In this document: positions 1 through 64,000 of the stretch, one piece after another
How the letters are laid out: each line of letters starts with the position of its first letter
How positions within the stretch are numbered: the first letter of the stretch is position 1
DNA from: a marine bacterium AO1-C
GTDB lineage: Bacteria > Bacteroidota > Bacteroidia > Cytophagales > Microscillaceae
NCBI GenBank assembly: GCA_001890965.1
Contig: MLAY01000008.1
Span: 424,341-488,340, forward strand
DNA length: 64,000 bases
Direction of reading: 5' to 3'
Notes under the pieces: model-generated
Told to the model about the DNA's origin: nothing
The model's database searches: none
The model's input: only the letters and a program-made list of their open reading frames with translations
Position numbers and translations under genes: made by a program

Positions 1-1433
1 CGATTGAGAGTGGTTTACCTACCTTGTTGATTTATATTTTTGAACCGATTGTGCAAGAAAGTGCCGATTGGGACATTCGTCATTGGCAGTTTGTGTATCA
101 GTCTATAGAAGATTTGAATTTTGAGCTGGTCGACTACCAATCAAAGCTCCATTTTTTTCACTCCGAAACCCAGTCAGTATTCGAGCATATACTTTCTCAG
201 CACAAGATTCATCAGGTTTTTTCTTATCAGGAAACTGGTATTCAAGTAACCTATGATCGCGACAAGCAAATGAAGGCTTTCTTTGCTCAAAAAGGCATTG
301 AATGGGTGGAGTTTCAGAACAATGGGGTACTACGGGGCAAACAAAATCGTAAGGGGTGGAACAGAGCCTGGAATCAATTTATGCACCAGCCACTGGATAC
401 CCCCGAGCTGGATCAACTCCAAAACGTGGCATTTGAGGTAACAGATTTTGCTTTTTTGTTTGATTATGTCACCGGCCAAAAGGTGCACTTATATCCCAAA
501 AGCTACCAACCTGCGGGTATGCGCAGTGCCCAAAAATATCTCCGAACTTTTACCCAAAAACGGGTCAGTGAATACATTCAAAACTTATCGAAACCCGAAA
601 CCAGTCGCAAAAGCTGTAGTCGCTTATCGCCTTATTTGGCCTGGGGCAACTTAAGCGTGCGCCAGGTATACCAACATTGTCAAAATCAGTTGGCCAAATC
701 TTCTAAAAATAAGCGAAATATTGAGGCATTTTTAAGTCGCTTGCATTGGCATTGTCATTTTATCCAAAAGTTTGAAATGGAAGAACGGATGGAGTTTGAA
801 TCGGTAAATGATGGTTACCAACATCTGAAGCAACCTCGCAACAATGCGCATGTAGAAGCCTGGAAGAACGGACAAACGGGTTACCCTATAATAGATGCTT
901 GTATGCGTTGCCTCAAAGAAACGGGTTATCTCAATTTTCGGATGCGAGCCATGGTGGTATCGTTTCTCACCCATAATTTATGGCAACCCTGGCAAACCGG
1001 GGCTTATTATTTGGCCCAACAATTTTTGGATTACGAACCAGGCATTCATTTTCCACAATTTCAGATGCAGGCAGGGGTTACTGGGGTAAACACCATTCGA
1101 GTGTACAATCCCGTAAAGCAATCGCGTGAGCACGATCCTGATGCGGTGTTTATCAAAAAATGGGTGCCTGAACTCAAGACCATTCCAGCGGGTATTATCC
1201 ACGATCCCCGACAGATTACTGCTATTGAACAAACCTTCTATAACTGCTACATTGGCAAAGACTACCCTACCCCGATTGTAGACATTGAGAAAACCGCCAA
1301 ACAAGCCCAAGACCAATTGTATGCTATTAAGAAAACCGAAGTGGTACAGCGTGAAAATGAGCGTATTTTGGCCAAGCATGTGGTTAAGCGTAAAAAGACT
1401 ACCAAGGAAGGGGTGCAGGAAGTTGGGGGATAG
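1..1433 (+). CDS. Cryptochrome/photolyase-family protein, 5'-partial. The reading frame is open from window position 3 upstream of the annotated start. The C-terminal FAD-binding domain carries the TGYPIIDA...MRAMVVSFL motif.
   Basis: ORF 24..1433 with no in-frame stop back to the window edge; photolyase FAD-binding signature. Confidence 0.8.
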
Positions 1434-1737
1434 TTTTAGGTGTTATTTTGCGTATTTAATCACAAGAGCAACTGCTCAGCTCGAGCTTTGTATATCTAGT
1501 CATACCTCTTCTCCTGTACTGACAGCACATTTATATAAAACACTGATTATTAACTATTTGAAATAATATTAGATGTACGTATTTTGTCACCCTGAGGTCT
1601 GCTTGAAGAGCAACTACCAGATACCTCGGCAAGCTCGGTATGACAAACGCTTGCGTCATCTATATTAATGTATTTAAATATCAGAATCTGGAATGACAAC
1701 CCTTAACTTTTGATTATTTATATCAGAACATAAAGAA

Positions 1738-1771
1738 GAAACCTGACTACAAGACTGCAATCAGGTTTTTT
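1738..1771. terminator. Bidirectional Rho-independent terminator between convergent genes
   Basis: aacctgactacaagactgcaatcaggtt stem followed by TTTTTT. Confidence 0.6.
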
Positions 1772-1791
1772 CACTATTAAACGAGCCAAAC

Positions 1792-4311
1792 TTATTTCAC
1801 TTCAAATTTGTAAGTTCCCAATATCACTTTACCCTTCTGGGTCATGCCTTCTACTTCTATTCTATAATTAGCCGATTCGTCGGAGGTAAAAAAGGCTACC
1901 TGGGCTTTACCGTCTTTGTCTAAGGTCACGTTGGGTTTCCAGTACAAAATGCGACGATAATCCAGTTGATCTTTGGAGATTTTTTCAACATCATACTTGG
2001 GCACATAAAACTCTCTCGCTTTCGAATACCCAGGGTGAAACATATTGACTACTGTACCATTAATATTGCTTTCTTCCACAATGCCTGCCCGATCTTTGGT
2101 GTACACTGCCAAAACTCCATTAAAGCCCCTGAAACCATAGATGGCAGCCCGTGAAGTAGATAGTACATCTACATAGGCAATATCTTCTACTCGTATTAAC
2201 GACAAAAATCTATTACTTATGGGGGTATCATCTAACAAAAGCATTGGACAACCTCCACGAATAGACACGCTCTGATAAGGAAATGTTCCCCGTACCCTTA
2301 GTTGAGCTACTCTACCTTGGAGCACATCGAAAATTGAGAGTGCTGAATTTATTATGCCAACATCAAGTTTTGTAAAGTCCACCGTATTGGTCGAATTCAT
2401 ATGTATTTTAGAGAGAATTCTGGCGGGGCGACTACTGGTTACTTTCACCTCTTTCAACAACATTACTTCTGGCTCTAAACCATGTACCGCATTGATACGA
2501 TTGATTTTGTGGGTACGATCCAGCAATGCATCTTTGTTGATAATGGTAGGTGATGCATTCGCAAAATAATTGTTAGGCACAGCACTTGGAAATACATTTA
2601 TGTCTTCCAACTTCACAAAAATGTTGGTCTTCTTCTCCTTGATCTTATTTTTTCTCTTTTTCTTAACCAAGCGTACTCCTGTAAATACCAAATTGGTGGT
2701 ATCTTCTATAGGTACATCTTTCAATACAAACAGTCCATTCTTATCGGTGTTTGCTTCTCCTGCCAGTTGTATGTTTTGCTGTGATGTAAACTGTACTTTC
2801 CCTGAAATAACCTTGTCTTCGACATATAGTTTGTACAAACGACCTTTGATCGTAAACCCACCCTCTCGCTCGTATTTCAGTGGACGTAGCGCTAATTGCG
2901 GCATATCGTTCCACTTAAACCTTCTCCAGCCTTGGGTCATCATTAGCAAATCCATTACCTCATGACGGTTTTTATTTTCTTTATTAAAATAATATTCTGG
3001 ATGCTCGATGTGCCCTTTCAAGTCAGACTTGAGCCACATATAATTCTGAATATTCATTTTCTTAGCCTGAGAGGTCTCCAAATCTGTTCGTACAATTGCC
3101 AAAGAAGCCTGACCTTGCACTGGATTTCCCGCAGCATCTTTTAACTCAAGGTCAAAAACTGCCTTTTTCCGATGAGCGAACTTGGTGTCTTTTGAGGTAA
3201 TTGCTACTTTTTGCAAATCTTTTGGGTTTTCTACAAATACCAGTCTTTCGCACTGAGGAACTTTGTTGGCATCGAACAAGGTAAGGTGTATAATACCTGA
3301 AGGAAGGTTCTTTTTGGGAATGCGCCACACAAAACCGGGAGCTGCTTGCTTGTAGGTATGCTTTCCAATCACCTTTCCTCGCACATGCGCTACCACACTG
3401 CTTTGCTCTATAGAATAACCATTACTCACCTGACTCATCACCTGAATGTACTCATCGGTGGAGGTTACTTGCATTTTATGTCCTATGTTTTTACCCTCAG
3501 GCAACGTAAAACCATATTTTTTACCTTGGTAGGTAATCACTGCAGTGTAGGATTGTTGAGGCTTGGGAATGAACATAAACTTACCCATTCCAAACTTTAC
3601 ACTGGAAAAACGAGTCAACTCTTTGCCCTGATTATCTACTATTTTGCCTTGTACTTCTACTCCTTTTCCAGTATGGTCTATGGCCTTGAATGCTACCTGA
3701 TTGGCTAAGTTATCAAGCATTTGTCCTCCTTCGGGGAAAAACTGCATATCGAGATTGAACTTTGTCTTGGGTGATTTTACAACAGTGGTTGATTTCTTAT
3801 TTTTGGTGTCTTCTGTTAAACCTTTAGCTGCTTGATAAGTCTGTGCATCTTTAATAGTTAATACTTTAATTTTCTTGGTAAAAAAGTATTCAAGATCAAA
3901 GTTTTGCATATAACGGGTATAGGCTCTTATCACATATTCGCCCTTGGGCTGATCAAAGGGGATTTTGAAATTACCAGCACCTACACCATTAGCAACTTTC
4001 ACATAACGCTTTAGCACAATTTCTTTCTGCTGATTAATTAGCTCTACATAAGCAATAGTTTGGGAAGCAATGAGTGCATGCGAAGTCGCATTGACCAAAT
4101 ATGCATTGAACCAAACCTGGTCGCCTGCTACATAGCTTGAGCGATCGGTGTGTAAATAAAGCTTCTCTTGGGTTTGTTTTTGATGAAGCTGGTTCAACTG
4201 TTTTGCGGGGTCATTTAATACATTCTCTTGAGCCATTATTGCTGCCGAACACAGGACTAGCAATAACGCTATTGAACATTTAGTAATACTGGGCCGAATG
4301 GGTTCTCTCAT
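1792..4311 (-). CDS. Large secreted protein with a C-terminal TonB-dependent-receptor plug domain and no obvious beta-barrel; it is MG2/carboxypeptidase-regulatory-like followed by a plug
   Basis: Signal peptide; C-terminal block IRGGCPMLLLDDTPISN...IYGFRGFNGVLAVYTK is plug-like. Confidence 0.55.
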   Translation of the reverse strand: MREPIRPSITKCSIALLLVLCSAAIMAQENVLNDPAKQLNQLHQKQTQEKLYLHTDRSSYVAGDQVWFNAYLVNATSHALIASQTIAYVELINQQKEIVLKRYVKVANGVGAGNFKIPFDQPKGEYVIRAYTRYMQNFDLEYFFTKKIKVLTIKDAQTYQAAKGLTEDTKNKKSTTVVKSPKTKFNLDMQFFPEGGQMLDNLANQVAFKAIDHTGKGVEVQGKIVDNQGKELTRFSSVKFGMGKFMFIPKPQQSYTAVITYQGKKYGFTLPEGKNIGHKMQVTSTDEYIQVMSQVSNGYSIEQSSVVAHVRGKVIGKHTYKQAAPGFVWRIPKKNLPSGIIHLTLFDANKVPQCERLVFVENPKDLQKVAITSKDTKFAHRKKAVFDLELKDAAGNPVQGQASLAIVRTDLETSQAKKMNIQNYMWLKSDLKGHIEHPEYYFNKENKNRHEVMDLLMMTQGWRRFKWNDMPQLALRPLKYEREGGFTIKGRLYKLYVEDKVISGKVQFTSQQNIQLAGEANTDKNGLFVLKDVPIEDTTNLVFTGVRLVKKKRKNKIKEKKTNIFVKLEDINVFPSAVPNNYFANASPTIINKDALLDRTHKINRINAVHGLEPEVMLLKEVKVTSSRPARILSKIHMNSTNTVDFTKLDVGIINSALSIFDVLQGRVAQLRVRGTFPYQSVSIRGGCPMLLLDDTPISNRFLSLIRVEDIAYVDVLSTSRAAIYGFRGFNGVLAVYTKDRAGIVEESNINGTVVNMFHPGYSKAREFYVPKYDVEKISKDQLDYRRILYWKPNVTLDKDGKAQVAFFTSDESANYRIEVEGMTQKGKVILGTYKFEVK

Positions 4312-4992
4312 AAAATTTATATTTGGGTAAAATCAAGAAGTTTAGTAAATGGGATGTGTATACTTATAGGATTGTATAATTGAAATATCGCCCCTATAAA
4401 GATTGTTTAAAATTACAATTGACAGGCAACCTGATCATATTCCAGTATAACAGTGAGGCTAAATATAAGTGGTTAATGATGTGTTTCATGTGGGTAGTTG
4501 TTTTAGAATTTAGATGAATTTATTTTTATGATCTTATAGTGAAGATAGGTTATCAAATTCATCGCCCCTATATCAAAAATTGGTTTTATAGATTCGAGGG
4601 GATTTTGTAGAGGAAGTATGACTTATTTTTATATCAAAAGTATTTTTATTTGATTTTGCAGGTAAAGTGAAAATATGCTTCTCAACACAATCATTTCTTG
4701 AGCACTTGTTCTCTACTAGCCCAGAACCTTGTTTGAATTTTTATTTCACAATTAACTCAAAACACCAAATTAAACCTTCCAAAAATCCTTATTTAGGTCG
4801 TCTATGTTTTGTCTATGCGCGAAAATTGTCTCTCCCACAAGTGACCTATAATTTTGCTCTTAATAAAAAATCAGTTTTAAGTAAATAAATGAGTGAATTC
4901 AACATTACGTGCTCCTTCGGTGGTAGGAAGGGGCACTAAAATGTTGTAAAACTTCTTAAATACTGAAAGCACATCAATAGCATTTTAGGTAT

Positions 4993-5748
4993 ATGAAATC
5001 ACTGATTAGATCGTCTCTGTATGTCCTTCTTTTTTTGAGTATTATGGTATTCTCTTCCTGCAATCAGGAAAGTGCTGACCCAACTCCTACCTCAAACCAA
5101 ACAATTGGTAGAATATTACCCATAGGAGCCTCGAGGGTGCAAGGCAAGCGCCCTGATCATGAAAGCTACCGATACGACTTGTGGAAAATGCTGGTAAATG
5201 CTGAGAAGAATTTTGATTTTATAGGCTCTCAAATAGATGAAAGTACTTATCTAACTTTTCAAGGAAAGGAGTTTGACAAAGAACATCAAGGTCGGGGCGG
5301 ATTTACCTCAGTGCAAATTCTTGAATTGTTGAGAAACACTATAGACCAGATAGTGGCCGAGTTGGGTGTTCCTGATGTAGTTTTATTGGGAACCCCTGGC
5401 GGAAACGATGGATTGCAAGGTTTACCCTTTGAAAACGCGGTACAAAACACCCACGCCATCATTGATTTGCTCCAGGCAACGAATCCTAATGTAACCATCA
5501 TTATAGAACAAGCGGCTCCCCCTCGCTCCACTTTGAGCAAGGAGTTGATCGCAGATAATGAGCGTATGAACGAAGAAGTCATAAACATTGCAGCAGCTCA
5601 AACCACCAGTACCTCCAAAGTGATCACAGTAGATATGTACACAGGTTTTAGCGATGCCCTTTTAGCCGATGGGGTACACTATAATGCTGCTGGTGCCAGG
5701 TTTATCGCAGAACGATATTTTGAGACACTCAATAACCTTACAGATTAA
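4993..5748 (+). CDS. SGNH/GDSL-family hydrolase lipoprotein
   Basis: Lipobox ...FSSC; DGVHYN block; 251 aa. Confidence 0.7.
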   Translation: MKSLIRSSLYVLLFLSIMVFSSCNQESADPTPTSNQTIGRILPIGASRVQGKRPDHESYRYDLWKMLVNAEKNFDFIGSQIDESTYLTFQGKEFDKEHQGRGGFTSVQILELLRNTIDQIVAELGVPDVVLLGTPGGNDGLQGLPFENAVQNTHAIIDLLQATNPNVTIIIEQAAPPRSTLSKELIADNERMNEEVINIAAAQTTSTSKVITVDMYTGFSDALLADGVHYNAAGARFIAERYFETLNNLTD

Positions 5749-5846
5749 ACTGGTTGATGTCACAAATTGACCAGAAAACAACTACTGATATTGTATCCAA
5801 CATCTAGCAAAATCTATATTTTTTATTACCCAAATTAGTATTACAC

Positions 5847-6686
5847 ATGAGAATTCTTACAAAGTTTACCCAGGTAGCTTTAGTAGCTACTCTATGTTGC
5901 ACCTTTGCCTGTACGCAAACTGAACAACGTCCTCAGGATGAGATTCCACCTGAAGTTTTAGCCAAAATAAAAACCATGGGCTTTTCTACCGAAGGAGTGC
6001 TCAAAGCAGACGATGGCTATATTGTGGAACGTGATATTTTTATCCCAGTAGAGCGTTTAGGCGAACAATATGAAAACCCCTTAGTGCTTCGAGCAGGTCA
6101 GGAAGAGCAATATCGCACTACCAATGTAGTCAATACCAATGGTGGACGAGTGGTTACGATCTACTTGGACACTCGTTTCAACAGCAATTACCAAACTGCT
6201 TTGCAAGGGGCCATTGGAGCTTACAATAACCTTAATCTGGACCTCAGTTTTCAGCAAACCAATAATGAATCTGGTGCCGATATTCGCATCACTCGTTTGA
6301 ATCGTTTTCTGGAGCTTTTTGGAGTACTAGGTTCAGCTGGATTCCCTACTGCCTCTGGCGATCCATTCAATAGGATCCAACTAAGTGGTGTAATGGAATC
6401 GTCGTTTGGCTACTCTATAGGGGCTATTGCTACTGTAATTGGCCACGAAATAGGCCATTGTATTGGTTTTCGTCATACCGATTATTTCGATCGTTCTATC
6501 AGTTGTGGTGGGGCTACCGATCCTGAACCAGCAGCACCAGAGGGCGCTATTCTTATTCCAGGTACTCCTTCAGGGGCAAATTTGGCCGATGCATCCTGGA
6601 TGCTTGCTTGCTCAGATGGCAGCACCCGTCGTTTCAATGCAGATGATATTACAGCACTTAATTGGATGTATAAAGACAACTTTTAA
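5847..6686 (+). CDS. Dual-action HEIGH zinc metallopeptidase (M57 family) lipoprotein
   Basis: VIGHEIGHCIGFRHTD motif; lipoprotein signal. Confidence 0.75.
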   Translation: MRILTKFTQVALVATLCCTFACTQTEQRPQDEIPPEVLAKIKTMGFSTEGVLKADDGYIVERDIFIPVERLGEQYENPLVLRAGQEEQYRTTNVVNTNGGRVVTIYLDTRFNSNYQTALQGAIGAYNNLNLDLSFQQTNNESGADIRITRLNRFLELFGVLGSAGFPTASGDPFNRIQLSGVMESSFGYSIGAIATVIGHEIGHCIGFRHTDYFDRSISCGGATDPEPAAPEGAILIPGTPSGANLADASWMLACSDGSTRRFNADDITALNWMYKDNF

Positions 6687-6766
6687 ATTCCTCCCAGTTG
6701 ATATACTTACTTTTAATAAGCGAACAAAAGCCTTCACAATTTTGTGGGGGCTTTTATGTTTTGCCA

Positions 6767-7621
6767 CTATACCATTTTGACAATAAATTCTGCCAGTTTT
6801 TGTTTACCCTCGATGCCTATCTTTTTCTTGATACGGTAATGATGGGTAATGACACTCGAGGCTGAAATATTAAATATGTGGGCAATCTCATTATTGGAAA
6901 GACCAATCTTTAGGTAAGCACAATGACGCATATCGGTTTGGCTCAAAGATGGACATTTTTTCAATAATAGATTGAAAAAATTGGGATGTACATTCTCAAA
7001 ATGCACCTTAAATATTTCCCATTCATTTTCCATATTCAGGCTCCCTTCAATTTCTTTTTCTATGGCCCTCATTTCGGTTTTCAAATTAGCTGGTAGCTTA
7101 TAGGCAATCTTATGCACCTTATCCTGAATATTCCCCAGCAATTGTTTCTTTTGGATAATCTCGATGGTTTTACTACTCAACTCCCGATTTTTTTGATCTT
7201 CTATAATCTGACGTTGCTCTTTGACCATACGCAATGTCCGATACATTTTGAGGGTAGATTCTACCCGCGCATATAGCTCAATGTAGTTCAAAGGTTTTGG
7301 TATAAAATCGTCTGCACCTACATTAAAAGCCTTTTTTAGGTTTTCAGGTGTGGTATTTATTCCAGTAATAATGATTACTGGCAGGTGTTTGGTCTTTGGG
7401 TTGATCTTCATCGTCTGAATAAGATCGATCCCGTTCATTACTGGCATTTCCCAATCTGTGATTACAAGTTCTGGTAGTTTTTGCTCCAGAATCTTAAGGG
7501 CAATGGCTCCATTAGCCGCCGATTGTACCCGATATCCTTTAGGGCTTCTCCCTAAATGATAGTTCAATGTTTTCAATCCCTCTTTGTCATCATCTACAAT
7601 AAGTATGGTATTTTTTTCCAT
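6767..7621 (-). CDS. Response regulator with a receiver domain and a LuxR-type HTH
   Basis: N-terminal receiver (ILIVDDD...ITDWEMP); C-terminal LuxR HTH. Confidence 0.8.
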   Translation of the reverse strand: MEKNTILIVDDDKEGLKTLNYHLGRSPKGYRVQSAANGAIALKILEQKLPELVITDWEMPVMNGIDLIQTMKINPKTKHLPVIIITGINTTPENLKKAFNVGADDFIPKPLNYIELYARVESTLKMYRTLRMVKEQRQIIEDQKNRELSSKTIEIIQKKQLLGNIQDKVHKIAYKLPANLKTEMRAIEKEIEGSLNMENEWEIFKVHFENVHPNFFNLLLKKCPSLSQTDMRHCAYLKIGLSNNEIAHIFNISASSVITHHYRIKKKIGIEGKQKLAEFIVKMV

Positions 7622-7765
7622 TTACAGGTAGATATTTAATTATGGTAATATTTGTCTTGCGCTTTATTTTTAAGATTAAAAAGCCGTATGGACTAGCAAT
7701 CAGTAAATCCAATAAAAGTCATTTATTTTACCATTTTTTTCTCTAAAAAACCAACTTCATCCAGC

Positions 7766-10417
7766 TTAAACTACCTCCATCAATTCCTGGTATCTTGTTT
7801 CGTTGTAGGCATACAGGGAGTCCTCTACTTCTATTTTCCAGCGCTGCATGGTTTCACTTGAGTTGCTTTCGATGGTGTTCAAAACATCCAGAATATCAGA
7901 GGTTTCATAAAAAGGATGTTGTTTGAGTTGTGATATCAAAGCAATGAGTAGTTGCCTGTCTTGAGTATTAAAATCAAACTCCTTGGTTTCGGCATATTGC
8001 AACTCAAGCGAAGTAGGCGCAACACTTGCCAACTGTTTACTCAGAGGAATGGTAAACCAAAAGGTAGCACCTTGACCCAGTGTAGACTCTACCCCTATTT
8101 GTCCTCGATGCATTTCTACCGCCAGTTTGCAGAAGGTAAGTCCCAGGCCAGTAGAACCTTTGAAGCTTTTGCTGGCAGGGGCGGCTTGTTGAAACCTATC
8201 AAATATTTTATCCAAATTCTCCGTGGCAATTCCAGTTCCGTTGTCAGTCACAGATATTTTGCAATACTGATCGGTGGTGATGGCTGCTTGGAGCAAAATT
8301 TCCCCACTTTGGGGTGCATACTTGGTCGCATTGGTAAGCAGGTTTACCAACACTCTGGTGATAAGGTCGGTGTCTACAGCTAGTTCTACCTCAGAGGAAG
8401 CCTGCATATGCACTTGTAGTTTTTTATCTTGAATGGGGAAACGCACCTGATAACAAGCTTCTTGTAACAATTGGGCTACTTGTATCACTCCCTTTTTCAA
8501 AGTCATTTGGGCCTCTTCCATTTTTTGCACATCCAAAATGTTCATTACCAGTGTTTGCATACGTCTACCCGCCTGATTGATAGACACATAAGCAGACTCT
8601 AGTCTGGCATCGGAAAGTCCAATAATGGAGTTCAGGGGATTTTTAAGGTCGTGCACAATCATTCCTAGCATTTGCTGTTTGAACCGATCTAAGTTTTGCA
8701 GCTGTCGGTTTACCTTACCCAATATTCGGTTGTTTTGTCGTTGTCTTAAATAGAATAACAATAGTACAAAAACCAACACTATCGCAAACAACACCCCTTG
8801 TCTTTGTTGTCTCAGTTCTTGCTGTTGAATCCTTTTTTCAGCCTCAAGCTTTTCCAGCTTTCGGCGGCTTTGGGCTTCCTGAATCTTTTGCTCATTGGTT
8901 TTTCGCTCCAGTTCCAGCGTAGCCAGAGTTTTATCTCGGGCTAAGTTGGCTTCTCTTAGTTTTCCTTGGCTAATTTCCAGTGCTTGTTGCTGGCGTATCT
9001 TATCTAATATGGCTTTTTGAAAAATCGCATCATCCAGTTCTTTTTTTCTTTTCAACAAGGAGAGTTCTTGTCGCTGAATCTTAATCAGGTTATTTTTAAT
9101 CAACAGGTTTTTCTGCTGAGCAGCTTGCTTATCTTTTAGCTCCTGCAACTGACGCTGTTCGGCCAACAAAGTTTTAATTCTACGCTCTTGCTGATCCATC
9201 AATACCTGATTGTAAGATACTTGCTGGGCTGCTTTCTGTTGATCTACTTGCTGCTGGCGCAACAACTCCTGGTATTTTTTCTTATACTCTTCTGCTCTTT
9301 TATTATCTCTTTCTTGGGCATAAATACGTCTCAATAAATCGTAACTGGTGAGCAACACACTCCAAGCCCGTTTTGGCTCTGCAATGACGATGGCTTGCCT
9401 TACTTCTTTTTTGGCTTGAAAATTATTTCCACTGATATAATAATTGGAGCCAGCAAAGTTGTGAACCTCTGCCCGCTTGATGCTGCTTTTGGATACTACC
9501 TGAGCCGCCTGTCGGAAACTTTTGGTAGCTCGATTAAATGATTGCTGATTGATATGCGCCACTCCTGTATTGACCCATAAAGTCGCCTGAGCCGCTTTTG
9601 ATATTTGTAAGTTTTTTTTCTTGACCAACTCCGACGAAAGCCTAAAATAATTCATAGCCGTCACCAAATCTCCACTACGTTTGTACAAAAAGCCCAAGGC
9701 ATTATACACGCCCGCTACCTGATGCCAGTCTTTTGCTTGTTGGTATAGCTTGAGTAAGGTGAGGTTGTATCGAATCGCCAAGTCATAAGATTTACCCGCA
9801 GACGATACGGCTGTCAATTGCTCCAGAGTTTTAATTATTTCGGGCTGGTTTCGCTCTTTCCGATGCATTCCCAGCAACCTTTCATAAAACTGTCGGGATT
9901 GCTCATAATCCTTCAACATGTAATTACAAAAAGCAATGCCCTCAATATTCGTGATCGCATCTGCATACTTGTTTTTTTGTCTTAACTGGTATGAATTGCG
10001 GAAGTATTGTAAAGCTTTTTTATACAATTGGTACTTTTTCAAAAATGCCCCCAAGGCATCGTATAACTTCACCACCTGAAAGTCCATATTATACAACTGA
10101 CTCAGGTTTTCTACTTGTAAATAATGGGTGAAGGCCTCCGCAGTTTTATCAGTTTCAGTATACAGTTTGCCTAATAATAGTAGTGTTTCTACTTTGTTTT
10201 GCACCAGCAAGTGTTGATCGCTCAACTTCAGTGCTTGTTTGCCATAATTAACAGCTTGTGCATATTGTTTTTGGGTGATGGCGCCTTCCAATTGTGCATT
10301 GAGTTGTAGTACTTTTAGGGAATCGGTCTGTTTATCGTCTTGAGCAAAAAGGGGATTTATCAAAAAACAACCCAACAAAATTGCTTTGAGAAAGGCGTAT
10401 ATAAAGTATTTCTTCAT
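7766..10417 (-). CDS. Sensor histidine kinase with periplasmic TPR repeats and a long coiled coil
   Basis: Signal peptide, TPR repeats, one TM, HisKA (MIVHDLKNPLN) and HATPase_c (DNGTGI...GLGLTF). Confidence 0.85.
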   Translation of the reverse strand: MKKYFIYAFLKAILLGCFLINPLFAQDDKQTDSLKVLQLNAQLEGAITQKQYAQAVNYGKQALKLSDQHLLVQNKVETLLLLGKLYTETDKTAEAFTHYLQVENLSQLYNMDFQVVKLYDALGAFLKKYQLYKKALQYFRNSYQLRQKNKYADAITNIEGIAFCNYMLKDYEQSRQFYERLLGMHRKERNQPEIIKTLEQLTAVSSAGKSYDLAIRYNLTLLKLYQQAKDWHQVAGVYNALGFLYKRSGDLVTAMNYFRLSSELVKKKNLQISKAAQATLWVNTGVAHINQQSFNRATKSFRQAAQVVSKSSIKRAEVHNFAGSNYYISGNNFQAKKEVRQAIVIAEPKRAWSVLLTSYDLLRRIYAQERDNKRAEEYKKKYQELLRQQQVDQQKAAQQVSYNQVLMDQQERRIKTLLAEQRQLQELKDKQAAQQKNLLIKNNLIKIQRQELSLLKRKKELDDAIFQKAILDKIRQQQALEISQGKLREANLARDKTLATLELERKTNEQKIQEAQSRRKLEKLEAEKRIQQQELRQQRQGVLFAIVLVFVLLLFYLRQRQNNRILGKVNRQLQNLDRFKQQMLGMIVHDLKNPLNSIIGLSDARLESAYVSINQAGRRMQTLVMNILDVQKMEEAQMTLKKGVIQVAQLLQEACYQVRFPIQDKKLQVHMQASSEVELAVDTDLITRVLVNLLTNATKYAPQSGEILLQAAITTDQYCKISVTDNGTGIATENLDKIFDRFQQAAPASKSFKGSTGLGLTFCKLAVEMHRGQIGVESTLGQGATFWFTIPLSKQLASVAPTSLELQYAETKEFDFNTQDRQLLIALISQLKQHPFYETSDILDVLNTIESNSSETMQRWKIEVEDSLYAYNETRYQELMEVV

Positions 10418-10432
10418 TATACATTCTATTAC

Positions 10433-12451
10433 TTAGAGAGCCACTTGTAGCCCTACCAGATAAAACGCAGGCACTTGATCGGCAAATACAAACTCAGGGC
10501 TTATACTGTTCAAGGCATTTCTTACATTCAGGAAAATACTATTTTCTTTCCACACTTTATAAGATAGCTTGAAGTTTAGCAGTGTTTTGGCGGGAATAGT
10601 AAGCGCTTGATATTGAGTATCGATGGTGTAGTTTTCGTAAAAATAAAGTTGAGTGTTTAGATTTAACCTTCCAAGCAAACCTTCATAGTTAAGTTGTAAC
10701 CCACCATAAAACTGGGGTGTACTGCCAAACCCATCCTGACTCAAGTCATTAAGCATTTGCCCTGACCTTTGCAATGTAACAAAACCTCTCACCTCTAGCT
10801 TACTCCAGCGCACACTTACCTCTGAAGACAAGCCTGCTTGCGCAAAATTGAACACATTTCTTGCAGACGTAGTGCTATCAGTAAATGCAGTATATCGGTA
10901 AGCACCCTGGTTAAGAAATAACGACAACGAGGCATTGATTCTGGATTGTATCTTAGTACTCCAGCCCAGTTCTATTGTACTTGCATTATTGGGTGCAGCG
11001 TCGGGTACAATCGTGTGTTGGACGTTTTGCCGAAACCGCCGAAATAACGCAGGGGCCTCATTGTATACATAACTTCCCCTGATTAAGTGCGAAGATATTT
11101 TGTAGGTACTACTTAGTTGATAAGACAGAAAAGGCCGTTCTGACTGAGCAAAGACATCACCTCTTGCTGAGGCCATCACCCGTAATTGAGGTATTGGATT
11201 TAAGTTAGCTTTTAAAAAAACATAGTAGTTGGTAAAACTTTCGCTGGGTGTAGGTACTTGATTTGATATGTGGTTGCTTTGTAATAAACCTATTCCTGGT
11301 TGAAAATCGACCTTTCTAAAACGAAACTTATAATCAGCCATTGCCTGCAAATGATTGAGCGAAAACTGGTTTCCTGCATACCCTTGGGCATAATCCCGCT
11401 CGCCAACCTGGTACGATGCTGTCACATGTAGCTTATCGACAAATAGATTTACGTTGGCAGTCAAGGTATTGGTAGTCCGTTGTGCCAATGCCAAAGTATC
11501 ATCGGTTTGAATGGTTTGAGCAAAGGTTTGTTGGTAAGATACCCTGGTATGTACCACTACTTTGTTACTAAACGCATAAGAAGTAAAAGCATTTACCCCA
11601 AAACGTTCCTGTGCTTTTTTGGTGTTAAGATTGGTCTCAAAAGCATTGTATTTAAAAGTCAGCAACGAGTCACTGGGTAGCAAACGATTTTCTAATAGTA
11701 AATAATAGTCGTCCTGAAAGCGTTTCAAAAAATAATAATGCCCCGAAAGCCTAAAACGAAACTTATCGCCAATACCTCCACTCACCGAGCCTTGATGAAG
11801 GTAAGACACATCCTGCCCTCCCCCATTCTGAATATTAAATGCGGTAGCACCTGTTTGGCTTTGTAAAGCAAATTTTAGGTTTTGTGCTTGCGCTTGTTTG
11901 GTAAAAATATGAACAACTCCACCAATGGCTGCATTGCCATAAAATATCCCTGAAGGTGTTTTAATCACTTCAATACGTTCTATATCGTGAATAGTGACGG
12001 GGAGAGTTTCCCATATAATGCCTGCAAACAAATAATCGTATTGGGGCACATGATCAATCACTACCAATAACTGCGTATTTTTGGTATCGTGTAGTAAACC
12101 ACTAGTAGTGGTATTGTTTTGCCGCAAAAACACCTCATAGTTTCCGTTGGTTTTTTGGGTAACCCATACCCCTGGTACCAAGCGCAATGCTTCTGGAATA
12201 TTCAATGCCCCACTTTGTTCAATCATTTGTTGATTGATCACCGTAGCAGATACTGGAGCAGACAGGTAGTCTTCCAAGCTTTTAGAAGCTGAATAAATCT
12301 GGGGGCGTTTGGCTTTCTTAGGCTGGAGGCTGAGCACGTCTTCTTTTACCGTAAATTGCAAAAACGCCTCACTGCTGTCTGGGGGTGTTTGTGCCACCGA
12401 TTGGCAAATAATGCCTATGCAAACAAAGAAAATGATGATGTATTTTGTCAT
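10433..12451 (-). CDS. TonB-dependent outer-membrane receptor
   Basis: Signal peptide, plug and barrel blocks; 672 aa. Confidence 0.8.
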   Translation of the reverse strand: MTKYIIIFFVCIGIICQSVAQTPPDSSEAFLQFTVKEDVLSLQPKKAKRPQIYSASKSLEDYLSAPVSATVINQQMIEQSGALNIPEALRLVPGVWVTQKTNGNYEVFLRQNNTTTSGLLHDTKNTQLLVVIDHVPQYDYLFAGIIWETLPVTIHDIERIEVIKTPSGIFYGNAAIGGVVHIFTKQAQAQNLKFALQSQTGATAFNIQNGGGQDVSYLHQGSVSGGIGDKFRFRLSGHYYFLKRFQDDYYLLLENRLLPSDSLLTFKYNAFETNLNTKKAQERFGVNAFTSYAFSNKVVVHTRVSYQQTFAQTIQTDDTLALAQRTTNTLTANVNLFVDKLHVTASYQVGERDYAQGYAGNQFSLNHLQAMADYKFRFRKVDFQPGIGLLQSNHISNQVPTPSESFTNYYVFLKANLNPIPQLRVMASARGDVFAQSERPFLSYQLSSTYKISSHLIRGSYVYNEAPALFRRFRQNVQHTIVPDAAPNNASTIELGWSTKIQSRINASLSLFLNQGAYRYTAFTDSTTSARNVFNFAQAGLSSEVSVRWSKLEVRGFVTLQRSGQMLNDLSQDGFGSTPQFYGGLQLNYEGLLGRLNLNTQLYFYENYTIDTQYQALTIPAKTLLNFKLSYKVWKENSIFLNVRNALNSISPEFVFADQVPAFYLVGLQVAL

Positions 12452-12471
12452 TAATATGTGCCCTTCAAATA

Positions 12472-14706
12472 CTAAAAACCACAGCCTGTAAATGTATATT
12501 CTGCTTTAAATATTCCACTCTGTTGAGTGGCTACATCTTTACTATTGAAACTGAAAAGAAACACCACCAGAGGTATAGTAGAAGCAGGTATTTCTTCGCT
12601 TACAATATTGTGAATGGGCATAAAACCCCGCCCTGCTGTTGGGTCACCAGTACCTATATTCGTTCGCCATAAATCACGATTGGTACCTATGAAAAAGCAA
12701 ATATCGGGATCAAAAATAGCCAATGGACTCAGTTTATCATCAAACTCATACCGCCTGAACAAAGTATTGTTTTTATCGGTCACATCCAGCATATTACCAT
12801 TATAGGTATAAGTAAATTTTTCGGTAAGCGTAGCTCGGGTAGCATCTGGATGAATACTCCAGGTGGCTCGTTGCTTTTGGGCATTGTATTCAAAATACCA
12901 ATATTCTCTGGTGGTACCATTGGTATTGACAAGGGTAATAGATTCTAATACGCCATTGGTGTATAAATAATTGCAAGTATATACCAATACACTGCTTTGA
13001 TAAACGCCTACACTCTTAATCGCATTGTTGGCCTCATAGTTTACTCTAAACTCTAAGTCTCGCCCAGCGGTAACCATTGTTGCCAAACGGTTTTGGGCAT
13101 CATAGGTATAGCGCTGGCTGTTTCGGCTATCATTCGTATTATCAATCAATTTGATTTCTTCCAGCCTACAAGTAGCACTAATACAGGCATTTACAGTAAT
13201 AGTATTAGAATTAGCCGATTCCTTGGTCAGTCTCTTGGCACGTAAACGGTAATAATAGGTGGTTTTAAAATCAAGTCCTGTCACATCTCTGGAAGTACCT
13301 GCAACCTCTAGTGCCTGGTACCCTTGCACAAAATTAGTGAAATTGGCATCGGTGGCTACATCGAGTAAATACAAGCTAATATTAGCTTGGGCCTGCCAAT
13401 TGGCAGTAAACGAAAACGCTTTTTGATTAGTAGCCGCATCGGCGGTAGGAGTAGCCAACAAGTTGGTTGTTAGTTGTACCACATTCGAAAAATCAGAAGT
13501 AGCGTTGAGGCCTTGAGCTCTCACCCGATAATAATAAGTAGTACTGGCTTCTACTGGTTGCACTTGAGCAGTATTGCCCACTACTACCACTCCATTATAT
13601 CCTGTAAGTACTCTTGTAAATTGAGCATCTAATGCCACATCCAACAAATAGGCAGAGGCATTGGGCACATCCCCCCAATTGGCCTGAAAACTCCCACTTT
13701 GTACCAAGGTAGCCGCATTGGCCACAGGAGGAGCAAGATTGGCGGTAGTAACCGTAATCACGTTGGAATTATTAGAAGTAGATTCTGCATTTACAGCTCT
13801 TATTCGGTAAAAATAGGCAGCATTCGCATCCAGATTGGGTACTACCAAACTATTGGTGTTTATGGAGAGATCATCATAACCCGCAAGCTTGTTGGTAAAC
13901 AAAGCATCGGTAGCCACATCTACCCGATACGAAAGTGCTTCGGGCATTGCCTGCCAATTGGCTACAAAGCTCGTAAGTTGTATGTTGGTAGCTGCCAGAG
14001 CCACTGGCTGAGGTAAGGTGCTGGTGGACACCATTTCCACATTAGAATATTCAGAAAACGAGTTGGATTGTTTTATCTTAATTCTATAAAAGTATTGTTT
14101 GTTTACTGTTACATTACTTACCAAAAAGGAAGTATCACTGGGAGGAATCTCAACATTGCTCAGGTTATCTACCAAATTGCTAAATCGTTCGTCAAATGCT
14201 ACATCGAGATAGTAAAATGAGACAATGGGCATTTTTTTCCAATGTATTCTAAAGCCAGTAGCACTCACCTCAGTTGCTGGAAATACAATTGGCATCTCTA
14301 GCGCCTTGGTAGTTACTTCTATTACATTAGAGTTTTTGGAAATCTGATTGGAGATTTTGGCGCGTACCCGATAAAAATAAACCGTATTGGCTTCTAAACC
14401 GTTGACTACTAACTCAGTAGCTTCGACTTGCCTATTTTGATAGTTGGCTACAATTTGGGTAAACTCTTGGTCAAGCGCTACATCTACCTCATAGTTAGAA
14501 GCTCCTCTTACTTCACTCCATTGAGCACTAAAGCCTACGGCAGTCACCTGATTAGCAGTCTGCGCTTTGGGTAAAGGTAATATGAACTCTTTTTCAAACG
14601 ATTTGCAACCTGTAACCCAATAGATAAGAATAATAATAAATGTTTCTTTTCTGATAATGTTTGTCATTATGCCTAATTGATTCATCACAAGTTCATTTTT
14701 AGACAT
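12472..14706 (-). CDS. Cell-surface lipoprotein with about 6 tandem fibronectin type-III-like repeats and a C-terminal beta-rich domain
   Basis: About 95-aa repeats: SFxAxWxxxxxAxxYxLDVAxDxxF....YYRVRA. Confidence 0.7.
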   Translation of the reverse strand: MSKNELVMNQLGIMTNIIRKETFIIILIYWVTGCKSFEKEFILPLPKAQTANQVTAVGFSAQWSEVRGASNYEVDVALDQEFTQIVANYQNRQVEATELVVNGLEANTVYFYRVRAKISNQISKNSNVIEVTTKALEMPIVFPATEVSATGFRIHWKKMPIVSFYYLDVAFDERFSNLVDNLSNVEIPPSDTSFLVSNVTVNKQYFYRIKIKQSNSFSEYSNVEMVSTSTLPQPVALAATNIQLTSFVANWQAMPEALSYRVDVATDALFTNKLAGYDDLSINTNSLVVPNLDANAAYFYRIRAVNAESTSNNSNVITVTTANLAPPVANAATLVQSGSFQANWGDVPNASAYLLDVALDAQFTRVLTGYNGVVVVGNTAQVQPVEASTTYYYRVRAQGLNATSDFSNVVQLTTNLLATPTADAATNQKAFSFTANWQAQANISLYLLDVATDANFTNFVQGYQALEVAGTSRDVTGLDFKTTYYYRLRAKRLTKESANSNTITVNACISATCRLEEIKLIDNTNDSRNSQRYTYDAQNRLATMVTAGRDLEFRVNYEANNAIKSVGVYQSSVLVYTCNYLYTNGVLESITLVNTNGTTREYWYFEYNAQKQRATWSIHPDATRATLTEKFTYTYNGNMLDVTDKNNTLFRRYEFDDKLSPLAIFDPDICFFIGTNRDLWRTNIGTGDPTAGRGFMPIHNIVSEEIPASTIPLVVFLFSFNSKDVATQQSGIFKAEYTFTGCGF

Positions 14707-14840
14707 TATTTAAGCTTAAAATGGCAGGAACAATATGGTTGGTCGATGATAAAAATAATTGATCAATATAGCGGGGCTAGTTTAAATCAAACCACGCCCA
14801 CTCAATTTACTATTTTATATGATAGAAAGGATATTTGTAA

Positions 14841-14863
14841 ACATAGACAAAACATAGACAGGG
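14841..14863 (-). promoter_or_regulatory. Direct-repeat motif TGTCTATGTTTTGTCTATG about 135 bp upstream of the FN3-repeat gene
   Basis: The plus strand reads acatagacaaaacatagacaggg. Confidence 0.45.
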
Positions 14864-15067
14864 CAAATTTATAACGAATCTATATTTTACAACATAAATC
14901 ATTCGTGTATTCAAAATGTTTCCAATGCTTACACTTTTTTAAAGCTCATAAACAAAACAATCTACTAAAGGCAAAGAATTTCAATTAGATTTCGGATAAG
15001 TTGTACAGGATACATATAAAAAACCACCCCAAAAGCCTGGGATGGTTTGCATCTTTATGGTTAATAA

Positions 15068-15105
15068 ACTAAAAACTCGCCTCGACAACAAAAGTCGAGA
15101 CGAGT
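15068..15105 (-). terminator. Rho-independent terminator of esterase paralog 1
   Basis: actcgcctcgac...gtcgagacgagt hairpin with a T-run on the minus strand. Confidence 0.6.
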
Positions 15106-15180
15106 TCAATAATTACCACTTCTCCTAAGTATGATAATCAAGGGTTAAGTATGCGAAGGTGGAAGTAATCGTGATGGATT

Positions 15181-16227
15181 TTATTGATTCATTTTCCTCA
15201 AAATAAATTGTAAAATACTCTCTCCATTAGAGTTGTCCATATTCATCTGAGGGATAACTGCTACGCAGGCCAGACCTGCTTCATTGGCTTTTTCATAAAT
15301 AGCATTGGCATGTAATGGGTGGTGTAATACCGCGCCCTTATGTTCAGGAAACCTATAAGGTGAAGATGATTTGGTGACATAAATCTCAGGATCATTGCTA
15401 TCCATCATGCTTAACATATCTACGGCTTGACGATATGAATCTATTTCGGGAGAATCTAGCTCTTCCATAGAAGACAAGCCGTAAAACTTTAACAAAGTCC
15501 CTTCTCCAACCAGGCTTATAATTGTATCCTGGCTCATTCCTTCGCTTTCATATGTTGAAAAAACAGTGGTATGCCAATTTACCACATCATAAGTAGACTG
15601 GGTATTGGTGGCTATGATGCCTTTCACTTTTGTTGACTCCTTCAGAAACTCATATTGCCCATTTTCATTGGCAAAATCGTCCTGCAACCCAATCCAAAGG
15701 CTGGTTCCTGCTCCTGCCGAACCTCCCATCAGGATAATTTTTTCCTTATCGATATTAAAATCATTGGCATAATATCGAATCACCTGTAGAGCCCTTCTGG
15801 AATCATTCAGGCACTTACGTACCCCTATAGTTTCATTTTCTTCCAATAGACGATAGTTAATCGAGGCAAAGGCTATTTTATTAGCCAGCAGCGAATTGAT
15901 CAATGCTTCCTCTTTTGTGTAAGCTTTTGTTTTATCTCCACTGGTAAAACCTCCCCCATGAATATAGATTACTAATGGAGTAGGCTGGCTAGAAACAGGT
16001 GCCAGAAAGTCAAACTTATGTCTTTCGTCAAAACCATAGGGTATGTCTTCATAAAATGCGGCTTCAGCCGAGGTGTTAACTGGCAAGCTCGCTGTAGGTA
16101 TGAGTTCTAAAGAACCTTGGATAGGAAGATTGTAAGGATCTAATCTGTCAAGCAGGTGTTCATTGTTGGTACATGCAGCAAAAAACGAAATCACGAATAG
16201 TATACATAATGCCTTTTTCATATTCAA
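15181..16227 (-). CDS. Alpha/beta-hydrolase (HSL-family, HGGG motif) esterase/lipase lipoprotein, paralog 1
   Basis: IYIHGGGFTSGDK oxyanion motif; MGGSAGAG nucleophile elbow. Confidence 0.75.
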   Translation of the reverse strand: MNMKKALCILFVISFFAACTNNEHLLDRLDPYNLPIQGSLELIPTASLPVNTSAEAAFYEDIPYGFDERHKFDFLAPVSSQPTPLVIYIHGGGFTSGDKTKAYTKEEALINSLLANKIAFASINYRLLEENETIGVRKCLNDSRRALQVIRYYANDFNIDKEKIILMGGSAGAGTSLWIGLQDDFANENGQYEFLKESTKVKGIIATNTQSTYDVVNWHTTVFSTYESEGMSQDTIISLVGEGTLLKFYGLSSMEELDSPEIDSYRQAVDMLSMMDSNDPEIYVTKSSSPYRFPEHKGAVLHHPLHANAIYEKANEAGLACVAVIPQMNMDNSNGESILQFILRKMNQ

Positions 16228-16365
16228 ATAGTGATTAAAACTGAAACGTATAAATTGTATAATTTAAAGCGAATAAGTGCTCAAAACCTTTTTAAAACAC
16301 AGGTTCATTGCACATTTAACACATATACAATTTACGATTCTTGTTAGGCATCAGAAAGTTTTCCA

Positions 16366-16397
16366 CATAGACAAAATATGTACAATTCAAATTTCTC
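16366..16397 (-). promoter_or_regulatory. Conserved upstream element (catagacaaaatatgtacaa..caaatttctc) about 140 bp upstream of esterase paralog 1
   Basis: Near-identical copy at 18971..19002. Confidence 0.45.
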
Positions 16398-16550
16398 TTT
16401 GAATATTTTAAAGGCCTGCAGTGATCAATATTGATCGGGTATTAGAACTCATCTCGACTTCATATTCTAAAAAGCAAAAACTCGCCCTGACAGTAAAAAG
16501 TCAAAACGAGTTCATTAAACATAAAATGGTACTATGCTATACTCAAGGTA

Positions 16551-17576
16551 TTAGTTACCTATTTTCCTTAAAACAAAATTGGTAATGCTTTCTCCGTTAG
16601 AATTATCGATGTTCATTTGTGGGATAATAGCCACACAAGCCACTCCTGTTGCGCTGGCTTTATCCATCAACACTTTGGCATGTAACGGATGGTGTAATAC
16701 TGCACTTTTATCGGCTGGAAATCGGTAAGGAGCACCTGGTCTTGATACGTAGATTTCAGGATCATCGCCAGACATCAGGCTTAGCATATCTGCATCCATT
16801 CTTTTTTGTACCACTGTAGGCGAAGTGAGTTCGCTTAAAGAAGACATTCCATAAAATTGCAACACTGTTCCCTCCTCTACCAAGCTCACCACAGTGTCTT
16901 GATCCATACCTTGTGATGCGTATTCTGAAAATACGGTAGTATGCCAATCTGCCACGTCATAAGTAGACTGGGTATTCACCGCAATAATTCCTTGTACTCT
17001 TGTAGATTCTTTCAATATATCATCGGTAGCATTCGCATCGGCCAATTCATTGTTCAAACCAATCCACAAACTGGTTCCCGCTCCAGCAGAACTACCCATT
17101 AATACCACTTTATTTTTATCAATATTAAAAGAGCTGGCATAATACCTTATAAACTGAAGCGCTGTTTTAGAGTCATTCAAAGGCTTAAGTACTCCTTCGG
17201 TTTCGCTTGCCCCCTGTAATAAGCGATAATTTATCGTAGCGAAAGCAATGTTGTTAGACAAAAACGAATTGATTAAAGCTTCTTCATTATATATATCTTC
17301 TTTGTTGCCTGCAGTAAAGCCACCTCCGTGAATATAAATTACTAATGGAGTTGCCTGTGAAGACTCTGGGGCAAAAAAATCAAACACGTTTCTATTGTCT
17401 GAACCATAAGATACGTCCTTGTAAAAATTTACTTGTGCCGTAGTAGTAATGGGCGATTGAGACGCTGTAAGTGCTAGAGTAGGCACCTCGTTTTGAGGAG
17501 TAGGATCATCTCCTTCATTGTTATTACAGGAGGCAAAAAATAAAATAATAGCAAGTAAGTATACAGCGTTTTTCAT
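16551..17576 (-). CDS. Alpha/beta-hydrolase (HSL-family) esterase/lipase lipoprotein, paralog 2
   Basis: Same motifs; likely start at MKNAVYLL (17576). Confidence 0.75.
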   Translation of the reverse strand: MKNAVYLLAIILFFASCNNNEGDDPTPQNEVPTLALTASQSPITTTAQVNFYKDVSYGSDNRNVFDFFAPESSQATPLVIYIHGGGFTAGNKEDIYNEEALINSFLSNNIAFATINYRLLQGASETEGVLKPLNDSKTALQFIRYYASSFNIDKNKVVLMGSSAGAGTSLWIGLNNELADANATDDILKESTRVQGIIAVNTQSTYDVADWHTTVFSEYASQGMDQDTVVSLVEEGTVLQFYGMSSLSELTSPTVVQKRMDADMLSLMSGDDPEIYVSRPGAPYRFPADKSAVLHHPLHAKVLMDKASATGVACVAIIPQMNIDNSNGESITNFVLRKIGN

Positions 17577-17820
17577 AACCTGATGATTGTAAAAATTGAA
17601 AATAATTCCCCTCAACATTCGTAGTATTTTGGTAAAAAACTCTTATCTATATGAAGTCGAGATGACTCCTATTTTTAAAAACATATTTTGAATACAATAG
17701 TTTATGTATAGCAATACACGATGACCAGAAAAGCTATGTTAAAACAACATACAAGCAAAAATGTAGATATTTATAAAGGGGGCTTGTTGCGTTCCTGAAT
17801 AAGTGCAACAATTACCATTT

Positions 17821-18840
17821 TTAATTGCCTATCTTTCTTACAATAAAGGCCTCAATACTTTCTCCGTTAGAATTATCGATGTTCATCTGTGGAATTACCG
17901 CTACACAAGTAATCCCTCTTTCGCTGGCTTTATCCATCAATGCTTTGGCATGCAATGGGTGGTGCAATACCGATCCATAACTTGGAGGGAATAAATACGG
18001 CCCGCGATTGTTTACATAAATCTCAGGATCATCACTCGTCATTACATTGAACATATCTACTCTTTGTCGGTATTGGTCTGTTTCGGGGGTATTGATCTGT
18101 TCCACAGAAGACAAGCCATAAAATGTCAAAAACGTTGATTCTCCTGCCATATCCATAATAAATTCATCACTCATGCCTTGGCCTTGGTATTCCGAAAACA
18201 CCGCAGTATCCCAGGATAGCACATCATAAGTAGATTGCGTATTGGTAGCAATAATCGCCTGTACTCTGGTTGACTCTCTCTGAATCTCATCGGTCGCATT
18301 AGGATCAGCCAAATCATTATTTAACCCAATCCAAAGACTGGTTCCTGCTCCAGCAGAACCACCCATTAAGGCTACTTTGTTTTTATCAATATTGAAAGCA
18401 CTGGCATAATATCTTATGAACTGAAGCGCAGTTTTAGAGTCGTTCAAAGATTTTATTACTCCTTCAGTTTCGTTTTCTCCAAGCAAGCGATAATTAACCG
18501 TAGCAAAGGCAATTCCTTTATCCAATAAGGAGTTGATAAATGCCTGATCATTGTATATGGCTCTTTTGTCGCCACCAGTAAAACCACCTCCGTGGATGTA
18601 GATTAATAAAGGGGTGGGCTGGTCTGATGTAGGCGCAAAGAAGTCAAACGCATTCTTTTCGTCTGCACCATAAGATACATCCTGGTAAAATTTAACTGCT
18701 GTAGTGGTATTAAAGGGAGTATTGGATGTAGTGAGCGCTAATGTTGGCGCTTCTGACTGGGGTGTGGGTTCATCGGTTGTTTCTTGACTACAAGAAGCAA
18801 AAAATAAAATTACTGCTAGTAAATATACAGCCTTTTTCAT
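17821..18840 (-). CDS. Alpha/beta-hydrolase (HSL-family) esterase/lipase lipoprotein, paralog 3
   Basis: Same motifs; closely related to paralog 2 (N-terminal MKKAVYLLAVILFFASC). Confidence 0.75.
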   Translation of the reverse strand: MKKAVYLLAVILFFASCSQETTDEPTPQSEAPTLALTTSNTPFNTTTAVKFYQDVSYGADEKNAFDFFAPTSDQPTPLLIYIHGGGFTGGDKRAIYNDQAFINSLLDKGIAFATVNYRLLGENETEGVIKSLNDSKTALQFIRYYASAFNIDKNKVALMGGSAGAGTSLWIGLNNDLADPNATDEIQRESTRVQAIIATNTQSTYDVLSWDTAVFSEYQGQGMSDEFIMDMAGESTFLTFYGLSSVEQINTPETDQYRQRVDMFNVMTSDDPEIYVNNRGPYLFPPSYGSVLHHPLHAKALMDKASERGITCVAVIPQMNIDNSNGESIEAFIVRKIGN

Positions 18841-18970
18841 AACCTAGTGATTGTTAAAATTTGAAAATGATTCCCCCGATATTTGTAATGTTTTATTGAA
18901 AAATATTCGGGAATTCTTTAATTGAATTAATAATTTGTACGATGCTGCTCAGCGGTTGGAGAAAACAAAA

Positions 18971-19002
18971 CATAGACAAAATATGTACAAGCCAAATTTC
19001 TC
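18971..19002 (-). promoter_or_regulatory. Conserved upstream element about 130 bp upstream of esterase paralog 3
   Basis: catagacaaaatatgtacaagccaaatttctc. Confidence 0.45.
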
Positions 19003-19039
19003 CTGAAAGGGGTAAAAGTGAAGCAACCCATCATTGAAT

Positions 19040-19435
19040 TTAAGGTTTACTCATTAGCCATTTGTGGGCTTGTTCAATATCGTCGAAGTGCCTCACCTGA
19101 AAAGTTTCAACGAGTGGTTTTTGAATATTCTTAGTATAAAAACGAACAAACACATCTTTCGATACTACTAAGGCTATTCGTCTTAAGCCTGCCTTAAATG
19201 CCTTAGGTACCATTTCTTCTTTCAGCCATTTTTGATCTTCTACACTTACGACTCCCTCATTCCTCATGTCAGATAACCACTTATTGGCTCCATATTTCAA
19301 AATTATTTCATAAGCAGCATTGATCGCCTGACGATAATGGCTACTCTGCTGGTGTGTGCGCCATATTACCTCTACCAAATTCACTTGAGGGTTATAATTA
19401 ACTGCCGCAAACTCTTCGTTCAAATAGTGTATCAT
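19040..19435 (-). CDS. Hypothetical protein (131 aa)
   Basis: ORF only. Confidence 0.4.
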   Translation of the reverse strand: MIHYLNEEFAAVNYNPQVNLVEVIWRTHQQSSHYRQAINAAYEIILKYGANKWLSDMRNEGVVSVEDQKWLKEEMVPKAFKAGLRRIALVVSKDVFVRFYTKNIQKPLVETFQVRHFDDIEQAHKWLMSKP

Positions 19436-19585
19436 TGTAAAAAATATTAGTTTTTCCTGATAAAATGATGGTGGGTAAAGGACCTTAAGAACACCTTACT
19501 TGTGAAGGATTTTTAATGCTAAGCTTATCTCAAGTTACGGTCATATAACGGTTAAGGCACGGTAAATTACTGCAAAAAACAGCCT

Positions 19586-19607
19586 GTCTATGTTTTGTCT
19601 ATGTGGC
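19586..19607 (+). promoter_or_regulatory. Direct-repeat motif TGTCTATGTTTTGTCTATG
   Basis: Exact copy of the 4797/14841 motif. Confidence 0.4.
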
Positions 19608-19634
19608 GTAATGTCGGGTAAGAAAGGGGCTATT

Positions 19635-19676
19635 CATAAAAAAACCATTGCCTAACAACCTGTTAAACAATGGTTT
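19635..19676 (-). terminator. Minus-strand Rho-independent terminator at the distal end of the tRNA array
   Basis: aaaccattg...caatggttt stem followed by T7 on the minus strand. Confidence 0.6.
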
Positions 19677-19689
19677 ACATCGTAATCAA

Positions 19690-19839
19690 AAAAGGGGTAA
19701 CCAACGATCAGTGAATTAGTACTTTACCATTAAGCTACGAGGCCTTATGATTGGCTTGATCGTAAGGAGGCCCCGGTGGGAATCGAACCCACATCTCATC
19801 ATTAAAAGTGACGCGAAGTAACACTCATCTACGACACCC
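19690..19839 (-). ncRNA. Permuted/split tRNA-like unit a (Lys-like, anticodon TTT). Order on the minus strand: 26-nt leader, anticodon arm, T-arm, acceptor 3' strand CGGGGCC, 24-nt loop, acceptor 5' strand GGCCTCG, TA, D-arm, trailer
   Basis: Perfect 7-bp acceptor complementarity across the loop; canonical T-loop TTCGATT. Confidence 0.5.
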
Positions 19840-19842
19840 TTT

Positions 19843-19918
19843 TGGTTCGCCCGGTAGGATTCGAACCTACGGCCCTCTGATTAAGAGTCAGATGCTCTAC
19901 CAACTAAGCTACGAGCGA
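19843..19918 (-). tRNA. tRNA-Lys(CTT)
   Basis: Cloverleaf, anticodon loop CTCTTAA, CCA encoded. Confidence 0.85.
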
Positions 19919-19924
19919 ATTTCT

Positions 19925-20107
19925 ACAAGCAATATATCTGTAGAAAGGTTTATAAAAACAAGAGGTAACAAGCGGTAAGTGTACATAAAAACATTCTATC
20001 CAATTAAACTACAGGGGCATTATAATATATATTAGTGCCCCTGGCGGGATTCGAACCCGCACCTCATGATTTGGAGTCACGCGAAGTAACACTCACCTAC
20101 GACACTC
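19925..20107 (-). ncRNA. Permuted/split tRNA-like unit b (Trp-like, anticodon CCA). Acceptor 3' strand CAGGGGC, loop ACTAATATATATTATAAT, acceptor 5' strand GCCCCTG, D-arm. An 11-bp leader:trailer helix forms between GGTGAGTGTTAC and GTACACTTACC
   Basis: Sequence pairing read directly. Confidence 0.5.
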
Positions 20108-20109
20108 TT

Positions 20110-20185
20110 TGGTTCGTCCGGTGGGACTCGAACCCACAACCTTCCGGTTAAAAGCCGGGAACTCTACCAATTAAGCTACGAACGA
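20110..20185 (-). tRNA. tRNA-Lys(TTT)
   Basis: Anticodon loop CTTTTAA; CCA encoded. Confidence 0.85.
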
Positions 20186-20188
20186 ATG

Positions 20189-20263
20189 TGGCGGGAATGG
20201 CAGGAATCGAACCTGCGTCCGCTGTTTAACAGACAGCCGCTAGAACCACTCAGCTACACTCCC
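20189..20263 (-). tRNA. tRNA-Asn(GTT)
   Basis: Anticodon loop CTGTTAA; CCA encoded. Confidence 0.85.
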
Positions 20264-20300
20264 AAATTGTAGACCTGACCAATGCCAGGTCTATTATTTG

Positions 20301-20373
20301 CGCGGATGGAAGGAATCGAACCCTCACCTCTGGTGTTGGAGACCAGCATTCTAAAACATTGAACTACACCCGC
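20301..20373 (-). tRNA. tRNA-Trp(CCA)
   Basis: Anticodon loop CTCCAAC. Confidence 0.8.
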
Positions 20374-20521
20374 AGTACAAAAGAGGTTACAAGCAATAAG
20401 TGAACGTTTGCTGCTCTACCTACTGAGCTACTCTCGTGAGTAATTAAGTTTGCACGAGAGGTGGGACTCGAACCCACGACCCACCGATTAACTGTCGAAG
20501 TAACACTCATTTACGACACTC
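20374..20521 (-). ncRNA. Permuted/split tRNA-like unit c. Acceptor 3' strand CTCTCGT, loop, acceptor 5' strand ACGAGAG, D-arm GCTCAGTAGGTAGAGC. The anticodon arm is degenerate.
   Basis: Acceptor pairs across the loop; T-arm GTGGGTTCGAGTCCCAC. Confidence 0.45.
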
Positions 20522-20524
20522 TTT

Positions 20525-20600
20525 TGGTTCGCCTGATGGGACTCGAACCCACGACCCTCTGATTAAAAGTCAGATACTCTACCAACTAAGCTACAAGCGA
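20525..20600 (-). tRNA. tRNA-Lys(TTT)
   Basis: Cloverleaf; CCA encoded. Confidence 0.85.
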
Positions 20601-20605
20601 ATTTG

Positions 20606-20684
20606 CACGGATGGAAGGAATCGAACCTTCTTCATTATTTTTGGGCTTTTGGAGACCATAGCTCTACCATTGAGCTACATCCGT
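20606..20684 (-). tRNA. tRNA-Trp(CCA)-like variant; the 3' side of the anticodon stem is replaced or extended, so it is possibly a pseudogene
   Basis: Acceptor, D-arm and T-arm intact; anticodon stem unpaired. Confidence 0.5.
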
Positions 20685-20737
20685 GTATAGTTATTTTCTC
20701 AAACCTGTCAGAATTCTAAACCCGACAGGGTTAAAAG

Positions 20738-20811
20738 TTCGTCCGGTGGGACTCGAACCCACGACCTTCTGATTAAAAGTCAGATGCTCTACGCAACTAA
20801 GCTACGAACGA
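20738..20811 (-). tRNA. tRNA-Lys(TTT)
   Basis: Cloverleaf; no CCA. Confidence 0.8.
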
Positions 20812-20814
20812 ATG

Positions 20815-20889
20815 TGGCGGGAATGGCAGGAATCGAACCTGCGTCCGCTGTTTAACAGACAGCCGCTAAAACCACTCAGCTACACTCCC
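20815..20889 (-). tRNA. tRNA-Asn(GTT)
   Basis: Cloverleaf. Confidence 0.85.
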
Positions 20890-20926
20890 AAATTGTAGAC
20901 CTGACCAATATCAAGTCCATCATTCG

Positions 20927-20997
20927 CACGGATGGAAGGAATCGAACCCTCGTCGTTGGTTTTGGAGACCATAGCTCTACCATTGAGCTACATCCGT
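20927..20997 (-). tRNA. tRNA-Trp(CCA)
   Basis: Anticodon loop CTCCAAA. Confidence 0.8.
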
Positions 20998-21050
20998 GTA
21001 TAGTTATTTTATCAGACCTGTCAGAATTTTAAACCCGACAGGGTTAAAAG

Positions 21051-21124
21051 TTCGTCCGGTGGGATTCGAACCCACGACCTTCTGATTAAAAGTCAGATGC
21101 TCTACGCAACTAAGCTACGAACGA
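21051..21124 (-). tRNA. tRNA-Lys(TTT)
   Basis: Cloverleaf. Confidence 0.8.
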
Positions 21125-21127
21125 ATG

Positions 21128-21202
21128 TGGCGGGAATGGCAGGGATCGAACCTGCGTCCGCTGTTTAACAGACAGCCGCTAAAACCACTCAGCTACACTC
21201 CC
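21128..21202 (-). tRNA. tRNA-Asn(GTT)
   Basis: Cloverleaf. Confidence 0.85.
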
Positions 21203-21239
21203 AAATTGTAGACCTGACCAATGCCAGGTCTATTATTTG

Positions 21240-21312
21240 CGCGGATGGAAGGAATCGAACCCTCACCTCTGGTGTTGGAGACCAGCATTCTAAAACATTG
21301 AACTACACCCGC
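21240..21312 (-). tRNA. tRNA-Trp(CCA)
   Basis: Cloverleaf. Confidence 0.8.
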
Positions 21313-21460
21313 AGTACAAAAGAGGTTACAAGCAATAAGTGAACGTTTGCTGCTCTACCTACTGAGCTACTCTCGTGAGTAATTAAGTTTGCACGAGAGG
21401 TGGGACTCGAACCCACGACCCACCGATTAACTGTCGAAGTAACACTCATTTACGACACTC
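21313..21460 (-). ncRNA. Permuted/split tRNA-like unit c' (duplicate of unit c)
   Basis: Near-identical to 20374..20521. Confidence 0.45.
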
Positions 21461-21463
21461 TTT

Positions 21464-21539
21464 TGGTTCGCCTGGTGGGACTCGAACCCACGACCCTCTG
21501 ATTAAAAGTCAGATACTCTACCAACTAAGCTACAAGCGA
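21464..21539 (-). tRNA. tRNA-Lys(TTT)
   Basis: Cloverleaf. Confidence 0.85.
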
Positions 21540-21544
21540 ATTTG

Positions 21545-21624
21545 CACGGATGGAAGGAATCGAACCTTCTTCACTATTTTTTTGGGTTTTGGAGACCATA
21601 GCTCTACCATTGAGCTACATCCGT
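21545..21624 (-). tRNA. tRNA-Trp(CCA)-like variant (duplicate of 20606..20684)
   Basis: Anticodon stem disrupted. Confidence 0.5.
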
Positions 21625-21637
21625 GTGTAATTATTTG

Positions 21638-21709
21638 CGGGAATGGTAGGGTTCGAACCTACGTGTGTCCGCTTAACAGGCGGGTGCTAAACCACTCAGC
21701 TACACTCCC
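21638..21709 (-). tRNA. tRNA-Asn(GTT) variant with a divergent anticodon stem and T-arm
   Basis: Anticodon loop CTGTTAA. Confidence 0.7.
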
Positions 21710-21753
21710 AAGTTTTATTATTTTTTATTTGGTTCACTTATTTGTGGATGGCA

Positions 21754-21787
21754 TAAAAAAACCTCTTTGCGAATAACAAAGAGGTTT
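21754..21787 (-). terminator. Minus-strand terminator separating the upstream tRNA set from the duplicated Lys-Asn-Trp blocks
   Basis: aacctctttg...caaagaggtt stem followed by T7 on the minus strand. Confidence 0.6.
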
Positions 21788-21963
21788 AGCAGTATTCATA
21801 GAATATAAGAATAATACAACAAACTTCTTTATCACTCCAGGCAGTTACCCCACCACTTTTTATAATTCTTGTATTTATTATTATTCCAGTTCATTGCTAT
21901 AAATATTTTATATTAAAGTTAAAACTTACATTGTACTTTTTAAAAGATATAATAACCCTGTAG

Positions 21964-22036
21964 TTGCGTCAGAAGGAGTCGAACCCTCACCTTCTGGGTC
22001 GAAACCAGAAATTCTAATCCATTAAACTATGACGCA
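21964..22036 (-). tRNA. tRNA-Arg(TCG)
   Basis: Anticodon loop TTTCGAC. Confidence 0.8.
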
Positions 22037-22050
22037 ATATGTAATTCCAG

Positions 22051-22123
22051 TTGCGCTGGAAGGAGTCGAACCCTCATCCTCCGGGTAGAAACCGGACATT
22101 CTAATCCATTGAACTACAGCGCA
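22051..22123 (-). tRNA. tRNA-Arg(TCT)
   Basis: Anticodon loop TTTCTAC. Confidence 0.8.
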
Positions 22124-22137
22124 ATATGTAACTCTAG

Positions 22138-22210
22138 TTGCGCTGGAAGGAATCGAACCTTCATCTCATGCTTCGTAGACAAGTGTTCTAATCCGTTGAA
22201 CTACAGCGCA
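22138..22210 (-). tRNA. tRNA-Arg(ACG)
   Basis: Anticodon loop CTACGAA. Confidence 0.75.
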
Positions 22211-22215
22211 AGGTG

Positions 22216-22289
22216 GCACTCCGTTGGGAATCGAACCCAATTGCCCTGTTTCACAGACAGGGGCGTCAACCATTTTCGCCTCAGAGTGC
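22216..22289 (-). tRNA. tRNA-His(GTG) with G-1
   Basis: Anticodon loop CTGTGAA; an extra 5' G pairs with C73. Confidence 0.8.
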
Positions 22290-22298
22290 ATATATATG

Positions 22299-22372
22299 TC
22301 GGATAGGCAGGATTCGAACCTACGTGCTCTGGCATCCCGGGCCAGCGAAGACGACCACTCTTCCACTATCCG
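22299..22372 (-). tRNA. tRNA-Pro(GGG) with an unusual C33
   Basis: Acceptor CGGATAG; anticodon loop CCGGGAT. Confidence 0.65.
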
Positions 22373-22401
22373 ATATTCAAAGTATGTTGTTCATACTTTT
22401 G

Positions 22402-22475
22402 TCGGATAGGCAGGGTTCGAACCTGCGTTCTCTGGAGTCCAAGACCAGCGAGGATGACCACTCCTCCACTATCCG
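22402..22475 (-). tRNA. tRNA-Pro(TGG)
   Basis: Anticodon loop CTTGGAC. Confidence 0.8.
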
Positions 22476-22505
22476 ATTATAAATCTCTAATTATCAGTGT
22501 TTTAG

Positions 22506-22579
22506 TCGGATAGGCAAGATTCGAACTTGCGTACTCTAGTACCCAAAACTAGCGAGATAAACCACTCCTCTACTATCCG
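22506..22579 (-). tRNA. tRNA-Pro(TGG)-like (G37; 3-bp D-stem)
   Basis: Anticodon loop TTTGGGT. Confidence 0.6.
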
Positions 22580-22585
22580 ATGATT

Positions 22586-22662
22586 TGGTGTACCCTGAAG
22601 GATTTGAACCTTCAATCCCCTGGGTATGAGCCAGGTGCTTTCACCATTTAAGCTAAGGGTAC
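22586..22662 (-). tRNA. tRNA-Met(CAT), elongator type (possibly Ile2)
   Basis: Anticodon loop CTCATAC; G1-C72; CCA encoded. Confidence 0.8.
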
Positions 22663-22680
22663 TGCTGTGACCATTGGCTA

Positions 22681-22718
22681 CAAAAAAAGCCTTACTTCAA
22701 TTGAGGCAAGGCTTTTTG
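22681..22718. terminator. Bidirectional Rho-independent terminator
   Basis: aaagcctt...aaggcttt stem flanked by an A-run and a T-run. Confidence 0.6.
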
Positions 22719-22888
22719 GAGATGGGTAATCTCTACGGTTTACTGCAGTCATAGCAGTAGCCTTGCCGTTTTGGGTTTCTTTATCCGTATCGGATGCCAA
22801 CGGTGTTTTCTATTAATGGTGTTATATCTTGTCGGGACAATCATTGTTATCTTGTTTTCTATATTATTTTGCTTCAAATTTCTTTTAG

Positions 22889-22961
22889 AGCACCCACAAG
22901 GAATCGAACCTTGATCCACTGATTACAAGTCAGTTATTCTAAGCCGTTGAACTACAGGTGC
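22889..22961 (-). tRNA. tRNA-Thr(TGT)
   Basis: Anticodon loop CTTGTAA. Confidence 0.8.
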
Positions 22962-22985
22962 TTATATTATTCATCATTTGCTTGG

Positions 22986-23058
22986 AGCACCTACAAGGAA
23001 TCGAACCTTGATCCATTGATTACTAAACAATAATTTTAAACCGTTAAACTATAGGTGC
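22986..23058 (-). tRNA. tRNA-Thr-like with an atypical anticodon loop (TTAGTAA gives AGT, or a 9-nt loop); possibly a pseudogene
   Basis: Paralog of 22889..22961. Confidence 0.5.
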
Positions 23059-23066
23059 TATTACTC

Positions 23067-23143
23067 TGGTATGCTCTGGGGGACTCGAACCCCCGATTAC
23101 TTGTGTATCAGACAAGTGCCTTGACCAACTTGGCTAAGAGCAT
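23067..23143 (-). tRNA. tRNA-Ile(GAT)
   Basis: Anticodon loop CTGATAC; CCA encoded. Confidence 0.85.
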
Positions 23144-23198
23144 ATTGAATGTTAATCTTTCTTTGATCTCTTATTTATCCTTTTGCTGCTTGATGTCA

Positions 23199-23239
23199 CA
23201 AAAAAAAGCCTTGCAGTTTCTCAGCGAATCTGCAAGGCT
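23199..23239 (-). terminator. Minus-strand Rho-independent terminator upstream of the tRNA array
   Basis: agccttgcag...ctgcaaggct 10-bp stem followed by T8 on the minus strand. Confidence 0.6.
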
Positions 23240-23754
23240 CTCGGTGTATATTTGGTTGTTTGTTTTCTCTTCTGTGTCTTTAAACCGTCATTGTTGCTTT
23301 CTTTTTAGGTTCTTAGACTTTCCGTTGCAAACATATTCACCTCATTGGCCTTGCAGAATCCGGGGCGTCTCGTAATCCGCTTGTGATTCCACGGCTTATT
23401 TATTATTGGGGTGATATGTTTTTGTTTTAGTAACATAATGATACAAAGGTAATAACGTGATTTTTACTATGCAAGTTTTAAGCGTAATTTTTTTATTTTT
23501 TATTTCATTTTCAACTTTAAAAGTAAAACAAATATTCAAAAACTTACTTAACTATTGATACGACAAAGTAAAAGAAAGGTTTTCAAAATCACAAATATTT
23601 TTCTAAAAACAATTAATTAACAAGGATAATACCAATATTAAATAAATACAATTACTAACATATACATAAGTTTGTGGTCTAAAATTCAATACGTTAGTTC
23701 CAAAAAATTTACTTACTTTGGTTTTGTATTCTACCATCAACAAAATCTACAAAA

Positions 23755-24255
23755 ATGAAATTCCGTCTCTCTTATGTGTTTATGGTTTGCATTTTGGCTG
23801 CTATTGTAAGCTGCAAAAAACCCAATAAAACCACTGATAAACCAGTCGTTATTAAATCGCTTTGGCAAGTAGATGCTAAAAAAAGCTATGCTTCAGAAGA
23901 GAAAGTTGTAATCAAATTCAAAAATATCAGTCCACAAGCTCTTACTATTTATGATCCTTTGATGGTAGAAGTAGAACAAAAACTGGCCAATGAAGGCTCT
24001 AAAACACAATGGAAAAAAGTACGTTGGTTGTATTGCCCCTGTGGTGCTTCTTGCCCTCCCCCACCTCGTACTATGGACATTGACCAAGATCAAACTAAGA
24101 CCTTTGTGTGGAATAAAATAGAAAAGTGGTGTGATGCCCAAGGCAAAACCGCTCAACAAAAGGCAACTCAAGGAACCTATCGCTTAAAACTCACTTATAA
24201 AAACCCAAAAACTTCAGAAAGGGAAATCCATTACCAAGAATTCAACATTGAATAA
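23755..24255 (+). CDS. Cys-rich lipoprotein, function unknown
   Basis: Lipobox VSC; 166 aa. Confidence 0.5.
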   Translation: MKFRLSYVFMVCILAAIVSCKKPNKTTDKPVVIKSLWQVDAKKSYASEEKVVIKFKNISPQALTIYDPLMVEVEQKLANEGSKTQWKKVRWLYCPCGASCPPPPRTMDIDQDQTKTFVWNKIEKWCDAQGKTAQQKATQGTYRLKLTYKNPKTSEREIHYQEFNIE

Positions 24256-24258
24256 ACG

Positions 24259-25863
24259 CTATTTTGATCCTCTTCTGGTTTGCTGGAAATTTCTAAGCTG
24301 TTGCTGAATCTTAGCAATATCTCGTTTGAATTTAGATTTACGAATCTGTTCATAGATTTTGCGGAATCCCGAGGAACCCAATTGACGCAAACTCTCCACA
24401 ATCGTACTTTTAACAGGGTGAGGATACTCATCGTACTTACGAATGGTTTTAAAAGCCGGGAAATTGGCATTTTGCTCCAGTTCTTTTTCCAAATAAGTAT
24501 CGGTAAGCCCTAATTGCTGACGAATGGACTTAAACTGAGGTGCTACAAACATATAGTCGGTGTGGGTAAACCAAGAATTGAGTTCGTGTCGATAAAAATC
24601 ACCCTGAAGGTGAGAACTACCAGCTAAATCTACCACGTCATTATCAGCAATATTATGCGTTACTTGAGGGCGATTTTTTTGTCGAGCAAATTGCGCAGCT
24701 GAATCTCTGTCAATTCCAGGAGCTTGAAAGGTAACTACCCGATTGGCCACTCCAGGAAAATAAGCTGCAGCATACTGGGCTAAAGCACCACCTAAGCTAT
24801 GTCCGGTAAAATCAGCTTTTCCTCCAGCATCCTTGATTATTTGCAAAATCAAATTGGCATTCTTGTATAATTGATCAAAGCCTACACCCACAGGGTTCAA
24901 ATCAGTGGTAATATCTTCTATATGAGTGGGTTGTGTTCCTCGAAAGGCAATCACTGGATTTTTGGATAATCCTCGTAATGGTTGAATACGCACTGCATCG
25001 AAGTCTTGCTTGCCGTGATATACACGAGCGGTACGCAGATCATACCCCATTCTCCGTAAAATCTTATTAGCCTGTTGCCACGGCTTGCTGGGGCTGTTTG
25101 TTTGGCCTTGATTGATAAAATCTTCGTCTTTATAAGCCAGAAAGTGCGCCAGGTATTCAAAGGATACATTTTCTACCCCCAACTCTTCAGCATAGCTATG
25201 TACATCTTGCTGAAATTCGTAAAAAATAGGTGCTTGTCCTTTTTTACTGGCCTTACATACAATTTTGTGGGTGCCAGGAAAACCTGCCTTAAAGCTTCCC
25301 GTAGCCGAAGAAGTGCCTTTGGCCATCGTAGAGCTTTTTTTATCATAAGCCCCTGTGGTATTGAAGTCATTGACTGCATACCATTGGTAGCTATCATATT
25401 TTTGCCCCAGTTGGTACGAAACTCTATCACCTGGATATACTGCTTTGCCTGTATGGCTACTCTTAATGCCACTTCTTTTTACTGTAAAGTTGGTGGCTGA
25501 TTCTTTGGGAAGGTAAGCCCCAAAACCCGCAGATTTTAGCTGATAAGCAGCAAACTGCCAGTCTTCATCACTCCAAAAGCTCTTCATTTCGTCCCGCAAT
25601 CGTGGGATGAACTTTTCTTTGTAGGTAGCTTCATACTGAGCAATGACCATTTTTAACTGCTGATGTGGCAAGTTTAATACCCGATGAACGGTTTGTTCGT
25701 CGGTGCCCAGTCCTGAAAAAGCTTCGTGAATTTGTCCTACCAGATCTCCAGTTGATTCTTCGGTAGAGTTGGGTATAAATCGATTGGTGAGTTGTTGGCT
25801 GGTAGACTGTTGGTCTTGCACCATTGTCTCCTCCGACTTCAAAAGTTGCGTTTTCCCAGGCAT
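24259..25863 (-). CDS. Class-3 lipase-family alpha/beta hydrolase with an N-terminal annexin-like GLGTDE motif; no signal peptide
   Basis: FTGHSLGGALAQYAAAY nucleophile elbow. Confidence 0.65.
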   Translation of the reverse strand: MPGKTQLLKSEETMVQDQQSTSQQLTNRFIPNSTEESTGDLVGQIHEAFSGLGTDEQTVHRVLNLPHQQLKMVIAQYEATYKEKFIPRLRDEMKSFWSDEDWQFAAYQLKSAGFGAYLPKESATNFTVKRSGIKSSHTGKAVYPGDRVSYQLGQKYDSYQWYAVNDFNTTGAYDKKSSTMAKGTSSATGSFKAGFPGTHKIVCKASKKGQAPIFYEFQQDVHSYAEELGVENVSFEYLAHFLAYKDEDFINQGQTNSPSKPWQQANKILRRMGYDLRTARVYHGKQDFDAVRIQPLRGLSKNPVIAFRGTQPTHIEDITTDLNPVGVGFDQLYKNANLILQIIKDAGGKADFTGHSLGGALAQYAAAYFPGVANRVVTFQAPGIDRDSAAQFARQKNRPQVTHNIADNDVVDLAGSSHLQGDFYRHELNSWFTHTDYMFVAPQFKSIRQQLGLTDTYLEKELEQNANFPAFKTIRKYDEYPHPVKSTIVESLRQLGSSGFRKIYEQIRKSKFKRDIAKIQQQLRNFQQTRRGSK

Positions 25864-26486
25864 AGTGAATGACTTTGCGAGTTCTTATGTTCTTGGTTAG
25901 TGATTTTTTTGGTATTTCCTCTCAATACTTATTAGTTGAGGTGTGCATTTTATCAACCTCTATCTGAAAAGACCTGAATAAAGTATTTTTTTGGCTACAC
26001 AACTATAGCAAAAGTAATGCTAAAGCCAAACAATTTACTGGCTTTTAACACGAATTAGGATATTAACTCGTAGCACTCTTTTCATTTGCAAAATATAATT
26101 TCTATAAACAAGTGTTAGTTAGGATTATTTAGTATTTGAGTACTAATTGAAGATTATATATTACTTTTTATTTATAAAATTCAATATAGAGGTATTTTTC
26201 AGCAATAAAGAGGAACTCTTACCGATAAAAGACAATTACTTTTGCCATAAGTGATATTTGTAATATACAAGGATAAATTTATCCAATACTCATCTCAGGC
26301 ATACTCAGGCACTTCTTAAAAATCATTTGGGTCCCACGTATTATCGCAACAATAACCGCTTTCTAGCCTGATTGGCAGAGCCTTTAATTGTTGTCCATGG
26401 ATATCTATGCGCTATTATTTCTAGTACCAAATACAATCAATAAAGAAGTCAGTGATGGCTTCTGATACTTAACCCTAACATTTCCA

Positions 26487-29400
26487 ATGAAACGAATCAT
26501 TATTACTCTAATTTTTATTTTGGGGTTGTTGCCTATAATGCCCCAAACGTATGCGCAAGTAGACTTTAGAGAGGAAACTATTTACTTCCTCTTAACTACC
26601 CGTTTTTTTGACGGAGACCCAAGCAATAATGTCCCCAATGAATGGAGTTCATATAATCCTGATCCAAACATCAACCCTACGATTACTGACCCTAATGATG
26701 TAACCTGGCGAGGAGATTTCAAGGGATTGATTCAAAAGCTAGACTATATCAAAGATTTGGGCTTTACGGCTATTTGGATCACGCCCATTGTACAGAACCG
26801 CAGTCCTTTGGATTATCACGGATATCACGCTTATGATTTTACCAAAGTAGATCCTCGTTTAGAGTCACCTGGGGCCACTTTTCAGGATTTGATTAATGCG
26901 GTGCACGCCCGCGGGATGAAAATCGTACTGGATATTGTAACCAATCACGCAGGGCGTTTTGGTATAAAAAACGTTGCCGAAATAAAGTACAATACCGACC
27001 CTACCAAGCCTTGGGGGCAAGACAAAAATGGTAACCCTTTGCAACCTAACCCCAACTGGACTTATGATGGAATTACGCCTAATCCAGATGATGGAAAAAT
27101 TTGGAGTAGAGCGAATCTTCCAACAATGCCCCCTCCTTACAATCAAAACCTGGCGGCTTTTCAGTGGCCTTCTAAGGAATCCTATGTAGACACCAGCGAT
27201 CCTAATTGGTATCATCATTCAGGAAATGGGTTTGCTCAAGGATTCGACGACACAGAAAACCTACATAATAGAGCTTTGGCAGGTGATACGCCCGACTTAA
27301 ATACAGGTAGTCAAGCGGTACGCGATTATTTGATTGCGGCTTATACCAAATTTATCAATATGGGGGTAGATGCATTTCGTTGGGACACTATGAAGCATAT
27401 GAGCAAAGAAGATGTGCTTTATTTCAAAGATGCGTTCCATAGTGTTAATCCTAATTTATTCATTTTTGGAGAGGTAGCTCAGTTGAGACACGAACTTCAT
27501 AATCTGGAAGAAATCAATCCCCATTACTATACTTGGCGAGGTGCTGTAGGACAATCGGCCAACTCAGACATTGCCGTATTGGACTTCTTTGCTGAGGCCA
27601 CTTTTCACGGAGTATTTGAGGAAGGGCGTAACTTCTCAGAAGTAACGGCAGCAGCTCGCTACGATCACTTATACAGCGATCCTTCTACGCTATTGACTTG
27701 GTTAGACAACCACGACTTTGGCCCTAATAATGATTGGAACCGACGTTATGGAGGTACTGAGGAAAATCTGGCAGCTTGTATGAATTTTATGTTTACGTGG
27801 CGAGGTATCCCAGTAGTATATTATGGTACCGAAATTCAATTCATGAAAGGGGCTTATGCCGACATTCACAATGCGGCTGGTATAGAGCAATCTATTGACC
27901 TCACTGGACGGGCTTATTACGGTGATCAATTCGCCAATGCACCCAATCATATCATTTATCAACATATTAAAAAACTCAATGCCATTCGCCGAGCTGTACC
28001 CGCTTTGCAAAAAGGATCATATCGCTGGGATGGTAACGGTGGCGGTAGAGCTATAGGTTATGTGCGCAAGCACGGCGATAGCGAAGTAGCAGTGGGGTTA
28101 GCCAAAGATGGTGGGGCTAGTTTTACTTTTTCGGGGCTCACCAATGGTATTTACCGTGACGCTGTAACTGGAGCCGAGATATCGGTAACCAATGGCTCAT
28201 TAAGTTTTTCGGTTACTTCTGGTTCGGCGGGTATTTATGTACTCAATGGCCCTGGAATGATTGGAGGCAATGGTGTGGGTTATTTTCAACCAGGCAATGG
28301 TAGCAGTGCACCTATAGTAAGTGCCAGCCCAGCTTCTGGAGTGTATTCTTCACCTATACAGGTAACACTTTCTGCTTCTTCGAGCAATAACCCAGTTACT
28401 ATTTATTATACAACCGATGGCAGCAACCCTACAACCAATAGTGCTCAATATACAGGCGCAATTAACGTGGCTTCTACCAGTACAATTAAAGCTCTGGCCG
28501 TTGATAATCAAGGGGGTCAATCCCAGGTTTTATCTCAAAGTTACGTAATTGGTGACGCTGGATTTTCGGTATATCTCAAAAAAGATCCAAGCTGGAATCA
28601 AGCCCGTATTCATCATTGGGGGGCACAACCTGCGGGCATATTGAGCGATAGCAACTGGCCAGGAGTAATTATGACCGATGTAGGCAATGGATGGTATCGC
28701 TTTGATTTCAACGGAGTTATCAGTAGCAACCTATTGTTTCACGACAATGCGGGCAACAAAACAATAGATATGTCCCGAAATAAAGATGGATGGTACCAGG
28801 ACGGGCAATGGTTCGATCAAGACCCCAGAGTTTCGGTCAATCTTCCGCCAAGCTTGACAGTGACTCCAGGAGGAGGTAATTTTTCGGTAGGACAATCCAT
28901 ACAAGTTACTTTGGCCAGTTCCGATGACAATGATCCCTCCCCTGTCATTTATTACACATTAGATGGTAGTACTCCAAGCACTAGTTCTACGTCATACAGC
29001 GGCTCAATCAACCTTACTCAAACTACTACTCTAAAAGCAATCGCGGTAGATAACCAAGGCTTGGCTTCTTCGGTAGCTACTCATACTTATACCTTTACTA
29101 CTGCCCCCAGTGGATTAACGGTTCATTTTAAACCCAATGGCTATAACAATCCTACGATTTATTATTGGGCAGTAACGCCTAGTGGACAAACTACTACCTG
29201 GCCAGGGGTGTCTATGACAGATGAAGGTGATGGATGGTATGGTTTTACGTTGGCAGGCGCCAATTGCGCCAATATAATTTTTAGTAATAACGGTGGCAGT
29301 CAAACCCCAGACTTATCCAGATGCAGTGAAGGATGGTATGTAGACGGCGTATGGTATGACCAAAAACCAACGCCTGCTGCTGGTCTTACGATTCATTTTA

Positions 29401-29933
29401 AAAAGCCTTCTAACTGGAACACCGCCAATATGCATTATTGGAATGTAACTCCAGCTACTGTTCCTGGTACCAACTGGCCAGGGGTAAGCATGCAAAACGA
29501 TGGCAATGGCTGGTACAGTTATACTATTCCGCAGGCTTCTTGTGCCAATATTGTGTTTAACGACAATGGTGGTAATCAAACAGGAGATTTGTCGCGTTGC
29601 GGAGAAGGATGGTACGACAATGGCTGGTCTAGCACGGCTCGTCGTACAAAACAAGTATTGGCACCTACAAATACCACATTGCAAACCAGAATCAGTCCTA
29701 ACCCTTCCAGTGAATACGCAATGGTGAGTTTCACCCTCAAAGAAGGCCAAAATGTACGCCTCAAAGTGTATGATCAGTTAGGAAACGAGGTTTTGAGCAA
29801 TCATGTACAACAGCTTCATAAAGGAAACCATTCAGTAGTTATCAATACCAGTCAATTGGCTAATGGAGTATACATTATACAGCTCAATACTTCCAGTAAA
29901 ACGGTTCGCAAACGATTGGTAATTCAGAAGTAA
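26487..29933 (+). CDS. GH13 alpha-amylase with three starch-binding-like repeats, Ig/FN3-like domains and a C-terminal T9SS sorting domain
   Basis: GH13 conserved blocks (GFTAIWITP, VDAFRWDTMKH, FGE, WLDNHD); T9SS C-terminal domain ...GVYIIQL...VRKRLVIQK. Confidence 0.85.
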   Translation: MKRIIITLIFILGLLPIMPQTYAQVDFREETIYFLLTTRFFDGDPSNNVPNEWSSYNPDPNINPTITDPNDVTWRGDFKGLIQKLDYIKDLGFTAIWITPIVQNRSPLDYHGYHAYDFTKVDPRLESPGATFQDLINAVHARGMKIVLDIVTNHAGRFGIKNVAEIKYNTDPTKPWGQDKNGNPLQPNPNWTYDGITPNPDDGKIWSRANLPTMPPPYNQNLAAFQWPSKESYVDTSDPNWYHHSGNGFAQGFDDTENLHNRALAGDTPDLNTGSQAVRDYLIAAYTKFINMGVDAFRWDTMKHMSKEDVLYFKDAFHSVNPNLFIFGEVAQLRHELHNLEEINPHYYTWRGAVGQSANSDIAVLDFFAEATFHGVFEEGRNFSEVTAAARYDHLYSDPSTLLTWLDNHDFGPNNDWNRRYGGTEENLAACMNFMFTWRGIPVVYYGTEIQFMKGAYADIHNAAGIEQSIDLTGRAYYGDQFANAPNHIIYQHIKKLNAIRRAVPALQKGSYRWDGNGGGRAIGYVRKHGDSEVAVGLAKDGGASFTFSGLTNGIYRDAVTGAEISVTNGSLSFSVTSGSAGIYVLNGPGMIGGNGVGYFQPGNGSSAPIVSASPASGVYSSPIQVTLSASSSNNPVTIYYTTDGSNPTTNSAQYTGAINVASTSTIKALAVDNQGGQSQVLSQSYVIGDAGFSVYLKKDPSWNQARIHHWGAQPAGILSDSNWPGVIMTDVGNGWYRFDFNGVISSNLLFHDNAGNKTIDMSRNKDGWYQDGQWFDQDPRVSVNLPPSLTVTPGGGNFSVGQSIQVTLASSDDNDPSPVIYYTLDGSTPSTSSTSYSGSINLTQTTTLKAIAVDNQGLASSVATHTYTFTTAPSGLTVHFKPNGYNNPTIYYWAVTPSGQTTTWPGVSMTDEGDGWYGFTLAGANCANIIFSNNGGSQTPDLSRCSEGWYVDGVWYDQKPTPAAGLTIHFKKPSNWNTANMHYWNVTPATVPGTNWPGVSMQNDGNGWYSYTIPQASCANIVFNDNGGNQTGDLSRCGEGWYDNGWSSTARRTKQVLAPTNTTLQTRISPNPSSEYAMVSFTLKEGQNVRLKVYDQLGNEVLSNHVQQLHKGNHSVVINTSQLANGVYIIQLNTSSKTVRKRLVIQK

Positions 29934-29977
29934 ATAATCAATCTTTTAATTCAATAATTAAATCAAATCCAAACTAT

Positions 29978-30012
29978 AAAAGCTGCTTGAGTTTTCTTGG
30001 GCAGCTTTTTTT
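29978..30012 (+). terminator. Rho-independent terminator of the amylase gene
   Basis: aagctgc...gcagctt stem followed by T7. Confidence 0.65.
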
Positions 30013-30297
30013 AATTGAAAAACTACTGATAGATTGTCTAATATACCCCTGTTTAAATGGTATAATTAAATGAAGTGACTACACATTTTGGTGACAAATG
30101 GGAAACTTATAAATAACGGTAAACTTCCTGGCATAATTACTTGTTTCTTTACCACTTGGTACGTTGCTAAAAGTCAAGATAACTTCTTATATTTGCGGTT
30201 TGCTAATATCAAGTTGGCAAATTACTTATTTGAATATTTTTTGAACAAAAAGTCGTTAAAAAGTATTCATACAACACAGGTAAATACGACACACAAC

Positions 30298-33108
30298 ATG
30301 CAGGTAGATATAGATCAGTTAGACCCACGACATCACATCATTATTAAAGGCGCTCGGGTAAATAATTTGAAAGGACTGGATGTAGCCATTCCTCGCAATC
30401 AACTGGTAGTAATTACTGGTTTGTCTGGTTCGGGTAAGTCTTCTCTGGCCTTCGATACCCTTTTTGCCGAAGGGCAACGCATGTATGTAGAAAGCCTGAG
30501 TTCTTATGCCCGACAGTTTTTGGGGCGTATGGAAAAACCAGCCGTAGAATACATCAAAGGTGTATCGCCTGCCATTGCCGTAGAGCAAAAAAGTAACACT
30601 AAAAACCCACGAGCTACAGTAGGTACCTCCACTGAAATTTATGACTATTTAAAGCTATTATTTGCCCGCATTGGGGTTACTTATTCTCCCAAATCTGGCG
30701 AAATGGTGAAGAAAGATAGTGTAACTGATGTAGTCAACTTTATCCAATCACACGATGAAGGGCAAAAGCTCCTCATTATGGCTCCAGTGCAAATGAATGA
30801 TGATCGTACACTGGAAGAAGAATTGAAACTTATCTTTCAAAAAGGCTTTACTCGTTTGTTGGTAGATGAGGAAACACTCTTTATTGAAGAACTCCTTCCT
30901 GATGTAGCGGCTATTAAAGCCCTTGTGGGGCAGGAAATCTATATTTTGGTGGATCGAAATGTAGTAAAAAAAGACGATGAAGATAACCAGTTTCGTATTG
31001 CCGACTCAGTACAAACTGCTTTCTATGAAGGCCATGGTACTTGTGTAATCAATATTCTCAAAAAAGAAGTAAGACAGTTTTCAGATCGCTTTGAACTTGA
31101 TGGAATTCGCTTTGAAGAACCCAGCGTCCAGTTTTTTAGCTTCAACAACCCTTATGGCGCTTGTAAACGATGCGGTGGTTTTGGTACCGTATTAGACATA
31201 GACGAAGATTTAGTCATTCCCAATAAAAACCTTTCGGTGTATGACAACGCCATTGTGCCTTGGTCTACCGAAAAAATGCGTCAAGAGTGGTTTCAACCGT
31301 TGATTAACAGTAGTTATAAGTTTGACTTTCCGATTCATCGCCCTTACCGCGAATTGAGCGAAGAAGATAAACGCTTACTTTGGGAAGGTAATGATCACTT
31401 TTTAGGGCTTAATGCATTTTTTGAACACATTGCCAGCCAAAGTCATAAAATTCAATATCGGGTAATGTTGTCTCGTTATCGCGGGAAAGTTACCTGTCCT
31501 GATTGTAGAGGTACTCGTTTGCGCAAAGATGCAGGATATGTAAAAATTGCAGGGTATAACATTTCTGACTTAGTACTTCTATCTCTGGAAGATTTGCGAA
31601 ATCTTTTTCAAAACCTGGAGCTTACCCCCAATGAACAAACCATTGCCCGTAGGGTGTTGGTAGAGATCAATAACCGTATCAAATACCTGAATGAAGTAGG
31701 ACTTGGTTATCTTACCCTGAATCGTTTAACCTCTACCCTATCGGGTGGCGAATACCAGCGGATTAAGTTGGCTACGGCTTTAGGAAGTGCACTGGTAGGC
31801 TCTATGTATATTTTAGATGAACCTAGTATTGGGCTACATCCTCGCGATACTCACCGATTGATTGGGGTACTCAAAGATTTAAAGGCACTGGGCAACACCG
31901 TAATTGTGGTAGAGCATGAAGAAGATATCATGCGAGAAGCCGACCAAATCATTGATATTGGTCCTAATGCAGGTACTGGAGGAGGCGAATTGGTTTTTCA
32001 GGGCACATTGGAAGCACATATTAAAAATGGGCAAAGTTCACATACCTTAAATTACCTGAATGGTACCGATGTCATTGCTATTCCCAAAATACGCCGCCCA
32101 GCGAGTAGCTTCCTTACCTTGACGGGTGCCGAAGAACACAACCTGAAAAACATAGACGTTCGTTTTCCTTTGGGAGTAATGACGGTAGTAACTGGAGTAA
32201 GTGGCTCAGGTAAATCTACGCTGATCAAAGATATTTTGTATCCAGTACTGGCTAAAATCTATGGAGATTATAACAGTGCCAAAGGTAAATACCAAAGCCT
32301 GGAGGGCGATATCAATGCATTGGTAGGAGTAGAATTTATAGATCAAAACCCAATTGGTAAATCATCTCGTTCTAACCCAGTGACTTATACCAAATCGTAT
32401 GATGCCATCCGTAACTTATTTTCTAGCACACCTCTAGCTAAAAAACGAGGTTATAAGCCTGCTCACTTCTCGTTCAATGTGGACAAAGGTCGCTGTGAAG
32501 TATGCGAAGGAGAAGGAAAAGTAAAGATCGAAATGCAGTTTATGGCAGATGTATACCTTACCTGCGAAAGCTGTAATGGAAAGCGATTTAAGAAAGAAAT
32601 ACTGGAAGTAAAATACAATGATAAGGACATTGCTGAAGTACTGGATTTAACGATTGACGAAAGTCTTGAGTTTTTTAAAGAGCAACCTAAAATTATTCAG
32701 GCCTTGACTCCTCTGCAAGAAGTGGGTCTGGGATATGTAGGGTTAGGACAGTCGTCTAATACTTTGAGTGGTGGAGAAGCTCAACGGTTAAAACTGGCTT
32801 CCTTTCTTGATAAACGCAATTCTCGCAAAGGCAGTACTTTGTTTATTTTTGATGAGCCTACTACTGGGCTACACTTTCACGATATCAAAAAATTACTCAA
32901 AGCTTTGAATGCTTTGGTAGAGCAAGGTCATTCAGTAATAGTGATTGAGCATAACCTTGAGGTTGTCAAAAGTGCAGATTGGATCATTGACCTGGGGCCT
33001 GATGGTGGAGACAAAGGTGGGCAAATTTGTTTTGAAGGGATTCCAGAAGATTTGATTAAGCTGGAGGATAATCACACTGCGCGGTTTTTGAAGGAGAAGT
33101 TTAAGTAA
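30298..33108 (+). CDS. uvrA: Excinuclease ABC subunit A
   Basis: Two ABC ATPase modules with zinc fingers; 937 aa from MQVDIDQLDP. Confidence 0.9.
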   Translation: MQVDIDQLDPRHHIIIKGARVNNLKGLDVAIPRNQLVVITGLSGSGKSSLAFDTLFAEGQRMYVESLSSYARQFLGRMEKPAVEYIKGVSPAIAVEQKSNTKNPRATVGTSTEIYDYLKLLFARIGVTYSPKSGEMVKKDSVTDVVNFIQSHDEGQKLLIMAPVQMNDDRTLEEELKLIFQKGFTRLLVDEETLFIEELLPDVAAIKALVGQEIYILVDRNVVKKDDEDNQFRIADSVQTAFYEGHGTCVINILKKEVRQFSDRFELDGIRFEEPSVQFFSFNNPYGACKRCGGFGTVLDIDEDLVIPNKNLSVYDNAIVPWSTEKMRQEWFQPLINSSYKFDFPIHRPYRELSEEDKRLLWEGNDHFLGLNAFFEHIASQSHKIQYRVMLSRYRGKVTCPDCRGTRLRKDAGYVKIAGYNISDLVLLSLEDLRNLFQNLELTPNEQTIARRVLVEINNRIKYLNEVGLGYLTLNRLTSTLSGGEYQRIKLATALGSALVGSMYILDEPSIGLHPRDTHRLIGVLKDLKALGNTVIVVEHEEDIMREADQIIDIGPNAGTGGGELVFQGTLEAHIKNGQSSHTLNYLNGTDVIAIPKIRRPASSFLTLTGAEEHNLKNIDVRFPLGVMTVVTGVSGSGKSTLIKDILYPVLAKIYGDYNSAKGKYQSLEGDINALVGVEFIDQNPIGKSSRSNPVTYTKSYDAIRNLFSSTPLAKKRGYKPAHFSFNVDKGRCEVCEGEGKVKIEMQFMADVYLTCESCNGKRFKKEILEVKYNDKDIAEVLDLTIDESLEFFKEQPKIIQALTPLQEVGLGYVGLGQSSNTLSGGEAQRLKLASFLDKRNSRKGSTLFIFDEPTTGLHFHDIKKLLKALNALVEQGHSVIVIEHNLEVVKSADWIIDLGPDGGDKGGQICFEGIPEDLIKLEDNHTARFLKEKFK

Positions 33109-33167
33109 GTAAAAGGGTAGATAAAAAATGGTGTAAAACAAAGTCAACCTTAAGCGATAAACACCGA

Positions 33168-34227
33168 AAATAATTAACGCGAATTATTGCTTTTAATATT
33201 TTAAAAGTACAACATTTGCCTGGTCTAGGTCTTTCATATCAAAATCAGCAATCTTTGGGAGGTGATCCAAGAAGTTATAAGCAATGATTCCCGCCCAAAG
33301 ATTGACCATACAATTGATCGGAGAGCGATGTCTGGTATGCTCAATTTGACATTGGTTTACCATTTGTCCAAAGACCGTTTCAATTAATGTTCTTTTCTTT
33401 AAATAGTATCGTTCTTTCTGGGTCAAAACAGGCTTTTTCATGTTCTTACGAATTTTAGTAATCAGTTTACAACCTTGTTCTTGAAGCGCTTTTTTGAGTT
33501 TAGAAATGTAACCTTTATCTCCATAAACAGTGCCTTCAAAGCCTTTGAGCATACTTTTTAACAGTTCTGCATTATTATCAGCTACATTACCCGAAGTCAC
33601 TCGGATTTTCAATATTTCACCTTGTTGATTGCAAAGTAAGTGTAACTTTAGGCCGTAGAAAAATCCCTTGCTGGTTACACCTTTCTGGGCAATATGTAGA
33701 AAGACCTGATGGAGTTTCTCTCGTTTGATATGGCAAACTTCGAGCGGCTTACTATCAATGTAGTTCGCTTCAGTAGGCTTACCGATACAGAAGTGGTGAA
33801 GAAATGCATAGAGTTCTAATTGAATGTGTTTCATTTGGGCTACAAAGCGTTCATATGTATAAGTGTCTGGGAAGTAACTACTTAGATGTTCTTTTACAAT
33901 CTGTTTATAATACCACGAAAAGCAACGAATACCTGATAGATGAAAGAAAATAACGATGGTCATCATTTCTGATTTACTCATTTTCCCACGCCAAGCCTTG
34001 GTGCCAATTAACTTTTGCTCTAAGAAAGGGGTAAATTCTTTCATGAAATCATCGGTTAGTACGAAGATTTCGGCTAATTTTGATGTATTCAGGATAATCA
34101 TTGTCTAAGGTGTTTTATTAGAATTCTGCAAAATCAAATTAAAACACTTAAAGTAGATTATCCTGTTTTTTGTGATAAATAATTTATAATCAAGAAATTA
34201 ACCCGTTAACTCGCGTTAATTAAGCCG
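33168..34227 (-). mobile_element. IS982-family insertion sequence with imperfect terminal inverted repeats
   Basis: Inverted repeats TAATTAACGCGAATTA (33171-33187) and TAACTCGCGTTAATTA (34208-34224). Confidence 0.7.
33193..34101 (-). CDS. IS982-family DDE transposase
   Basis: 302 aa; YGDKGYIS motif. Confidence 0.8.
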   Translation of the reverse strand: MIILNTSKLAEIFVLTDDFMKEFTPFLEQKLIGTKAWRGKMSKSEMMTIVIFFHLSGIRCFSWYYKQIVKEHLSSYFPDTYTYERFVAQMKHIQLELYAFLHHFCIGKPTEANYIDSKPLEVCHIKREKLHQVFLHIAQKGVTSKGFFYGLKLHLLCNQQGEILKIRVTSGNVADNNAELLKSMLKGFEGTVYGDKGYISKLKKALQEQGCKLITKIRKNMKKPVLTQKERYYLKKRTLIETVFGQMVNQCQIEHTRHRSPINCMVNLWAGIIAYNFLDHLPKIADFDMKDLDQANVVLLKY

Positions 34228-34539
34228 TTACTTTTTACTCCAGGTTAAAAAGTAACCAAAAACCCCGCGGCTGTAGTCAGTGTAGCCTAAACTTGCCACA
34301 CTATGCCTCAACTGATTAAACTCGCCTCTGGCTCAAACAGTAATCAGTTGCCCAAGGTACGACTCCGTTTCTCAAGTTCTTAACGGCCACTGACTAAGGC
34401 CGAAAGAAAGTTCTGGTTATTAAAGATGGTTCAACTTTATTTTTTAAGAGGCTGTCTCATAATTCTTTTAAGCTAAATAAAACGATTTTTTCTTAAAGAA
34501 AATTTGGCGAGGTTTTACTTATGAGACAACCTCTTTTTA

Positions 34540-35211
34540 TCATAGTTTATCCGATTTTATAGCTGCCATGGCAATGCCTATAATCATCAATACCACAACA
34601 ATAAAAGCAATTCCAGTTTTGTAGTCCAGATCGTCGGGTTGTGACAAAACCACAAATAAACTGATAAAGGAAGCAATGAACCAACGTCCTTTAGTTTTGG
34701 GGATCAAACCCTGAAGATAATATAATAGATGCCATATGCTTGTACTTTCAGTTTCTACTACCTCTGTTTCCTCTCGATATGTTTTTGTTGTTGTTGCTTC
34801 GGCTTCAAGCCAAATAGGCCTGGGAGGAGGCATATCAAAATATTGTTGGTATACTTTGGTCAATTGGCTATATACGGCCGCTTCTTCTTCATAATTGCTT
34901 TCACTACCTGAAGTAAGACTATGGTGGATAGGTTTTCCAAAAATGCCTCGGCAAAACTCCCTCCAATATGAGTGTGTGTACATGAGGTGTAATTGCCATA
35001 CTTTTCTAATAGGCGCAGGAGCACAAAGGGGCACTCCAGCTACCGACCATAAAAACATAAATTTTTTATATTCTGTAATTGCTTTCAAGGTATATCCTTT
35101 ATCCCAGTTATTTTCTTGCATTAAACGGGCGTAAAAAGGAAACAGCGTATCTACAATATGAAGAGGGTATTGTTTCAATTTGCCCCAGAGTTGTTTTTCT
35201 TGTAGGTTCAT
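34540..35211 (-). CDS. GRDP-like (DUF1399-type) domain protein with a C-terminal TM segment, paralog 1
   Basis: WQLHLMYTHSYW motif; start at MNLQEKQLW. Confidence 0.5.
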   Translation of the reverse strand: MNLQEKQLWGKLKQYPLHIVDTLFPFYARLMQENNWDKGYTLKAITEYKKFMFLWSVAGVPLCAPAPIRKVWQLHLMYTHSYWREFCRGIFGKPIHHSLTSGSESNYEEEAAVYSQLTKVYQQYFDMPPPRPIWLEAEATTTKTYREETEVVETESTSIWHLLYYLQGLIPKTKGRWFIASFISLFVVLSQPDDLDYKTGIAFIVVVLMIIGIAMAAIKSDKL

Positions 35212-35236
35212 AATAGAAATTAGTTTGATCAAAAAT

Positions 35237-36046
35237 TTAGCTTAAGGCACGCGTGTTTACCCTCCACAGCCGCCGCATCCTCCACAACCCGAACAACTCG
35301 AGCAACCAGAGTCGCCACCAGCCCCCCCCTCCTGAACAGGAAATACAACTACCACAACCTGAAGAACCCCCTCCACTATTATTTCCATTGCTTCCTCCAT
35401 TGTTATTAGTCACTGCTGATATTGTCAAAAAAACGATCAAACCAACGAAGCACAACAAGAATACAAAGCCACCAAAACTCCCTTTACCAGCTGTATCATT
35501 AGACATAAACAGTATAGCCAACAAAGCCAGTAGAGGAGCCAAATGCCAGCGTTTACGTACAAATTTTGGTTTGGCTATCACCCAATTACGGTGCATGTTC
35601 ACTCGTTTGTAGTGGATTTCTTTAAACAAATCTTGAGTATTGACCCAAATGTGTGCAGGTTGGTCAACTCCAAAGTATTTCCGATAGCTTTCTGCAGTTT
35701 GGTCATACATTTTTACATGTTTCTGTCGCTCTGATCTCCCTCCTTTGGTAGGGTTGTGATGTACAGGAATACCCAAAATACCATAGCAGAATTCATCCCA
35801 GTAAGACTTGGTATAAATCAAATGCAAATGCCACACTTGGTCTACTGGATCGGAAGGAGAAATCGGGTGGCCAGCCACGGCTACCAAAAACATAAATTTC
35901 TTGTATTCTTCTATTACTTCCAGGGTATATTCTTTTGTCCAGCCATTTTCACGCATCAGACGAGCCGAGAAGGGAAAAGACGCATCTACTGTGTCGATAG
36001 AATAATGCTGAATTTTCTCCCAGAGTTGCTTTTCTTGTAGATTCAT
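35237..36046 (-). CDS. GRDP-like domain protein, paralog 2, with a Gly/Ser/Cys-rich tail after the TM segment
   Basis: Paralogous N-terminal domain; GGGSSGCGSCISCSGGGG tail. Confidence 0.5.
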   Translation of the reverse strand: MNLQEKQLWEKIQHYSIDTVDASFPFSARLMRENGWTKEYTLEVIEEYKKFMFLVAVAGHPISPSDPVDQVWHLHLIYTKSYWDEFCYGILGIPVHHNPTKGGRSERQKHVKMYDQTAESYRKYFGVDQPAHIWVNTQDLFKEIHYKRVNMHRNWVIAKPKFVRKRWHLAPLLALLAILFMSNDTAGKGSFGGFVFLLCFVGLIVFLTISAVTNNNGGSNGNNSGGGSSGCGSCISCSGGGGWWRLWLLELFGLWRMRRLWRVNTRALS

Positions 36047-36350
36047 AGATAGGAGTAGTTAGTTTGACCAATAATCTTATTTATACACCTTAAACAGGTA
36101 TTTATAGCTTAGGATGAGCTTTCGCAAAATATAATATTGTATTTAATGAAATATACGTACAATATATGGCTTAAGGTTGCGTTTCATAAAGCCTTGAAAG
36201 TAAAACTTCCGCTCTTCGTTTTATCTCTGTAAACCTTTAAAACTAAAGAAATACTGCTATTCCTGCGGATTATTATTGATATTTGTAGTCACATTCAAAC
36301 TTTTACCTCTATCAAAAGATTGTACTTGAGGAATAAACAGTCATTATATT

Positions 36351-36629
36351 ATGAGTAAACTCGGAAACTTCTTTAAAGTAGGGGATGTTTTTGGATATTT
36401 TTTCCGCAAACATGATCCCGACCGTCCCAATAATTTTAACCTACGTATGATGCACGGAATCAACCGTATTTCTATGTTGATGTTCTTGTTTTGTACGATG
36501 GTAATCTGTTACCGAATGATTCCTGGTTTCTTTAAGTGGGTGGTGATCTTTTTACTTTCTATGTTTTTTATGGTCATTTTCCGCACTTTTTTCCCAAGGA
36601 AACATAACAGACACCAACGGGAACAATAG
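36351..36629 (+). CDS. Small integral membrane protein
   Basis: Two hydrophobic segments. Confidence 0.4.
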   Translation: MSKLGNFFKVGDVFGYFFRKHDPDRPNNFNLRMMHGINRISMLMFLFCTMVICYRMIPGFFKWVVIFLLSMFFMVIFRTFFPRKHNRHQREQ

Positions 36630-36706
36630 TTTGTTTAACTATTTATCATATGCTCTCAACCACGAAGGCTATTGCACCATATCAGAAGATAATTTTTTAG
36701 ACACAA

Positions 36707-37615
36707 ATGAAATACACTAAGTTTCTATTCATTGCTTTTATTTGGGTGATTGGGTCGGCGCTTTCTATTCAGGCACAAGACAGTACTACCGCAAAATCTA
36801 TTTTTTGGGAAGTAACTGGACCTGGTGTGAAGAAAACGACTTATTTGTTTGGCACCCATCACCTATATGATTATGGTTTTATAAAAACCAACAAAATTAT
36901 TCTTAAAAAGCTGAAAAAAGCTGATATAGTAGTAGGTGAGATCGTTATAGAACCTTCGGCTATGATGAAGGTAGCCATGGCGAGCATTATGCCCAACAAA
37001 ACGCTCAAACAACTAATGAGTGAAAAAGATTATCAGGCCACTGATGCTTGCTTGAAAAAATATACTGGAATGGGCATATTCCTATACAACAAGTTTAAGC
37101 CCATAGCCATTTATCAAATGCTCATGCTACAGAAATATGCCAAGGTGTTGGGTATGGATCTGAAAAAAACTGGTAACAGTGCGATGGACGAATACTTCCA
37201 AAAGGCAGCACGTAACCTTGACAAAAAACTGGTGGCGCTGGAAACTGTAGATGATCAATTAAAGGTATTGTACGATGGCAAGCCGCTTGATAAGCAAGTA
37301 GATTTATTGCTGGAGATGGTATATGACAAAGACAGCTTAGCAACCAAAGAGATTGTAAAGCTGAACAAAATGTACCAGCAACAAGACTTGAATGGTTTGC
37401 ACCAATTGATGAAAAAAACCGCTAGTGAGCAAGAGTTAGAACTATTACTGGTAAACCGTAATAAAAAGTGGATTCCCAAAATAGAGGAGTTGCTAAAGTC
37501 GGGAAAGAGTTCTTTTATCGCGGTAGGTGCTGGTCATTTGCCAGGTGAGTTTGGCGTATTGCACTTACTCAAACAAAAAGGCTATAAGGTAAAGCCGTTA
37601 AAAATTCAGCTTTAG
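36707..37615 (+). CDS. TraB/GumN-family protein (secreted)
   Basis: FGTHHL and AVGAGHL motifs. Confidence 0.65.
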   Translation: MKYTKFLFIAFIWVIGSALSIQAQDSTTAKSIFWEVTGPGVKKTTYLFGTHHLYDYGFIKTNKIILKKLKKADIVVGEIVIEPSAMMKVAMASIMPNKTLKQLMSEKDYQATDACLKKYTGMGIFLYNKFKPIAIYQMLMLQKYAKVLGMDLKKTGNSAMDEYFQKAARNLDKKLVALETVDDQLKVLYDGKPLDKQVDLLLEMVYDKDSLATKEIVKLNKMYQQQDLNGLHQLMKKTASEQELELLLVNRNKKWIPKIEELLKSGKSSFIAVGAGHLPGEFGVLHLLKQKGYKVKPLKIQL

Positions 37616-37663
37616 TTGCCATTACTATTCTAATTTATCCATCAAAACAAATATCACACAACG

Positions 37664-38188
37664 TTGATCACTATTATCTCTTGCACCAATCGTACTCAGT
37701 CATTGTCACGAATTGTTGCCGAATATTATCAAAGCCTATTGGCGGCCCATAATACCAAAGCTCAAATTATAGATTTACAGGGTTTGCCTAAAGATTTTGT
37801 TTTTTCTGCCCTTTATGGCAATGCTGGTAAAAACGAAAGTTTCAATGTATACAGTGATCAGGTAGCTCAAGGAGAAAAGTTTGTTTTTGTAGTACCCGAA
37901 TACAATGGGTCATTTCCAGGGGTGCTCAAGGCTTTTATTGATGGCTTGGAATACCCAAGTAAACTCGCCGATAAAAAGGTAGCATTGGTAGGCCTCTCGT
38001 CGGGTATGCAAGGAAGTGCTCTAGCTTTGAGCCACTTGACCGATATCTTGAGTTATTTGGGAGCCAATTTGTTAGGAATGCGGGTAAAGTTACCCAAGGT
38101 TGAAGAAAACCTTAAGAATGGAAAAGTTACCAATGAGCTGTACAATCAATTGCTTCAGGAGCAAATACAAAAATTGATTACGTTTTAG
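37664..38188 (+). CDS. NAD(P)H-dependent FMN reductase family
   Basis: ISCTNR...VVPEYNGSFPGVLK. Confidence 0.7.
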   Translation: MITIISCTNRTQSLSRIVAEYYQSLLAAHNTKAQIIDLQGLPKDFVFSALYGNAGKNESFNVYSDQVAQGEKFVFVVPEYNGSFPGVLKAFIDGLEYPSKLADKKVALVGLSSGMQGSALALSHLTDILSYLGANLLGMRVKLPKVEENLKNGKVTNELYNQLLQEQIQKLITF

Positions 38189-38283
38189 CAACTCATTGCC
38201 TCAATTATAGAATGGCTAAATTGTTCAATGGTTATGCAATATATCAACTAACCATATAGCAATTTAGCCATAAATATCCCTCC

Positions 38284-40368
38284 TTATACTGTAGCCAAGG
38301 CCTCTAATGAGATAGGCTCAAATTGATTTTGCTTGTTTTTGGGCAAAAATACAAAAGCCTTTTCGTTGTTAATCGCCACTTGTTCATCGGTATATACTAC
38401 CTTAAGAGCATCAGGGGCAGGCTCTACCGAAAAAGTCTCAAAAATATCCAACAACGACGGAATGGCATCGAGATACTCTACTACCGCAGGCATTTTCTCT
38501 GCCAATACTTTTTCGTTTACCTTGGCCGACTGCACATTTCCCCACAAGTTATTGTCCATTAATACCAATTGTCGAGTCACCAAGTCTACATAACAAACAT
38601 ATTTGGTAAGTGCCTTACCCGTTACTGGAAAGGCAAAATTTACTCTTGATGGTTCAATCAATTGCCCTTTTTCAGGTTGCTCTCCCCACATCATGAGTCC
38701 TCTTACGTCTTGGATATCGTCAAACTGAATATGACTGTAAGACAATATATTCCAAACCGCATAACGTACTCCCGATTGCAATAGCTTATCCAAGTACAAG
38801 TCAATCAGCTGTCCAGCTTTACCTTCTTTGTTATAAGAGTTTACTGGGTCTCCCGAAAATACGGCGGCATCACCCATTTCGTGGGTATTGTTCCAGCAAC
38901 AAGTACCATAAGGTTGCCAGTTATGATCAAAGAAATTCCAACCATTATCCATCCAACAAATGCCTCTTGTTTCTTCCCAATAAGTAGCAGTACGGATAAA
39001 TTGAATATTCTGAGGAATCTGAAATACAGTTCCCTTAGGATAACGCGATACTGCATCTTTGTTGTTGGTTGGCAGCTTTATATGGGCAATATCGGCAGTA
39101 TAATAAAAAGTATTGCCGAATTTTTCAGTTACTCTTTGTTGTACAATTTGGTCAATTGCACGAATAATGACTTGAAGGTCTTCTTCTTTTAACTTTGCAT
39201 CACTTAACGCTACTTGTGCCTTAAGCCAGCTTCCTTTGGGAGTAAAGATGCGGTAATCCCGTTCATTATAAGTACGTAAAAAACGCTTTAGCTTTAATAA
39301 CTTAATGGTTTCCATCTTTGACAACACTGGCAAGAAGTACGATAAAGCTGGTTCTCCAAAGACTGTTAGCACGTGTACCACTCTTCGGGCAAACTCCCCA
39401 GGACGTTGGGCCAGTAGTGGTAACAAAGCTGGATCTTTTTTGGCCAAGTAAGCTTCTACCTTTGAATTAAAAGTAGGCAGTTTATCTCCTGCACGAAGTG
39501 CTTGGGCTACCTGATAAATTTTAGGATATTTTTTGACATACTCCCCCACATGTAGTTGATGAAACAAACGTATCCATTTGTTTTTATGTCGCATTACCCC
39601 TTCTGACAAATCGCTCACTCCCTGTAATACTGACAATATATATTTCCGCTGACTACGCTTCAGTTTAAACCTGGTATTGGTATCCAGAGAAATATCTCCT
39701 CCCGAAAGCCCAGTAGCCAACCGTAGTACATCGGTAGTGGTAGAAAGCTGGATTAATTGATTGGCTTGCATATAAGCAATGGCTGCAAAAACTAAGTTTT
39801 CCTTAAATAGAATTTCAATAGATGCTGTATATCCTTGTGTTACAAACCAAGTCACTTCTTCCTTTTCTTGCTCTATCCACGCTGCTGGCTTGCTCAACAA
39901 GCTGGCAAACACATTTTTGAGCGCATCAGGACGTGCCAGATGCAATACTTTAAAGTCTACTTTCTCGAACATTGGGTCACGAGGAGCAGGTGCTTGCTGC
40001 AAATAGACAGGGTTGATTCCCCAATAAATTAAGATTTGTTTGGTCCAATATTCAGCTTCTGACATTTGCAATACCTCTTTGGGAAAGTTTTGGTATACAA
40101 TGTATTTGCCTATATTTTTATCGGCTCCTTTTATTTTTTTAAGACTCTTCTCTAAAGATTTCCACCAAGCATTTAGCTCACTTTCAGAAGTTTGGGCTAA
40201 TCTTTTAATAGCTTCCAACACATCTTGTGAAGGTACATAGCCATAGTATAACAAATTGGCAGTAATAGTACCTAAGATTTGTTCTGTATTAGCATTAGGC
40301 AATGCTTGTGGGTTTGCGTTGGGTACTTCAACCAAAAAATGATGTAAGAGAATATCGTTTGTGTTCAT
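38284..40368 (-). CDS. Large hypothetical protein (about 695 aa)
   Basis: ORF; likely start at MNTNDILLHH. Confidence 0.45.
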   Translation of the reverse strand: MNTNDILLHHFLVEVPNANPQALPNANTEQILGTITANLLYYGYVPSQDVLEAIKRLAQTSESELNAWWKSLEKSLKKIKGADKNIGKYIVYQNFPKEVLQMSEAEYWTKQILIYWGINPVYLQQAPAPRDPMFEKVDFKVLHLARPDALKNVFASLLSKPAAWIEQEKEEVTWFVTQGYTASIEILFKENLVFAAIAYMQANQLIQLSTTTDVLRLATGLSGGDISLDTNTRFKLKRSQRKYILSVLQGVSDLSEGVMRHKNKWIRLFHQLHVGEYVKKYPKIYQVAQALRAGDKLPTFNSKVEAYLAKKDPALLPLLAQRPGEFARRVVHVLTVFGEPALSYFLPVLSKMETIKLLKLKRFLRTYNERDYRIFTPKGSWLKAQVALSDAKLKEEDLQVIIRAIDQIVQQRVTEKFGNTFYYTADIAHIKLPTNNKDAVSRYPKGTVFQIPQNIQFIRTATYWEETRGICWMDNGWNFFDHNWQPYGTCCWNNTHEMGDAAVFSGDPVNSYNKEGKAGQLIDLYLDKLLQSGVRYAVWNILSYSHIQFDDIQDVRGLMMWGEQPEKGQLIEPSRVNFAFPVTGKALTKYVCYVDLVTRQLVLMDNNLWGNVQSAKVNEKVLAEKMPAVVEYLDAIPSLLDIFETFSVEPAPDALKVVYTDEQVAINNEKAFVFLPKNKQNQFEPISLEALATV

Positions 40369-40876
40369 AGTGTATTGTTGATTTGTAAAAAGGAGAAAAA
40401 TACCTCTGAATAAAACTAGAAGGAAGAGGTATAATAGCCTTCGTTGACACAAACTTAGATGGGCAATACGCAATGTTTTTGCGTAGCAAATTATTTTCTA
40501 AAAAGAGGAAAGTGACAACCCTGAAAATCAATTTTAAAAATTGCAAGAAGGAAGACCTGCCATAGCCTCTATGTCTCGACTTTTAATAATGAATTACAAA
40601 TAGCTTATTTTTGCCCGCTATCAAAGCAACTATTCTCAAAAACATCTTAAAAGTCAAGATGACTTCAATTATAAAAATTGAGTAGTCAATAATCATATAA
40701 TCCATTCTTATTTGAATCTAAAATTTATAAATTGCTTATTAAACATTATCACGAATCATTTTTATCGGTAAAAATCCCTGAACTAAATAAACCTTCACAA
40801 ATGATTGGTTAAATCCTGGAAATTTAGTCGTGATAATTGCTATGAAATCGAACTTATAATAAAATAATAGAGGTTA

Positions 40877-43087
40877 ATGAAAGGGCATCCCTTTGTGTAT
40901 GTATGTCATTTGCTAGTTTGGCTGTTGGGCTTGCCTCATATAAGCTTGTCCCAGCAAACCGATAGTACTTTATTAGCCCAACTCAAAACAGCCACTCAAG
41001 ACAGCACCCGTATCAGAATTTATAACCAGCTTGCGCTCAATAATCAATACAGCAATATCAACCTGGTGAAACAATATTCGTTTGCAGCACTTGAACTCAT
41101 TGATACCAACAGAGTCTCTATGCAGTTGGGTAATACTTACCTTAATTTGTTACTGTATTATCAAACCTCTGGCGATTATACCAAGGCCGCTATATATAGC
41201 GATAAGGCGTTGGATATTTATAAAAAAACCAATGATAGTCTGGGTATTTGCCGTATCTATAATTCTCTAGGAACCATCGCTGAAGAACGAGGAGAATATG
41301 TACAAGCAATTGATGATCATTTTAAATCCTTAGCCATTGCCCAAAAGCTAAAGCTATCGTCACGCATTTCTTCCAATCTAAATAATATTGCAAGTGTGTA
41401 TATGTCTATAGGGCAGCTTGATAAGGCAGTAGAGTATTTTAAGCGTTCGCTGGATATCGAAATCAAAGAGAAAGATGTGAAGGGTATCTCCATAGCTCAA
41501 GTAAACATTGCCGAAATCTATCTACTCAAAAAGAACTACAATAAGGCACTACAATATGCTACTCAAAGTCTGGAAAATGCCCGTAAAGCCAAGGTAGTAT
41601 TAGTAGAAGCAGTGGCCTTAAAGTTTATGGCTATGGTGCAGGCAGTAAAAAAAGATACTGCCAATGCATTGGCTAATTTTGCCAAGAGTGATCAAACATT
41701 TATTAGAAATGATTTCCCTCTGGAACATGTGCGCTTAAAGGTTGAGATCAGCAAGTATTATTTATCGCTCAATGACTTGGCAAAAAGTGAACAGTATGCA
41801 AATGCAGCTTTGGACGAGGTGCAAACCATTAACACCAAAAAGGAGCTGAAAAATGTGTACAAATTGCTTAGTGATTTGTATGAAGCCAAAGGGCAAATCA
41901 CAAAAGCATTTGAATATCATAAAACCTACTCCAATTATAAGGATAGCCTTTCACAAGAAAATGCTCGTAATCAGCTCATTCAAAAAGAACTGAAAAGAAA
42001 GTATGACCAACAACAATCACAACAGATTACAGCGATTACCAAGGAAATCAATCAACGTGATTATTATTTATACGCGATTAGCATAGGGCTACTTTTGGTA
42101 TCAGTATTTACATTTTTCTTGTATAGAAGTACCCAAAAACAAAAAAAACTGAATCTTGAGCTTAAGACTCAAAAAGGGGTTTTTAAGGCTGTAAATCAGC
42201 ATTTGCAAGAAAAACAAGCCGAGATTGAAACTAATAATCAGGAACTAAAATTTTTGAATCACCGCCTCAAATCAGGAGAATCGGTGATTACCAAAGCTTA
42301 TGATCAGTTACAAAATCGCAACAAACAACTCAAAAACAATATAAGAGCAGCACTCACTATTCAACAAGCTATTTTGCCTACTCCTCAGCTTCTCAAGGAA
42401 CTACTTCCTGAACACTTTATCATTTATCTCCCCAAAGACATTGTATCAGGGGATTTTTATTGGGCTAGTGAAGTCGAGGGTAAAAAAGTGGTCATCTTTG
42501 CAGACTGTACCGGCCACGGTGTACAGGGAGCTTTTATGAGTCTGATAGGGCATAATTTATTGGATAAGATTATCTTACAACAAAAAAATACTGACCCAGC
42601 CAGCATTCTTACCCAATTGAACGAACAAGTTTCGGTAGCCTTGCACCAGCAAGAGGTACGCTCCATTGAGGGGATGGATATTGGGGTTGTAATTATGGAA
42701 CCAGCAATAGATGGGCAGGTTCATTTGACATATGCTGGTGCTAAACGACCTTTGTATTATATTTCGGTTGACAACCCCAAAGAAATATGTATGGTTAAAG
42801 GGGTACGCAAATCTATTGGTGGGTTGCAGCAACGCAATAAAGCTTTTAAAAATAACCAAATCACGTTGCCTACAGGTAGCCTGTGGTATGGTGGTACTGA
42901 CGGGTTAACTGACCAGCACGACTTTAATCGTACCAAGTTAGGGTCACTTCGTCTTCAGGAAATCTTACTGGAAATATATCAACTCCCCATCGAGGAACAA
43001 GAAACTTCGTTGTTTGCCATTATTCAATCACATATGATTAATACCGAGCAACGAGATGATATGCTCTGGATGGGAGTGAAGGTTTAA
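40877..43087 (+). CDS. TPR-repeat membrane protein with a C-terminal PP2C/SpoIIE serine phosphatase domain
   Basis: TPR repeats, TM, coiled coil, DFYWASE...FADCTGHG. Confidence 0.75.
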   Translation: MKGHPFVYVCHLLVWLLGLPHISLSQQTDSTLLAQLKTATQDSTRIRIYNQLALNNQYSNINLVKQYSFAALELIDTNRVSMQLGNTYLNLLLYYQTSGDYTKAAIYSDKALDIYKKTNDSLGICRIYNSLGTIAEERGEYVQAIDDHFKSLAIAQKLKLSSRISSNLNNIASVYMSIGQLDKAVEYFKRSLDIEIKEKDVKGISIAQVNIAEIYLLKKNYNKALQYATQSLENARKAKVVLVEAVALKFMAMVQAVKKDTANALANFAKSDQTFIRNDFPLEHVRLKVEISKYYLSLNDLAKSEQYANAALDEVQTINTKKELKNVYKLLSDLYEAKGQITKAFEYHKTYSNYKDSLSQENARNQLIQKELKRKYDQQQSQQITAITKEINQRDYYLYAISIGLLLVSVFTFFLYRSTQKQKKLNLELKTQKGVFKAVNQHLQEKQAEIETNNQELKFLNHRLKSGESVITKAYDQLQNRNKQLKNNIRAALTIQQAILPTPQLLKELLPEHFIIYLPKDIVSGDFYWASEVEGKKVVIFADCTGHGVQGAFMSLIGHNLLDKIILQQKNTDPASILTQLNEQVSVALHQQEVRSIEGMDIGVVIMEPAIDGQVHLTYAGAKRPLYYISVDNPKEICMVKGVRKSIGGLQQRNKAFKNNQITLPTGSLWYGGTDGLTDQHDFNRTKLGSLRLQEILLEIYQLPIEEQETSLFAIIQSHMINTEQRDDMLWMGVKV

Positions 43088-44124
43088 AGGTTCTTTAACT
43101 GCTCAACCAAGAGTACTTGCATATTTAGATACACAATATCTCCCATACTTTTACATTCCATAAATCTTTTTTCCTGATGGTATTCGGCCAGTTCACCTTT
43201 GAGTCGAGCTATTTTTTCTGGCTTCGAGAGCGAATCTTGTCGCATACTAATCATCAAATCATCCATCCGTTGGTGGGCCTGACGAGCTCTACGGGCCATC
43301 AAAGTGCGTTCTTCTAAAGCATATTGGGCCAGGGTATCAGGATTGATGAGTTGTTGGACTAACTCTACCACGGCATTGTTTTCTTTGAAAAACTGCGCCA
43401 AATACATGCGGTGTCGTCCTTCATAGGACTGTTGGTCAAAATCGATGGCTCGTACCCGGTATTGTTCATCTTCAAAATCAGGGGTAATATCAATTACGTA
43501 GTTGTAAGAACGCATATCTCCCAACAGCTTTACAAAGCATCGTTGGTTAAATTTTATAAATTCTTTGGCAATACGTACTTTGTTTACATCCTTACGAGTC
43601 AGGTAAGTATCAATGAATACATCTCCTGGAATACCCGCAATATGCTCTTCAATGAGGGTTTCTTCGTGCACGACATAGTTGATTCGGTTGGGAGACAGTA
43701 TATGCTCTAGCTCCAGCCCATATACCCTTGAAGCATCGGCTTTTTTTACATAAAAATAATCATAGTTATCATTAAACTGATTGACCACTCTTATTCTGAA
43801 AGGTTTAGAATTGGCAAAGCGGCAATAGTCGATGCGATCTATGTATAAATGGCGGGAAAAGTTCTGGTCTCCATCCATTTTAATAATGGCATAAATGTAT
43901 TTAAGGGCATCGTGTAGTTCGTCTATGATATGTTGAGGATAGAGCACAGTTTCCCAAAGGGTATCCTGGCCATATCGATCCTCTAGTGGGAAGGCATCGG
44001 TATAACGCAGTAAATCGTCATAATTGAGCGAAAAGGTGGTATGTCGGCTATACGCTTGCAAATAACCTCTGAGTTTTTCACTAATGGGATAGTAGGGCTT
44101 TTTTTTGGAGATAATAAGGCTCAT
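43084..44124 (-). CDS. Hypothetical protein (346 aa)
   Basis: ORF only. Confidence 0.4.
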   Translation of the reverse strand: MSLIISKKKPYYPISEKLRGYLQAYSRHTTFSLNYDDLLRYTDAFPLEDRYGQDTLWETVLYPQHIIDELHDALKYIYAIIKMDGDQNFSRHLYIDRIDYCRFANSKPFRIRVVNQFNDNYDYFYVKKADASRVYGLELEHILSPNRINYVVHEETLIEEHIAGIPGDVFIDTYLTRKDVNKVRIAKEFIKFNQRCFVKLLGDMRSYNYVIDITPDFEDEQYRVRAIDFDQQSYEGRHRMYLAQFFKENNAVVELVQQLINPDTLAQYALEERTLMARRARQAHQRMDDLMISMRQDSLSKPEKIARLKGELAEYHQEKRFMECKSMGDIVYLNMQVLLVEQLKNL

Positions 44125-44366
44125 GTTGATGATTGATGTTTAATGATTTGAAGAACCCGAGGTGTATTCTGTTGACTTGAGAATTTAAGAGTATGTTTAA
44201 AAATTATAATCTAGGCTAAAAATAGCCCTCAACCACACAAAAAACTCATCATTTTTATCTCTGAAGACAAAATTTAAACATACTCTAATATAATAAAAAA
44301 AGAGAAGCAGTCGCTTCTCTTTCGTTGATCTTTTTTATTCGTTTTTTCTTTATTTGAATCGCTTGA

Positions 44367-45464
44367 TTATAAGTTACCTCTTACTTCTTGTTCGCGCTCA
44401 ATGGCTTCAAACAATGCTTTGAAGTTTCCTTTACCAAACGATTTGGCTCCTTTACGCTGAATGATTTCATAAAACAAAGTAGGACGATCTTCTACTGGCT
44501 TGGTAAAAATTTGTAACAAGTAGCCTTCATCGTCACGGTCAACCAGGATGTTCAACTTACGCAAATCATCCATGTCTTCGTCTACCTTTCCTACACGTTC
44601 TTCTAAATCATCGTAATAGACCTCGGGTACATACAAGAAATCTACTCCACGGTTGCGTAACTCTCCCACAGTGTGTAGAATGTCATCGGTAGCAATGGCA
44701 ATGTGCTGTACACCTGCTCCGTGATAAAACTCTATATACTCCTCAATTTGTGACTTTTTACGCCCATCTGCAGGCTCGTTGATAGGGAATTTGATGTAGC
44801 CATTTCCATTAGAAACCACTTTAGACATTAAGGCAGTATATTCTGTAGAAATGTCTTTGTCGTCAAAGGTGATCAATAATTTGAAGCCCATTACGTCTTC
44901 ATAAAATTTCACCCATTTATTCATATCACCCAATTCTACGTTTCCTACACAATGATCTACATGCTTAAGCCCTACTGGTACTGATTTGATCCCTTCACGG
45001 GCTTCGTAGCCTGGCATAAATGGTCCATTGTAGTTGGTACGTTCTACAAATTTATGAATGGTTTCTCCATAAGTATGAATAGCCGCAACTTTTACTTCAC
45101 CGTGCTCATCGGTCAAGGTTTGAGGTTCCATTGCAACTTTTGCCCCTCTTTTGGTGGTTTCTTCAAATGCTTTGTAAGCATCTTCTACTTGGATAGCCAA
45201 TACTTTTACACCATCACCGTGCTGTTTTACGTGTTCGCTCACCTCTGATTCGGGGTGCATGGCAGTTGTCAATACCAAGCGCACTTTTCCTTGTTGCAAT
45301 ACATAAGAAGCTCGATCGCGTACGCCAGTTTCAGGACCAGCATAACCTACCAACTGATAACCAAAAGCGCTTTGATAATAGTAAGCAGACTGCTTGGCAT
45401 TCCCTACATAAAATTCAAGGTGATCGGTACCAACAATTGGCAAAAAATCATTTGCTTGTTCCAT
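44367..45464 (-). CDS. hppD: 4-hydroxyphenylpyruvate dioxygenase
   Basis: Two VOC modules; conserved blocks. Confidence 0.85.
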   Translation of the reverse strand: MEQANDFLPIVGTDHLEFYVGNAKQSAYYYQSAFGYQLVGYAGPETGVRDRASYVLQQGKVRLVLTTAMHPESEVSEHVKQHGDGVKVLAIQVEDAYKAFEETTKRGAKVAMEPQTLTDEHGEVKVAAIHTYGETIHKFVERTNYNGPFMPGYEAREGIKSVPVGLKHVDHCVGNVELGDMNKWVKFYEDVMGFKLLITFDDKDISTEYTALMSKVVSNGNGYIKFPINEPADGRKKSQIEEYIEFYHGAGVQHIAIATDDILHTVGELRNRGVDFLYVPEVYYDDLEERVGKVDEDMDDLRKLNILVDRDDEGYLLQIFTKPVEDRPTLFYEIIQRKGAKSFGKGNFKALFEAIEREQEVRGNL

Positions 45465-45871
45465 GTGCTATAGTATTTTTAAATCCATATTATATCTGAT
45501 AAGTGAAGCAAAAATAAGGTTTTTGTCTTATTTTCAGCATTATCGGATGCTTCAATTGTAAAAATTATATATAAAAGTATTTTTCGATCGTCAATATTGT
45601 ATTATACGAACAATATATTGTCTAAAACCTATTCCACTTTGAATACAAACCAAATATTCATCTGATTTCAGACTCATTATTCAGCACACAAGCCTCATTT
45701 TAAAATTTTATTTGGGTGCTATTTTTCGATATTTTGTAAACCTTTCCCTTGAGTTGTTGCATTAGATTTAAAATTTCTATTTTTGCCATCGTACAGATTC
45801 AGCAACGTTTTGGGTAGCAAAAATCGCTGCCTCATATACTTCAAATATTTTACTTTTAACTTTTTGTAGCA

Positions 45872-46294
45872 ATGGATAACGTAGAATTAAACCAGGCCTT
45901 GATTACCTTGGTAGAAAAAAAAATGGAATTGGGAAGATTGAGTTATTCGGACGCATCTTATGATGAGGTAGAGGAAGAATTGCACGATTTGGAAGATGCT
46001 TTTGTAGATAAATATGGTGGATATCTGGAATCAGTCTTTGAGGGAGTACACGATAAGCATTGTCCAGATAGTGATGTATTGTTGCCTACTGCTTATCTGG
46101 CCAACAAGTATCTAAAAACTGGTCAAAAAGAAGATGGTTCTTTCGAATATGATGTGGCTAGCTACCAGGAAGGGGTAGTGGTAGATTCGGATGATTATGA
46201 TATTGCCCGCTTGGTGCTTATTCCTAACCCAATCCGTATTGTGTTGTTTGCCAAAGATGGTAAACACCGAGAAAATGTATGGGAAGGAAAGTAA
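45872..46294 (+). CDS. Hypothetical acidic protein
   Basis: ORF only. Confidence 0.4.
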   Translation: MDNVELNQALITLVEKKMELGRLSYSDASYDEVEEELHDLEDAFVDKYGGYLESVFEGVHDKHCPDSDVLLPTAYLANKYLKTGQKEDGSFEYDVASYQEGVVVDSDDYDIARLVLIPNPIRIVLFAKDGKHRENVWEGK

Positions 46295-46409
46295 TCGTTT
46301 GATTGAATCTCGAACAACGAATACTGAACTTTAAGTTTCTTGCGATTTATAAAGCGTGGAAACGAAACCTATTATAAGAACAGAGCAATGTTTTAGCTAG
46401 ATTAAAACG

Positions 46410-47105
46410 TTGCTCTTCTTTTTTATGAGTAAAACATCAGAAGTAGAACATATTGTAGCTTATATGGCTCGTCGAGAAGTCAAAAAACCAAGCTTAAGCC
46501 TTACTCAGCAGTACTTGGAAGGCCTTGAAGTAGTTTTTGAAGGTACAGAGCCAAAAATTCAGCGAATAGCTTTAGATCAGGAATCTAATCGTTTTGAAGT
46601 ATATTTTCCTATAAAAAATGAGCGTTTTTTCTTGGTTATCTGTGTAAATACAGCTCCTCTCGTTCAAATAGGATGGACATATATCCAACCTGGCAATAGT
46701 GTTTATTTTGCCGCAAGCTCAGATGATTTAACTTTTGAAGAACTTCAAAGAATTACAACTCTAAGAGCTACCGATGGAGGAACAAAAGGTCAATTAAGAA
46801 AAAACTCCCCTGATGATAAATTCAGGTACAAGTTTAGCCACTTTACATTTGAACCAATTCCAGAAAGAGCCTATGATATGGAAGAAAAGCTTCTGCAATT
46901 ACTGGATAAGTTAGAAACAGATACTCAAGGAGTACAAAAATTAGCTAAAATAGCCGATGCTGGAATCAATGTTTGCCAATATGATTATGCAGGATTTGGA
47001 AGCATAAATGGTGTTTCACTTGATAAAAGTACAATCCAAAGGTTAGCTCATTTAGGATTAGACATCGATTTTGATCTTTACGCCAGTGGAGATTCCATCA
47101 AATAA
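46410..47105 (+). CDS. Hypothetical protein
   Basis: ORF only. Confidence 0.4.
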   Translation: MLFFFMSKTSEVEHIVAYMARREVKKPSLSLTQQYLEGLEVVFEGTEPKIQRIALDQESNRFEVYFPIKNERFFLVICVNTAPLVQIGWTYIQPGNSVYFAASSDDLTFEELQRITTLRATDGGTKGQLRKNSPDDKFRYKFSHFTFEPIPERAYDMEEKLLQLLDKLETDTQGVQKLAKIADAGINVCQYDYAGFGSINGVSLDKSTIQRLAHLGLDIDFDLYASGDSIK

Positions 47106-47164
47106 AGCACGTAATCTCACCGAATTTCTACTAATTTTGCACAAACTATCAAACAAACTTTTAT

Positions 47165-47701
47165 ATGGCATTAAAGAAAAAAACACCGGCTGACTCGTTG
47201 ACTACGATGACCGAACTGGTATTGCCCAACGATACCAATACCTTGAATAATTTAATGGGTGGTCGCTTGATGTATTTGATGGATATTTGTGGTGGTATTG
47301 CCGCTCAGAGACATTCTAATCGAGTAGTAGTAACGGCTTCGGTAGATAATATTTCTTTTAAAGAACCTATTGCGTTAGGCGATGTAGTCACGATCAAAGG
47401 TTTTGTTTCTCGGGCGTTCAACTCTTCTATGGAAGTATATTTGGAAGTAACTGCAGGTAATGTCCCTCAAGGTACACTACGCAAAACCAATCGTGCCTTC
47501 TTTACTTTTGTAGCAGTAGATCAGGCAGGTAATACGATCAATGTTCCTGAACTAGTACCTCAAACCGACAAGGAAAAAGAATTGTATGCAGGTGCTTTGC
47601 GTCGTCGCCAACTACGATTGATACTAGCAGGCAAGATGAAACCCGAAGATGCTACTGAACTTAAATCATTGTTTGAAAATCCTCCTACAATGAATCCTTG
47701 A
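47165..47701 (+). CDS. Acyl-CoA thioesterase (hotdog fold, YciA-like)
   Basis: NLMGGRLMYLMD...SVDNISF. Confidence 0.75.
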   Translation: MALKKKTPADSLTTMTELVLPNDTNTLNNLMGGRLMYLMDICGGIAAQRHSNRVVVTASVDNISFKEPIALGDVVTIKGFVSRAFNSSMEVYLEVTAGNVPQGTLRKTNRAFFTFVAVDQAGNTINVPELVPQTDKEKELYAGALRRRQLRLILAGKMKPEDATELKSLFENPPTMNP

Positions 47702-47716
47702 TGCTAGGTTTATCCT

Positions 47717-48235
47717 CTAGTATTTGGGTAATTTTTTCTTAAGAGTTTCACTATAATAAGCAGCTATGCTCCCTATTACCAACATCCCTACGACAATGAG
47801 CTTGGCCCATATTTGATTGAATAAAGTAATGGGCAAGGTGATCCAACTCATGAGAACCAACTCTGTAAAGAGGTAAAAACCAAGTGCTACTAAAAAAATC
47901 AGATGTGGCTTGAACCTGGAAGCAATCAGCCCCAAAGCAATATAAGGTACTCCCAACAAGGTTCCACTAAGCTTAGTCTCTATCGAGAGATTGAGCCTTA
48001 GAAAAATAAAGATGTACAACATGCCTATAAAGTATAACAAGCCTACTGCCCACTTGATGTATGACTGGGTTTCAGACACACGCTTCTGAATGGCCTCGGT
48101 CTTATCCAAGAAAAGTTGTTGCTCTTCCTTGCTGCCTTTTATTGGAAAACCACAATTGGTGCACTTGTTATCTAACACCAATGTTGTTTCATGACAATGA
48201 GGGCATTTTTCAGTAGGTAAAGCGTCTTGAGACAT
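47717..48235 (-). CDS. Membrane protein with an N-terminal zinc ribbon
   Basis: CPHC...CTNC; 3-4 TM segments. Confidence 0.45.
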   Translation of the reverse strand: MSQDALPTEKCPHCHETTLVLDNKCTNCGFPIKGSKEEQQLFLDKTEAIQKRVSETQSYIKWAVGLLYFIGMLYIFIFLRLNLSIETKLSGTLLGVPYIALGLIASRFKPHLIFLVALGFYLFTELVLMSWITLPITLFNQIWAKLIVVGMLVIGSIAAYYSETLKKKLPKY

Positions 48236-48290
48236 ATTATTTGCAAAGTTGAGAAAACACTATTGTAATTACATGCATTGATTGTACAAG

Positions 48291-48644
48291 TTATTCTTTA
48301 ATTTTAGAAGAAAGGTCTTTAATAATGTCCAAATACATCTTTCGCTCTTCTGCAGAAACTTTAATCACTTCTATCAATTCTGATAATTCGTTATTATCTT
48401 TTTTATTGGCTCTAAGGTATACTTCCTGATCTTCATTTACTACGTTTTCTGCATTTTCATCTAAGAAATACATAATAGGTAGTTTCAAAAATTCCGCAAT
48501 TTTCATCAAATACTTTACCTCACAGCTATTTTTGTTGTAAATACGATATAAACTTGCTACACTAATGCCTGCATGATCTGCTACTTCCGCTGCATCAGCT
48601 CCCCGATTTTTGATAGCACTTTTAATTTTTTCACCTAATAACAT
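48291..48644 (-). CDS. XRE-family HTH transcriptional regulator
   Basis: HTH GISVASLYRIYN. Confidence 0.6.
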   Translation of the reverse strand: MLLGEKIKSAIKNRGADAAEVADHAGISVASLYRIYNKNSCEVKYLMKIAEFLKLPIMYFLDENAENVVNEDQEVYLRANKKDNNELSELIEVIKVSAEERKMYLDIIKDLSSKIKE

Positions 48645-49286
48645 AAGAAAATAATTATTAAATTTGCATATTTGAAAAATAAACAATACCTTTGAATCAA
48701 TATTTGAGACTAGTTATAGGAATTGATATGAAATTACTAAAATTTTAGAGTAAAATCAAATAGATCATATTCTAAAAACGCTACTTTGATAAAATAGATT
48801 TTATAATATTTGAAATTTTTCGCCCAAAACAACGGCTTTTTTGTATCACTAGTAGCAAAAATTTGAATAATCACTTTCTAATAAGTCAATATGCAAGTAA
48901 AAGCATTAAACTATGTAGCATCTCAAAGAATTCATTTGCAAACTATATAACCATTGAATAAACCATTACAAAACAACATGTGATTACAAAAGGTGTTTGC
49001 TAACACATGACCCATAGAGGTGGTAGCGTTTGTTGCCATCTCTTTTTTTATATTCCAAAAATCAAATGCTCATAAGGCTTTCAATGTAAGGAGCTGTCTC
49101 AGCTTCTAAATATTAACACTTCGATCATTTCTTAACAAAAAAATAAAACAGCCTAAAGCCCGCTTATATGGCTGATTATAAGCCTCTAATATATTCCCCT
49201 CTGATTCCTTGTTAAATGTTAACCATGCTACCTTTTGGTAAATTACTATTTTTGGTCATTGTCTAGTCGTTTCTAAATATTGCTTT

Positions 49287-50642
49287 ATGAAAATTTCGAA
49301 AAATATTTGGTTTGTATTTGCCTGTTTTATGATGGTGAGTCAGATACAAGCACAAAGCAACTTGTTGCAATCAGGCCCAATGGTGGGATATTCTACCATG
49401 AAAGAGGTACTATTATGGGTGCAAACCAAGAAAGCAGCCAAGGTGCATTTTAAATATTGGGATATAAAAACACCTACCCAAAAACTTACCACTGAATCGG
49501 TCACTACTGAAAAAAAGATGGGTTTTGTGGCCAAAATTGTAGCAGAGGTAAATCAAGGTAAAAAATACAATTATGAATTATACATCAATGATCAATTGGT
49601 GAAACGTCCTTACCCACTGCAGTTTCAAAGTCAAACTTTATGGCAATACCGCACCGACCCTCCCCCATTCAAGTTTGTGTTTGGTAGCTGTGCTTTTATC
49701 AACGAAAAAGAAGTAGACCGTCCAGGCCGTCCTTACGGTGGAGAATATTTTATCTTCAAAACCATTGCTGATCAAAAGCCTGACTTTATGGTTTGGGGTG
49801 GCGATAATACTTATTTGAGAGAAGTAGACTGGAATTCACGTACTGGTATTATACATCGTTATACCCATACTCGTTCTTTGCCTGAGCTGCAAGCTCTTTG
49901 GGGAAGCGTGCATCATTACGCTACCTGGGATGACCACGATTTTGGCCCAGATAATTCTGATGCTTCGTTTTGGAACAAGGAATTAACCACGGAGATGTTT
50001 AAGTTATTTTGGGGAAATCCCAATTATGGCGTTGCAGGGGGTATCAGTGGTACATTTGCCTGGAATGACACACAGTTTTTCCTAATGGATGATCGCTACT
50101 TCCGTTCTTCGAGTGACGATAAACTCAAGACTCCTCAACTATTGGGAGATCGTCAAATTGAATGGTTGATTGAAGCATTGAAATATAGTCGAGCTAATTT
50201 CAAATTTGTAGTTGTGGGAAGCCAGGTTTTGAACAATCATGACTTTAGCAAATCTCGCTGGGCCGAAAACTATTCTACATATCCTGCCGAACAAAAAAAG
50301 CTTCTCAAAGCCATTAAGGATGCCAACATCCGTGGGGTTATATTTTTAACTGGTGACCGCCACCATACTGAATTGAGTAAATTAACCGAAGGAACCAATT
50401 ACCCTTTGTATGATGTAACCATTTCTCCTTTTACAGCTGGGTCAGCAGGTGAAAGAGGTAGAAAGGAAAAGAATACGATTCGAGTAGCTAATACTTATGT
50501 AGGGGTTCGCAACTTTGCCTTGATGGAGGTAACAGGTCCTCGTAGAGACAGGGTACTTACCATTAAAGTCATGGATAACAAAGGTAAAGAATTGTGGCAA
50601 CACAAGATCAAGGCCCGTGATTTACACCCTAAGCGCAAATAA
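49287..50642 (+). CDS. PhoD-like alkaline phosphatase/metallophosphoesterase (secreted)
   Basis: GDNTY, WDDHDFG and GDRHH motifs. Confidence 0.75.
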   Translation: MKISKNIWFVFACFMMVSQIQAQSNLLQSGPMVGYSTMKEVLLWVQTKKAAKVHFKYWDIKTPTQKLTTESVTTEKKMGFVAKIVAEVNQGKKYNYELYINDQLVKRPYPLQFQSQTLWQYRTDPPPFKFVFGSCAFINEKEVDRPGRPYGGEYFIFKTIADQKPDFMVWGGDNTYLREVDWNSRTGIIHRYTHTRSLPELQALWGSVHHYATWDDHDFGPDNSDASFWNKELTTEMFKLFWGNPNYGVAGGISGTFAWNDTQFFLMDDRYFRSSSDDKLKTPQLLGDRQIEWLIEALKYSRANFKFVVVGSQVLNNHDFSKSRWAENYSTYPAEQKKLLKAIKDANIRGVIFLTGDRHHTELSKLTEGTNYPLYDVTISPFTAGSAGERGRKEKNTIRVANTYVGVRNFALMEVTGPRRDRVLTIKVMDNKGKELWQHKIKARDLHPKRK

Positions 50643-50660
50643 CAGAATTTATTTAGTAGA

Positions 50661-50698
50661 AAAGAGTAGTAATCAATTGGATTGTTACTCTTTTTTAT
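50661..50698 (+). terminator. Rho-independent terminator
   Basis: aagagtagtaa...ttactctt stem followed by a T-run. Confidence 0.6.
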
Positions 50699-50744
50699 TT
50701 CTCTCCCTCCCTACGTTTGATATCCTTGAATTTTCCTGCTTACT

Positions 50745-50906
50745 TTGCATTATTAAGGTGAAACAATTCATTTCTTAATAGGGAATCAGGTGCAAACCCT
50801 GAACAGTCCCCGCTGCTGTAACTCTCACTTTTGATTTGGTACAATGAGCCACTGTTTAACGAAACGGGAAGGCGTACCAAATGAGAGAAGTCAGAAGACC
50901 TGCCTT
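50745..50906 (+). ncRNA. Cobalamin (adenosylcobalamin) riboswitch
   Basis: GGTGAAA...GGGAATCAGGTGCAAACCCTGAACAGTCCCCGCTGCTGTAA...GCCACTG...GGGAAGGC...AGTCAGAAGACCTGCC. Confidence 0.85.
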
Positions 50907-50954
50907 AATGCTCATTTTAATCACAGTACTTTCGGGAGAAAAGTCTTTAACATC

Positions 50955-52166
50955 ATGCAAAAAAACATTCTAACAAAGCTACACTACCTCATATTGGTAG
51001 GATGCCTGATAGGATCATTGAGTAGTTGCAATAGCTCAAATGATCAAAGTCAAAAAGGAAATGTCACCTCTGATTCCACTCAGAACACTTCCAAAAACTA
51101 TTTCAAAGATCAAGTTAAGGTAAAGTATGCTCGTAACTTCCAGGTTGAATACCACGGCAATTACAAAGTGGTAAAGCTTCTTAAGCCTTTTGAAGATGCT
51201 GATGATGGTATGCAATATGCCTTGGTACAGCGAGGCACTCCTGCGCCAAAGGGTTTTAAGGAAAGTGAGATCATTGAGATACCTATTCGTAAAATCATTA
51301 CTTTATCACACACCCATGTGGCTTTTATCCAGCAGTTGGGGCAAATCAATTCGGTACAAGGGGTTTCTGTTCCTCAGTACCTCACCAACGCTACTTTAAT
51401 TGACAAACACAAAAAGAAGCAATTGGTAGTAGCTGGAAGTGGCATGGAACTCAATACCGAAACCATTTTGGCGGCACAGCCTGATATGGTCATGGCCAGT
51501 GGAATGGCTTCCAACTCTTATAAGAAATACCAAACGCTAATTAGCGCAGGGGTTCCATTAATAATTAATTCCGAATGGCTTGAAAGGACACCACTAGGAC
51601 GTGCTGAATGGCTTAAATTCGTGGCTTTATTTTACAATTTAGAAAAAGAAGCCAATGCCACATTTAATAAGATTGAGACTGCTTATCAGAAACTCGTATC
51701 ATTAACCGCAAAAGTCACTAAAAAACCCAAAGTAGTGGTGGGACTTCCCTTTAAAGGTACCTGGTATATGCCCAGAGGTGGAAGTTTTGTAGGACAATAC
51801 CTAAAAGATGCTGGGGCTGATTATTATTGGAAAAACGAACAAGGGGTTGGTTCTATGCCACTAGATTTTGAAGCAGTGTATGGTAAAGCCCTCAAGGCCG
51901 ATTTTTGGATGGTCAACAGCTCAGTAAAAACCCTGCAAGGCATTAAGGATCGGGATACACGATTTGGAGACTTTGAAGCTTTTAAAACACAAAAGGTTTA
52001 TAATAATAACAAAAAAACTACCAGCCAAGGTGTGAATATATTCTTTAATAATAGCGTAGTTCATCCTGATTGGGTATTGGCCGATATGGTCAAGATTTTA
52101 CACCCTGATCTACTACCCGAACATGAACTGGTGTATTATCAAAAACTACCCCTCTCGCAAAACTAA
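50955..52166 (+). CDS. ABC transporter periplasmic substrate-binding lipoprotein, BtuF/iron-siderophore class
   Basis: Lipobox LSSC; PBP type-III blocks; sits downstream of the B12 riboswitch. Confidence 0.75.
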   Translation: MQKNILTKLHYLILVGCLIGSLSSCNSSNDQSQKGNVTSDSTQNTSKNYFKDQVKVKYARNFQVEYHGNYKVVKLLKPFEDADDGMQYALVQRGTPAPKGFKESEIIEIPIRKIITLSHTHVAFIQQLGQINSVQGVSVPQYLTNATLIDKHKKKQLVVAGSGMELNTETILAAQPDMVMASGMASNSYKKYQTLISAGVPLIINSEWLERTPLGRAEWLKFVALFYNLEKEANATFNKIETAYQKLVSLTAKVTKKPKVVVGLPFKGTWYMPRGGSFVGQYLKDAGADYYWKNEQGVGSMPLDFEAVYGKALKADFWMVNSSVKTLQGIKDRDTRFGDFEAFKTQKVYNNNKKTTSQGVNIFFNNSVVHPDWVLADMVKILHPDLLPEHELVYYQKLPLSQN

Positions 52167-52204
52167 TCCCCCTTATTCACACAAAACTCAAAGAAAATAA
52201 AGAC

Positions 52205-52357
52205 ATGAAAAAACCATTGGTAGAAAATGTAGATTACTACATTGAGAATGGCTTATATGTATTTACTGAAAAATATCACAAGGAAAGAGGTCATTGTTGC
52301 AAAAGTGGCTGCAGACATTGTCCTTATGGCTTCAAAAAGAACAAAAGAAAAATATAA
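52205..52357 (+). CDS. Small (50 aa) Cys-rich protein (C-C-x4-C-x2-C) in the B12 operon
   Basis: Read manually; below the 60-aa ORF cutoff. Confidence 0.4.
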   Translation: MKKPLVENVDYYIENGLYVFTEKYHKERGHCCKSGCRHCPYGFKKNKRKI

Positions 52358-52367
52358 AATTTAGCAT

Positions 52368-52880
52368 ATGGCTGCTACTATTTACTACATTACTGGTGGG
52401 CAACGTTCAGGCAAAAGTAGTTATGCTCAAAACCTGGCCCTTGAACTTACCAATACTCCCATATACTTAGCCACCTCTCGCGTGTGGGATGCCGATCATA
52501 GGAAACGTATAGAACGCCACCAGGCTGATCGAGATAAACGATGGACAAATATTGAAGAAGAAAAACTGGTAAGTCAGCTCGATTTACACCAAAAGGTGGT
52601 AGTGATGGACTGTGTAACATTGTGGCTCACCAATTTTTTTAGTGACAACAAATACGATGTAAATCAATCACTTACAGAGGCTAAAGCCGAATTTGATCGC
52701 TTAATTGAGCAAGATTTTACGCTGATTATTATTAGTAATGAAATTGGGATGGGCTTACATGCCGAGACCGAAGCTGGCCGTAAGTTCACTGACTTGCAAG
52801 GCTGGATGAATCAATACATTGGCCAAAAAGCCCAACATGCTACTCTGATGGTATCCGGAATACCCGTGAAAATCAAATAA
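52368..52880 (+). CDS. cobU: Adenosylcobinamide kinase/adenosylcobinamide-phosphate guanylyltransferase
   Basis: P-loop GGQRSGKS; 170 aa. Confidence 0.85.
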   Translation: MAATIYYITGGQRSGKSSYAQNLALELTNTPIYLATSRVWDADHRKRIERHQADRDKRWTNIEEEKLVSQLDLHQKVVVMDCVTLWLTNFFSDNKYDVNQSLTEAKAEFDRLIEQDFTLIIISNEIGMGLHAETEAGRKFTDLQGWMNQYIGQKAQHATLMVSGIPVKIK

Positions 52881-52976
52881 TTCTATATTTTTCAAAAAAA
52901 ATTTACCTGGCAGGGAATAAAACAAACATAAGCTTTGTCTAATAGTTTTGTATTGAAACTCCAAACACAAAATATT

Positions 52977-53423
52977 ATGAACCGTAATCTCCTGAAATTA
53001 ACCTTACTGCTCTTGTTGGGGGTATTCTTTGCCAACGATTTGTTGGCCCAGGAAGAACCTAATCGCCGCCGTCGTCGCAGAGGTAATATGACTCCTGAAC
53101 AACGCGAAGCCCGTTTGGATAAAATGATGGCTCGTATGAAAGATTCGCTTAACTTAGACGATACTCAGGTAACTAAGTTGAAAGAGTTGAATCGCAAAAT
53201 GTGGAAAAAAATGAGCGCAGCACGCAAAGAGTATGCTGATGATCGTCAGATGATGCGCGAAGAAATAACAGATATTCGTATCAAATATCAGAAAGGTGTA
53301 AAGAAAACCTTGAATAAAACGCAGTGGAAAAAGTTTAAAAAAATGGAAGAAGCTCGTCGCCGTAGAAGAATGGAGCGCAGAAGGCAACGTGGGAATCGCG
53401 GTGGTAATGGCGGAGGAGAATAA
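52977..53423 (+). CDS. Periplasmic LTXXQ-motif (Spy/CpxP-like) protein with a basic Arg-rich C-terminus
   Basis: Signal peptide; LDDTQVTKLKEL. Confidence 0.5.
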   Translation: MNRNLLKLTLLLLLGVFFANDLLAQEEPNRRRRRRGNMTPEQREARLDKMMARMKDSLNLDDTQVTKLKELNRKMWKKMSAARKEYADDRQMMREEITDIRIKYQKGVKKTLNKTQWKKFKKMEEARRRRRMERRRQRGNRGGNGGGE

Positions 53424-53460
53424 TTCAACTCAAATTATATCATAATCACTAACTGATGGA

Positions 53461-53485
53461 AAGGGGAGCTTAGGCTCCTTTTTTT
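53461..53485. terminator. Rho-independent terminator between convergent genes
   Basis: ggggagcttaggctcc followed by T7. Confidence 0.6.
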
Positions 53486-53491
53486 ATGCCC

Positions 53492-54364
53492 CTATTTATG
53501 GCTTATATTACGGTAAATCGCAAGTTGTGTGCTTGATATATGATACAAGCGGGTCGGGGTTACAAAAAGAAAAGCTGGTAAACTATCTACCTTAGCCGCC
53601 TTGCCATCGATTTTTATAACATCTTCTTGTTTAGAGACATCATATAAGCCCAGTTTTTTAATTTTTTGCGCCTGGATGATATACATAAATTTACCTACTA
53701 CGGTAAACCATTGGATGTTTTTATAAACAAGTTTTTTCTTAAAGTTACCCAAATTATCAAACACCCAAATACCTGAATTTTTATCTACTAAGTACAATAG
53801 ATTTTGGTATTCTTTCAAATAAATCACTTCATGTTGCTGACCACCCAACATCAAATCCAAGGCTACTTTTGTAATCACTTTATTCAATTGAGGATTATAT
53901 TTTTTGATGCTCAGATCGTTTTCATCAAACATCCATAAGTTGTTATCACTGGCCAAAGTAGCCAATCGTACAAAGCCTATGCCTTCTAAATCAAATTTTT
54001 GACGACTGGTTTGATCCAAAAAACGATTCAGCATTACATATTCTTGAAAGTCTCTATAAAACACAAACAAACGCATCGTTTGTGAAGTCGCCAAAGCAGT
54101 AACTGTACCTATCTTATCTGGCGAAAAAACCAGCAAACGTTTGCCTAATGAATCATATTGTATGATGTTTCCATCATTATCTGCTATGTAAATATGTTTT
54201 TTTTGATCTATAGCTGCTGAAGTTACCGACTTGATAGGAATGCTTTTTTCAAGGGTATAATTCGCCTGTGACCAGGTAAAGGAAGGGAGCAATAAAATCA
54301 ACAAGCAAGTACCTATTCGTCTTAGAAGATAAGGATTACTTATTTGCTTGCCTGATAAACGCAT
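53492..54364 (-). CDS. Hypothetical secreted protein
   Basis: Signal peptide. Confidence 0.4.
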   Translation of the reverse strand: MRLSGKQISNPYLLRRIGTCLLILLLPSFTWSQANYTLEKSIPIKSVTSAAIDQKKHIYIADNDGNIIQYDSLGKRLLVFSPDKIGTVTALATSQTMRLFVFYRDFQEYVMLNRFLDQTSRQKFDLEGIGFVRLATLASDNNLWMFDENDLSIKKYNPQLNKVITKVALDLMLGGQQHEVIYLKEYQNLLYLVDKNSGIWVFDNLGNFKKKLVYKNIQWFTVVGKFMYIIQAQKIKKLGLYDVSKQEDVIKIDGKAAKVDSLPAFLFVTPTRLYHISSTQLAIYRNISHK

Positions 54365-54368
54365 AAGG

Positions 54369-55184
54369 TTAGTTTTTTAGTTGCTCTAAGTATATAGCAG
54401 GTACTTCTTTTTCAAATGCTTGCAAGGTTAGAGAATTACCATCAAAACAAGCATAGGTTTGATAATGAAGCCATTCCCCCAGATTGACGTAACGACTCTC
54501 AGCTCCTACCTCTAAATCCAACGGTAAATGACGGTGGCCAAAAATATAATAGTCGTGGTGAGTATTGGCTTCCATTTCACGAGAATATTGCCACAACCAC
54601 TCATCATTTCCTAAAAACTGGTCGTCTTTTTTCATATTCTTAGCCCTGCTTTTTCGCGACCATAAATTGGCAAAACCTATTCCTAGATTTGGGTGTACTC
54701 TGGCAAACATCCATTGAGCAACTTTATTGGTAAATACCTTTTTAATCATTTTGTACGTGTGATCCCCTGGCCCAAGTCCATCGCCATGACCTACATACAT
54801 CTTTTTTTGGTTGATTGTCCATACTTGCGGATGATGGTAAACTTCTACTCCAAGCTCTTGAGTAAAATAATCAAACATCCACAAATCATGATTACCAGTA
54901 AAGAAGATAACAGGAATGCCTTTATCAGTAAATTCGGCCACGATTCCTTGTAAACGAATAAACCCCTTGGGAATAGCTCTTTTATACTCAAACCAAAAGT
55001 CAAATATATCGCCTACTAAAAACACTGCCTGAGCCTCTGCTTCTATTGAACGAAACCATCTGACAATTAATTCTTCACGTATTCGACTTTTTTCGTACGA
55101 GGGAGTTCCTAAGTGAAAATCAGAAGCAAAAAATATTTTTTTTCCCAGATCTAACTGAAAATCACGAGGTAGGGTTGTCATCAA
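54369..55184 (-). CDS. lpxH: UDP-2,3-diacylglucosamine hydrolase-like metallophosphoesterase
   Basis: DFHLG...GDIFDFW...GNHD. Confidence 0.7.
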   Translation of the reverse strand: MMTTLPRDFQLDLGKKIFFASDFHLGTPSYEKSRIREELIVRWFRSIEAEAQAVFLVGDIFDFWFEYKRAIPKGFIRLQGIVAEFTDKGIPVIFFTGNHDLWMFDYFTQELGVEVYHHPQVWTINQKKMYVGHGDGLGPGDHTYKMIKKVFTNKVAQWMFARVHPNLGIGFANLWSRKSRAKNMKKDDQFLGNDEWLWQYSREMEANTHHDYYIFGHRHLPLDLEVGAESRYVNLGEWLHYQTYACFDGNSLTLQAFEKEVPAIYLEQLKN

Positions 55185-55809
55185 TAAAAAATAAGATTAT
55201 TTCTTTTGGGCCGTGTGCACCCAATACCAATGTTTTTTCAATGTCTGCGGTGCGACTAGGTCCAGTAATAAGGCTTATCATTGAAGGAAATACTTCCTGA
55301 TCATACTTATTTCGTACAAGAGACAATCCTTCTTGCACATTATATACCAATTGGGAAGCAAAAGCCACTACAATGTGTACTGGGGGGTAAATTGAAAGGC
55401 GACGCCCTCCAGTTTGTCGCGACGAAATAAGCACACTACCAGTTCTGGAAATCAAGGCTTCACATTTAGTAATGCCTATATCTGCCCGGAGAAAATCAGT
55501 ATCATCGTACAGAAACTTTAGCCCACTTTTTTCTATTAATTTTTGCAGGTATCTATCCCATATATAGATGTTTTCCTCATCTCTTCGGCCTAGCAACTGC
55601 TTCAACTCATTTACAAACACTTCAGGGCTTTCACAGTAATAAAAGTCTCCATTATTTTTTTTGAAGTTTTCAGCAAAAATAACATCTGGATACTCTTCCT
55701 CTGATTTAGCATAAACCCCCACCGAAAAATCCGGTTTAGGCATCGGATTTTCGGTAGGGGTTTCTAGTGCTTGTTTAATACGACTTAAAATATTTTCTCG
55801 AGCACTCAA
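55162..55809 (-). CDS. LUD-domain (LutC/YkgG-like) protein
   Basis: 215 aa; overlaps the lpxH start by 23 nt. Confidence 0.6.
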   Translation of the reverse strand: MSARENILSRIKQALETPTENPMPKPDFSVGVYAKSEEEYPDVIFAENFKKNNGDFYYCESPEVFVNELKQLLGRRDEENIYIWDRYLQKLIEKSGLKFLYDDTDFLRADIGITKCEALISRTGSVLISSRQTGGRRLSIYPPVHIVVAFASQLVYNVQEGLSLVRNKYDQEVFPSMISLITGPSRTADIEKTLVLGAHGPKEIILFFIDDNPTS

Positions 55810-55821
55810 GTTTATTTCTAG

Positions 55822-57912
55822 TTAGTTATTTTCAGTATCAGAACTGCTGCCGTTTTCGTCTGCATCTTTGTCCTGAATAGCTGAGTTTACAATTTTTTCT
55901 TCTTCTTTATCATCTGTGTCATGCTTACCATTCACATGCTTAGTAAAGGCTTGGTAAGAGGTATCATTATCAAATGGTCGCTTGCCAATCAAACGCTCTA
56001 AATCGTTTTGGAAAATAATTTCTTTTGATAATAACTCCTGTGCTATAATCTCTAATTCCTCACGTTTGTCTGTCAATAAGGTTTTAGTGCGATCGTAACA
56101 CTCTGCAATCAAGTTTCTTACTTCTTCATCAATGGTATTAGCAGTTGCGTCAGAATATGGCTTCGTGAAAGAATAATCAGAAGATGATTTAGAATCATAG
56201 AAAGATACATTTCCGATCTTATCATTCATTCCGTACATCGTTACGATACCGTAAGCCATTTTGGTAATTCTTTCTAAATCACTTAAAGCACCTGTAGAAA
56301 CTCTACCAAAAACGATATCCTCTGCGGCTCTTCCACCTAATGTCATACACATTTCATCCATCAACTGCTCCTTAGTATGAAGGAACTGCTCACGAGGTAA
56401 ATATTGGGCATAACCCAATGCAGCAATACCACGAGGTACTATACTTACTTTTACCAAAGGATCTGCATGCTCTAAGAACCATCCAGATACCGCATGACCT
56501 GCTTCGTGATAAGCCACGATTTTTTTCTCGCTTGGAGAAATCAATTTATTTTTCTTCTCAAGACCTCCAATCACCCTATCAATCGCATCTTGGAAATCTT
56601 GCATATCTACCGACTTCTTATCTTTACGAGCGGCAATCAAAGCACTCTCATTACATACATTGGCGATTTCGGCACCTGCAAAACCAGGAGTTTGAGCAGC
56701 TAATTTTTTAGAGTCTACATCATTAGCCAATTTTAAAGGCTTCAAGTGAACTTTAAATATTGCTTCTCTACCAATGATGTCTGGTTTATCAATTGAAACC
56801 TGACGGTCAAAACGTCCTGGACGCATCAAAGCAGAGTCTAATACATCAGGGCGGTTGGTAGCTGCCAGAATAATTACCCCAGAGTCAGTAGAGAATCCAT
56901 CCATTTCTACTAACAAAGAGTTCAATGTATTTTCACGCTCGTCGTTTGAACCAGGCATCTGGCCTCTACCACGCGAACGACCAATTGCATCAATCTCGTC
57001 AATAAATACAATACAAGGCGCTTTTTCCTTAGCTTGTTTGAATAAATCACGTACCCGTGCTGCTCCTACCCCTACAAACATCTCTACAAAGTCGGAACCA
57101 GATAAACTAAAGAAAGGAACACCAGCTTCACCAGCTACTGCTTTGGCTAATAAGGTTTTACCAGTACCGGGAGGGCCTACTAGTAAAGCTCCTTTGGGGA
57201 TTTTACCACCAAGGCTCGTATATTTTGAAGGGTGCTTCAAAAACTCTACAATTTCTTTTACTTCTTCTTTAGCTTCATCTAAACCAGCTACGTCACTGAA
57301 AGTGATCTTCACTCGATTCTCAGCGTCAAATAAAGCAGCTCTTGACTTACCAATGTTAAAGATTTGTCCACCAGGACCTCCTCCTCCTGTCATTCGGCGC
57401 ATTAAGAACCACAGACCAAATAACATCAGGAACAAAATACCCCAATTGAAAATTAAACCAGTAAAATCCGATTCTTGCTCTGGAACATAACCAATTCTTT
57501 CGCTTTCGGTGATTTTTTTATTCTTAATCATTTCGTCCTGAACTGCATCAAAGCGTTCTACGAAATCCTTAGGGTCTAAAATGCTAAATTTGAAGTGAGG
57601 GCCACGATTAGAACCAAGAGGCATTCTTTGATCTTTTAATAAGTTGCTATACTTTTTTAAAGAATCTTTTTTAATCGTTACCTCTACCGTTTCTTTATTA
57701 ATCACTACCACTTTTGCCACATTACCGTCTCTCAGTATGTTATCAAACTGTAGTTGGGTAATTTTCACAGCGGAGCTACTCTTGCTGAAATAAGCAATTC
57801 CTGCAATCAAAATAATGAGTACCGTAATTAACCAAAACTGGTAGCCTGATCGCTGCGGTGCCTTATTATTGGGAGCTATCTTTTTCTTTTTTTGATTGTT
57901 ATTCTTACTCAT
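55822..57912 (-). CDS. ftsH: ATP-dependent zinc metalloprotease FtsH
   Basis: Walker [14 protein letters not shown] motif. Confidence 0.9.
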
Positions 57913-57949
57913 CTTTGTCTATATCCTCATTAATTGGATAATATCTAAC

Positions 57950-58351
57950 TTAATAATTATAAATATTGTTTGGATCGTCATCAGGGTTAATTTCTGTAAC
58001 CACAGCATCACCCCATAAATCTTCTAGTGCATAGAAATCACGTCGATCCTTACGAAAGACGTGTGCCACAACATTGACGTAGTCCATCAAAATCCATTCC
58101 TTGTTATCTTTACCTTCTTTATGCCAAGGATTTTCCTGGGTGTGTTTATAAACCATTTCTTCTATGGAATCACTGATTGCATCTACCTGATTTACAGTGT
58201 TTCCTGAGCATATAACAAAGTAATCTGCGATTGATTGTTTAATCTCTTTCAAATCAAGTACCACCACATCAAGCGCCTTCTTTTCCAACATCCCTTCTAC
58301 AACAATTTTGCTCAATTCCTTAGAACTGAGCTGTACTTTAGTTATTTTCAT
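57950..58351 (-). CDS. rsfS: Ribosome silencing factor
   Basis: Iojap-family blocks. Confidence 0.8.
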   Translation of the reverse strand: MKITKVQLSSKELSKIVVEGMLEKKALDVVVLDLKEIKQSIADYFVICSGNTVNQVDAISDSIEEMVYKHTQENPWHKEGKDNKEWILMDYVNVVAHVFRKDRRDFYALEDLWGDAVVTEINPDDDPNNIYNY

Positions 58352-58390
58352 GCTTTATAGTTAATTTTGCCATAAAATTACAAAAAATAT

Positions 58391-59149
58391 TTGCATAACC
58401 TTATACTAGATACATTAATCATAGGCAAACCTGTCATACATCTGCCAACTTGTCATTCTACCAATACTTACGCTCGCAATTTGGCAGCTAAAGAGAAAGT
58501 TATTGAGGGGACAGTAATTATTGCAACAGAACAAACTGCGGGGCGTGGGCAAATGGGGAATAGTTGGGAATCTGAGCCTTATCAAAATTTTACCTTATCG
58601 GTTATATTACGTCCAATTTTTTTAAAAGTTAGCGATCAATTTCATATAAATATAGCCATTTCACTAGGTATATACAATTTTTTGCATGAATATTTAGGAG
58701 ACCAACTCAAAATAAAATGGCCTAATGATATCCTCTATGAAAACTACAAATTAGGGGGTATTCTTATAGAAAACGTCCTTAAAGGAAGTGGTATTGATTA
58801 TACTATAATCGGCATGGGCTTAAACATCAATCAACAACATTTTAAGACAGCTCCTCGTGCTTCTTCTCTAAAATTATTAACAGGTATTCACTACAATCTG
58901 GAAGAGCTGCTCCCTAAACTACTAAAAAGCCTGGAAGAAACTTATCTGAGACTTCGCCAAAATCAAACGGAAGTTTTAAAAAATGAGTATATCCAACGTT
59001 TATTTAGATGGCAAGAGAAATATACCTTCAAAACTGACGTTTTATTTGAAGGTAAAATTGTAGGCTTGGATCAGTTTGGGCGTTTGGAAATAGAAAGCAA
59101 AGACGGAACACAAGCATACAATTTCAAAGAAATAGAGTTTATTTATTAA
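58391..59149 (+). CDS. birA: Biotin--[acetyl-CoA-carboxylase] ligase
   Basis: GRGQMGNSWES. Confidence 0.8.
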   Translation: MHNLILDTLIIGKPVIHLPTCHSTNTYARNLAAKEKVIEGTVIIATEQTAGRGQMGNSWESEPYQNFTLSVILRPIFLKVSDQFHINIAISLGIYNFLHEYLGDQLKIKWPNDILYENYKLGGILIENVLKGSGIDYTIIGMGLNINQQHFKTAPRASSLKLLTGIHYNLEELLPKLLKSLEETYLRLRQNQTEVLKNEYIQRLFRWQEKYTFKTDVLFEGKIVGLDQFGRLEIESKDGTQAYNFKEIEFIY

Positions 59150-59313
59150 CTCAATCTCATTTCATTGTTAAATTGTTTTATGTTTGTCATAAGATCATAA
59201 ATAATAGAGTTATTCATGAAAGCTGGGTGCTCCAACACTCAGTTTAACCTTTAAAATAAGCATATTTAGAAAATGCGTAACATCAGTTAGATAATCAAAA
59301 ATAATCAATTCTT

Positions 59314-60381
59314 ATGTTAAAAAGGTGTACAATATTAGTCCTGGTATTTCTTGCAATGGGTGAACTAAAAGCGCAAGATGCCCAATTCTCACAATACTAT
59401 GCCGCCCCTCTTTACATTAACCCAGCATTCGCAGGTTCAGACCATACACCACGCTTAGTGCTCAACTATCGTCGTCAATGGAGTGGTTTAGATGCGTCCT
59501 TTACCACTTATTCAGGTTCGTTTGACCATTACTTCGAGAACTTCAATAGTAGTATAGGCCTTATTTATACTCACGACCAAGTAAGTAACGGAGGAGCCAC
59601 TACTCAAGATATTGGTTTACAGTATGCTTATGAAATGGATTTAGGAGAATGGTGGCTGTTTGGCATTGAAATGCCTCGTATGCTTCGGATGGGTCTACAA
59701 GGATCTTATATATTAAGGAGTAACATTTCTGGTCTTGCCTTTGGCGATCAGTTTGATAACAATAATGGTTTGGTAAATGGGGCAAGTATTGACCCAGCTG
59801 CACAAGTAAATGGCGTAAATTATGCCAATGTAGCTGCGGGTGCACTATTATATGATGAGTATTTATGGGTAGGATTTTCGGCACATAACCTTACCAGACC
59901 CAATCAAAGCTTTTTACCTGACGTAAATGGAGAGTCACGTCTTCCCATCCGTTACACGCTTCAGGCTGGTGTAAAAATACCTTTAGGTGAACCAGCAGAT
60001 TGGCGTGATAAATACCGTCCTGGATATAAAGAAATGAGTATCAGTCCTACCTTTCTTTACAAACACCAGGGAGGGTTTGATCAACTCGATGTTGGCTTGT
60101 ATTGGACTTACGCACCGTTTACTGTGGGGGCATTTTATCGTGGATTACCCATCAAGAAAGTGGATCAATTGATTTCAAATAATGAAGCTCTGATTGCTAT
60201 GGCAGGGGTTCGCTTGAAAAACTTTTCCTTAGGATATAGCTATGATTTTACCGTTTCAAAGTTGACCAATGGAGCTACTTCTGGTGTGCATGAAATCTCT
60301 CTCAGAATAAACTTTGTAAATCAGGAAAAATGGGGGGTAAAACAAAAGAAAAGCGGAGGGCTACCCTGTCCAAGTTTATAG
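59314..60381 (+). CDS. PorP/SprF-family type IX secretion system membrane protein
   Basis: N-terminal QFSQYYAAPLYINPAFAG. Confidence 0.8.
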   Translation: MLKRCTILVLVFLAMGELKAQDAQFSQYYAAPLYINPAFAGSDHTPRLVLNYRRQWSGLDASFTTYSGSFDHYFENFNSSIGLIYTHDQVSNGGATTQDIGLQYAYEMDLGEWWLFGIEMPRMLRMGLQGSYILRSNISGLAFGDQFDNNNGLVNGASIDPAAQVNGVNYANVAAGALLYDEYLWVGFSAHNLTRPNQSFLPDVNGESRLPIRYTLQAGVKIPLGEPADWRDKYRPGYKEMSISPTFLYKHQGGFDQLDVGLYWTYAPFTVGAFYRGLPIKKVDQLISNNEALIAMAGVRLKNFSLGYSYDFTVSKLTNGATSGVHEISLRINFVNQEKWGVKQKKSGGLPCPSL

Positions 60382-60406
60382 AAAAATTTTATCTTATATG
60401 ACTATA

Positions 60407-60448
60407 AGAAATGCCTGACTTAAATGATTATAAGTCAGGCATTTTTTA
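60407..60448. terminator. Bidirectional terminator
   Basis: aatgcctgactta...taagtcaggcatt stem followed by T6. Confidence 0.65.
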
Positions 60449-60462
60449 CTTAAGATTTATGT

Positions 60463-61197
60463 TTAATCCTCATCTGTATCATCTTCGCCTGTGGCGTCAT
60501 TGTCTAAATCTTCATCTGTGATATCATCATCAACATCCCCTCCTGCCTTACGCTTTTCATCTCTTTTCTTTCTCCAAGCCTTGTATTTAGCCTTTTGATT
60601 GGCATTAAAAATTGCTTTCAATCCCTTACGACGAGCCTTGCGAATTGCCATACGCTGAGTTTTTGCAGCTTCCTTAGTGATTTGCTTTGATCTTCGGCCA
60701 GCACGTACTTTGTTCAACTTTCGTTCAGCTGTTAAATGCACCTGTCTCACTTTAGGTCTTTGTGCCGCAGTTAAATTCAAGGGCTTTACCAAACGTCGCG
60801 TTTTGATACGTGCTCTTTTTTTAGGAGACATTCGTCTGATTCTCCATCTACGATACTTATACTTTTGTTGTGTGTCCAAAACCGCCCGAATGCCTTGATG
60901 GCGCGTTTTGTTAATCGCTAAACGTTTGCTTTTTACCTCTTCTTTTGTCAGTTTTCCTACTGATCGGTCAGCACGAATACTTGCCAATTGATTTTCTGCA
61001 GTCAAATGCACTGCTTTAATTTTGGTTGCCTGATCTTCACTCAAGGTCAAAGGCTTCATCAAACGCTTGGTTTTAATTTCCGCACGTTGTTCAGGGTTCT
61101 TATTTTTTAACTTTCCTTTACCACGTCCTTGCGCCAAAACATCTCCCGCAATTATGGTAAGCAACATTAGCAGTGTAATAAAAGACTTTTTAGTCAT
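60463..61197 (-). CDS. Periplasmic LTXXQ-like protein with a duplicated module and an acidic Asp/Glu-rich C-terminal tail
   Basis: Signal peptide; two repeats KTKRLxKPLxLtxxQxxK; tail DVDDDITDEDLDNDATGEDDTDED. Confidence 0.5.
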   Translation of the reverse strand: MTKKSFITLLMLLTIIAGDVLAQGRGKGKLKNKNPEQRAEIKTKRLMKPLTLSEDQATKIKAVHLTAENQLASIRADRSVGKLTKEEVKSKRLAINKTRHQGIRAVLDTQQKYKYRRWRIRRMSPKKRARIKTRRLVKPLNLTAAQRPKVRQVHLTAERKLNKVRAGRRSKQITKEAAKTQRMAIRKARRKGLKAIFNANQKAKYKAWRKKRDEKRKAGGDVDDDITDEDLDNDATGEDDTDED

Positions 61198-61296
61198 GAT
61201 ATTTAATTTTAAGTGATTAATAATTAATATATTCAAGGTAGACAAATCTCCTTGGATAAGGTTTAACCCGTAGATAAAAAAAATAATATGATTCAA

Positions 61297-61340
61297 CAAA
61301 AAGGCCGTCTTGTTGTAATAAGACGGCCTTTTTATTTTAT
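61297..61340 (-). terminator. Rho-independent terminator
   Basis: aaaggccgtctt...aagacggccttt. Confidence 0.65.
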
Positions 61341-61360
61341 AATTAATACAAATTTATTGA

Positions 61361-61837
61361 TTATTTTCCATCGTCGTCGTCATCATCATCGTCGTCATCG
61401 GTATCTGTATTATCCTTGTCTTTGTTTTTGCCCTTTCCACGACGCCCTTTACCTTTTCTTCTCTTTTTTCTTCTTTTCTTCCACTTTCTATACTTCGCTT
61501 TTTGATCATCGTTCAAATTAGATTTTAAACCTTGACGACGCGTTTTGTTAATTTCCTTACGTTTAGCTTTAGCTTCCTCTTTAGTAATTTTGCCAGCCTT
61601 TTTATCAGCTTTTACTGTAGCCAATGCATTTTCGGCTGTTAAATGAACTTCTTTGATTTTTGTAGTTTGGTCAGCCGTTAATTGGAGCGGCTTTACCATA
61701 CGCTTCGTCTTGATTTCTGCTCTTTCCTCAGGCGATTTGTTTTTCATTCGCCCTTTTCGGCCACGTTGAGCCATTGCTTCTCCTGCAAAAAAAGCAATTA
61801 GCAAAACCAGAATAATTGAAGTTTTCTTGTTCATCAT
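61361..61837 (-). CDS. Periplasmic LTXXQ-like protein with a Lys/Arg-rich segment followed by a poly-Asp tail
   Basis: Signal peptide; LTADQTTKIKEV; ...KKRRKKRRKGKGRRGKGKNKDKDNTDTDDDDDDDDDDGK. Confidence 0.5.
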   Translation of the reverse strand: MMNKKTSIILVLLIAFFAGEAMAQRGRKGRMKNKSPEERAEIKTKRMVKPLQLTADQTTKIKEVHLTAENALATVKADKKAGKITKEEAKAKRKEINKTRRQGLKSNLNDDQKAKYRKWKKRRKKRRKGKGRRGKGKNKDKDNTDTDDDDDDDDDDGK

Positions 61838-62422
61838 TTTTTTGAAAGTTTAGGTAAAAAATTTAACCAAATTGTGTTACGTTAATTTACAAAAAATATT
61901 GATTGAAACTGTATATTCAAACTTTATCAACTCATCTACTTGTAGGTTTGAAATTGTAAAATTTAGCTATTTACAAGTGATTGATTGTGTGAATCAGTTC
62001 AATTTGGCAAACGGCAATTATCTCTAAACAGTCACAATTATTCGATGAACATACTCGTAAAAGCGACAAAGCAAGTGGAATTACAGAAAACTTGCGGTTT
62101 TTGATCTGTACAAAAAAGCTTCGAAGCGAAAAGCCTTTAAAATTGTATTTATCTAACAAAACTTAGAACTAAGTAAATGTTAAAAAACAGAAAATAAATG
62201 ATTAGGGATGTAATTGAAGGGAAATTTTTGAGATGAGATAAACAAGTGATACGGTTTTGCAAAACCAAGATAAGATAATTAAAAAAAACCGCTTAAACAA
62301 TCTATTAACCACGAAAAAAACAGAATTTTAGTATGCGGAAATACCATTTTTTGAATTACTATTCTATCTTTGCGCCTTCAATGCTGTTTATATAGTAATA
62401 CCGAAAAATAAAAATATTTTCA

Positions 62423-64000
62423 ATGAAACCCGAATACATAATCTTTGCCATCCCCGCACTTGGACTCGTGGCGTTGTTATTCACATTTATTAGGTCTGCT
62501 TGGGTATCAAAGCAAGACATTGGTTCCGACAAGATGAAACGCATCGCTCAAAACATTGCTACCGGAGCCATGGCTTTCCTTAAAGCCGAATACAGAGTTC
62601 TTGGATTTTTTGTAATTGGCGTCGCCATTATTTTAGGAGTAACTGCCCCTGCCGATAGCTCTCCATTAATTGCCCTTTCATTTGTAATAGGAGCGGTTTG
62701 CTCAGCAATGGCTGGCTTTATTGGTATGCGTGTAGCTACTAAAGCAAACGTTCGTACAACCAACGCAGCTCGTACAGGTTTGAGCCACGCTTTAAAGATT
62801 GCCTTTACTGGTGGTTCTGTAATGGGATTAGGAGTAGTTGGTTTAGCCTTATTAGGTTTAGGCGCATTATTTTCTATTTACTTCTTTATTTGGGACGTAG
62901 GTGCTGCCGCTGACAAAAGCAATGTATTACGTGTTGTATTGAATGTATTAACTGGTTTTTCTTTTGGTGCTTCTTCTATAGCATTGTTTGCTCGGGTAGC
63001 TGGTGGTATTTATACCAAAGCTGCTGACGTAGGAGCTGATTTGGTAGGTAAAGTAGAAGCAGGTATTCCTGAAGATCACCCTTTGAACCCTGCTACTATT
63101 GCAGATAACGTAGGAGATAACGTGGGAGACGTTGCTGGTATGGGAGCTGACTTATTTGAATCTTATATTGGTTCTATCATTGGTACGATGGTACTTGGGG
63201 TTGCATTTATAAGCCCTACTGGTTTTGCCGATAACTTTGGCGGCCTATCAGCAGTATTATTGCCATTAATGTTGGCTGGTTTGGGTATCGTAACTTCTAT
63301 CATTGGTACTTTTATGGTACAAGTAAAAGAAGGTGGTAACCCACAACGTGCATTAAACATCGGTGAATTTGGTTCTACTGGAATCTTGATCGTCCTTTCT
63401 TTCTTTTTGATTACCAATGTTCTTCCTGAATCCTGGAGTGTAGGCGTAGGTGCTAGTAAATTTGAATATACTGCATTAAATGTATTTTTTGCTACCATTA
63501 TTGGGGCAGTTGCTGGTTTATTGATTGGTTTAATTACTGAATATTATACAGGTACTGGTACTCGTCCAGTAAAATCTATTGTACAACAGTCTTCTACTGG
63601 ATCAGCTACTAATATTATTGCTGGTTTGGGTGTAGGAATGTACTCTACGGCTATTCCAATCCTTATTATTGCTGCTGCAGTAATTGGTGCTTATCAATTG
63701 GCTAACCTTTACGGTATTGCAATTGCAGCCGTAGGTATGTTGGCAAACACTGGTATCCAGTTGGCAGTAGATGCTTATGGCCCTATCTCAGATAATGCTG
63801 GTGGTATTGCCGAAATGAGTGAATTGCCTAAGGAAGTTCGTCAAAGAACTGATAAATTAGACGCGGTTGGGAACACGACTGCAGCTATCGGAAAAGGTTT
63901 TGCGATTGGTTCTGCGGCTTTAACTGCATTGGCTTTATTTAGTGCATTTAAAGTAACTGCTGGTATTGGCATTATTGATGTATCTCGCCCTGATGTAATG
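62423..64000 (+). CDS. hppA: Membrane-bound proton-translocating pyrophosphatase, 3'-partial
   Basis: Many TM segments; [19 protein letters not shown] and DNVGDNVGD motifs; runs off the window. Confidence 0.85.

Follow-up and report, generated by a model that had tools for sequence, protein, structure and literature searches.

What do the short direct repeats ahead of the secreted-hydrolase genes of the marine bacterium AO1-C do, and which protein reads them? The copies lie between 4.8 and 19.6 kb of a 64,000-nucleotide stretch (the window), and a preliminary description had read them as a candidate operator of a regulon, resembling the sites of OmpR/PhoB-family response regulators such as the Pho box. 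Here we report that the repeats are probably the operator of a self-contained two-component regulon, in which a locally encoded response regulator most likely switches on five neighbouring surface-hydrolase operons through the motif.

The repeat, its genes and its promoters

In the window, the repeat unit is TGTCTATG-TTT-TGTCTATG, with a period of 11 bp. It had been described with a TTTT spacer; this period-12 pattern, TGTCTATG-TTTT-TGTCTATG, has no match in the window and all five sites carry TTT, so the period is corrected to 11. The shared element itself is real: at up to 3 mismatches the 19-mer occurs five times, against 0.66 +/- 0.79 expected, a count reached in none of 100 shuffled windows, and the 8-mer TGTCTATG alone occurs eight times (1.8 expected). 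The copies follow either (T/C)GTCTATG-TTT-TGTCTATG or a hybrid, TGTACATA-TTT-TGTCTATG:

4799..4817, plus strand: S1, candidate operator, CGTCTATGTTTTGTCTATG, that is CGTCTATG-TTT-TGTCTATG; ahead of the SGNH hydrolase/M57 peptidase unit
14842..14860, minus strand: S2, candidate operator, exact TGTCTATG-TTT-TGTCTATG; ahead of the FN3-TBDR-HK(-RR) unit
16366..16384, minus strand: S3, candidate operator, TGTACATATTTTGTCTATG, hybrid TGTACATA-TTT-TGTCTATG; ahead of esterase 1
18971..18989, minus strand: S4, candidate operator, TGTACATATTTTGTCTATG, hybrid TGTACATA-TTT-TGTCTATG; ahead of esterase 3
19585..19603, plus strand: S5, candidate operator, exact copy, in inverted orientation with respect to the downstream gene 19435..19040

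Several earlier observations held: the coordinates were right to within a few bases, the distances of 130-175 bp to the start codons were confirmed, and four copies are oriented with their downstream gene, the fifth being inverted. The additional conserved element noted at the esterase sites, GAGAAATTTG, is likewise real, lying 5' of both S3 and S4 and being kept in L102, an orthologous contig. None of the five copies lies within a gene, and there is one 5' of each of the five transcription units between 4.8 and 19.6 kb, which are set apart by terminators:

4993..6686, plus strand: target unit 1, with genes for a GDSL/SGNH lipoprotein (4993-5748) and an M57 metallopeptidase lipoprotein (5847-6686)
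6726..6755, no strand assigned: hairpin terminator separating the M57 gene from the convergent response-regulator gene
6767..7621, minus strand: response regulator, REC, 60-residue helix and LuxR/GerE-type HTH module; candidate binder of the repeats
7766..10417, minus strand: sensor histidine kinase with signal peptide, TPR repeats, coiled coil, single TM (541-559), HisKA and HATPase
10433..12451, minus strand: TonB-dependent receptor, Plug domain
12472..14706, minus strand: FN3-repeat lipoprotein, opening the FN3-TBDR-HK(-RR) unit
15021..15107, minus strand: two hairpin terminators after esterase 1
15181..16227, minus strand: esterase paralog 1, BD-FAE, lipoprotein
16478..16513, minus strand: hairpin terminator after esterase 2
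16551..18840, minus strand: esterase paralogs 3 (17821-18840) and 2 (16551-17618)
19040..19435, minus strand: SpoIIAA-like (STAS) gene, proposed target of S5
19642..19676, minus strand: terminator of the tRNA array, insulating S5 from upstream transcription

Because neither a motif copy nor a predicted terminator lies between esterases 3 and 2, the two probably form one unit driven by S4.

Bacteroidota promoters carry a -33 TTTG and a -7 TAnnTTTG element, and each site is accompanied by a box of the latter kind:

4849..4856, plus strand: -7 box of Bacteroidota type, exact TAATTTTG, 31 nt after S1
14802..14809, minus strand: -7-like box TAAATTGA, one-base variant of TAnnTTTG, 32 nt after S2
16327..16334, minus strand: -7-like box TAAATTGT, one-base variant of TAnnTTTG, 31 nt after S3
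18932-18939, minus strand: -7 box TACAAATT, a poor match, at the place expected from S4
19530..19537, minus strand: -7-like box TAACTTGA, 47 nt from the inverted S5

The boxes of S2-S5 deviate from TAnnTTTG, that of S4 being poor. The gap of 31-32 nt in four promoters places the site at about -43 to -61, S1-S4 lying just upstream of where the -33 element would sit, and S5 stands 16 nt further upstream than the other four. We also considered S5 as an integrase arm-type site beside the tRNA array, a reading rejected because S5 and its 47-nt spacing are kept in the Microscillaceae MAG UBA11690 (L014), there directly 5' of an esterase gene. The TGTCTATG repeat is a real promoter element.

The response regulator and its relatives across Bacteroidota

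The only regulator found in the window, a response regulator (6767-7621), is paired with the TPR histidine kinase and matches the Response_reg (E=2e-24) and GerE (E=3e-9) profiles; residues D10, D11, D56 and K109 are invariant in its alignment with relatives, and its PDB profile matches are EvgA, EsrB and NarL. The predicted structure (pLDDT 90) comprises REC, a helix over residues 113-173 and a helical HTH domain, preceded by two extra conserved helices (W..FK.HF..VHP.FF). The OmpR/PhoB assignment proposed earlier is not supported, the HTH being of GerE/LuxR type instead of a winged helix and the full-length model superposing best on FixJ and StyR.

The C-terminal DNA-binding module belongs to a large Bacteroidota family of 5310 clusters (exhaustive representative search, clusters at 50% identity, E<1e-10), whose majority layout is signal peptide, TPR, TM and HTH; viral contigs scanned with the module alignment yielded no relatives, and look-ups of the exact protein, for the window regulator and for the AO1-C orthologue, had no match. 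For PF19904 (DUF6377/SusR_C), neither the window regulator nor any of eight relatives gives a match up to E<=1, and some homologues match faintly. The nearest NCBIfam name is BT3442, of which the literature says only that this TPR protein heads a MACPF cluster. A characterised relative may exist in P. gingivalis CdhR, a LuxR-type orphan of 22 kDa.

Across 185,579 genomes, a collection that excludes the source organism's own, the exact 18-mer has 21 matches, against about 17 by chance on a rough estimate; the signal is the identity and context of the matches, not their count. Several Bacteroidota orders have the exact motif. Two unrelated loci place it close to the window regulator's C-terminal module: a Maribacter locus (L002) has it within the 290 bp that separate a thiol-cytolysin gene from a divergent, module-bearing TPR-TM-HTH gene, and in a Flavobacteriales MAG (L021) it stands about 60 bp past a module-bearing gene, whose N-terminal part is uncharacterised, and before a Pvc16_N gene. 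Outside the window, the genes behind the motif are a cytolysin, a contractile-injection-system gene (Pvc16_N) and large secreted proteins instead of Pho genes. In five Bacteroidota loci a -7 box stands 31-32 nt past the exact motif, reading exactly TAnnTTTG in four and TAGTTTTA, with one mismatch, in L002.

The window's repeat rule recurs beside this large family of related regulators. In 54 non-redundant metagenomic loci fetched via the module, there are 34 TGT-led repeats of period 11, and 18 of them are found 0-400 bp past the regulator stop codon, a stretch making up 3.4% of the sequence, while periods 9, 10, 12 and 13 yield 0-1 repeats there. A histogram of offsets from operator repeat to -7 box peaks at 31, 42 and 53 nt, and 12 of 737 -7 boxes in these loci have TGT at both -39 and -50, with about 0.4 expected by our own calculation; an exact TAnnTTTG lies 31-32 nt past the operator in 10 related loci. 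Only about 20 of the 54 have a recognisable repeat adjoining the regulator gene. As a separate observation, gut Bacteroidales loci display a second geometry, an inverted ATAGACA-N4-CTGACA of period 10 lying 47-49 nt from the -7 box, which resembles S5 and is seen in few independent cases.

The recognition-helix residues covary with the repeat sequence. The helix signature R..[VI]Q pairs with a downstream TGTAGTA site in eight members, a ninth (L088) having no TGTAGTA site that we could find, and it is absent from all nine members adjoining GTCTAY repeats. When loci were retrieved through Microscillaceae proteins related to the regulator (58-94% identity), 6/6 had GTCTAT(G/A) repeats, in two cases directly 5' of the TPR kinase gene. 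In the closest relative, contig L102 (regulator 94% identical), S3 is identical at 19/19 positions, though S2 has decayed to TATCTATATTTTATATATG with loss of both TGT cores, so that autoregulation through S2 is not conserved.

A model of the regulon and its alternatives

The sites, the way they are phased with -7 boxes, the domains that make up the regulator, its association with the motif across genomes and the covariation are all shown here; that the regulator binds the sites and activates, its head-to-tail mode, its stoichiometry and its signal are what we infer. The TPR and coiled coil lie N-terminal to the kinase's single TM, which would place the sensor outside the cytoplasm. The kinase (7766-10417) would sense an envelope or extracellular cue and phosphorylate the regulator (6767-7621), which may oligomerise via its long helical stalk, its LuxR-type HTH modules binding head-to-tail on two TGT-led octamers that follow each other at one helical turn (11 bp). 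The model that fits best has a phospho-activated activator at about -43 to -61, just ahead of the expected -33 element, the position of an RNA polymerase-recruiting activator; S5, inverted and 16 nt further out, would be the exception. Putative targets are the SGNH hydrolase and M57 peptidase, the FN3 lipoprotein with the TonB-dependent receptor and kinase, esterase 1, esterases 3 and 2, and the STAS protein, and the regulator gene is probably part of the FN3-TBDR-HK unit, which would create positive feedback through S2. Proteins with a LuxR-type HTH classically sit on inverted repeats in the form of symmetric dimers, and a parallel coiled-coil stalk would favour two-fold symmetry over the head-to-tail arrangement, which counts against the model. 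The earlier proposals that the motif is the shared operator of a local regulon, 5' of secreted or lipoprotein hydrolase genes, and that a response regulator encoded nearby binds it fare well, the former being supported and the latter most likely.

The operators could be real and yet be bound by another transcription factor encoded elsewhere, leaving the neighbouring regulator a bystander or a target. A conserved global factor would account for the motif's presence in several Bacteroidota orders, repeats are recognised at only part of the module-family loci, and binding by the local regulator is itself a proposal. We regard this as unlikely, as independent loci pair motif and module at 60-300 bp, the repeat enrichment is specific to the stretch just past the regulator stop codon, repeat changes track recognition-helix changes, and every locus fetched with Microscillaceae relatives of the regulator has the motif.

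Also improbable is a repressor or roadblock role for a regulator bound to the repeats. Activation is the proposed sign of regulation, and S5 and a site in L105 are, in position or orientation, unlike a simple activator promoter. Repression is nonetheless hard to reconcile with sites that lie upstream of, not over, the -33 and -7 elements and are strictly phased with them, or with the off-consensus -7 boxes of S2-S4, which are as expected of activator-dependent promoters; by analogy, SusR, the founder of a related family, is an activator (PMC3878776).

Much less credible is a Pho box read by a PhoB/OmpR-family winged-helix protein in a phosphate-starvation regulon, a reading that is largely refuted. 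The Pho box, CTGTCAT-N4-CTGTCAT, consists of tandem direct repeats with an 11-bp period, and the repeats described here are likewise direct, of that period and with a TGTC core; furthermore, the FN3 protein has weak PhoD_N and purple-acid-phosphatase_N matches. The latter are, however, generic FN3-like domains, no OmpR-type regulator was found in the window, and its PhoD-like phosphatase gene (49287-50642) is without a motif copy, the targets being esterases, a peptidase, a TonB-dependent receptor as well as a STAS protein. Nor does a phosphate regulon fit the toxin and secretion genes behind the motif elsewhere, or a motif that accompanies, and covaries with the recognition helix of, a LuxR-type module.

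That duplication or a small mobile repeat left the copies behind as relics, without regulatory role, can be dismissed almost entirely: S3 and S4 do share flanks and precede paralogous esterase genes, but S1, S2 and S5 have only the 19-mer in common, their unrelated flanks speaking against a dispersed mobile repeat, S3 and S5 are conserved in relatives whose flanking genes are 81-94% identical, and the motif is phased with -7 boxes in phylum-wide loci.

Wider meaning and comparison with known systems

The activator model gives, locally, a compact and testable regulon of one sensor kinase, one regulator and five promoters, controlling surface lipoprotein esterases, peptidases and a TonB-dependent receptor. 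Beyond the window, we see an even chance that a TGT-octamer rule is the general mode of DNA recognition among the SusR-related regulators of LuxR type in Bacteroidota, a very large and uncharacterised family spanning TPR-TM-HTH one-component forms, REC-HTH response regulators and forms of about 950 residues. The rule, proposed jointly with that generalisation and on the same balance, would have the regulators bind 2-5 TGT-led octamers arrayed at an 11-bp period, of which the last ends 31 nt before the -7 box, and would include a code in which a few recognition-helix residues set octamer positions 4-8, for example R..[VI]Q for TGTAGTA. Our literature search turned up no account of this operator architecture in print.

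SusR-type regulators are specific to Bacteroidota and control much of the phylum's nutrient foraging; to our knowledge, their binding sites are essentially unknown, the sole model in the literature searched being computational. If true, the rule would make the regulons of many polysaccharide-utilisation loci, cytolysins and contractile injection systems predictable from sequence alone, supersede the in-silico SusR-like motif model, and allow promoter engineering as well as regulon prediction in gut, marine and soil Bacteroidota. It would also tie SusR-related LuxR-type regulators to toxin and contractile-injection-system genes.

The SusR-like regulators (SusR/BT3705 and paralogs; PF19904, DUF6377/SusR_C) are, like the window module, restricted to Bacteroidota, and most module relatives share their layout, in which an extracytoplasmic sensor is joined by one TM to a cytoplasmic HTH at the C-terminus, with TPR repeats behind a signal peptide as the sensor of these relatives; in both groups the genes adjoin the outer-membrane uptake or hydrolase genes that they would control. 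In the window, by contrast, the module sits on a soluble REC-HTH response regulator that does not span the membrane, the TPR sensor being on a separate kinase, and neither this regulator nor the eight relatives tested match PF19904. SusR acts as an activator, and its binding sites have been called uncharacterised; the SusR-like motifs published from in-silico work consist of two boxes at a distance of 67 or 77 bp (PMC3878776), whereas the octamers here are adjacent, 11 bp apart, and end 31 nt from the -7 box.

With the NarL/FixJ family (FixJ, StyR, NarL, EvgA) the window regulator shares REC and a tetrahelical GerE/LuxR_C HTH, but it differs in the 60-residue helical stalk between them, in the two helices ahead of the HTH and in its putative sites, direct repeats instead of the usual inverted heptamers. 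PhoB resembles it in having tandem, promoter-proximal direct repeats of 11-bp period and TGTC core with a response regulator as binder (here a candidate), yet PhoB is a winged-helix protein whose box replaces the -35 element, whereas the present site is situated 5' of the Bacteroidota -33 element and has no link to phosphate genes. Finally, the SARP activators of Streptomyces, which have an OmpR-type fold, bind heptameric direct repeats with 11-bp periodicity. In both systems at least two short direct repeats, spaced by one helical turn, keep a fixed distance to the core promoter, and both would rely on a pathway-specific activator encoded beside its targets, albeit with unrelated DNA-binding folds, in different phyla and on different types of promoter.

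The octamer repeat and its genes

The repeat was first spelled with a 4-nt spacer in the preliminary description, a form that matches nowhere in the window; in the actual unit, TGTCTATG-TTT-TGTCTATG, the period is 11 bp. Exactly five copies with at most three mismatches (S1-S5) occur in 64 kb, against 0.66 expected, and no shuffle gives five, while the TGTCTATG octamer alone is found 8 times against 1.8 expected. All five are intergenic, and their flanks are unrelated save for those of S3 and S4, which lie in the promoters of paralogs. A lone TGTCTATG at 29209, within an alpha-amylase gene, was judged a chance occurrence.

Repeat copies and selected genes of the window
4799-4817, plus strand: S1, distal half CGTCTATG
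14842-14860, minus strand: S2, exact
16366-16384, minus strand: S3, TGTACATA-TTT-TGTCTATG
18971-18989, minus strand: S4, TGTACATA-TTT-TGTCTATG
19585-19603, plus strand: S5, exact
6767-7621, minus strand: response regulator, REC + GerE
7766-10417, minus strand: histidine kinase with TPR repeats
19040-19435, minus strand: SpoIIAA-like (STAS) gene

Between 4.8 and 19.6 kb, the plus strand encodes two lipoproteins (an SGNH protein and an M57 peptidase), faced convergently by genes for an FN3 lipoprotein, a TonB-dependent receptor, the TPR histidine kinase and the response regulator; three BD-FAE esterase lipoproteins and the SpoIIAA-like gene are also found there. These units are set apart by hairpin terminators, with one motif copy per unit. 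In the kinase, a single transmembrane segment (541-559) lies between an N-terminal portion, which holds a signal peptide, TPR repeats and a long coiled coil, and the HisKA/HATPase domains. No regulator other than the REC + GerE protein is encoded in the window.

The DNA comes from a Bacteroidota, probably one of the Microscillaceae: the window also encodes T9SS sorting domains and PorP/SprF, and is syntenic with the Microscillaceae MAG UBA11690 at 81-92% nucleotide identity. Besides, a TPR + SpoIIE (PP2C) phosphatase gene lies at 40877-43087 (plus strand) and, with the SpoIIAA-like gene behind S5, hints at a partner-switching module tied to the regulon. An array of 27 tRNA genes occupies 19766-23143 on the minus strand alone, with tandem duplications that include triplets of Arg and of Pro and a 313-bp Lys-Asn-Trp unit whose copies are 94% identical; it is unusually large for a bacterial chromosome and partly common to UBA11690. 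At 24259-25863 (minus strand), a 534-aa protein combining Ntox3 (bacterial toxin 3) and class-3 lipase/Mbeg1-like domains is possibly a polymorphic toxin or an effector lipase. Three starch-binding modules of the CBM26 type and, at the C-terminus, a T9SS sorting domain are present in the alpha-amylase (26487-29933, plus strand; 1148 aa).

The regulator module and repeats in other genomes

By domain and fold, the window regulator is a NarL/FixJ-class protein. The parts of its AlphaFold model (pLDDT 90) are REC, one helix over residues 113-173, another helix and a DNA-binding domain of six helices. Over the full length, the PDB entries that it matches best are FixJ and StyR; the closest solved HTH domains are those of EvgA, EsrB and NarL. 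With its C-terminal 139 residues as query, an exhaustive search returned 5310 clusters (50% identity) at E<1e-10. In this family the module is always C-terminal, standing behind REC (~285 aa), behind a signal peptide, TPR repeats and a transmembrane segment (550-680 aa), or in forms of ~950 aa, with the consensus W..FK.HF..VHP.FF..L....P.LS..DL+.CAY....LS.KEIA.LLNI...SV...RYRLKKKL. Database labels are limited to LuxR/CsgD-type or hypothetical, and Pfam recognises GerE.

With one genome per species scanned, the exact 18-mer gave 21 matches, about half of them in Bacteroidota, against ~17 by chance on a rough estimate. Several matches present 3-5 copies in tandem, as in Flavobacterium akiainvivens and a Bacteroidales MAG. 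In Maribacter sp. LLG6340-A2 (L002, 3663-7413), the exact motif is intergenic, between a thiol-activated cytolysin gene, whose product is a lipoprotein, and a divergent gene with signal peptide, TPR, transmembrane and HTH regions. Among NCBIfam models, the “BT3442 family” is closest to the latter; the BT3442 gene of B. thetaiotaomicron stands at the head of a MACPF/pore-forming-protein cluster (PMC2954219). In the Flavobacteriales MAG JAKSBJ010000129 (L021, 789-2497), the motif lies ~60 bp past a gene whose product shares the C-terminal HTH module and has an uncharacterised N-terminal part, and two GTCTATG repeat pairs separate this regulator from a Pvc16_N gene immediately 3' of it. The Pvc16_N family takes its name from a gene of the Photorhabdus virulence cassette, which is a contractile injection system, and the L021 locus suggests that such systems are under control by this regulator type. 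Over their C-terminal 85-90 residues, the L002 and L021 regulators show homology to the C-terminal end of the window regulator (E=1e-19 and 1e-24).

The loci of closer relatives of the window regulator also carry forms of the repeat. The L102 locus, with a 94% identical regulator, is syntenic (esterase 1, FN3, TonB-dependent receptor, kinase, regulator) and retains S3 at 19/19 positions together with a box resembling the -7 element, while S2 has decayed to TATCTATATTTTATATATG. The window 19-mer is exact at L105 (61% regulator identity), CGTCTATATTTTGTCTATA stands directly 5' of the TPR kinase gene at L022 and L107 (58-60%), L106 (63%) has TGTCTATATTTTGTCTATA as well as an inverted copy ahead of the kinase gene, and L103 (70%) has TGTCTATG-TAT-TGTACATA. 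At L103 (Microscillaceae UBA11690, DMXI01000271, 16351-20855), this site is ~640 bp 5' of a 3070-aa ABC-toxin (TcA-like) gene, which a paralogous regulator-kinase pair adjoins.

We further fetched 80 metagenomic loci through the module rather than the motif, of which 54 (607 kb in total) were left after redundancy removal. Period-11 repeats of TGT-led octamers (at least 7/8 identical) number 34, and 18 of these, in 12 loci, sit 0-400 bp past the regulator stop codon, a stretch making up 3.4% of the sequence; periods of 9, 10, 12 and 13 gave 0-1 in the same stretch. Octamer variants among members include TGTCTATG/A, TGTCTACG, TGTAGTATG, TGTAGTAGG, TGTATATTC, TGTAAGTA, TGTACACC and TGTAGCCC. Leaving the kinship of members aside, the octamer covaries with the recognition helix: R..[VI]Q is present in each of the eight members followed by TGTAGTA repeats and in 0/9 adjoining GTCTAY repeats. 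At a ninth R..[VI]Q member, L088, no TGTAGTA site was found.

Promoter geometry

The repeats stand at a preferred distance from the Bacteroidota -7 box, TAnnTTTG. Exactly 31 nt after S1 comes TAATTTTG, a perfect box; S2 has TAAATTGA after 32 nt and S3 has TAAATTGT after 31 nt, and at S4 the box at 31 nt is poor. The exact 31-32-nt spacing occurs at S1 and in L003, L015, L016, L019, L025, L030, L039, L041, L057 and L068. Five of the exact 18-mer matches have a box 31-32 nt 3' of the motif, four of them exact and the one at L002 with one mismatch. Across the 54 non-redundant loci, distances from repeat end to box are most often 31 nt (10 cases), with lesser peaks at 42 and 53 nt that arrays of 3-4 units should produce. 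By our own calculation, TGT at both -39 and -50 is found at 12 of 737 TAnnTTTG boxes against ~0.4 expected, nearly all 12 being clear tandem repeats.

S5 has the inverse orientation to its gene, and 47 nt separate it from TAACTTGA. UBA11690 keeps both site and spacing, lacks the STAS gene and has the site directly 5' of the esterase-3 orthologue. S5 resembles a second geometry seen in gut Bacteroidales contigs (L048, L051, L063, L076, L077, L079), in which ATAGACA-N4-CTGACA, the reverse complement of TGTC units with period 10, is placed 47-49 nt 5' of the -7 box and 100-150 bp past the regulator stop.

AAATTTG is conserved 3-4 nt 5' of the distal repeat at S2-S4 and in L102, its esterase-promoter form being GAGAAATTTG. 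In many other loci an A6-A10 tract takes its place; about half of the sites have such a tract of 6-10 bases directly 5' of the distal repeat. Either could act as an UP-like or bending element, or provide an extra protein contact.

Proposed mechanism and comparison with known systems

The repeat is a real cis-regulatory element of an ordinary kind, a response-regulator operator, and S1-S5 are very probably functional. The neighbouring regulator probably binds them, and its action as an activator is fairly likely; we infer the regulatory sign, stoichiometry and signal. The proposed mechanism, with which the data agree, is a two-component regulon: the LuxR-type response regulator would bind a pair of octamers spaced by one helical turn, between about -43 and -61, and would activate transcription of the targets, its own kinase operon among them. 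The TPR sensor is carried on the kinase and the HTH on the receiver, which gives the window system the look of a one-component TPR-TM-HTH protein split in two. Since the targets comprise lipoprotein esterases, an SGNH hydrolase, a peptidase and a TonB-dependent receptor, we speculate that the regulon serves foraging on an esterified or acetylated polymer. For the large and unstudied Bacteroidota family to which the operator belongs, it suggests a rule that is general and testable.

The resemblance to OmpR/PhoB sites and the Pho box proposed in the preliminary description fails because the output domain, the gene content and a PhoD-like gene without the motif all contradict it. No published description of this operator was found in the literature on the octamer, DUF6377, BT3442 or TPR/LuxR regulators. 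Relatives of the window regulator resemble SusR-like regulators in lineage and architecture, whereas the window regulator itself does not match the Pfam SusR_C profile; PF19904 (DUF6377; SusR_C in precomputed annotations) matches some homologues only, and faintly, with no match in nine proteins tested. The only published work on SusR-like sites (PMC3878776) describes SusR sites as uncharacterised and predicts a pair of boxes spaced by 67 or 77 bp, an architecture that differs from that of the window repeat.

Follow-up and report, generated by a model that had tools for sequence, protein, structure and literature searches.

Y RNAs and other permuted tRNA-like molecules

Bacterial Y RNAs of the YrlA class are noncoding partners of Rsr, the orthologue of Ro60, and resemble a circularly permuted tRNA with a closed acceptor stem (Chen 2014, PMC4201824). 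Their 5' and 3' ends pair into a long stem. Close to the 5' end, a bulged helix of this stem contains the motif bound by Ro60/Rsr, which reads GNCGAAN0-1G in YrlA and GGUCCGA in vertebrates. This stem encloses a variable region, a T arm, a loop-closed acceptor stem, U8-A9, a D arm and tRNA tertiary nucleotides, including a covarying 15:48 pair. YrlA lacks an anticodon loop and forms the anticodon stem from distal strands. As a criterion, Chen 2014 (PMC4201824) required a Y RNA to be encoded no more than ~4 kb from rsr and on its strand. Candidates farther than 4 kb from rsr were left out of the original Y RNA survey, as were overlaps with tandem tRNAs, so that Y RNAs inside tRNA arrays were excluded by design. 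YrlA of Mycobacterium smegmatis adjoins rsr, has no anticodon hairpin and possesses a 7-bp acceptor stem, held responsible for its cleavage by RNase P and the later addition of CCA. Yrn1 and Yrn2 of Deinococcus radiodurans also adjoin rsr; they are made together with tRNA-Asp in one polycistronic precursor, and a fold with an anticodon-like arm can be drawn for Yrn1.

Circularly permuted tRNA genes were reported from Cyanidioschyzon merolae and other algae (Soma 2007). In these genes, as in those of the archaeon Thermofilum pendens, the 3' half precedes the 5' half and a short linker joins the acceptor strands; the precursors are circularised at a bulge-helix-bulge by a splicing endonuclease and a ligase and become decoding tRNAs. 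Bacteria also have a two-piece (permuted) tmRNA, whose tRNA-like domain is circularly permuted and which is processed to paired pieces.

The tRNA array of AO1-C and its repeated units

The window, i.e. the whole stretch of 64 kb analysed from the marine bacterium AO1-C, contains a tRNA array whose block 2 (19846..21709; ARAGORN, Rfam and sequence) lies on the minus strand, as do all features below. Block 2 comprises four tRNA-Asn(GUU), four tRNA-Trp(CCA), two Trp-like genes with an odd variable region and six tRNA-Lys(UUU/CUU). It carries four Y RNA-like units, each beginning 1-2 nt past the CCA encoded at the end of a tRNA-Lys. An intrinsic-terminator-like hairpin with a U run follows directly after unit a (19642..19676), is conserved in the related assemblies L018 and L043 and marks the predicted end of the array transcript.

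Directly upstream of block 2 lies a 20-codon leader ORF, MNWNNNKYKNYKKWWGNCLE (21832..21894), which is conserved and rich in Asn, Lys and Trp; it belongs to the context of the units and is not part of them. Between this ORF and block 2, a candidate antiterminator hairpin (21837-21771; region 21759..21837) and a terminator hairpin with a U run (21787-21759) are mutually exclusive, and the 5' strand of the antiterminator covers the last sense codon and the stop codon of the ORF. Both hairpins are kept in L045, where the terminator differs by one compensatory pair. Further copies of the leader ORF, sought via homologues of the 166-aa upstream gene, were not found, as contigs break at the array or, in Microscilla marina, no array is present at the locus. 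An exact-match look-up of the SpoIIAA-like neighbour gave no match.

The units follow the layout that the original prediction had described: after a leader come the anticodon arm and the T arm, then the two acceptor strands, 3' strand first, with a loop between them, and finally U8-A9 and the D arm. A trailer completes each unit. Unit a (19690..19844) consists of a 5' stem strand with the GUGUCGUA motif (19844-19822), an anticodon arm with the loop CUUUUAA (19813-19797), a T arm (19792-19776), a closed acceptor hairpin (19775-19738), a D arm (19735-19721) and a 3' stem strand (19713-19690). Its acceptor strands, CGGGGCC (19775-19769) and GGCCTCG (19744-19738), enclose a 24-nt loop. Unit b (19958..20112) is composed of a 5' stem strand (20112-20090), an anticodon arm with the loop CUCCAAA (20081-20065), a T arm (20060-20044), an acceptor hairpin (20043-20012) with the strands CAGGGGC (20043-20037) and GCCCCTG (20018-20012) around an 18-nt loop, a D arm (20009-19993) and a 3' stem strand (19981-19958). 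In unit c (20379..20526), the 5' stem strand (20526-20504) precedes a short anticodon-type hairpin of 4 bp with the 7-nt loop CAGUUAA (20499-20483), a T arm (20477-20461), an acceptor hairpin (20460-20431), a D arm (20428-20413) and a 3' stem strand (20402-20379). The acceptor strands of c and c', CTCTCGT and ACGAGAG, are closed by a 16-nt loop. Unit c' (21318..21465) is an identical copy of c inside a segmental duplication of ~475 nt (20168-20643 and 21107-21582, ~99% identity). All four units are thus present as predicted, but only three of them are independent, because c' lies in a recent duplication with c.

A local hairpin of 4-5 bp with a 7-nt anticodon loop is a feature of the units; intact anticodon arms had been noted for a and b, where they are confirmed, and had been restricted to these two, although c possesses a short anticodon-type hairpin as well. 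In all units of three genomes, the 7-bp acceptor stem is stacked on a 5-bp T stem. The tertiary nucleotides of tRNA are present (U8, A14, G18-G19, A21 and the T loop UUCGAxU), and the 15:48 pair covaries, being A:U in units a and b and G:C in c. No CCA is encoded after the 3' acceptor strand in the units. Their tRNA-like character, permuted order and loop-closed acceptor are as originally proposed, and they are no recent copies of the neighbouring Lys or Trp genes.

Terminal stem and covariation

A 26-nt leader had been noted. This leader is not a spacer but pairs with a conserved trailer that had been missed, CACUnAUyGyUkGUwACCyCUUUU. Together they form a two-part terminal stem, consisting of an outer helix with a bulged U (conserved strands 5'-GUGUCGUA / 3'-...GCUUGUUAC) followed by a variable helix of 8-9 bp. 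The 5' motif reads (G/A)UG(U/C)CGUA(A/G) throughout the family, with a bulged U and with CGUA where YrlA expects CGAA, i.e. GYCGUAR against the published GNCGAA; the two are similar but not identical. Among 142 distinct family members, the stem pairs used for member selection covary (U-A 47, C-G 82; G-C 98, A-U 42), and so do the outer pairs left out of the selection, which are more telling. That the leader might be the degenerate 5' half of a tRNA, with acceptor strand and D arm, was considered and rejected, as the stretch covaries with the trailer across the family.

In a structural alignment of 10 units from three genomes, 96.1% of the cells are standard pairs, compared to 42-62% in slid controls with partners shifted by 1-3 columns; the alignment was fitted to the structure by hand and N-padded, which favours the pairing score. 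It replaced MAFFT alignments, in which the D arm and the short anticodon arm of unit c come to lie in the wrong columns. In the hand-made alignment, pairing is complete (100%) in the acceptor, T and D helices and reaches 94% in the outer and 97.5% in the inner helix. The predicted complementarity of the acceptor strands is borne out, as all seven acceptor pairs are formed and six of the seven change on both sides in the 10 units. In the orthologues of L018 and L045, both the acceptor stem and the inner stem helix have undergone compensatory changes. Independently, RNAalifold predicts both helices of the terminal stem, the outer one with its bulge, as well as the T and D arms from 34 RNAs adjoining rsr, with compensatory changes at 12 of 25 pairs. 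Single-sequence folding gave no signal for unit a (z = 0.1), and the minimum-free-energy fold of unit b pairs leader with trailer (z = -2.4).

Homologues next to rsr and covariance models

The leader was found in 15 true loci in a genome-wide scan and in 18 more in a metagenome scan. Two Rhodospirillaceae matches of the genome scan and L036, L040 and L042 of the metagenome scan are unrelated sequences matched by chance. In viral contigs, a 16-base leader pattern had four matches, among them an ordinary stretch without tRNA-like features (L003); the other three were taken as chance. In 25 of the loci with the leader, a gene with TROVE and Ro60-vWA domains ends ~300 nt upstream on the same strand (Pfam; tblastn), and the source names of the adjoining genes are 'TROVE domain-containing protein / 60 kDa SS-A/Ro ribonucleoprotein'. 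The Sphingobacteriaceae RNAs directly downstream of rsr share stem sequences and module order with the units and occur in up to seven tandem copies per locus. Over 22 nt, the 5' strand of the units is identical to that of rsr-adjacent RNAs of another order, and both leader and trailer are conserved between Cytophagales and Sphingobacteriales.

A covariance model (R1) was built from 34 rsr-adjacent RNAs only. It matches the four units over their full length with 95.0 bits for c and c', 72.1 bits for b and 69.1 bits for a (E 5e-22 to 2e-15); its seeds were picked with a pattern derived from the window, so that the leader match, though not the adjacency to rsr, is partly by construction. The next best match in the window reaches 29 bits and is partial, at tRNA-tRNA junctions, which the units exceed by 40-65 bits.

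With Rfam at gathering thresholds, only tRNAs and a cobalamin riboswitch were detected, and the YrlA signal (RF02553) appeared only in E-value mode. Units c and c' score 42.6 bits, with c matching the whole model (positions 1-114), b scores 29.7 bits and a 27.6 bits in a partial match, all short of the 69 bits set as gathering score. The 35-37 bits of bona fide Sphingobacteriaceae RNAs next to rsr lie below this score too, and unit c matches as well as they do. The Rfam match alone is not decisive, since plain tRNA-tRNA junctions also reach 20-27 bits. The Rfam tmRNA_permuted model gives 19.4 bits or less on the units; a tag reading frame and pseudoknots, moreover, distinguish two-piece tmRNA from them.

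For the front half of unit a, both ARAGORN and Rfam report a tRNA-Lys (19766-19838, 47.6 bits). This call was rejected as an artefact of the Y RNA-like architecture: GGUGUCG and CGGGGCC pair at only six of seven positions, with two G-U pairs and one mismatch. In units b and c this conserved leader shows no pairing with the acceptor, and the stretch covaries with the trailer instead.

Assignment of the units and alternative interpretations

We consider each unit to be the gene for a YrlA-class Y RNA, with a probability of about 0.8. The long terminal stem with a conserved, similar but not identical motif near its 5' end, the enclosed modules in the order of YrlA, and the close homologues just downstream of rsr on the same strand are shared with known YrlA RNAs. 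The original prediction, which was aware of no bacterial example of such an order, is superseded in this point, since in bacterial Y RNAs the permuted order is what defines the tRNA-like domain (YrlA; Chen 2014, PMC4201824). New relative to YrlA are the complete anticodon hairpin, the 7-bp acceptor stems, the site flush with tRNA 3' ends without rsr in 64 kb, and the scores under the Rfam threshold. The local anticodon hairpin is the main structural difference; the occurrence of three paralogue types is another difference from YrlA. The acceptor stem length is shared with M. smegmatis YrlA. Association with tRNAs is common to the units and the D. radiodurans RNAs, in which, however, the T and D elements are oriented otherwise and the loop of Yrn1 has 6 nt.

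A search of the 64-kb window for TROVE or rsr, by Pfam on every ORF of 440 aa or more and by tblastn, gave no such gene, and no rsr of AO1-C is among the best 120 matches of a protein search, all of which are from Sphingobacteriaceae. Proximity to rsr within 4 kb is thus a property of the 25 loci with the same leader, but not of the units within the window.

The conserved stem of the units would bind Rsr. The units may be transcribed together with the tRNAs around them. Processing of the preceding tRNA at its 3' end would release the 5' ends of the units, and their 3' ends would arise from RNase P cleavage at the next tRNA, or from the terminator. The L-shaped tRNA mimic would act as an effector or gating domain, as proposed for YrlA, and could link Rsr with an exoribonuclease (PNPase, for example) or with a factor that recognises tRNAs. 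RNase P may furthermore open the acceptor loop, followed by CCA addition as reported for M. smegmatis YrlA, a possibility suggested by the 7-bp acceptor stems.

As an extension of the Y RNA assignment, this processing would yield, after trimming, two-piece CCA-ended tRNA mimics held together by the Y stem. We regard it as possible though on balance unlikely: the 7-bp acceptor stems on 5-bp T stems throughout the three genomes would suit it, but no CCA follows the 3' acceptor strand, and the Y RNAs of S. Typhimurium and D. radiodurans are uncleaved according to the literature.

Alternatively, the units might have descended from Y RNAs and now be tRNA decoys or sensors independent of Rsr, e.g. 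sequestering an anticodon nuclease or some other factor directed at tRNA-Lys, tRNA-Asn or tRNA-Trp. The absence of rsr from the window, loops that mirror the anticodons of tRNAs in the same array (UUU, GUU, CCA, UCG) and the position of the block behind the Asn/Lys/Trp-rich leader ORF are in line with this idea, which is nevertheless improbable, as conservation within the units is highest in the strands that putatively bind Rsr, and the 5' strand keeps its 22-nt identity across orders. Such conservation suggests that the same ligand is still selected for.

The original prediction had considered the units as permuted tRNA genes of the algal and archaeal type. Their transcripts would then be circularised at the 26/27 junction, opened at the acceptor and decode as tRNA-Lys, tRNA-Trp and others. 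Permuted gene order with a linker between the halves, 7-bp acceptor stems, the canonical 7-nt anticodon loops CUUUUAA and CUCCAAA and the tertiary nucleotides of tRNA are all compatible with it. However, leader and trailer are conserved from Cytophagales to Sphingobacteriales and recur in the RNAs adjoining rsr, as would not be expected of a splice junction, and fit a protein-binding Y stem. By inspection of the supported structure, there is no bulge-helix-bulge (a 4-bp helix between two 3-nt bulges); the junction shows instead helices of 8-9 bp with an internal loop that is conserved, and its joints (4-8 and 7-11 nt) are single-stranded. A tRNA splicing endonuclease is unreported in bacteria (Wang 2018). 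Furthermore, copies with one acceptor stem and discriminator differ in their loops: c-type units carry CAGUUAA, CUUUUAA, AUUUUAA or CUGUUAA (anticodons UUU or GUU), b-type units CCA or UCG, and one copy has no arm. Anticodons that vary among copies with one acceptor stem make decoding unlikely, and this interpretation was abandoned as very improbable.

That the units are non-functional remains of tRNA fragments, tandem or recombined, in an array rich in repeats, or that they arose in assembly, might be suspected from the degenerate tRNA-like genes, the recent duplication and the Rfam YrlA matches at plain tRNA-tRNA junctions, but can practically be dismissed, as the same units recur with compensatory substitutions in independent assemblies of related genomes (L018, L045, L043/L044) and the R1 scores stand far above those junctions.

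Implications

With the units read as Y RNAs, genes of this kind are currently invisible or mislabelled in annotation, the front halves of some units being called tRNA-Lys by ARAGORN and Rfam, and the Rfam YrlA threshold misses a whole subfamily in Bacteroidota.

Rather speculatively, block 2 could be a tRNA-stress operon, in which attenuation by the Asn/Lys/Trp-rich leader peptide would gate spare tRNA-Asn, tRNA-Lys and tRNA-Trp genes together with Y RNAs of matching anticodon loops. Opened by RNase P and CCA-added, these Y RNAs might be two-piece tRNA mimics (decoys, sensors or even chargeable substrates) that connect Rsr with tRNAs that are damaged or depleted.

The array would combine Y RNAs that have a full cloverleaf with additional genes for tRNA-Asn, tRNA-Lys and tRNA-Trp, behind a leader ORF rich in Asn, Lys and Trp. 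With anticodon loops that match the neighbouring tRNAs, these Y RNAs would offer a concrete and testable link between the Ro60/Y RNA system and tRNA supply or damage, which bears on the role of the tRNA-like domain of YrlA.

The tRNA array and its surroundings

The minus strand between 23143 and 19690 carries a tRNA array with 27 ARAGORN calls, split into two blocks by terminator-like hairpins at 21787-21759 and 19676-19642. Block 1 (23143-21963, minus) encodes tRNAs Ile, Thr, Met, Pro, His and Arg. Block 2 (21709-19690, minus) contains only repeated Asn(GUU), Trp(CCA) and Lys(UUU/CUU) genes, together with the permuted tRNA-like units a (19844-19690), b (20112-19958), c (20526-20379) and c' (21465-21318), likewise on the minus strand. 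All four units of the original prediction are present, but c' is not a separate unit: it is the copy of c in a duplication of ~475 nt and ~99% identity within the array (20168-20643 vs 21107-21582), which includes a tRNA-Trp gene, unit c and a tRNA-Lys gene, along with portions of a tRNA-Asn gene and of an odd Trp-like gene.

Two such Trp-like genes (20605-20684 and 21544-21624, minus; 80-81 nt, 50-54 bits with the Rfam tRNA model) possess an A-rich insertion of ~9 nt in the variable region; ARAGORN reads one as Leu(caa), the other as Trp(cca). A degenerate counterpart lies at about 1680-1760 of the ENA metagenome contig L045. The two window genes could be either pseudogenes or unusual tRNAs. 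Unit b is separated from the tRNA-Lys that follows it by a short hairpin, UUUCUACAG...CUUGUAGAAA (19925-19950, minus). L018, a contig of Microscillaceae UBA11690, and L045 also have hairpins at this position (about 4010-4040 in L018; 2165-2195 and 2525-2555 in L045), with other sequences, and the element may be a processing signal.

The array is adjoined by three tandem BD-FAE/carboxylesterase paralogues, mutually 58-67% identical (15181-18840, minus). Just upstream are genes of a 534-aa protein with Ntox3 (polymorphic-toxin) and lipase-like domains (24259-25863, minus) and of a 166-aa protein without Pfam match (23755-24255, plus); this pair is conserved in relatives, among them Microscilla marina, irrespective of the presence of the array. 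Metagenomic contigs of relatives end at this tRNA array. Further away, a cobalamin riboswitch (50739-50921, plus; Rfam 108 bits) is located upstream of a periplasmic-binding-protein gene (ORF 50844-52166), overlapping its predicted start.

Fold of the permuted units

The permuted order of elements, as originally described, is read directly in the sequence: conserved leader, anticodon hairpin, variable region, T arm, 3' acceptor strand, loop (24, 18 and 16 nt in units a, b and c), 5' acceptor strand, U8-A9 and D arm. The conserved leader, predicted at 26 nt, pairs with a conserved trailer that had gone unmentioned. Each unit begins 1-2 nt past an encoded CCA, and the trailers of c and c' stop 5 nt short of the next tRNA. 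Anticodon arms had been described as intact in a and b; they are, and unit c likewise possesses a hairpin with a 7-nt loop.

Pairing was scored on a hand-made structural alignment, with loops N-padded so that MAFFT kept it ungapped. Paired cells amount to 96.5% in six units and to 96.1% in ten units from three genomes, against 42-62% in the ten once their 3' partners are displaced by 1-3 columns; the alignment, being fitted by hand, leans towards structure and its ten sequences represent three paralogue groups, yet the size of this contrast is beyond doubt. None of 500 shuffles matched the observed pairing or covariation score. The predicted complementarity of the acceptor strands holds, with a fully paired (100%) acceptor hairpin in which both sides change in 6 of 7 pairs. 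T and D arms are also 100% paired, the anticodon hairpin 84%.

Compensatory changes are found in the orthologous arrays of L018 and L045, which are syntenic with the window (neighbouring esterase 85% and 88% identical) and in which the units directly abut tRNA 3' ends. The acceptor of unit a reads CGAGACU/GGUCUUG instead of CGGGGCC/GGCCTCG. In unit b, A1-U72 replaces G1-C72, and a G-C pair of the inner stem is replaced by A-U. Every one of these changes keeps the pairing.

Assignment to the YrlA class

The original prediction saw in the units permuted tRNA genes of a kind not known to it from bacteria. This interpretation is right only in part: the units are bacterial Y RNAs of the YrlA class, in a new variant form, and not the first permuted tRNA genes of bacteria. 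The Rfam YrlA model, in E-value mode, gives 42.6 bits to c and c' over the whole model, 29.7 to b and 27.6 to a, with a gathering score of 69 bits and with 20-27 bits at ordinary tRNA-tRNA junctions; these matches alone are a lead, not a result.

Decisive evidence comes from relatives, many of which lie beside rsr, the gene of the Ro60 orthologue Rsr. A scan for the leader GTCGTANNTGAGTGTTACTTCG, with one genome per species, yielded 17 loci: two chance matches in Rhodospirillaceae, the contig L018 of Microscillaceae, which carries orthologues of three units (c, b and a), and 14 loci in Sphingobacteriaceae and related Bacteroidota. A metagenome scan added 18 true loci. At 25 of these loci a same-strand gene of ~530 aa, ending about 300 nt upstream, encodes TROVE and Ro60-vWA domains (Pfam; tblastn) and bears the source name '60 kDa SS-A/Ro ribonucleoprotein'; this is the classic rsr-Y RNA arrangement. 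The RNAs form arrays of up to seven.

Family members start with (G/A)UG(U/C)CGUA... and finish with ...UU(A/G)C(C/U)C UUUU. Among 142 distinct members parsed, outer-helix pairs covary (U-A 47, C-G 82, U-G 13; another pair G-C 98, A-U 42). Because these pairs served to select the members, the likewise covarying pairs outside the selection rule are the stronger point. RNAalifold on 34 rsr-adjacent members recovers the same outer helix with its bulged U, an inner 8-bp helix, T arm and D arm. A covariance model (R1) built from these 34 RNAs only matches the four units over their full length (95, 95, 72.1 and 69.1 bits); the next best matches in the 64 kb are partial and reach at most 29 bits. On the Rfam YrlA model the rsr-adjacent RNAs themselves score only 35-37 bits, none above threshold, so the low Rfam scores of the units reflect a divergent Bacteroidota subfamily and not non-membership.

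Downstream of rsr, the Sphingobacteriaceae loci (L022 3172-4030 and most of L006-L041) contain arrays of as many as seven distinct Y RNA-like genes, of which several have T, acceptor and D modules and some are plain hairpins; a nucleotidyltransferase-like ORF comes next. This subfamily appears unannotated, since no RNA of these loci attains the Rfam YrlA gathering score.

Comparison with known Y RNAs

The permuted architecture had been thought to be without bacterial example, which is incorrect: Wang et al. [quoted passage not shown] The structural insight was thus sound, but already published. YrlA consists of a terminal stem with a GNCGAA motif and of T, acceptor-like and D stem-loops, with 15:48 covariation (Chen et al. 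2014, PMC4201824). That study reported candidates only within 4 kb of rsr and discarded overlaps with tandem tRNAs. Unlike YrlA, the units possess a local anticodon hairpin with a tRNA-like 7-nt loop, carry CGUA in place of CGAA, form three paralogue types in one operon, and sit in a tRNA array, with no rsr found in the 64-kb window (Pfam on ORFs of at least 440 aa; tblastn).

Among the Sphingobacteriaceae-type loci, L021 and L028, with upstream flanks of 2 kb or more, likewise lack rsr. Y RNAs amid tRNA genes recur, in a second case unrelated to the first, on the metagenomic ENA contig L026 (ERZ1740067), in which five or more Y-like RNAs follow consecutively between tRNA genes and rsr is absent from the 3.9 kb. 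Its positions 1-3300 hold at least seven such RNAs, all with the 5' motif of the family, flanked by tRNA-Val/Ser/Val genes on one side and tRNA-Glu/Gly genes on the other.

The anticodon loops of the units do not behave like those of decoding tRNAs. The b-type loop is CUCCAAA in the window and L045 and CUUCGAA in L018; in L045, another b-like copy lacks the arm. Copies of type c have one common acceptor stem and discriminator, with loops CAGUUAA, CUUUUAA, AUUUUAA or CUGUUAA. All triplets seen (UUU, GUU, CCA and UCG) also occur as anticodons among the tRNAs of the same array. Units of L045 come after tRNA-Lys, tRNA-Asn and tRNA-Trp, not after Lys alone.

The front half of unit a (19766-19838) is called tRNA-Lys by ARAGORN and Rfam, a call rejected here; in unit a alone, the leader imitates an acceptor strand. 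ARAGORN likewise places tRNA-Lys(ttt) on front halves of units at L018 3859-3930 and 4431-4502 and at 1931-2002 of L043, from a related genome, some with Rfam tRNA matches. Spurious tRNA-Lys genes are probably present in the genome annotations of these bacteria.

A candidate attenuator before block 2

Between the blocks, directly upstream of block 2, lies a 20-codon ORF, MNWNNNKYKNYKKWWGNCLE (21894-21832, minus). Asn, Lys and Trp, the amino acids served by the tRNAs of block 2, account for 13 of the 19 residues that follow Met. The ORF is the extreme outlier among the 533 short ATG ORFs of the window (Asn/Lys/Trp fraction 0.68, next 0.43). Its last sense codon and stop codon start a putative antiterminator hairpin (21837-21771, minus; 67 nt, -18.7 kcal/mol), and the 91-nt fragment 21860-21770 containing it folds with z = -4.5. 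In the terminator (21787-21759, minus; -14.2 kcal/mol), the 3' strand of this hairpin makes up the 5' half and the loop, so the two are mutually exclusive. A ribosome at the stop codon would mask the antiterminator strand and favour termination; stalling at codons for Asn, Lys or Trp would keep that strand accessible.

L045 carries the same element (1358-1495). Its ORF, MNWNKNKYKNNKKWWNNYLQ, has equal length, retains all three Trp and differs by five replacements, three of them to Asn or Lys. Both hairpins are kept (-17.9 and -15.4 kcal/mol), and one terminator pair differs by a compensatory change; indels between the two sequences fall in the flanks, none in the ORF-to-terminator stretch. From these two sequences we hypothesize a leader-peptide attenuator controlling tRNA genes; the literature yielded no report of one ahead of tRNA genes.

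Possible function of the units

The analysis shows the fold of the units, their membership of the YrlA family and their place within a terminator-bounded tRNA transcription unit. Co-transcription with a tRNA (tRNA-Asp) is known for D. radiodurans Yrn2, and the YrlA of M. smegmatis, the one with a 7-bp acceptor, is cleaved by RNase P and receives CCA (Chen et al. 2014). By analogy with the family, Rsr would bind the conserved stem and the tRNA-like module would act as an effector or gating domain. The ends of the units may be cut by the enzymes that process the flanking tRNAs and, as a plausible extension of the M. smegmatis case, RNase P might open the 7-bp acceptor hairpin.

Follow-up and report, generated by a model that had tools for sequence, protein, structure and literature searches.

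A run of tRNA genes on the minus strand of the 64-kb window (the whole stretch of DNA that was analysed) contains units in which the parts of a tRNA lie in permuted order between a conserved leader and a complementary trailer. This arrangement raises the question of whether the helix formed by leader and trailer directs the splicing of permuted tRNA precursors or belongs to another class of RNA. The initial annotation proposed the former for three units (a to c) at 19762-20521. This extent was too short, since it leaves out 19691-19735, where unit a has its D arm and trailer, and the set was incomplete, since a fourth unit (d) at 21319-21463 had been missed. The window holds four units on the minus strand, each with the conserved leader and complementary trailer and each beginning immediately 3' of a tRNA-Lys gene:

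19691-19842, minus strand: unit a, complete Y-RNA-like gene and the final gene of the array, after tRNA-Lys(CUU) 19843-19918
19960-20110, minus strand: unit b, complete Y-RNA-like gene, after tRNA-Lys(UUU) 20110-20185
20380-20524, minus strand: unit c, complete Y-RNA-like gene, flanked by tRNA-Lys(UUU) 20525-20600 and tRNA-Trp 20300-20373
21319-21463, minus strand: unit d, Y-RNA-like gene, an identical copy of unit c, after tRNA-Lys(UUU) 21464-21539
19642-19676, minus strand: terminator-like hairpin with a 16-bp stem and a U run, directly after unit a at the operon end

The spacers between the units and the flanking tRNA genes are 0-10 nt long. The array is highly repetitive, includes degenerate tRNA-Trp copies and carries several copies each of canonical genes for tRNA-Lys(UUU), tRNA-Lys(CUU), tRNA-Trp(CCA) and tRNA-Asn(GUU). 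The tRNA-Lys(ttt) reported by ARAGORN at 19766-19838 was a chimera of the leader, V hairpin, T arm and acceptor 3' strand of unit a. A sigma-70 promoter scan, with a model ill-suited to Bacteroidota promoters, gave 14 matches against 9.9 expected, which is not above background. When the window was searched with three divergent Rsr queries, and the 30 longer ORFs (ca. 130 aa and above) with Pfam, no TROVE/rsr gene was found; no rtcB appeared in the Pfam results for the same ORFs. The genes of the window are ordinary Bacteroidota chromosomal genes, with phage genes absent, and a T9SS sorting domain, a sign of Bacteroidota, is encoded among them.

The leader block G(G/A)GTGTCGTA(G/A)(A/G)TGAGTGTTACTTCG occurred exactly four times in the window, always on the minus strand, as compared with 0.00 matches expected in shuffled sequences. 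The trailer CACTNANNGNTNGTNACCNCTT also occurred four times, once 3' of each leader (0.11 in shuffles). The pattern searches placed them as follows:

19814-19837, 20082-20105, 20496-20519 and 21435-21458, minus strand: leader block copies
19692-19713, 19960-19981, 20381-20402 and 21320-21341, minus strand: trailer copies

These counts confirmed the conserved leader and its complementary trailer, and the pairings described for them were reproduced: GGUGAGUGU(U)AC pairs with GUACACUUACC in unit b for 11 bp with one bulge, and 7-8 bp form around GAGUG/CACU in units a and c. The claim that the leader can form neither an acceptor stem nor a D stem held in functional terms, although in unit a it was forced into tRNA positions 1-26 by both ARAGORN and the tRNA model of Rfam. 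Two motifs stand out in the leader, GUCGUA and UUAC. The latter is invariant, and the former is invariant in the window units and takes the form G(U/C)CGUA in the tandem copies of a homologous locus (L003).

The annotated helix was, in turn, too short. A lower stem, AAAG(R)G-U-GU / AC-C(Y)CUUU, begins 3-4 nt 5' of the '26-nt' block, its partner being the final bases of the trailer, so that leader and trailer together form an interrupted stem of ca. 18 bp:

19822-19842, minus strand: 5' strand of the unit a stem, AAAGGGUGUCGUAGAUGAGUG, which includes GUCGUA
19691-19713, minus strand: 3' strand of the unit a stem, CACUGAUCGUUGGUUACCCCUUU, which lies beyond the originally annotated extent
20090-20110, minus strand: 5' strand of the unit b stem
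19960-19981, minus strand: 3' strand of the unit b stem
20504-20524, minus strand: 5' strand of the unit c stem
20380-20402, minus strand: 3' strand of the unit c stem

Over 20 sequences, the 18 stem pairs were 93.5-97.5% paired, with double compensatory changes at five pairs, while only 38-66% were paired when the stem partners were shifted by 1-3 columns. De novo prediction with RNAalifold gave the same outer helices. For the upper helix, 159 distinct related units carried 44 different heptamers, and the perfect 7/7 complement was present downstream in 77% of them as against 18% with swapped heptamers; these units were picked using a GUCGUA-motif pattern, and the set is thus no independent test of that motif. 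The lower stem kept its complementarity through at least 10 different sequences. The swapped-heptamer control replaced a duplex-energy shuffle test, which was uninformative (30 of the 159 units beat 95% of shuffles) because the A-rich lower stem pairs with any U-rich stretch. The complementarity on which the initial annotation depended is, then, kept in homologues with compensatory changes. A register taken from the Rfam alignment, GUGUUA / UAACCU, was rejected, as covariation backs the longer stem starting from AAAG. Forcing the stem onto the fold placed it only 2-5 kcal/mol above the free MFE, and the free MFE structure of unit b already includes the end-to-end stem; the z-scores of single-sequence folding were modest (-2.1, -2.1 and -0.9). 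The stem is interrupted by one 1-nt bulge (U7 of the 5' strand) and by an asymmetric internal loop, its longest unbroken run is 8 bp, and the most conserved stretches are the unpaired GUCGUA and UUACUUCG.

The body enclosed by this stem runs in the order V hairpin, T arm, closed acceptor and D arm:

19721-19813, minus strand: module of unit a, with V/anticodon-like hairpin 19797-19813 (loop CUUUUAA), T arm 19776-19792, closed 7-bp acceptor stem 19738-19775 and D arm 19721-19735
19993-20081, minus strand: module of unit b, with V hairpin 20065-20081 (loop CUCCAAA), T arm 20044-20060, 7-bp acceptor stem 20012-20043 and D arm 19993-20009
20413-20495, minus strand: module of unit c, with a short V hairpin (loop CAGUUAA), T arm 20461-20477, acceptor stem 20431-20460 and D arm 20413-20428

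Mapping of these parts bore out the circular permutation of the tRNA cloverleaf, in which the T arm is followed by a closed acceptor and then by the D arm. The units carry the tRNA core bases U8, A14, G18G19 and UUCGA, and the Levitt pair 15:48 covaries, being A15:U48 in units a and b and G15:C48 in unit c and in Mucilaginibacter units. A loop of 16-24 nt closes the acceptor hairpin. The V-to-T segment of unit c is identical at 32 of 36 positions to the tRNA-Lys(UUU) of the array, including the adjacent upstream copy. On the 5' side, 8 nt (UUACUUCG) separate the helix from the V hairpin, and on the 3' side 7-11 nt separate it from the D arm.

Homologues were retrieved with leader-derived patterns, and the invariance among them of leader positions 6-13 and 16-25, or of positions 17-28 (GAGUGUUACUUC) together with the T loop, is imposed by the search. 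Leader and trailer are common to this Microscillaceae-like genome, Sphingobacteriaceae and phage-like contigs. At 33 of the 73 homologous loci, a TROVE/Ro60 gene on the same strand ends 212-575 nt upstream of the RNA, so that RNA genes with the same leader and trailer lie downstream of rsr in 33 Bacteroidota loci. In three tRNA-array loci rsr follows closely downstream; here leader and trailer occur inside phage-like arrays that end in rsr. Near-identical units are present in a Microscillaceae MAG (L015), whose counterpart of unit c has UUU in place of the GUU of unit c. When unit c was compared by BLAST with 50,697 phage genomes, all matches were partial and tRNA-like, covering 26-48% of the query, and none of them involved the leader. 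The rsr-adjacent RNAs that share the helix are devoid of an anticodon arm, end in a U run of their own and are not flanked by tRNAs. Since the helix is common to these anticodon-arm-less RNAs just downstream of rsr, its sequence and position suggest that it is most likely the putative Ro60/Rsr-binding stem of a Y RNA.

The Y RNA class in question is YrlA (RF02553), whose Salmonella Typhimurium and Mycobacterium smegmatis members are bound by Rsr/Ro60 (Chen et al. 2014, PMC4201824; Wang et al. 2018, 10.1101/312249). Its landmarks are a GNCGAA Ro60-contact motif near the 5' end, a conserved YUAY ahead of the V loop, and elements arranged as V, T, AS, D (PMC4201824). The Rfam model scored the window units at 42.6 and 42.6 (c and d), 29.7 (b) and 27.6 (a) bits, all below the gathering score of 69. 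The alignment covered the full model for c/d and b (model 1-114 for c) and part of it for a, and it placed the T arm, acceptor hairpin, D arm and 3' CUUGU-ACC in accordance with the family consensus. At the gathering threshold, Rfam found YrlA in 0 of 16 homologous loci. The rsr-adjacent L003 homologues reached only 35-41 bits; as these are also sub-threshold, the Rfam threshold misses the whole Bacteroidota branch. A covariance model (R1) was constructed from the rsr-adjacent RNAs alone. All four window units were detected by R1 with full-length matches of 97.9 (c), 97.9 (d), 85.2 (b) and 69.5 (a) bits (E 1e-15 to 9e-23), the next-best matches in the window being tRNA-tRNA junctions at 14-24 bits, in a test that is partly circular because the training and window sets share the leader used for retrieval.

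The units resemble YrlA in several respects. The ends pair into a stem, as seen from covariation and RNAalifold, with a candidate Ro60-contact motif on its 5' strand; GUCGUA(R)(R)UG matches YrlA GNCGAAN0-1G at five of six core positions, with a longer spacing to the next G. UUAC (=YUAY) precedes the V stem-loop, the T arm, closed acceptor stem-loop and D arm follow in order, and the tRNA tertiary-contact bases are in place with the covarying 15:48. There are several Y RNA genes per locus, and the homologues adjoin rsr on the same strand, within the ca. 4 kb typical of YrlA. The acceptor stem has 7 bp in M. smegmatis YrlA as well. These results suggest that the four units are very probably genes for YrlA-class bacterial Y RNAs, which are predicted to bind Rsr, the Ro60 orthologue.

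On the other hand, the units differ from YrlA in their sub-threshold Rfam scores and in having GUCGUA rather than GNCGAA. They are unusual for Y RNAs in lying within a tRNA operon, in each case directly next to a tRNA-Lys, with rsr absent from the 64 kb, in their 7-bp acceptors and in their complete tRNA-Lys-derived anticodon arm. While S. Typhimurium YrlA is without an anticodon loop, units a and b have as their V element an entire anticodon arm from tRNA-Lys, with 5 bp and a 7-nt loop, and the module is therefore a complete permuted cloverleaf. In the original YrlA survey, overlaps with tandem tRNAs were discarded and reporting was limited to hits no more than 4 kb from rsr (PMC4201824); an array-embedded class was thus excluded by design.

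Other Ro60-associated systems offer partial parallels. The Yrn1 and Yrn2 RNAs of Deinococcus radiodurans also have a Ro60-binding stem that joins their ends and whose two strands can each be recognised, an anticodon-like arm can be drawn for Yrn1, and Yrn2, tRNA-Asp and Yrn1 come from a single polycistronic precursor (PMC4201824). However, their T/D order differs, the Yrn1 loop has 6 nt, they are rsr-adjacent and their sequences are unrelated to those of the units. Phage loci with Ro60 and YrlA (mycobacteriophages, PMC4201824; loci L021 and L060) likewise place a Y RNA among many tRNA genes, with rsr on the same strand, but the window is without phage genes and its flanking tRNAs represent an amplification of Lys, Asn and Trp instead of the broad phage set.

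A further form of the molecule is compatible with the Y RNA assignment and would extend it. As a fallback, the initial annotation had suggested a nicked two-piece molecule, an idea with a published precedent: the YrlA of M. smegmatis is cleaved by RNase P and acquires CCA (PMC4201824). In the window units, RNase P could cut the acceptor loop, after which the 5' piece would be trimmed and given CCA while the halves would be held together by the stem and the tRNA core; the product might be aminoacylated or recognised by tRNA-binding factors. The window units all have an acceptor of exactly 7 bp followed by U8-A9, and C follows the discriminator base in the three distinct window units and in both L015 units, in contrast to most Sphingobacteriaceae relatives, whose acceptor stems have 6 bp or are far longer. 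Against this, the discriminator bases (U, A and G) and the loop sequences are not conserved, C74 in five of five units is weak evidence, and S. Typhimurium YrlA is uncleaved (PMC4201824). We regard this form as possible but rather unlikely.

Far less probable is the reading that the units are permuted pre-tRNAs, in which the helix would be cut, positions 26 and 27 ligated by, for example, an RtcB-type enzyme, and the acceptor loop opened by RNase P and RNase Z to yield tRNA-Lys, tRNA-Trp and tRNA-Asn. Part of this proposal stood: the 3' half lies upstream, the ends pair, and when the halves were joined in silico at 26/27, ARAGORN accepted the products as Lys(UUU), Trp(CCA) and Asn(GUU), those of units a and b being complete cloverleaves with a 7-bp acceptor stem and a canonical 7-nt anticodon loop. 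Besides, rtcB often adjoins Rsr and Y RNA genes in other bacteria (Wang et al. 2018, 10.1101/312249). The proposed BHB-like processing motif did not materialise, however. Leader and trailer form neither a BHB nor an HBh', the 1-nt bulge and asymmetric loop taking the place of a pair of 3-nt bulges separated by 4 bp. Nor does the helix lie at the 26/27 junction, from which it is parted by the single-stranded linkers of 8 nt (5') and 7-11 nt (3'). The helix is also conserved in sequence and shared with the rsr-adjacent RNAs without an anticodon arm, in the joined product of unit c position 33 is A and the anticodon stem has 4 bp, and its 'anticodon' drifts from GUU to the UUU of L015. Splicing endonuclease is not known in bacteria (10.1101/312249), and neither it nor rtcB is encoded in the 64-kb window. 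Finally, the same three anticodons, Lys(UUU), Trp(CCA) and Asn(GUU), occur many times as canonical genes in the array; the units supply no otherwise missing tRNA and there is therefore no decoding gap that calls for splicing. The permuted tRNA genes of Cyanidioschyzon merolae, other algae and one archaeon (Soma et al. 2007 and others, cited in 10.1101/312249) resemble the units in the upstream 3' half, the loop-closed acceptor and the paired ends. Those precursors have a BHB cut by the splicing endonuclease and are the sole source of their tRNA, whereas the window units have no BHB and no known endonuclease, are accompanied by redundant canonical tRNAs, and carry a helix that is a conserved putative protein-binding element common to rsr-linked RNAs.

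It is just as improbable that the units are non-functional debris of tRNA-array rearrangement, that is, fused or decaying tandem tRNA copies that resemble a Y RNA. The repetitive array with its degenerate tRNA-Trp copies and the 32/36 identity of the V-to-T segment of unit c with the neighbouring tRNA-Lys would fit such an origin, and YrlA models are known to pick up dimeric tRNAs falsely, an artefact for which Chen et al. dropped tandem-tRNA overlaps (PMC4201824). Yet leader and trailer are conserved across the Microscillaceae-like genome, Sphingobacteriaceae and phage-like contigs with covarying stems, the acceptor hairpin is closed by a 16-24-nt loop and not by two full tRNAs, and R1 gave true tRNA-tRNA junctions 14-24 bits as against 70-98 bits for the units. 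Least probable of all is an RNase III-type processing stalk (cf. rRNA leader-trailer stems) that merely excises a tRNA-like RNA from the polycistron, as a long stem flanking a structured RNA in such an operon might suggest, because a bulge and an internal loop interrupt the stem and leave no unbroken run above 8 bp, its most conserved parts are the unpaired GUCGUA and UUACUUCG, and the rsr-adjacent version has its own U run and no flanking tRNAs.

Based on the YrlA-class assignment, the function of the units may be as described below. Each unit would be co-transcribed within the minus-strand tRNA operon, as its 0-10 nt spacers and the hairpin at 19642-19676 suggest, and would be released by the enzymes that mature the flanking tRNAs. 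The 5' end, AAAGRG-U-GUCGUARR-UGAGUG, is computed to pair with the 3' end, CACUNAYY-GYU-KGUWACCYCUUU, over ca. 18 bp, which would place the conserved GUCGUA in the asymmetric internal loop of the stem. Homology to rsr-adjacent RNAs and published work on Ro60-Y RNA complexes point to this stem as the probable docking site of Rsr. The UUAC linker, V hairpin, T arm, closed 7-bp acceptor and D arm would then fold into a tRNA-shaped effector or protective domain, in keeping with the tertiary-contact bases and covarying 15:48. By analogy with M. smegmatis YrlA, nicking by RNase P and addition of CCA are plausible for the 7-bp acceptors.

The reading of these units as an exotic bacterial case of permuted-tRNA splicing is thereby replaced by a better-supported Y RNA reading, and the points at which the former fails have been located. 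A Bacteroidota and phage branch of YrlA-like RNAs sits below the Rfam threshold, its array members were filtered from the original survey, and standard tools mis-call its members as tRNA-Lys or partial tRNAs. A bolder view, which we consider improbable though less so than splicing, is that the units are Y RNAs with a complete circularly permuted tRNA effector domain, including a genuine anticodon arm in which descent from the neighbouring tRNA-Lys can still be seen, and that their genes were amplified together with those for Lys, Asn and Trp tRNAs in a single operon. If this were true, the units would be living intermediates of the proposed origin of YrlA from dimeric tRNA transcripts, and tRNA positions 1-26 would survive as the 26-nt leader, reused as a Ro60 site. 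Nicked and CCA-tailed units might then act as two-piece tRNA look-alikes, which could be decoys or sensors for anticodon nucleases or could tether Rsr to damaged Lys, Asn and Trp tRNAs. Among the Y RNAs found in this analysis, none is more tRNA-like than the window copies, which have a 7-bp acceptor and an intact anticodon arm akin to that of the neighbouring tRNA-Lys, and which provide sequence material for testing the dimeric-tRNA origin and the tRNA-like processing of Y RNAs.

The tRNA array on the minus strand comprises 27 genes (19766-23143; ARAGORN) in a Bacteroidota chromosome of ca. 39% GC whose genes in the window include those for TonB-dependent receptors and for an amylase bearing a T9SS sorting tail. 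In the downstream half of the array (19642-21720, minus strand) the tRNA genes are all for Lys, Asn or Trp, and they are accompanied by four units. Each unit starts with a conserved 5' leader, at the CCA of a tRNA-Lys gene or right behind it, and ends with a 3' trailer. This half is built of repeated Trp-Asn-Lys modules between terminator-like hairpins. The features of the region are as follows.

19691-19842, 19960-20110, 20380-20524 and 21319-21463, minus strand: units a, b, c and d
19766-19838 and 20043-20100, minus strand: chimeric tRNA calls (ARAGORN tRNA-Lys(ttt); two above-threshold Rfam tRNA matches, 47.6 and 35.3 bits)
19642-19676: terminator-like 16-bp hairpin with a U run, closing the downstream half of the array
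21759-21787: terminator-like hairpin dividing the array in two
20605-20684 and 21544-21624, minus strand: tRNA-Trp-like genes of 80-81 nt (ARAGORN Leu-caa and Trp-cca; Rfam tRNA 50 and 54 bits)
20264-20299, 20685-20736, 20890-20925, 20998-21049 and 21203-21238, minus strand: conserved spacer hairpins between tRNA genes
24-1433: photolyase
24259-25863: 534-aa ORF with Ntox3 toxin and lipase-like domains, adjoining the array
30088-33108: UvrA paralogue
33193-34101: IS transposase (DDE_Tnp_1_3)

Both tRNA-Trp-like genes carry an A-rich insertion of ca. 9 nt after the anticodon loop and may be degenerate or variant copies. The spacer hairpins, for example UAGACCUG...CAGGUCUA and CCUGUC...GACAGG, may have a role in processing or in the structure of the array.

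The initial annotation had described three copies of a 26-nt leader; the leader is real, and four exact copies were found where shuffled sequences predicted none. A 22-nt trailer consensus likewise occurs four times, once 3' of each leader. The stretch first annotated leaves out unit d, which is a copy of c, as well as 19691-19735, where unit a has its D arm and trailer. The leader-trailer pairs quoted there were correct, and the helix extends further than was described: AAAGRG, which starts upstream of the 26-nt block and runs into it, pairs with the YCUUU that terminates the trailer. The lower part consists of AAGRG/CYCUU (5 bp, each strand 5' to 3'), a bulged U and GU/AC, and is followed by an internal loop with CGUA and an upper part of 8 bp (RRUGAGUG/CACUNAYY). 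The first A of AAAGRG can pair with one more U in the trailing U run.

Conservation of this helix was evaluated in an alignment of 20 units, from the window, a Microscillaceae MAG locus (L015) and 15 genome loci. Pairing was 93.5-97.5% for the 18 proposed pairs, with double compensatory changes at five of them, while it was only 38-66% when partners were slid by 1-3 columns. Unguided RNAalifold returned the same outer helices together with the T and D arms. The pattern that retrieved these loci was derived from the leader and so fixed most positions of the 5' strand in advance. A wider set was therefore examined, of 159 distinct units that have just the generalised leader G(U/C)CGUAR...YUACWUC in common. 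The initial annotation had named missing complementarity in homologues as evidence against its helix; among the 44 different upper-helix heptamers of this set, a perfect 7/7 downstream complement was present in 77% of units, compared with 18% when heptamers were swapped between units. The complement always lay just 5' of the conserved trailer (U)UGC...RCCYUU. The lower stem also kept its complementarity in ten or more sequence variants, among them AAAAGG, AAAGAG, AAGUAG, GAUCAG, AAACUG and GGGCG. Since complementarity was kept across both, the helix is conserved. When units were folded, forcing the helix cost 2-5 kcal/mol over the free MFE, and in unit b the helix was already within the free MFE.

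Several lines of evidence connect the units with YrlA (Rfam RF02553), the bacterial Y RNA with a tRNA-like module. Full-model YrlA matches in the Rfam scan occurred only at these units and were sub-threshold (c and d, 42.6 bits; b, 29.7 bits), and unit a had a partial sub-threshold match (27.6 bits). YrlA carries a 5' motif, GNCGAAN0-1G, thought to touch Ro60, and a conserved YUAY that opens the V loop, its elements being ordered V, T, acceptor stem-loop and D (PMC4201824). GUCGUA in the leader is the counterpart of the Ro60 motif with one difference, UUAC is that of YUAY, and UGAGUG forms the upper helix strand. A leader scan of one genome per species yielded 16 genuine loci, in Mucilaginibacter, Pedobacter, Desertivirga, Bacteroidota MAGs and one Microscillaceae MAG. 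At 14 of these, a 539-aa ORF precedes the unit on the same strand, 200-500 nt upstream, and its TROVE and Ro60-vWA domains identify it as an Rsr/Ro60 orthologue. Metagenome and viral scans, with the lower stem left free in the pattern, brought the total to 73 loci: rsr lay upstream in 33, tRNAs were the only neighbours in 23, tRNA neighbours were accompanied by rsr just downstream in three, and neither was present in 14, several of them short or truncated contigs.

A Bacteroidota MAG has at least seven Y-RNA-like genes in tandem behind rsr (L003; 2100-2960, minus strand). All carry the leader GGUG(U/C)CGUARA-N5-7-YUACUUCG, every one is matched by a complementary trailer of its own, and some have no full tRNA-like domain and are similar to YrlB. 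Since these rsr-adjacent units also score only 35-41 bits with Rfam YrlA, the sub-threshold score is a trait of the whole branch. A covariance model trained on 18 rsr-adjacent RNAs only recovered the four window units at full length with 69.5-97.9 bits, everything else scoring at most 24 bits. On these results, all four units are likely to be genes for YrlA-class Y RNAs that are expressed as part of a tRNA operon, with the leader-trailer helix as the Rsr-binding stem.

Two of the three loci with rsr just downstream are phage-like sequences that have large tRNA arrays, with a related Y RNA between the tRNA genes and a divergent rsr at the array end: an IMG/VR viral contig (L021, 1-5500; 19 tRNAs) and L060 (4076-7440; including a suppressor tRNA-tta), in which Pfam confirmed the TROVE domain. 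Freshwater and viral contigs yielded a second, abundant subfamily, with AGUAGUA...GAGUGUUACUUCG as its leader. It always lies between tRNA-Gly and tRNA-Ala genes, and no rsr was found in the DNA examined for its loci.

L019, L020, L022, L024, L025, L028, L030, L042, L050, L054, L062-L064, L071 and L072: loci of the AGUAGUA-leader subfamily

The initial annotation had read the units as permuted tRNAs with paired ends, which is how YrlA RNAs are built, and the pairing as a BHB-like processing helix at the 26/27 junction, which was not supported. In a BHB motif, 4 bp separate two 3-nt bulges that lie on opposite strands; the helix here is interrupted by a bulge of 1 nt and a single asymmetric internal loop. 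It is also separated from that junction, with 7-11 nt between its top and the D arm and an invariant UUACUUCG before the V hairpin. Its sequence is kept across RNAs with differing tRNA-like parts, many without an anticodon arm, the same operon is rich in canonical Lys, Trp and Asn tRNA genes, and neither rsr nor rtcB was found in the 64-kb window.

The tRNA-like features bear on the descent of these Y RNAs. Joining at 26/27 in silico gave cloverleaves that ARAGORN accepted as Lys(UUU), Trp(CCA) and Asn(GUU), with acceptor stems of exactly 7 bp in all three. The V loops resemble anticodon loops, that of a being Lys-like, that of b Trp-like and that of c Asn-like. Units a and b have a complete anticodon arm as their V element (5-bp stem, 7-nt loop), whereas S. 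Typhimurium YrlA lacks the anticodon loop (10.1101/312249). Over the V-to-T segment, unit c is identical at 32 of 36 positions to positions 29-65 of the array's tRNA-Lys(UUU) genes, the copy just upstream among them, and tRNA-Lys is also the best match for this segment of a and b. Given this identity, the V hairpin is, judging by sequence, a descendant of the anticodon arm of tRNA-Lys; the loop with its "anticodon" reads CAGUUAA in the window and CUUUUAA in L015, so that the "anticodon" drifts. Since the unit a leader is readable as tRNA positions 1-26 by ARAGORN and the Rfam tRNA model (47.6 bits), the 26-nt length may be a vestige of descent and not a processing landmark. Such a vestige would fit the proposed origin of YrlA from dimeric tRNA transcripts (10.1101/312249).

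The original YrlA survey dropped matches overlapping tandem tRNA genes and retained only those within 4 kb of rsr (PMC4201824), so that array-embedded copies like units a-d would go unreported. In the chimeric calls the Y RNA leader is taken for an acceptor stem and D arm, and annotation pipelines would wrongly label these units as tRNAs.

Follow-up and report, generated by a model that had tools for sequence, protein, structure and literature searches.

Organization of the tRNA array

The 64-kb stretch of DNA analysed here (the window; marine bacterium AO1-C, Cytophagales) carries on its minus strand four units of ~150 nt, each starting directly 3' of a CCA-encoding tRNA-Lys gene. These tRNA-Lys genes are located at 19843–19918 (anticodon CUU), 20110–20185, 20525–20600, and 21464–21539 (UUU in the latter three), were called with ARAGORN and the Rfam tRNA model (73.9, 65.8, 70.8, and 72.6 bits, respectively), and all end in a discriminator A followed by CCA. 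Behind them lie, in the same order, units U1 (19688–19842; CM R1, 104.4 bits), U2 (19958–20109; CM R1, 110.1 bits), U3 (20378–20524; CM R1, 127.7 bits), and U4 (21317–21463; CM R1 and Rfam). The conserved 26-nt leader of the units, G(G/A)GUGUCGUA(RR)UGAGUGUUACUUCG, starts at 19839, 20107, 20521, and 21460. A preliminary description had given the module as tRNA-Lys-CCA-AAA-leader throughout; leader starts, encoded CCA, and tRNA-Lys partner are as described, but the spacer, AAA in three units, is AA (20109–20108) in U2.

Within the array, the module recurs as a direct-repeat family (D2). U3 and U4 are identical, being copies in a recent segmental duplication (20168–20604 versus 21107–21543; 99%), so that the window holds three independent modules and not four. 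Two further minus-strand tRNA-Lys(UUU) genes, at 20737–20811 and 21050–21124 (ARAGORN), carry no unit and provide an internal contrast: CCA is encoded in 4/4 tRNA-Lys genes with a unit and in 0/2 without. Since the unit-less genes do not encode CCA, and since the junction recurs in three other sequences (see below), the association of tRNA-Lys and unit exceeds chance. Most units precede another tRNA gene; the trailer of U3 ends 5 nt before tRNA-Trp (20373).

The genes flanking the array are chromosomal Bacteroidota genes. A phage origin was rejected: a distant BLAST search of phage genomes with the array matched generic tRNAs only, and the leader scan of viral contigs returned zero matches. 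Damaged tRNA copies are present in the array (tRNA-Trp with 8–9-nt insertions, 20605–20684 and 21544–21624), and array order is strongly rearranged between genomes.

Structure and covariation of the units

In U1, the AAA spacer and the 5' strand of the basal helix (19842–19837) are followed by a bulged U with the motif GUCGUA (19836–19830), both overlapping the 26-nt leader (19839–19814). Next come an anticodon-arm-like hairpin with the loop CUUUUAA (19813–19797), a T arm (19792–19776), a 7-bp acceptor stem closed by a 24-nt loop (19775–19769/19744–19738), a D arm (19735–19721), and a trailer with U6 at its end (19720–19688). Part of this unit (19766–19838) is miscalled as tRNA-Lys(ttt) by ARAGORN and the Rfam tRNA model (47.6 bits). 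U2 has the anticodon-like loop CUCCAAA, a 7-bp acceptor stem (GCCCCUG/CAGGGGC) with an 18-nt loop, and the trailer CACUUACCGCUUGUUACCUCUU. U3 has the hairpin CGA-CAGUUAA-UCG, an acceptor stem of 7–8 bp, a D arm, and a T arm of which 22 nt are identical to the T arm of the tRNA-Lys upstream. The T loop (UUCRANU) and D arm (UAGCUYAR..GG..A) are conserved tRNA-like sequences.

Leader and conserved 3' trailer pair with each other in a stem that carries a bulged U. RNAalifold predicts this stem independently, and the minimum free energy fold of U2 reproduces it. The stem consists of a basal A:U-rich helix, the invariant bulged U, G-Y-CGUA facing a G..U.U.RC strand, and a second helix. In 53 distinct units, 97.8% of cells in the stem are paired and 22 of the 26 pairs show compensatory changes, with 238 compensatory cells versus 54 ± 9 after shuffling and no more than 42 with partners slid. 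In the acceptor stem, compensatory change occurs in six of seven pairs. The z-scores of single-sequence folds are modest (−1.0 to −2.7). The junction helix comprises 17 bp with a conserved internal loop; here the spacer A's pair with the U-run at the 3' end of the unit, so that the terminal helix of the unit starts right next to the CCA of tRNA-Lys.

That the units are decaying tRNA pseudogenes, a functionless residue of array duplication, is hardly credible. The damaged tRNA-Trp copies and the rearrangement of the array between genomes would fit such decay, but the leader is identical over more than 20 nt across Bacteroidota families, every helix is maintained by compensatory changes, and orthologs are kept in three genomes with compensatory changes in the acceptor stem (G1:C72 to A1:U72, C3:G70 to U3:A70). 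The Levitt pair 15:48, moreover, covaries in 34/34 units (G:C in 25, A:U in 9); in the window it is A:U in U1 and U2, G:C in U3 and U4.

Two other RNA types were considered and rejected. Permuted (two-piece) tmRNA gave weak local matches to RF04321 over T arm and acceptor (15–20 bits), the acceptor stems have no G3:U70, and ARAGORN called no tmRNA. A small ribozyme (hammerhead, hairpin, twister), a bulge-helix-bulge, or a group I remnant found no support in Rfam, and the internal loop fits Y RNA stems.

Relation to YrlA-class Y RNAs

All four units match the Rfam YrlA model (RF02553), U3 and U4 over their full length with 42.6 bits each (U3, E 1e-8 in a local search), U2 likewise with 29.7 bits (E 1.6e-4), and U1 partially with 27.6 bits; all four scores are below the gathering score of 69 bits. 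Bacteroidota units adjacent to the Ro60 gene rsr score below it as well (34–41 bits), and since even these reach no higher, the model does not cover the Bacteroidota subfamily. Alignment to the RF02553 consensus gives the YrlA module order: V hairpin, T arm, acceptor stem-loop, and D arm. The V region opens with YUAY, here a near-invariant UUAC (columns 26–29). In YrlA, the conserved 5' motif of the stem formed by the paired ends reads GNCGAAN0-1G and is regarded as the contact for Rsr (Chen et al., 2014, PMC4201824; Wang et al., 2018, bioRxiv 10.1101/312249); the invariant U-G-Y-C-G-U-A of the units agrees with GNCGAA at five of six positions, with U for A. By sequence, U-G-Y-CGUA and (Y)UACUUCG thus appear to correspond to the GNCGAA-type motif and YUAY, respectively, and the leader/trailer stem should, by homology, be the binding site of the Ro60/Rsr ring protein.

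We consider it quite probable that the four units are YrlA-class Y RNA genes of a Bacteroidota subfamily, situated in a tRNA operon of ~2.1 kb, freed by tRNA processing, and bound by Rsr. Of this reading, we regard the anatomy, the covariation, the recurrent junction, the homology to Y RNAs linked to rsr, and the existence of an Rsr gene in the genome as established; co-transcription, the processing steps, and Rsr binding we infer. Y RNAs are small RNAs to which the Ro60 protein binds; members of the YrlA class are bound by Rsr in vivo and modified by TruB and DusA, and some are cleaved by RNase P. The units share with YrlA of S. Typhimurium and M. smegmatis the paired ends, with an apparent counterpart of the short 5' motif, the module order, YUAY, covariation of 15:48, and homologs beside rsr, and their 7-bp stems match the acceptor stem of the RNase P-cleaved M. 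smegmatis YrlA. They differ in having a U-bulge and GYCGUA instead of GNCGAA, in the conservation of both stem strands, and in a V position occupied by a complete mimic of an anticodon arm, its loop being of the tRNA-Lys type. The AO1-C units also lie in a tRNA array away from the rsr contig, each fused to a tRNA-Lys. The subfamily is defined here as Bacteroidota Y RNAs with a bulged U and GYCGUA ... UACUUCG, and is beyond the reach of the current Rfam model.

The preliminary description had taken the units for permuted tRNA precursors, an identity that is not supported: their outer parts are a conserved, covarying stem, of a type bound by Ro60 in other Y RNAs and shared with rsr-adjacent Y RNAs, and the anticodon-like loop differs between orthologs. 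Read as true circularly permuted tRNA genes, the units would yield functional tRNA-Lys, tRNA-Trp, and tRNA-Asn once the leader/trailer helix had been cut and ligated and the acceptor loop opened. The 7-bp acceptor stems, the T and D arms with nucleotides of tRNA tertiary pairs, the anticodon-like arm (5 bp, 7-nt loop; U33 and A37 present in U1 and U2), and the tRNA score of the 5' part of U1 are in line with this, as is the suggestion of Wang et al. (2018; bioRxiv 10.1101/312249) that some YrlAs are possibly processed towards a canonical tRNA form. We nevertheless regard it as very improbable. The "anticodon" of U2 is CCA in the window and in a related metagenome contig (L029) but UCG in a Microscillaceae MAG (L015), and the loop of U3 is CAGUUAA (with A33) in the window versus CUUUUAA in L015. 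The break lies at position 26/27, where the helix is long and conserved in sequence and shows no bulge-helix-bulge. The same leader and trailer also occur on RNAs beside rsr whose acceptor hairpin is of 3 bp or which lack a D arm altogether. [quoted passage not shown] (2018; bioRxiv 10.1101/312249).

Ro60 loci and recurrence of the junction

A scan of ~186,000 species genomes for the exact leader gave 16 real loci; at 15 of these (Sphingobacteriaceae or Bacteroidota MAGs), a unit lies within a few hundred bases 3' of an ORF of ~530 aa on the same strand. Six of these ORFs were searched against Pfam, and TROVE and vWA_Ro60 were confirmed in all six (E 1e-27 to 1e-31). Beside rsr, as many as eight copies of the subfamily stand in tandem. 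In the 64-kb window no TROVE/Ro60 ORF and no rsr, RlaP, or RtcB-type gene was found, and the Ro60 gene of AO1-C (TROVE "ribonucleoprotein" P0004) is on another contig. The UvrA encoded in the window and the UvrA of AO1-C are 100% identical. A same-strand Ro60 gene within ~4 kb, as used for YrlA, is found for homologous units (L003–L018, L025, L028, and L034) and not for those of the window; this distance is an operational criterion of Chen et al. (2014; PMC4201824), not a structural one. At two related rsr loci (L025 and L034), used here in place of the AO1-C rsr locus because their Rsr is 92% identical to that of AO1-C, Y RNAs with the same basal stem as the window units are interleaved with tRNAs.

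The junction tRNA-Lys-CCA-A(2–3)-Y RNA is found in 9/9 units of the array type, in two deep lineages. Outside AO1-C it occurs in L015 (three modules), L029, and L028, the last from a divergent lineage. The ortholog of U2 stands behind three different tRNA-Lys paralogs in three genomes with the junction unchanged. In L028, tRNA-Lys(UUU)-CCA-AA-Y RNA-rsr lie on a single strand, the module directly upstream of rsr. A strict junction pattern gave no match in metagenomes; a relaxed pattern gave mainly ordinary tRNA-Phe genes, plus three informative contigs.

The Y RNAs may be real and their adjacency to tRNA-Lys a functionless historical trace, left by copying of an ancestral module and shuffling of its partners by gene conversion, so that any upstream tRNA or spacer would do. 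U3 and U4 are recent duplicates, the module is a direct-repeat family, and the Lys partners of orthologous units vary between genomes, as gene conversion predicts. Spacers of 3–4 nt are the norm among all tRNAs of the array, and U1 is absent behind Lys(CUU) in L029. The ~80 homologous units beside rsr in Sphingobacteriaceae, and at least eight in the Microscilla-like rsr locus L034, lack a tRNA-Lys upstream; since rsr-locus Y RNAs do without it, linkage to tRNA-Lys cannot be essential for Y RNA biogenesis generally. Against a mere trace speak the encoded CCA, confined to the unit-bearing Lys genes, and the L028 locus, which keeps the geometry (encoded CCA, two to three A's pairing with the 3' U-run) despite an Rsr with 53–54% identity to the others and a different second helix of its Y RNA. 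We hold this explanation to be a tentative one, to be taken seriously though not favored.

Transcription and processing

Putative intrinsic terminators on the minus strand enclose the whole Lys/Asn/Trp/unit sub-array of 2.1 kb. The one at 19676–19642, 3' of U1, has a 16-pair stem followed by TTTTATGAAT and is conserved in L015 and L029; the one at 21787–21759, 5' of the sub-array, divides it from the Ile..Arg tRNA block, so that a new transcription unit probably begins between 21759 and 21710. No terminator was detected inside the sub-array and no promoter-like site in or next to the junctions, in a promoter scan that does not cover Bacteroidota promoters. Co-transcription of tRNA-Lys and unit, as suggested in the preliminary description, is thus well supported: with a gap of 2–3 nt, too short for such signals, and terminators bracketing the sub-array, it is very likely on sequence grounds.

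The further suggestion that 3' processing of tRNA-Lys makes the 5' end of the Y RNA is plausible. The whole ~2.1-kb operon would be transcribed as one precursor and divided by the tRNA-processing machinery. An endonuclease cut at the 3' end of tRNA-Lys (CCA|AAA) would make the Y RNA begin precisely where its terminal helix starts; its 3' end may be made by RNase P cutting at the next tRNA (for U1, by the terminator), with trimming to the U-run. The units themselves, with their 7-bp acceptor stems, are plausible substrates of RNase P, which has been shown to cleave M. smegmatis YrlA, and the mature Y RNAs would then be bound by Rsr supplied from its distant gene. The locus in this way suggests a route of biogenesis in which a Y RNA is cut out by tRNA-processing enzymes.

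In plant tRNA-snoRNA dicistrons, MALAT1-mascRNA, and gammaherpesvirus tRNA-miRNA units, RNase P or RNase Z sets an end of the small RNA by processing the adjoining tRNA or tRNA-like structure; the lncRNA case is also cited by Wang et al. (2018; bioRxiv 10.1101/312249). Those systems are eukaryotic or viral, whereas for the bacterial Y RNAs considered here the same role is one that we infer; we know of no bacterial Y RNA for which an end defined by tRNA processing has been shown.

Origin and comparison with other systems

Bacterial Y RNAs have so far been found nearly only by searching beside Ro60 genes. Chen et al. (2014; PMC4201824) dropped candidates that overlapped tandem tRNA genes or lay >4 kb from rsr, so that Y RNA loci in tRNA arrays were excluded by design. 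The present locus indicates that genuine members of the family can hide in tRNA arrays far from rsr, partly miscalled as tRNA-Lys. The packaging of Y RNA genes behind tRNA-Lys in a tRNA array is an unusual arrangement of a known RNA class.

An origin by tandem tRNA duplication followed by degeneration of the outer halves had also been proposed for the units. The tandem part has good circumstantial support here and corresponds to the dimeric-tRNA model that Sim and Wolin (2018) had put forward earlier, as presented by Wang et al. (2018; bioRxiv 10.1101/312249); degeneration does not hold, the outer halves being conserved and covarying. That model traces the T-arm side to tRNA 1 and the D-arm side to tRNA 2 and makes the paired outer portions the Ro60 site, which fits the units. 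Their "first tRNA" is still called tRNA-Lys by tRNA programs, and each unit stands behind a real tRNA-Lys at the usual inter-tRNA spacing. The acceptor stem-loop, which the model derives from the inter-tRNA spacer, looks in the units as if tRNA 1 had supplied its 3' acceptor strand and tRNA 2 the 5' acceptor strand paired with it, the spacer forming the loop only. The likeness to tRNA may go back to the ancestor or may have been regained from adjacent tRNA-Lys genes through gene conversion. Compared with the tRNAs of the array, the tRNA-like cores of U1 and U3 are closest to tRNA-Lys, marginally so (54–57 identities versus 53–55 for others); better hints of a Lys origin may be seen in the CUUUUAA loop and in the 22-nt identity of the U3 T arm with the neighboring tRNA-Lys. 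No locus that we found shows more clearly at the sequence level how Y RNAs, as proposed, may have arisen from dimeric tRNA transcripts.

A more far-reaching version would make the module an ancient, selected unit of biogenesis and function: Bacteroidota Y RNAs would stem from tandem tRNA-Lys genes, the array copies being near-intermediates in which the anticodon arm is still that of tRNA-Lys. Processing of tRNA-Lys at its 3' end would generate the 5' ends of these copies, and units whose 7-bp acceptor stem has been opened by RNase P could act as two-piece mimics of tRNA-Lys or tRNA-Trp with a Ro60 handle. Such mimics might, for example, hold Rsr on tRNA-specific enzymes or on damaged tRNA-Lys. 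We think this version, taken as a whole, unlikely.

To our knowledge, no maturation pathway for permuted tRNAs exists in bacteria. The permuted tRNA genes of Cyanidioschyzon merolae, other algae, and Thermofilum pendens (Soma, 2007; Maruyama, 2010; Chan, 2011; as cited in Wang et al., 2018, bioRxiv 10.1101/312249) have in common with the units the 3' half placed first, the loop-closed acceptor stem, and the paired ends. By that account, cutting at a bulge-helix-bulge and ligation, at the junction on the anticodon side, turn them into real tRNAs, whereas the units have a long, conserved, predicted protein-binding stem and a variable anticodon.

Y RNAs outside the YrlA class share other features. 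Yrn1 of Deinococcus radiodurans and the metazoan Y RNAs have a bulged, Ro60-bound terminal helix and a 3' U-run, as do the units, in which binding is predicted; the T-like and D-like elements of Yrn1 stand in the reverse order, and metazoan Y RNAs have no tRNA-like domain. An apparent resemblance to hY1 in 3' CUUG and in 5' G-(Y)-C-(C)-G-A may serve as a lead.

tRNA-Lys–linked units in the tRNA array

The tRNA array of the window lies on the minus strand at 19,690–23,143 (27 calls by ARAGORN), and its distal 2.1 kb (21,709 to 19,688) consists of tRNA-Lys, tRNA-Asn, and tRNA-Trp genes and four units of about 150 nt (U1–U4), with nothing else. Read on the minus strand, the tRNA-Lys directly before every unit encodes a discriminator A and CCA: tRNA-Lys(CUU) at 19918–19843, AAA spacer, U1 from 19839; tRNA-Lys(UUU) at 20185–20110, AA spacer, U2 from 20107; tRNA-Lys(UUU) at 20600–20525, AAA spacer, U3 from 20521; and tRNA-Lys(UUU) at 21539–21464, AAA spacer, U4 from 21460. 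The unit coordinates of the preliminary description were correct, as was its 3-nt AAA spacer for U1, U3, and U4; the spacer of U2 is 2 nt (AA). Its adjacency observation is thus confirmed, and its interpretation is partly supported. CCA is encoded in neither of the two tRNA-Lys genes without a unit behind them (20737–20811, 21050–21124). Since U3 and U4 belong to one segmental duplication (20168–20604 vs. 21107–21543, 99% identical), the window holds three independent modules of tRNA-Lys, CCA, spacer, and unit.

Within the 50 nt downstream of each CCA-less tRNA-Lys gene (minus strand), a conserved CCUGUC...GACAGG hairpin takes the place of a unit. Two tRNA-Trp copies (20605–20684 and 21544–21624, minus strand), each immediately upstream of the tRNA-Lys preceding U3 or U4, carry an A-rich insertion of 8–9 nt right after the anticodon loop; ARAGORN names them Leu(caa), 80 nt, and Trp(cca), 81 nt, and they are probably pseudo-tRNAs. 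The upstream block (21963–23143, minus strand; Ile, Thr ×2, Met, Pro ×3, His, Arg ×3) has odd acceptor ends, such as the U1:A72 of several tRNAs, mixes CCA-encoding and CCA-less genes, and looks like an accessory tRNA array, not a housekeeping set.

Structure of the units and identification as Y RNAs

Each unit opens with a 26-nt leader, G(G/A)GUGUCGUA(RR)UGAGUGUUACUUCG, followed by a 3–5-bp hairpin with a 7-nt anticodon-like loop (U1, CUUUUAA; U2, CUCCAAA; U3 and U4, CAGUUAA), a "variable loop" of 4–5 nt, a canonical T arm, a 7-bp acceptor stem whose strands are connected by a loop of 14–24 nt, U8-A9, a D arm, and a trailer, CACU.A..G(C/U)UUG(U/G)U(A/U)ACC(U/C)CUUUU, that pairs with the leader. 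The RNAalifold prediction, made unprompted, contains both the T arm and the D arm, and in it a basal helix is followed by one invariant bulged U, a step of 2 bp, an asymmetric internal loop in which CGUA faces G.UU.U., and a second helix of 8 bp.

A scan of about 186,000 species genomes with the leader GTGTCGTANNTGAGTGTTAC returned 18 loci, 16 real and two chance matches. Fifteen of the real loci belong to Mucilaginibacter, Pedobacter, Desertivirga, and Bacteroidota MAGs, and there an ORF of about 530 aa lies on the same strand, a few hundred bases upstream of the unit; all six such ORFs scanned with Pfam contain TROVE and Ro60-vWA domains (E 1e-27 to 1e-31), as in the bacterial Ro60 gene, rsr. 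In L008, the one locus scanned for them, two RlaP RNA-repair genes come next, and look-alike ORFs occur in several other loci. The sixteenth locus, on a Microscillaceae MAG contig (L015), is orthologous to the window. With a covariance model derived from 19 units, each rsr locus yielded 5–8 units in tandem, and the window yielded exactly four of full length.

In 53 distinct units, whose alignment was itself fitted to the covariance model, 97.8% of cells are paired, compensatory changes occur at 22 of 26 pairs, and compensatory cells number 238, against 54 ± 8.6 after shuffling and at most 42 with slid partners. In a MAFFT alignment, not fitted to the model, six of the seven acceptor-stem pairs show compensatory change. 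Two motifs are invariant on the 5' strand of the family: U-G-Y-CGUA, which resembles the GNCGAA motif of the Rsr site in YrlA, and (Y)UACUUCG, which contains the YUAY motif of YrlA. The Levitt pair is present in all 34 units having both arms (G15:C48 in 25, A15:U48 in nine); the same covariation was used as an argument for tRNA mimicry by YrlA [Chen et al. 2014, PMC4201824].

The Rfam YrlA model ("Y RNA-like," RF02553) matched U3 and U4 (42.6 bits, E 3e-7) and U2 (29.7 bits) in full length and U1 in part (27.6 bits) in an E-value scan, all below the gathering score of 69. Dimeric tRNAs are able to imitate the T + D portion of YrlA [Chen et al. 2014, PMC4201824], so these matches were not relied on. 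The rsr-adjacent Bacteroidota units themselves score only 34–41 bits, and the current Rfam model falls short of this subfamily. Taken together, and on sequence grounds, the rsr-linked homologs, covariation, motifs, and Levitt pair identify U1–U4 as YrlA-class Y RNAs of a Bacteroidota subfamily.

The units had been described as permuted tRNAs, a reading that was rejected: the anticodon-like loop varies between orthologs (U2 has CCA in the window and in the related metagenome contig L029, UCG in L015; U3 has CAGUUAA in the window vs. CUUUUAA in L015), the break sits at position 26/27, and the terminal helix forms a conserved stem resembling a protein site, found also in relatives having 3-bp acceptor hairpins or lacking a D arm.

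In the Sphingobacteriaceae rsr loci (L003–L018; e.g., L004 5529–6670, L003 1918–2944), 5–8 tandem Y RNA-like units follow straight after rsr, some with T and D arms, some with a T arm only, and some with neither, often with a convergent tRNA gene at the distal end of the locus. In a Mucilaginibacter MAG (L016 5150–5228, plus strand), ARAGORN called a tRNA whose anticodon loop has 8 nt (anticodon "tatg") in a Pro-Ile-?-Gln cluster.

Probable Ro60 partner

Neither Pfam, applied to the 20 largest ORFs, nor tblastn, run with three Rsr and two RlaP proteins as queries, found an rsr in the window. The UvrA ORF of the window is 100% identical to UvrA of marine bacterium AO1-C (Cytophagales), on a 630-kb contig (runner-up Microscilla, 88%), and AO1-C carries, on another contig of 1.5 Mb, the gene for a 506-aa TROVE + vWA "ribonucleoprotein" (P0004). 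Contigs L025 and L034 encode Rsr 92–100% identical to that of AO1-C (L034, 92%); there, at least eight Y-like units come after rsr, with tRNA genes (Met, Val, Ser, Glu, and Gly) and an RNA-ligase-like ORF in between, and the first unit shares its basal stem (CCAAAAGAGUGUCGUA...CCUCUUUUG) with U3. In the Microscilla-like L034 (3699–7536), the interleaved genes are tRNA-Met ×2, Val, Ser(act), Val, Glu, and Gly, and the ORF (5279–5845) has weak RNA-ligase (RLIG1) similarity. The predicted protein partner is therefore present in AO1-C, and in this lineage it is normal for Y RNA genes to be mixed with tRNA genes.

tRNA-Lys linkage across genomes

L015 has three modules (Lys-UUU with U3', Lys-CUU with U2', Lys-UUU with U1') and L029 one, at the contig end. 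In the divergent L028 (52% GC; Rsr merely 53–54% identical to other Rsr), the order is [Y0]-tRNA-Lys(UUU)-CCA-AA-Y1-rsr-Y2-Y3-tRNA-Met. All nine modules encode CCA and two to three A's. The spacer A's, at times also the A and C of CCA, are predicted to pair with the trailer U-run, so that the tRNA-Lys 3' end would abut the base of the Y RNA terminal helix. Across three genomes the U2 ortholog has three different tRNA-Lys partners, and L029 cleanly lacks U1 behind tRNA-Lys(CUU) (6036–6050 vs. window 19688–19842; ...GCGAACCA|ATG|TTTTGATTGCG...), so that an entire Y RNA gene is polymorphic for presence or absence; the array thus recombines while the junction geometry stays fixed. tRNA-Lys was found upstream of none of about 90 rsr-locus units (Sphingobacteriaceae, L034), which argues against its being required in general. 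Just downstream of the array, the window has three tandem BD-FAE/alpha-beta-hydrolase esterase paralogs (15181–18840, minus strand); L029 has a single esterase and lacks the 13-kb segment found in the window between an 839-aa gene and the esterases.

Transcription and processing

Terminator-like hairpins flank the sub-array (21787–21759 and 19676–19642), and no terminator-like site was found inside it. With the 2–3-nt gap, this geometry makes co-transcription of tRNA-Lys and unit, as proposed in the preliminary description, very likely. The Y RNA 5' end would be released by an endonucleolytic cut at CCA|AAA. For U2, U3, and U4, RNase P acting on the following tRNA, which lies 5 nt past U3 and U4 and past a hairpin for U2, would set the 3' side, and for U1 the terminator would do so; the processed Y RNA would then bind Rsr. 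RNase P opening and CCA addition are documented for M. smegmatis YrlA [Wang et al. 2018, bioRxiv 10.1101/312249] and, given 7-bp acceptor stems with long loops, are plausible here by analogy.

Origin

Y RNAs adjoin tRNAs in some bacteria [Wang et al. 2018, bioRxiv 10.1101/312249]; at this locus an already described class of RNA occupies a new genomic setting, and the biogenetic setting is probably new as well. The tandem-tRNA origin suggested earlier corresponds to the existing model of Sim and Wolin, described in Wang et al. [2018, bioRxiv 10.1101/312249], which derives YrlA from a dimeric tRNA transcript. As far as sequence can tell, the locus supports this model: to ARAGORN and the Rfam tRNA model, the leader, hairpin, T arm, and 3' acceptor strand of U1 are a tRNA-Lys(UUU) (47.6 bits); in U1, in U1' and U3' of L015, and in L028, the hairpin loop is the tRNA-Lys anticodon loop; U3 has 22 contiguous nt (variable loop and T arm) in common with the neighboring tRNA-Lys; and the units are placed at the usual inter-tRNA distance. 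The tRNA-likeness may be ancestral or may have been renewed through gene conversion.

ARAGORN and the Rfam tRNA model miscall the 5' two-thirds of units as tRNA-Lys(ttt) (minus strand; window 19766–19838, L015 3859–3930 and 4431–4502), an annotation trap by which tRNA counts of such genomes are probably inflated.
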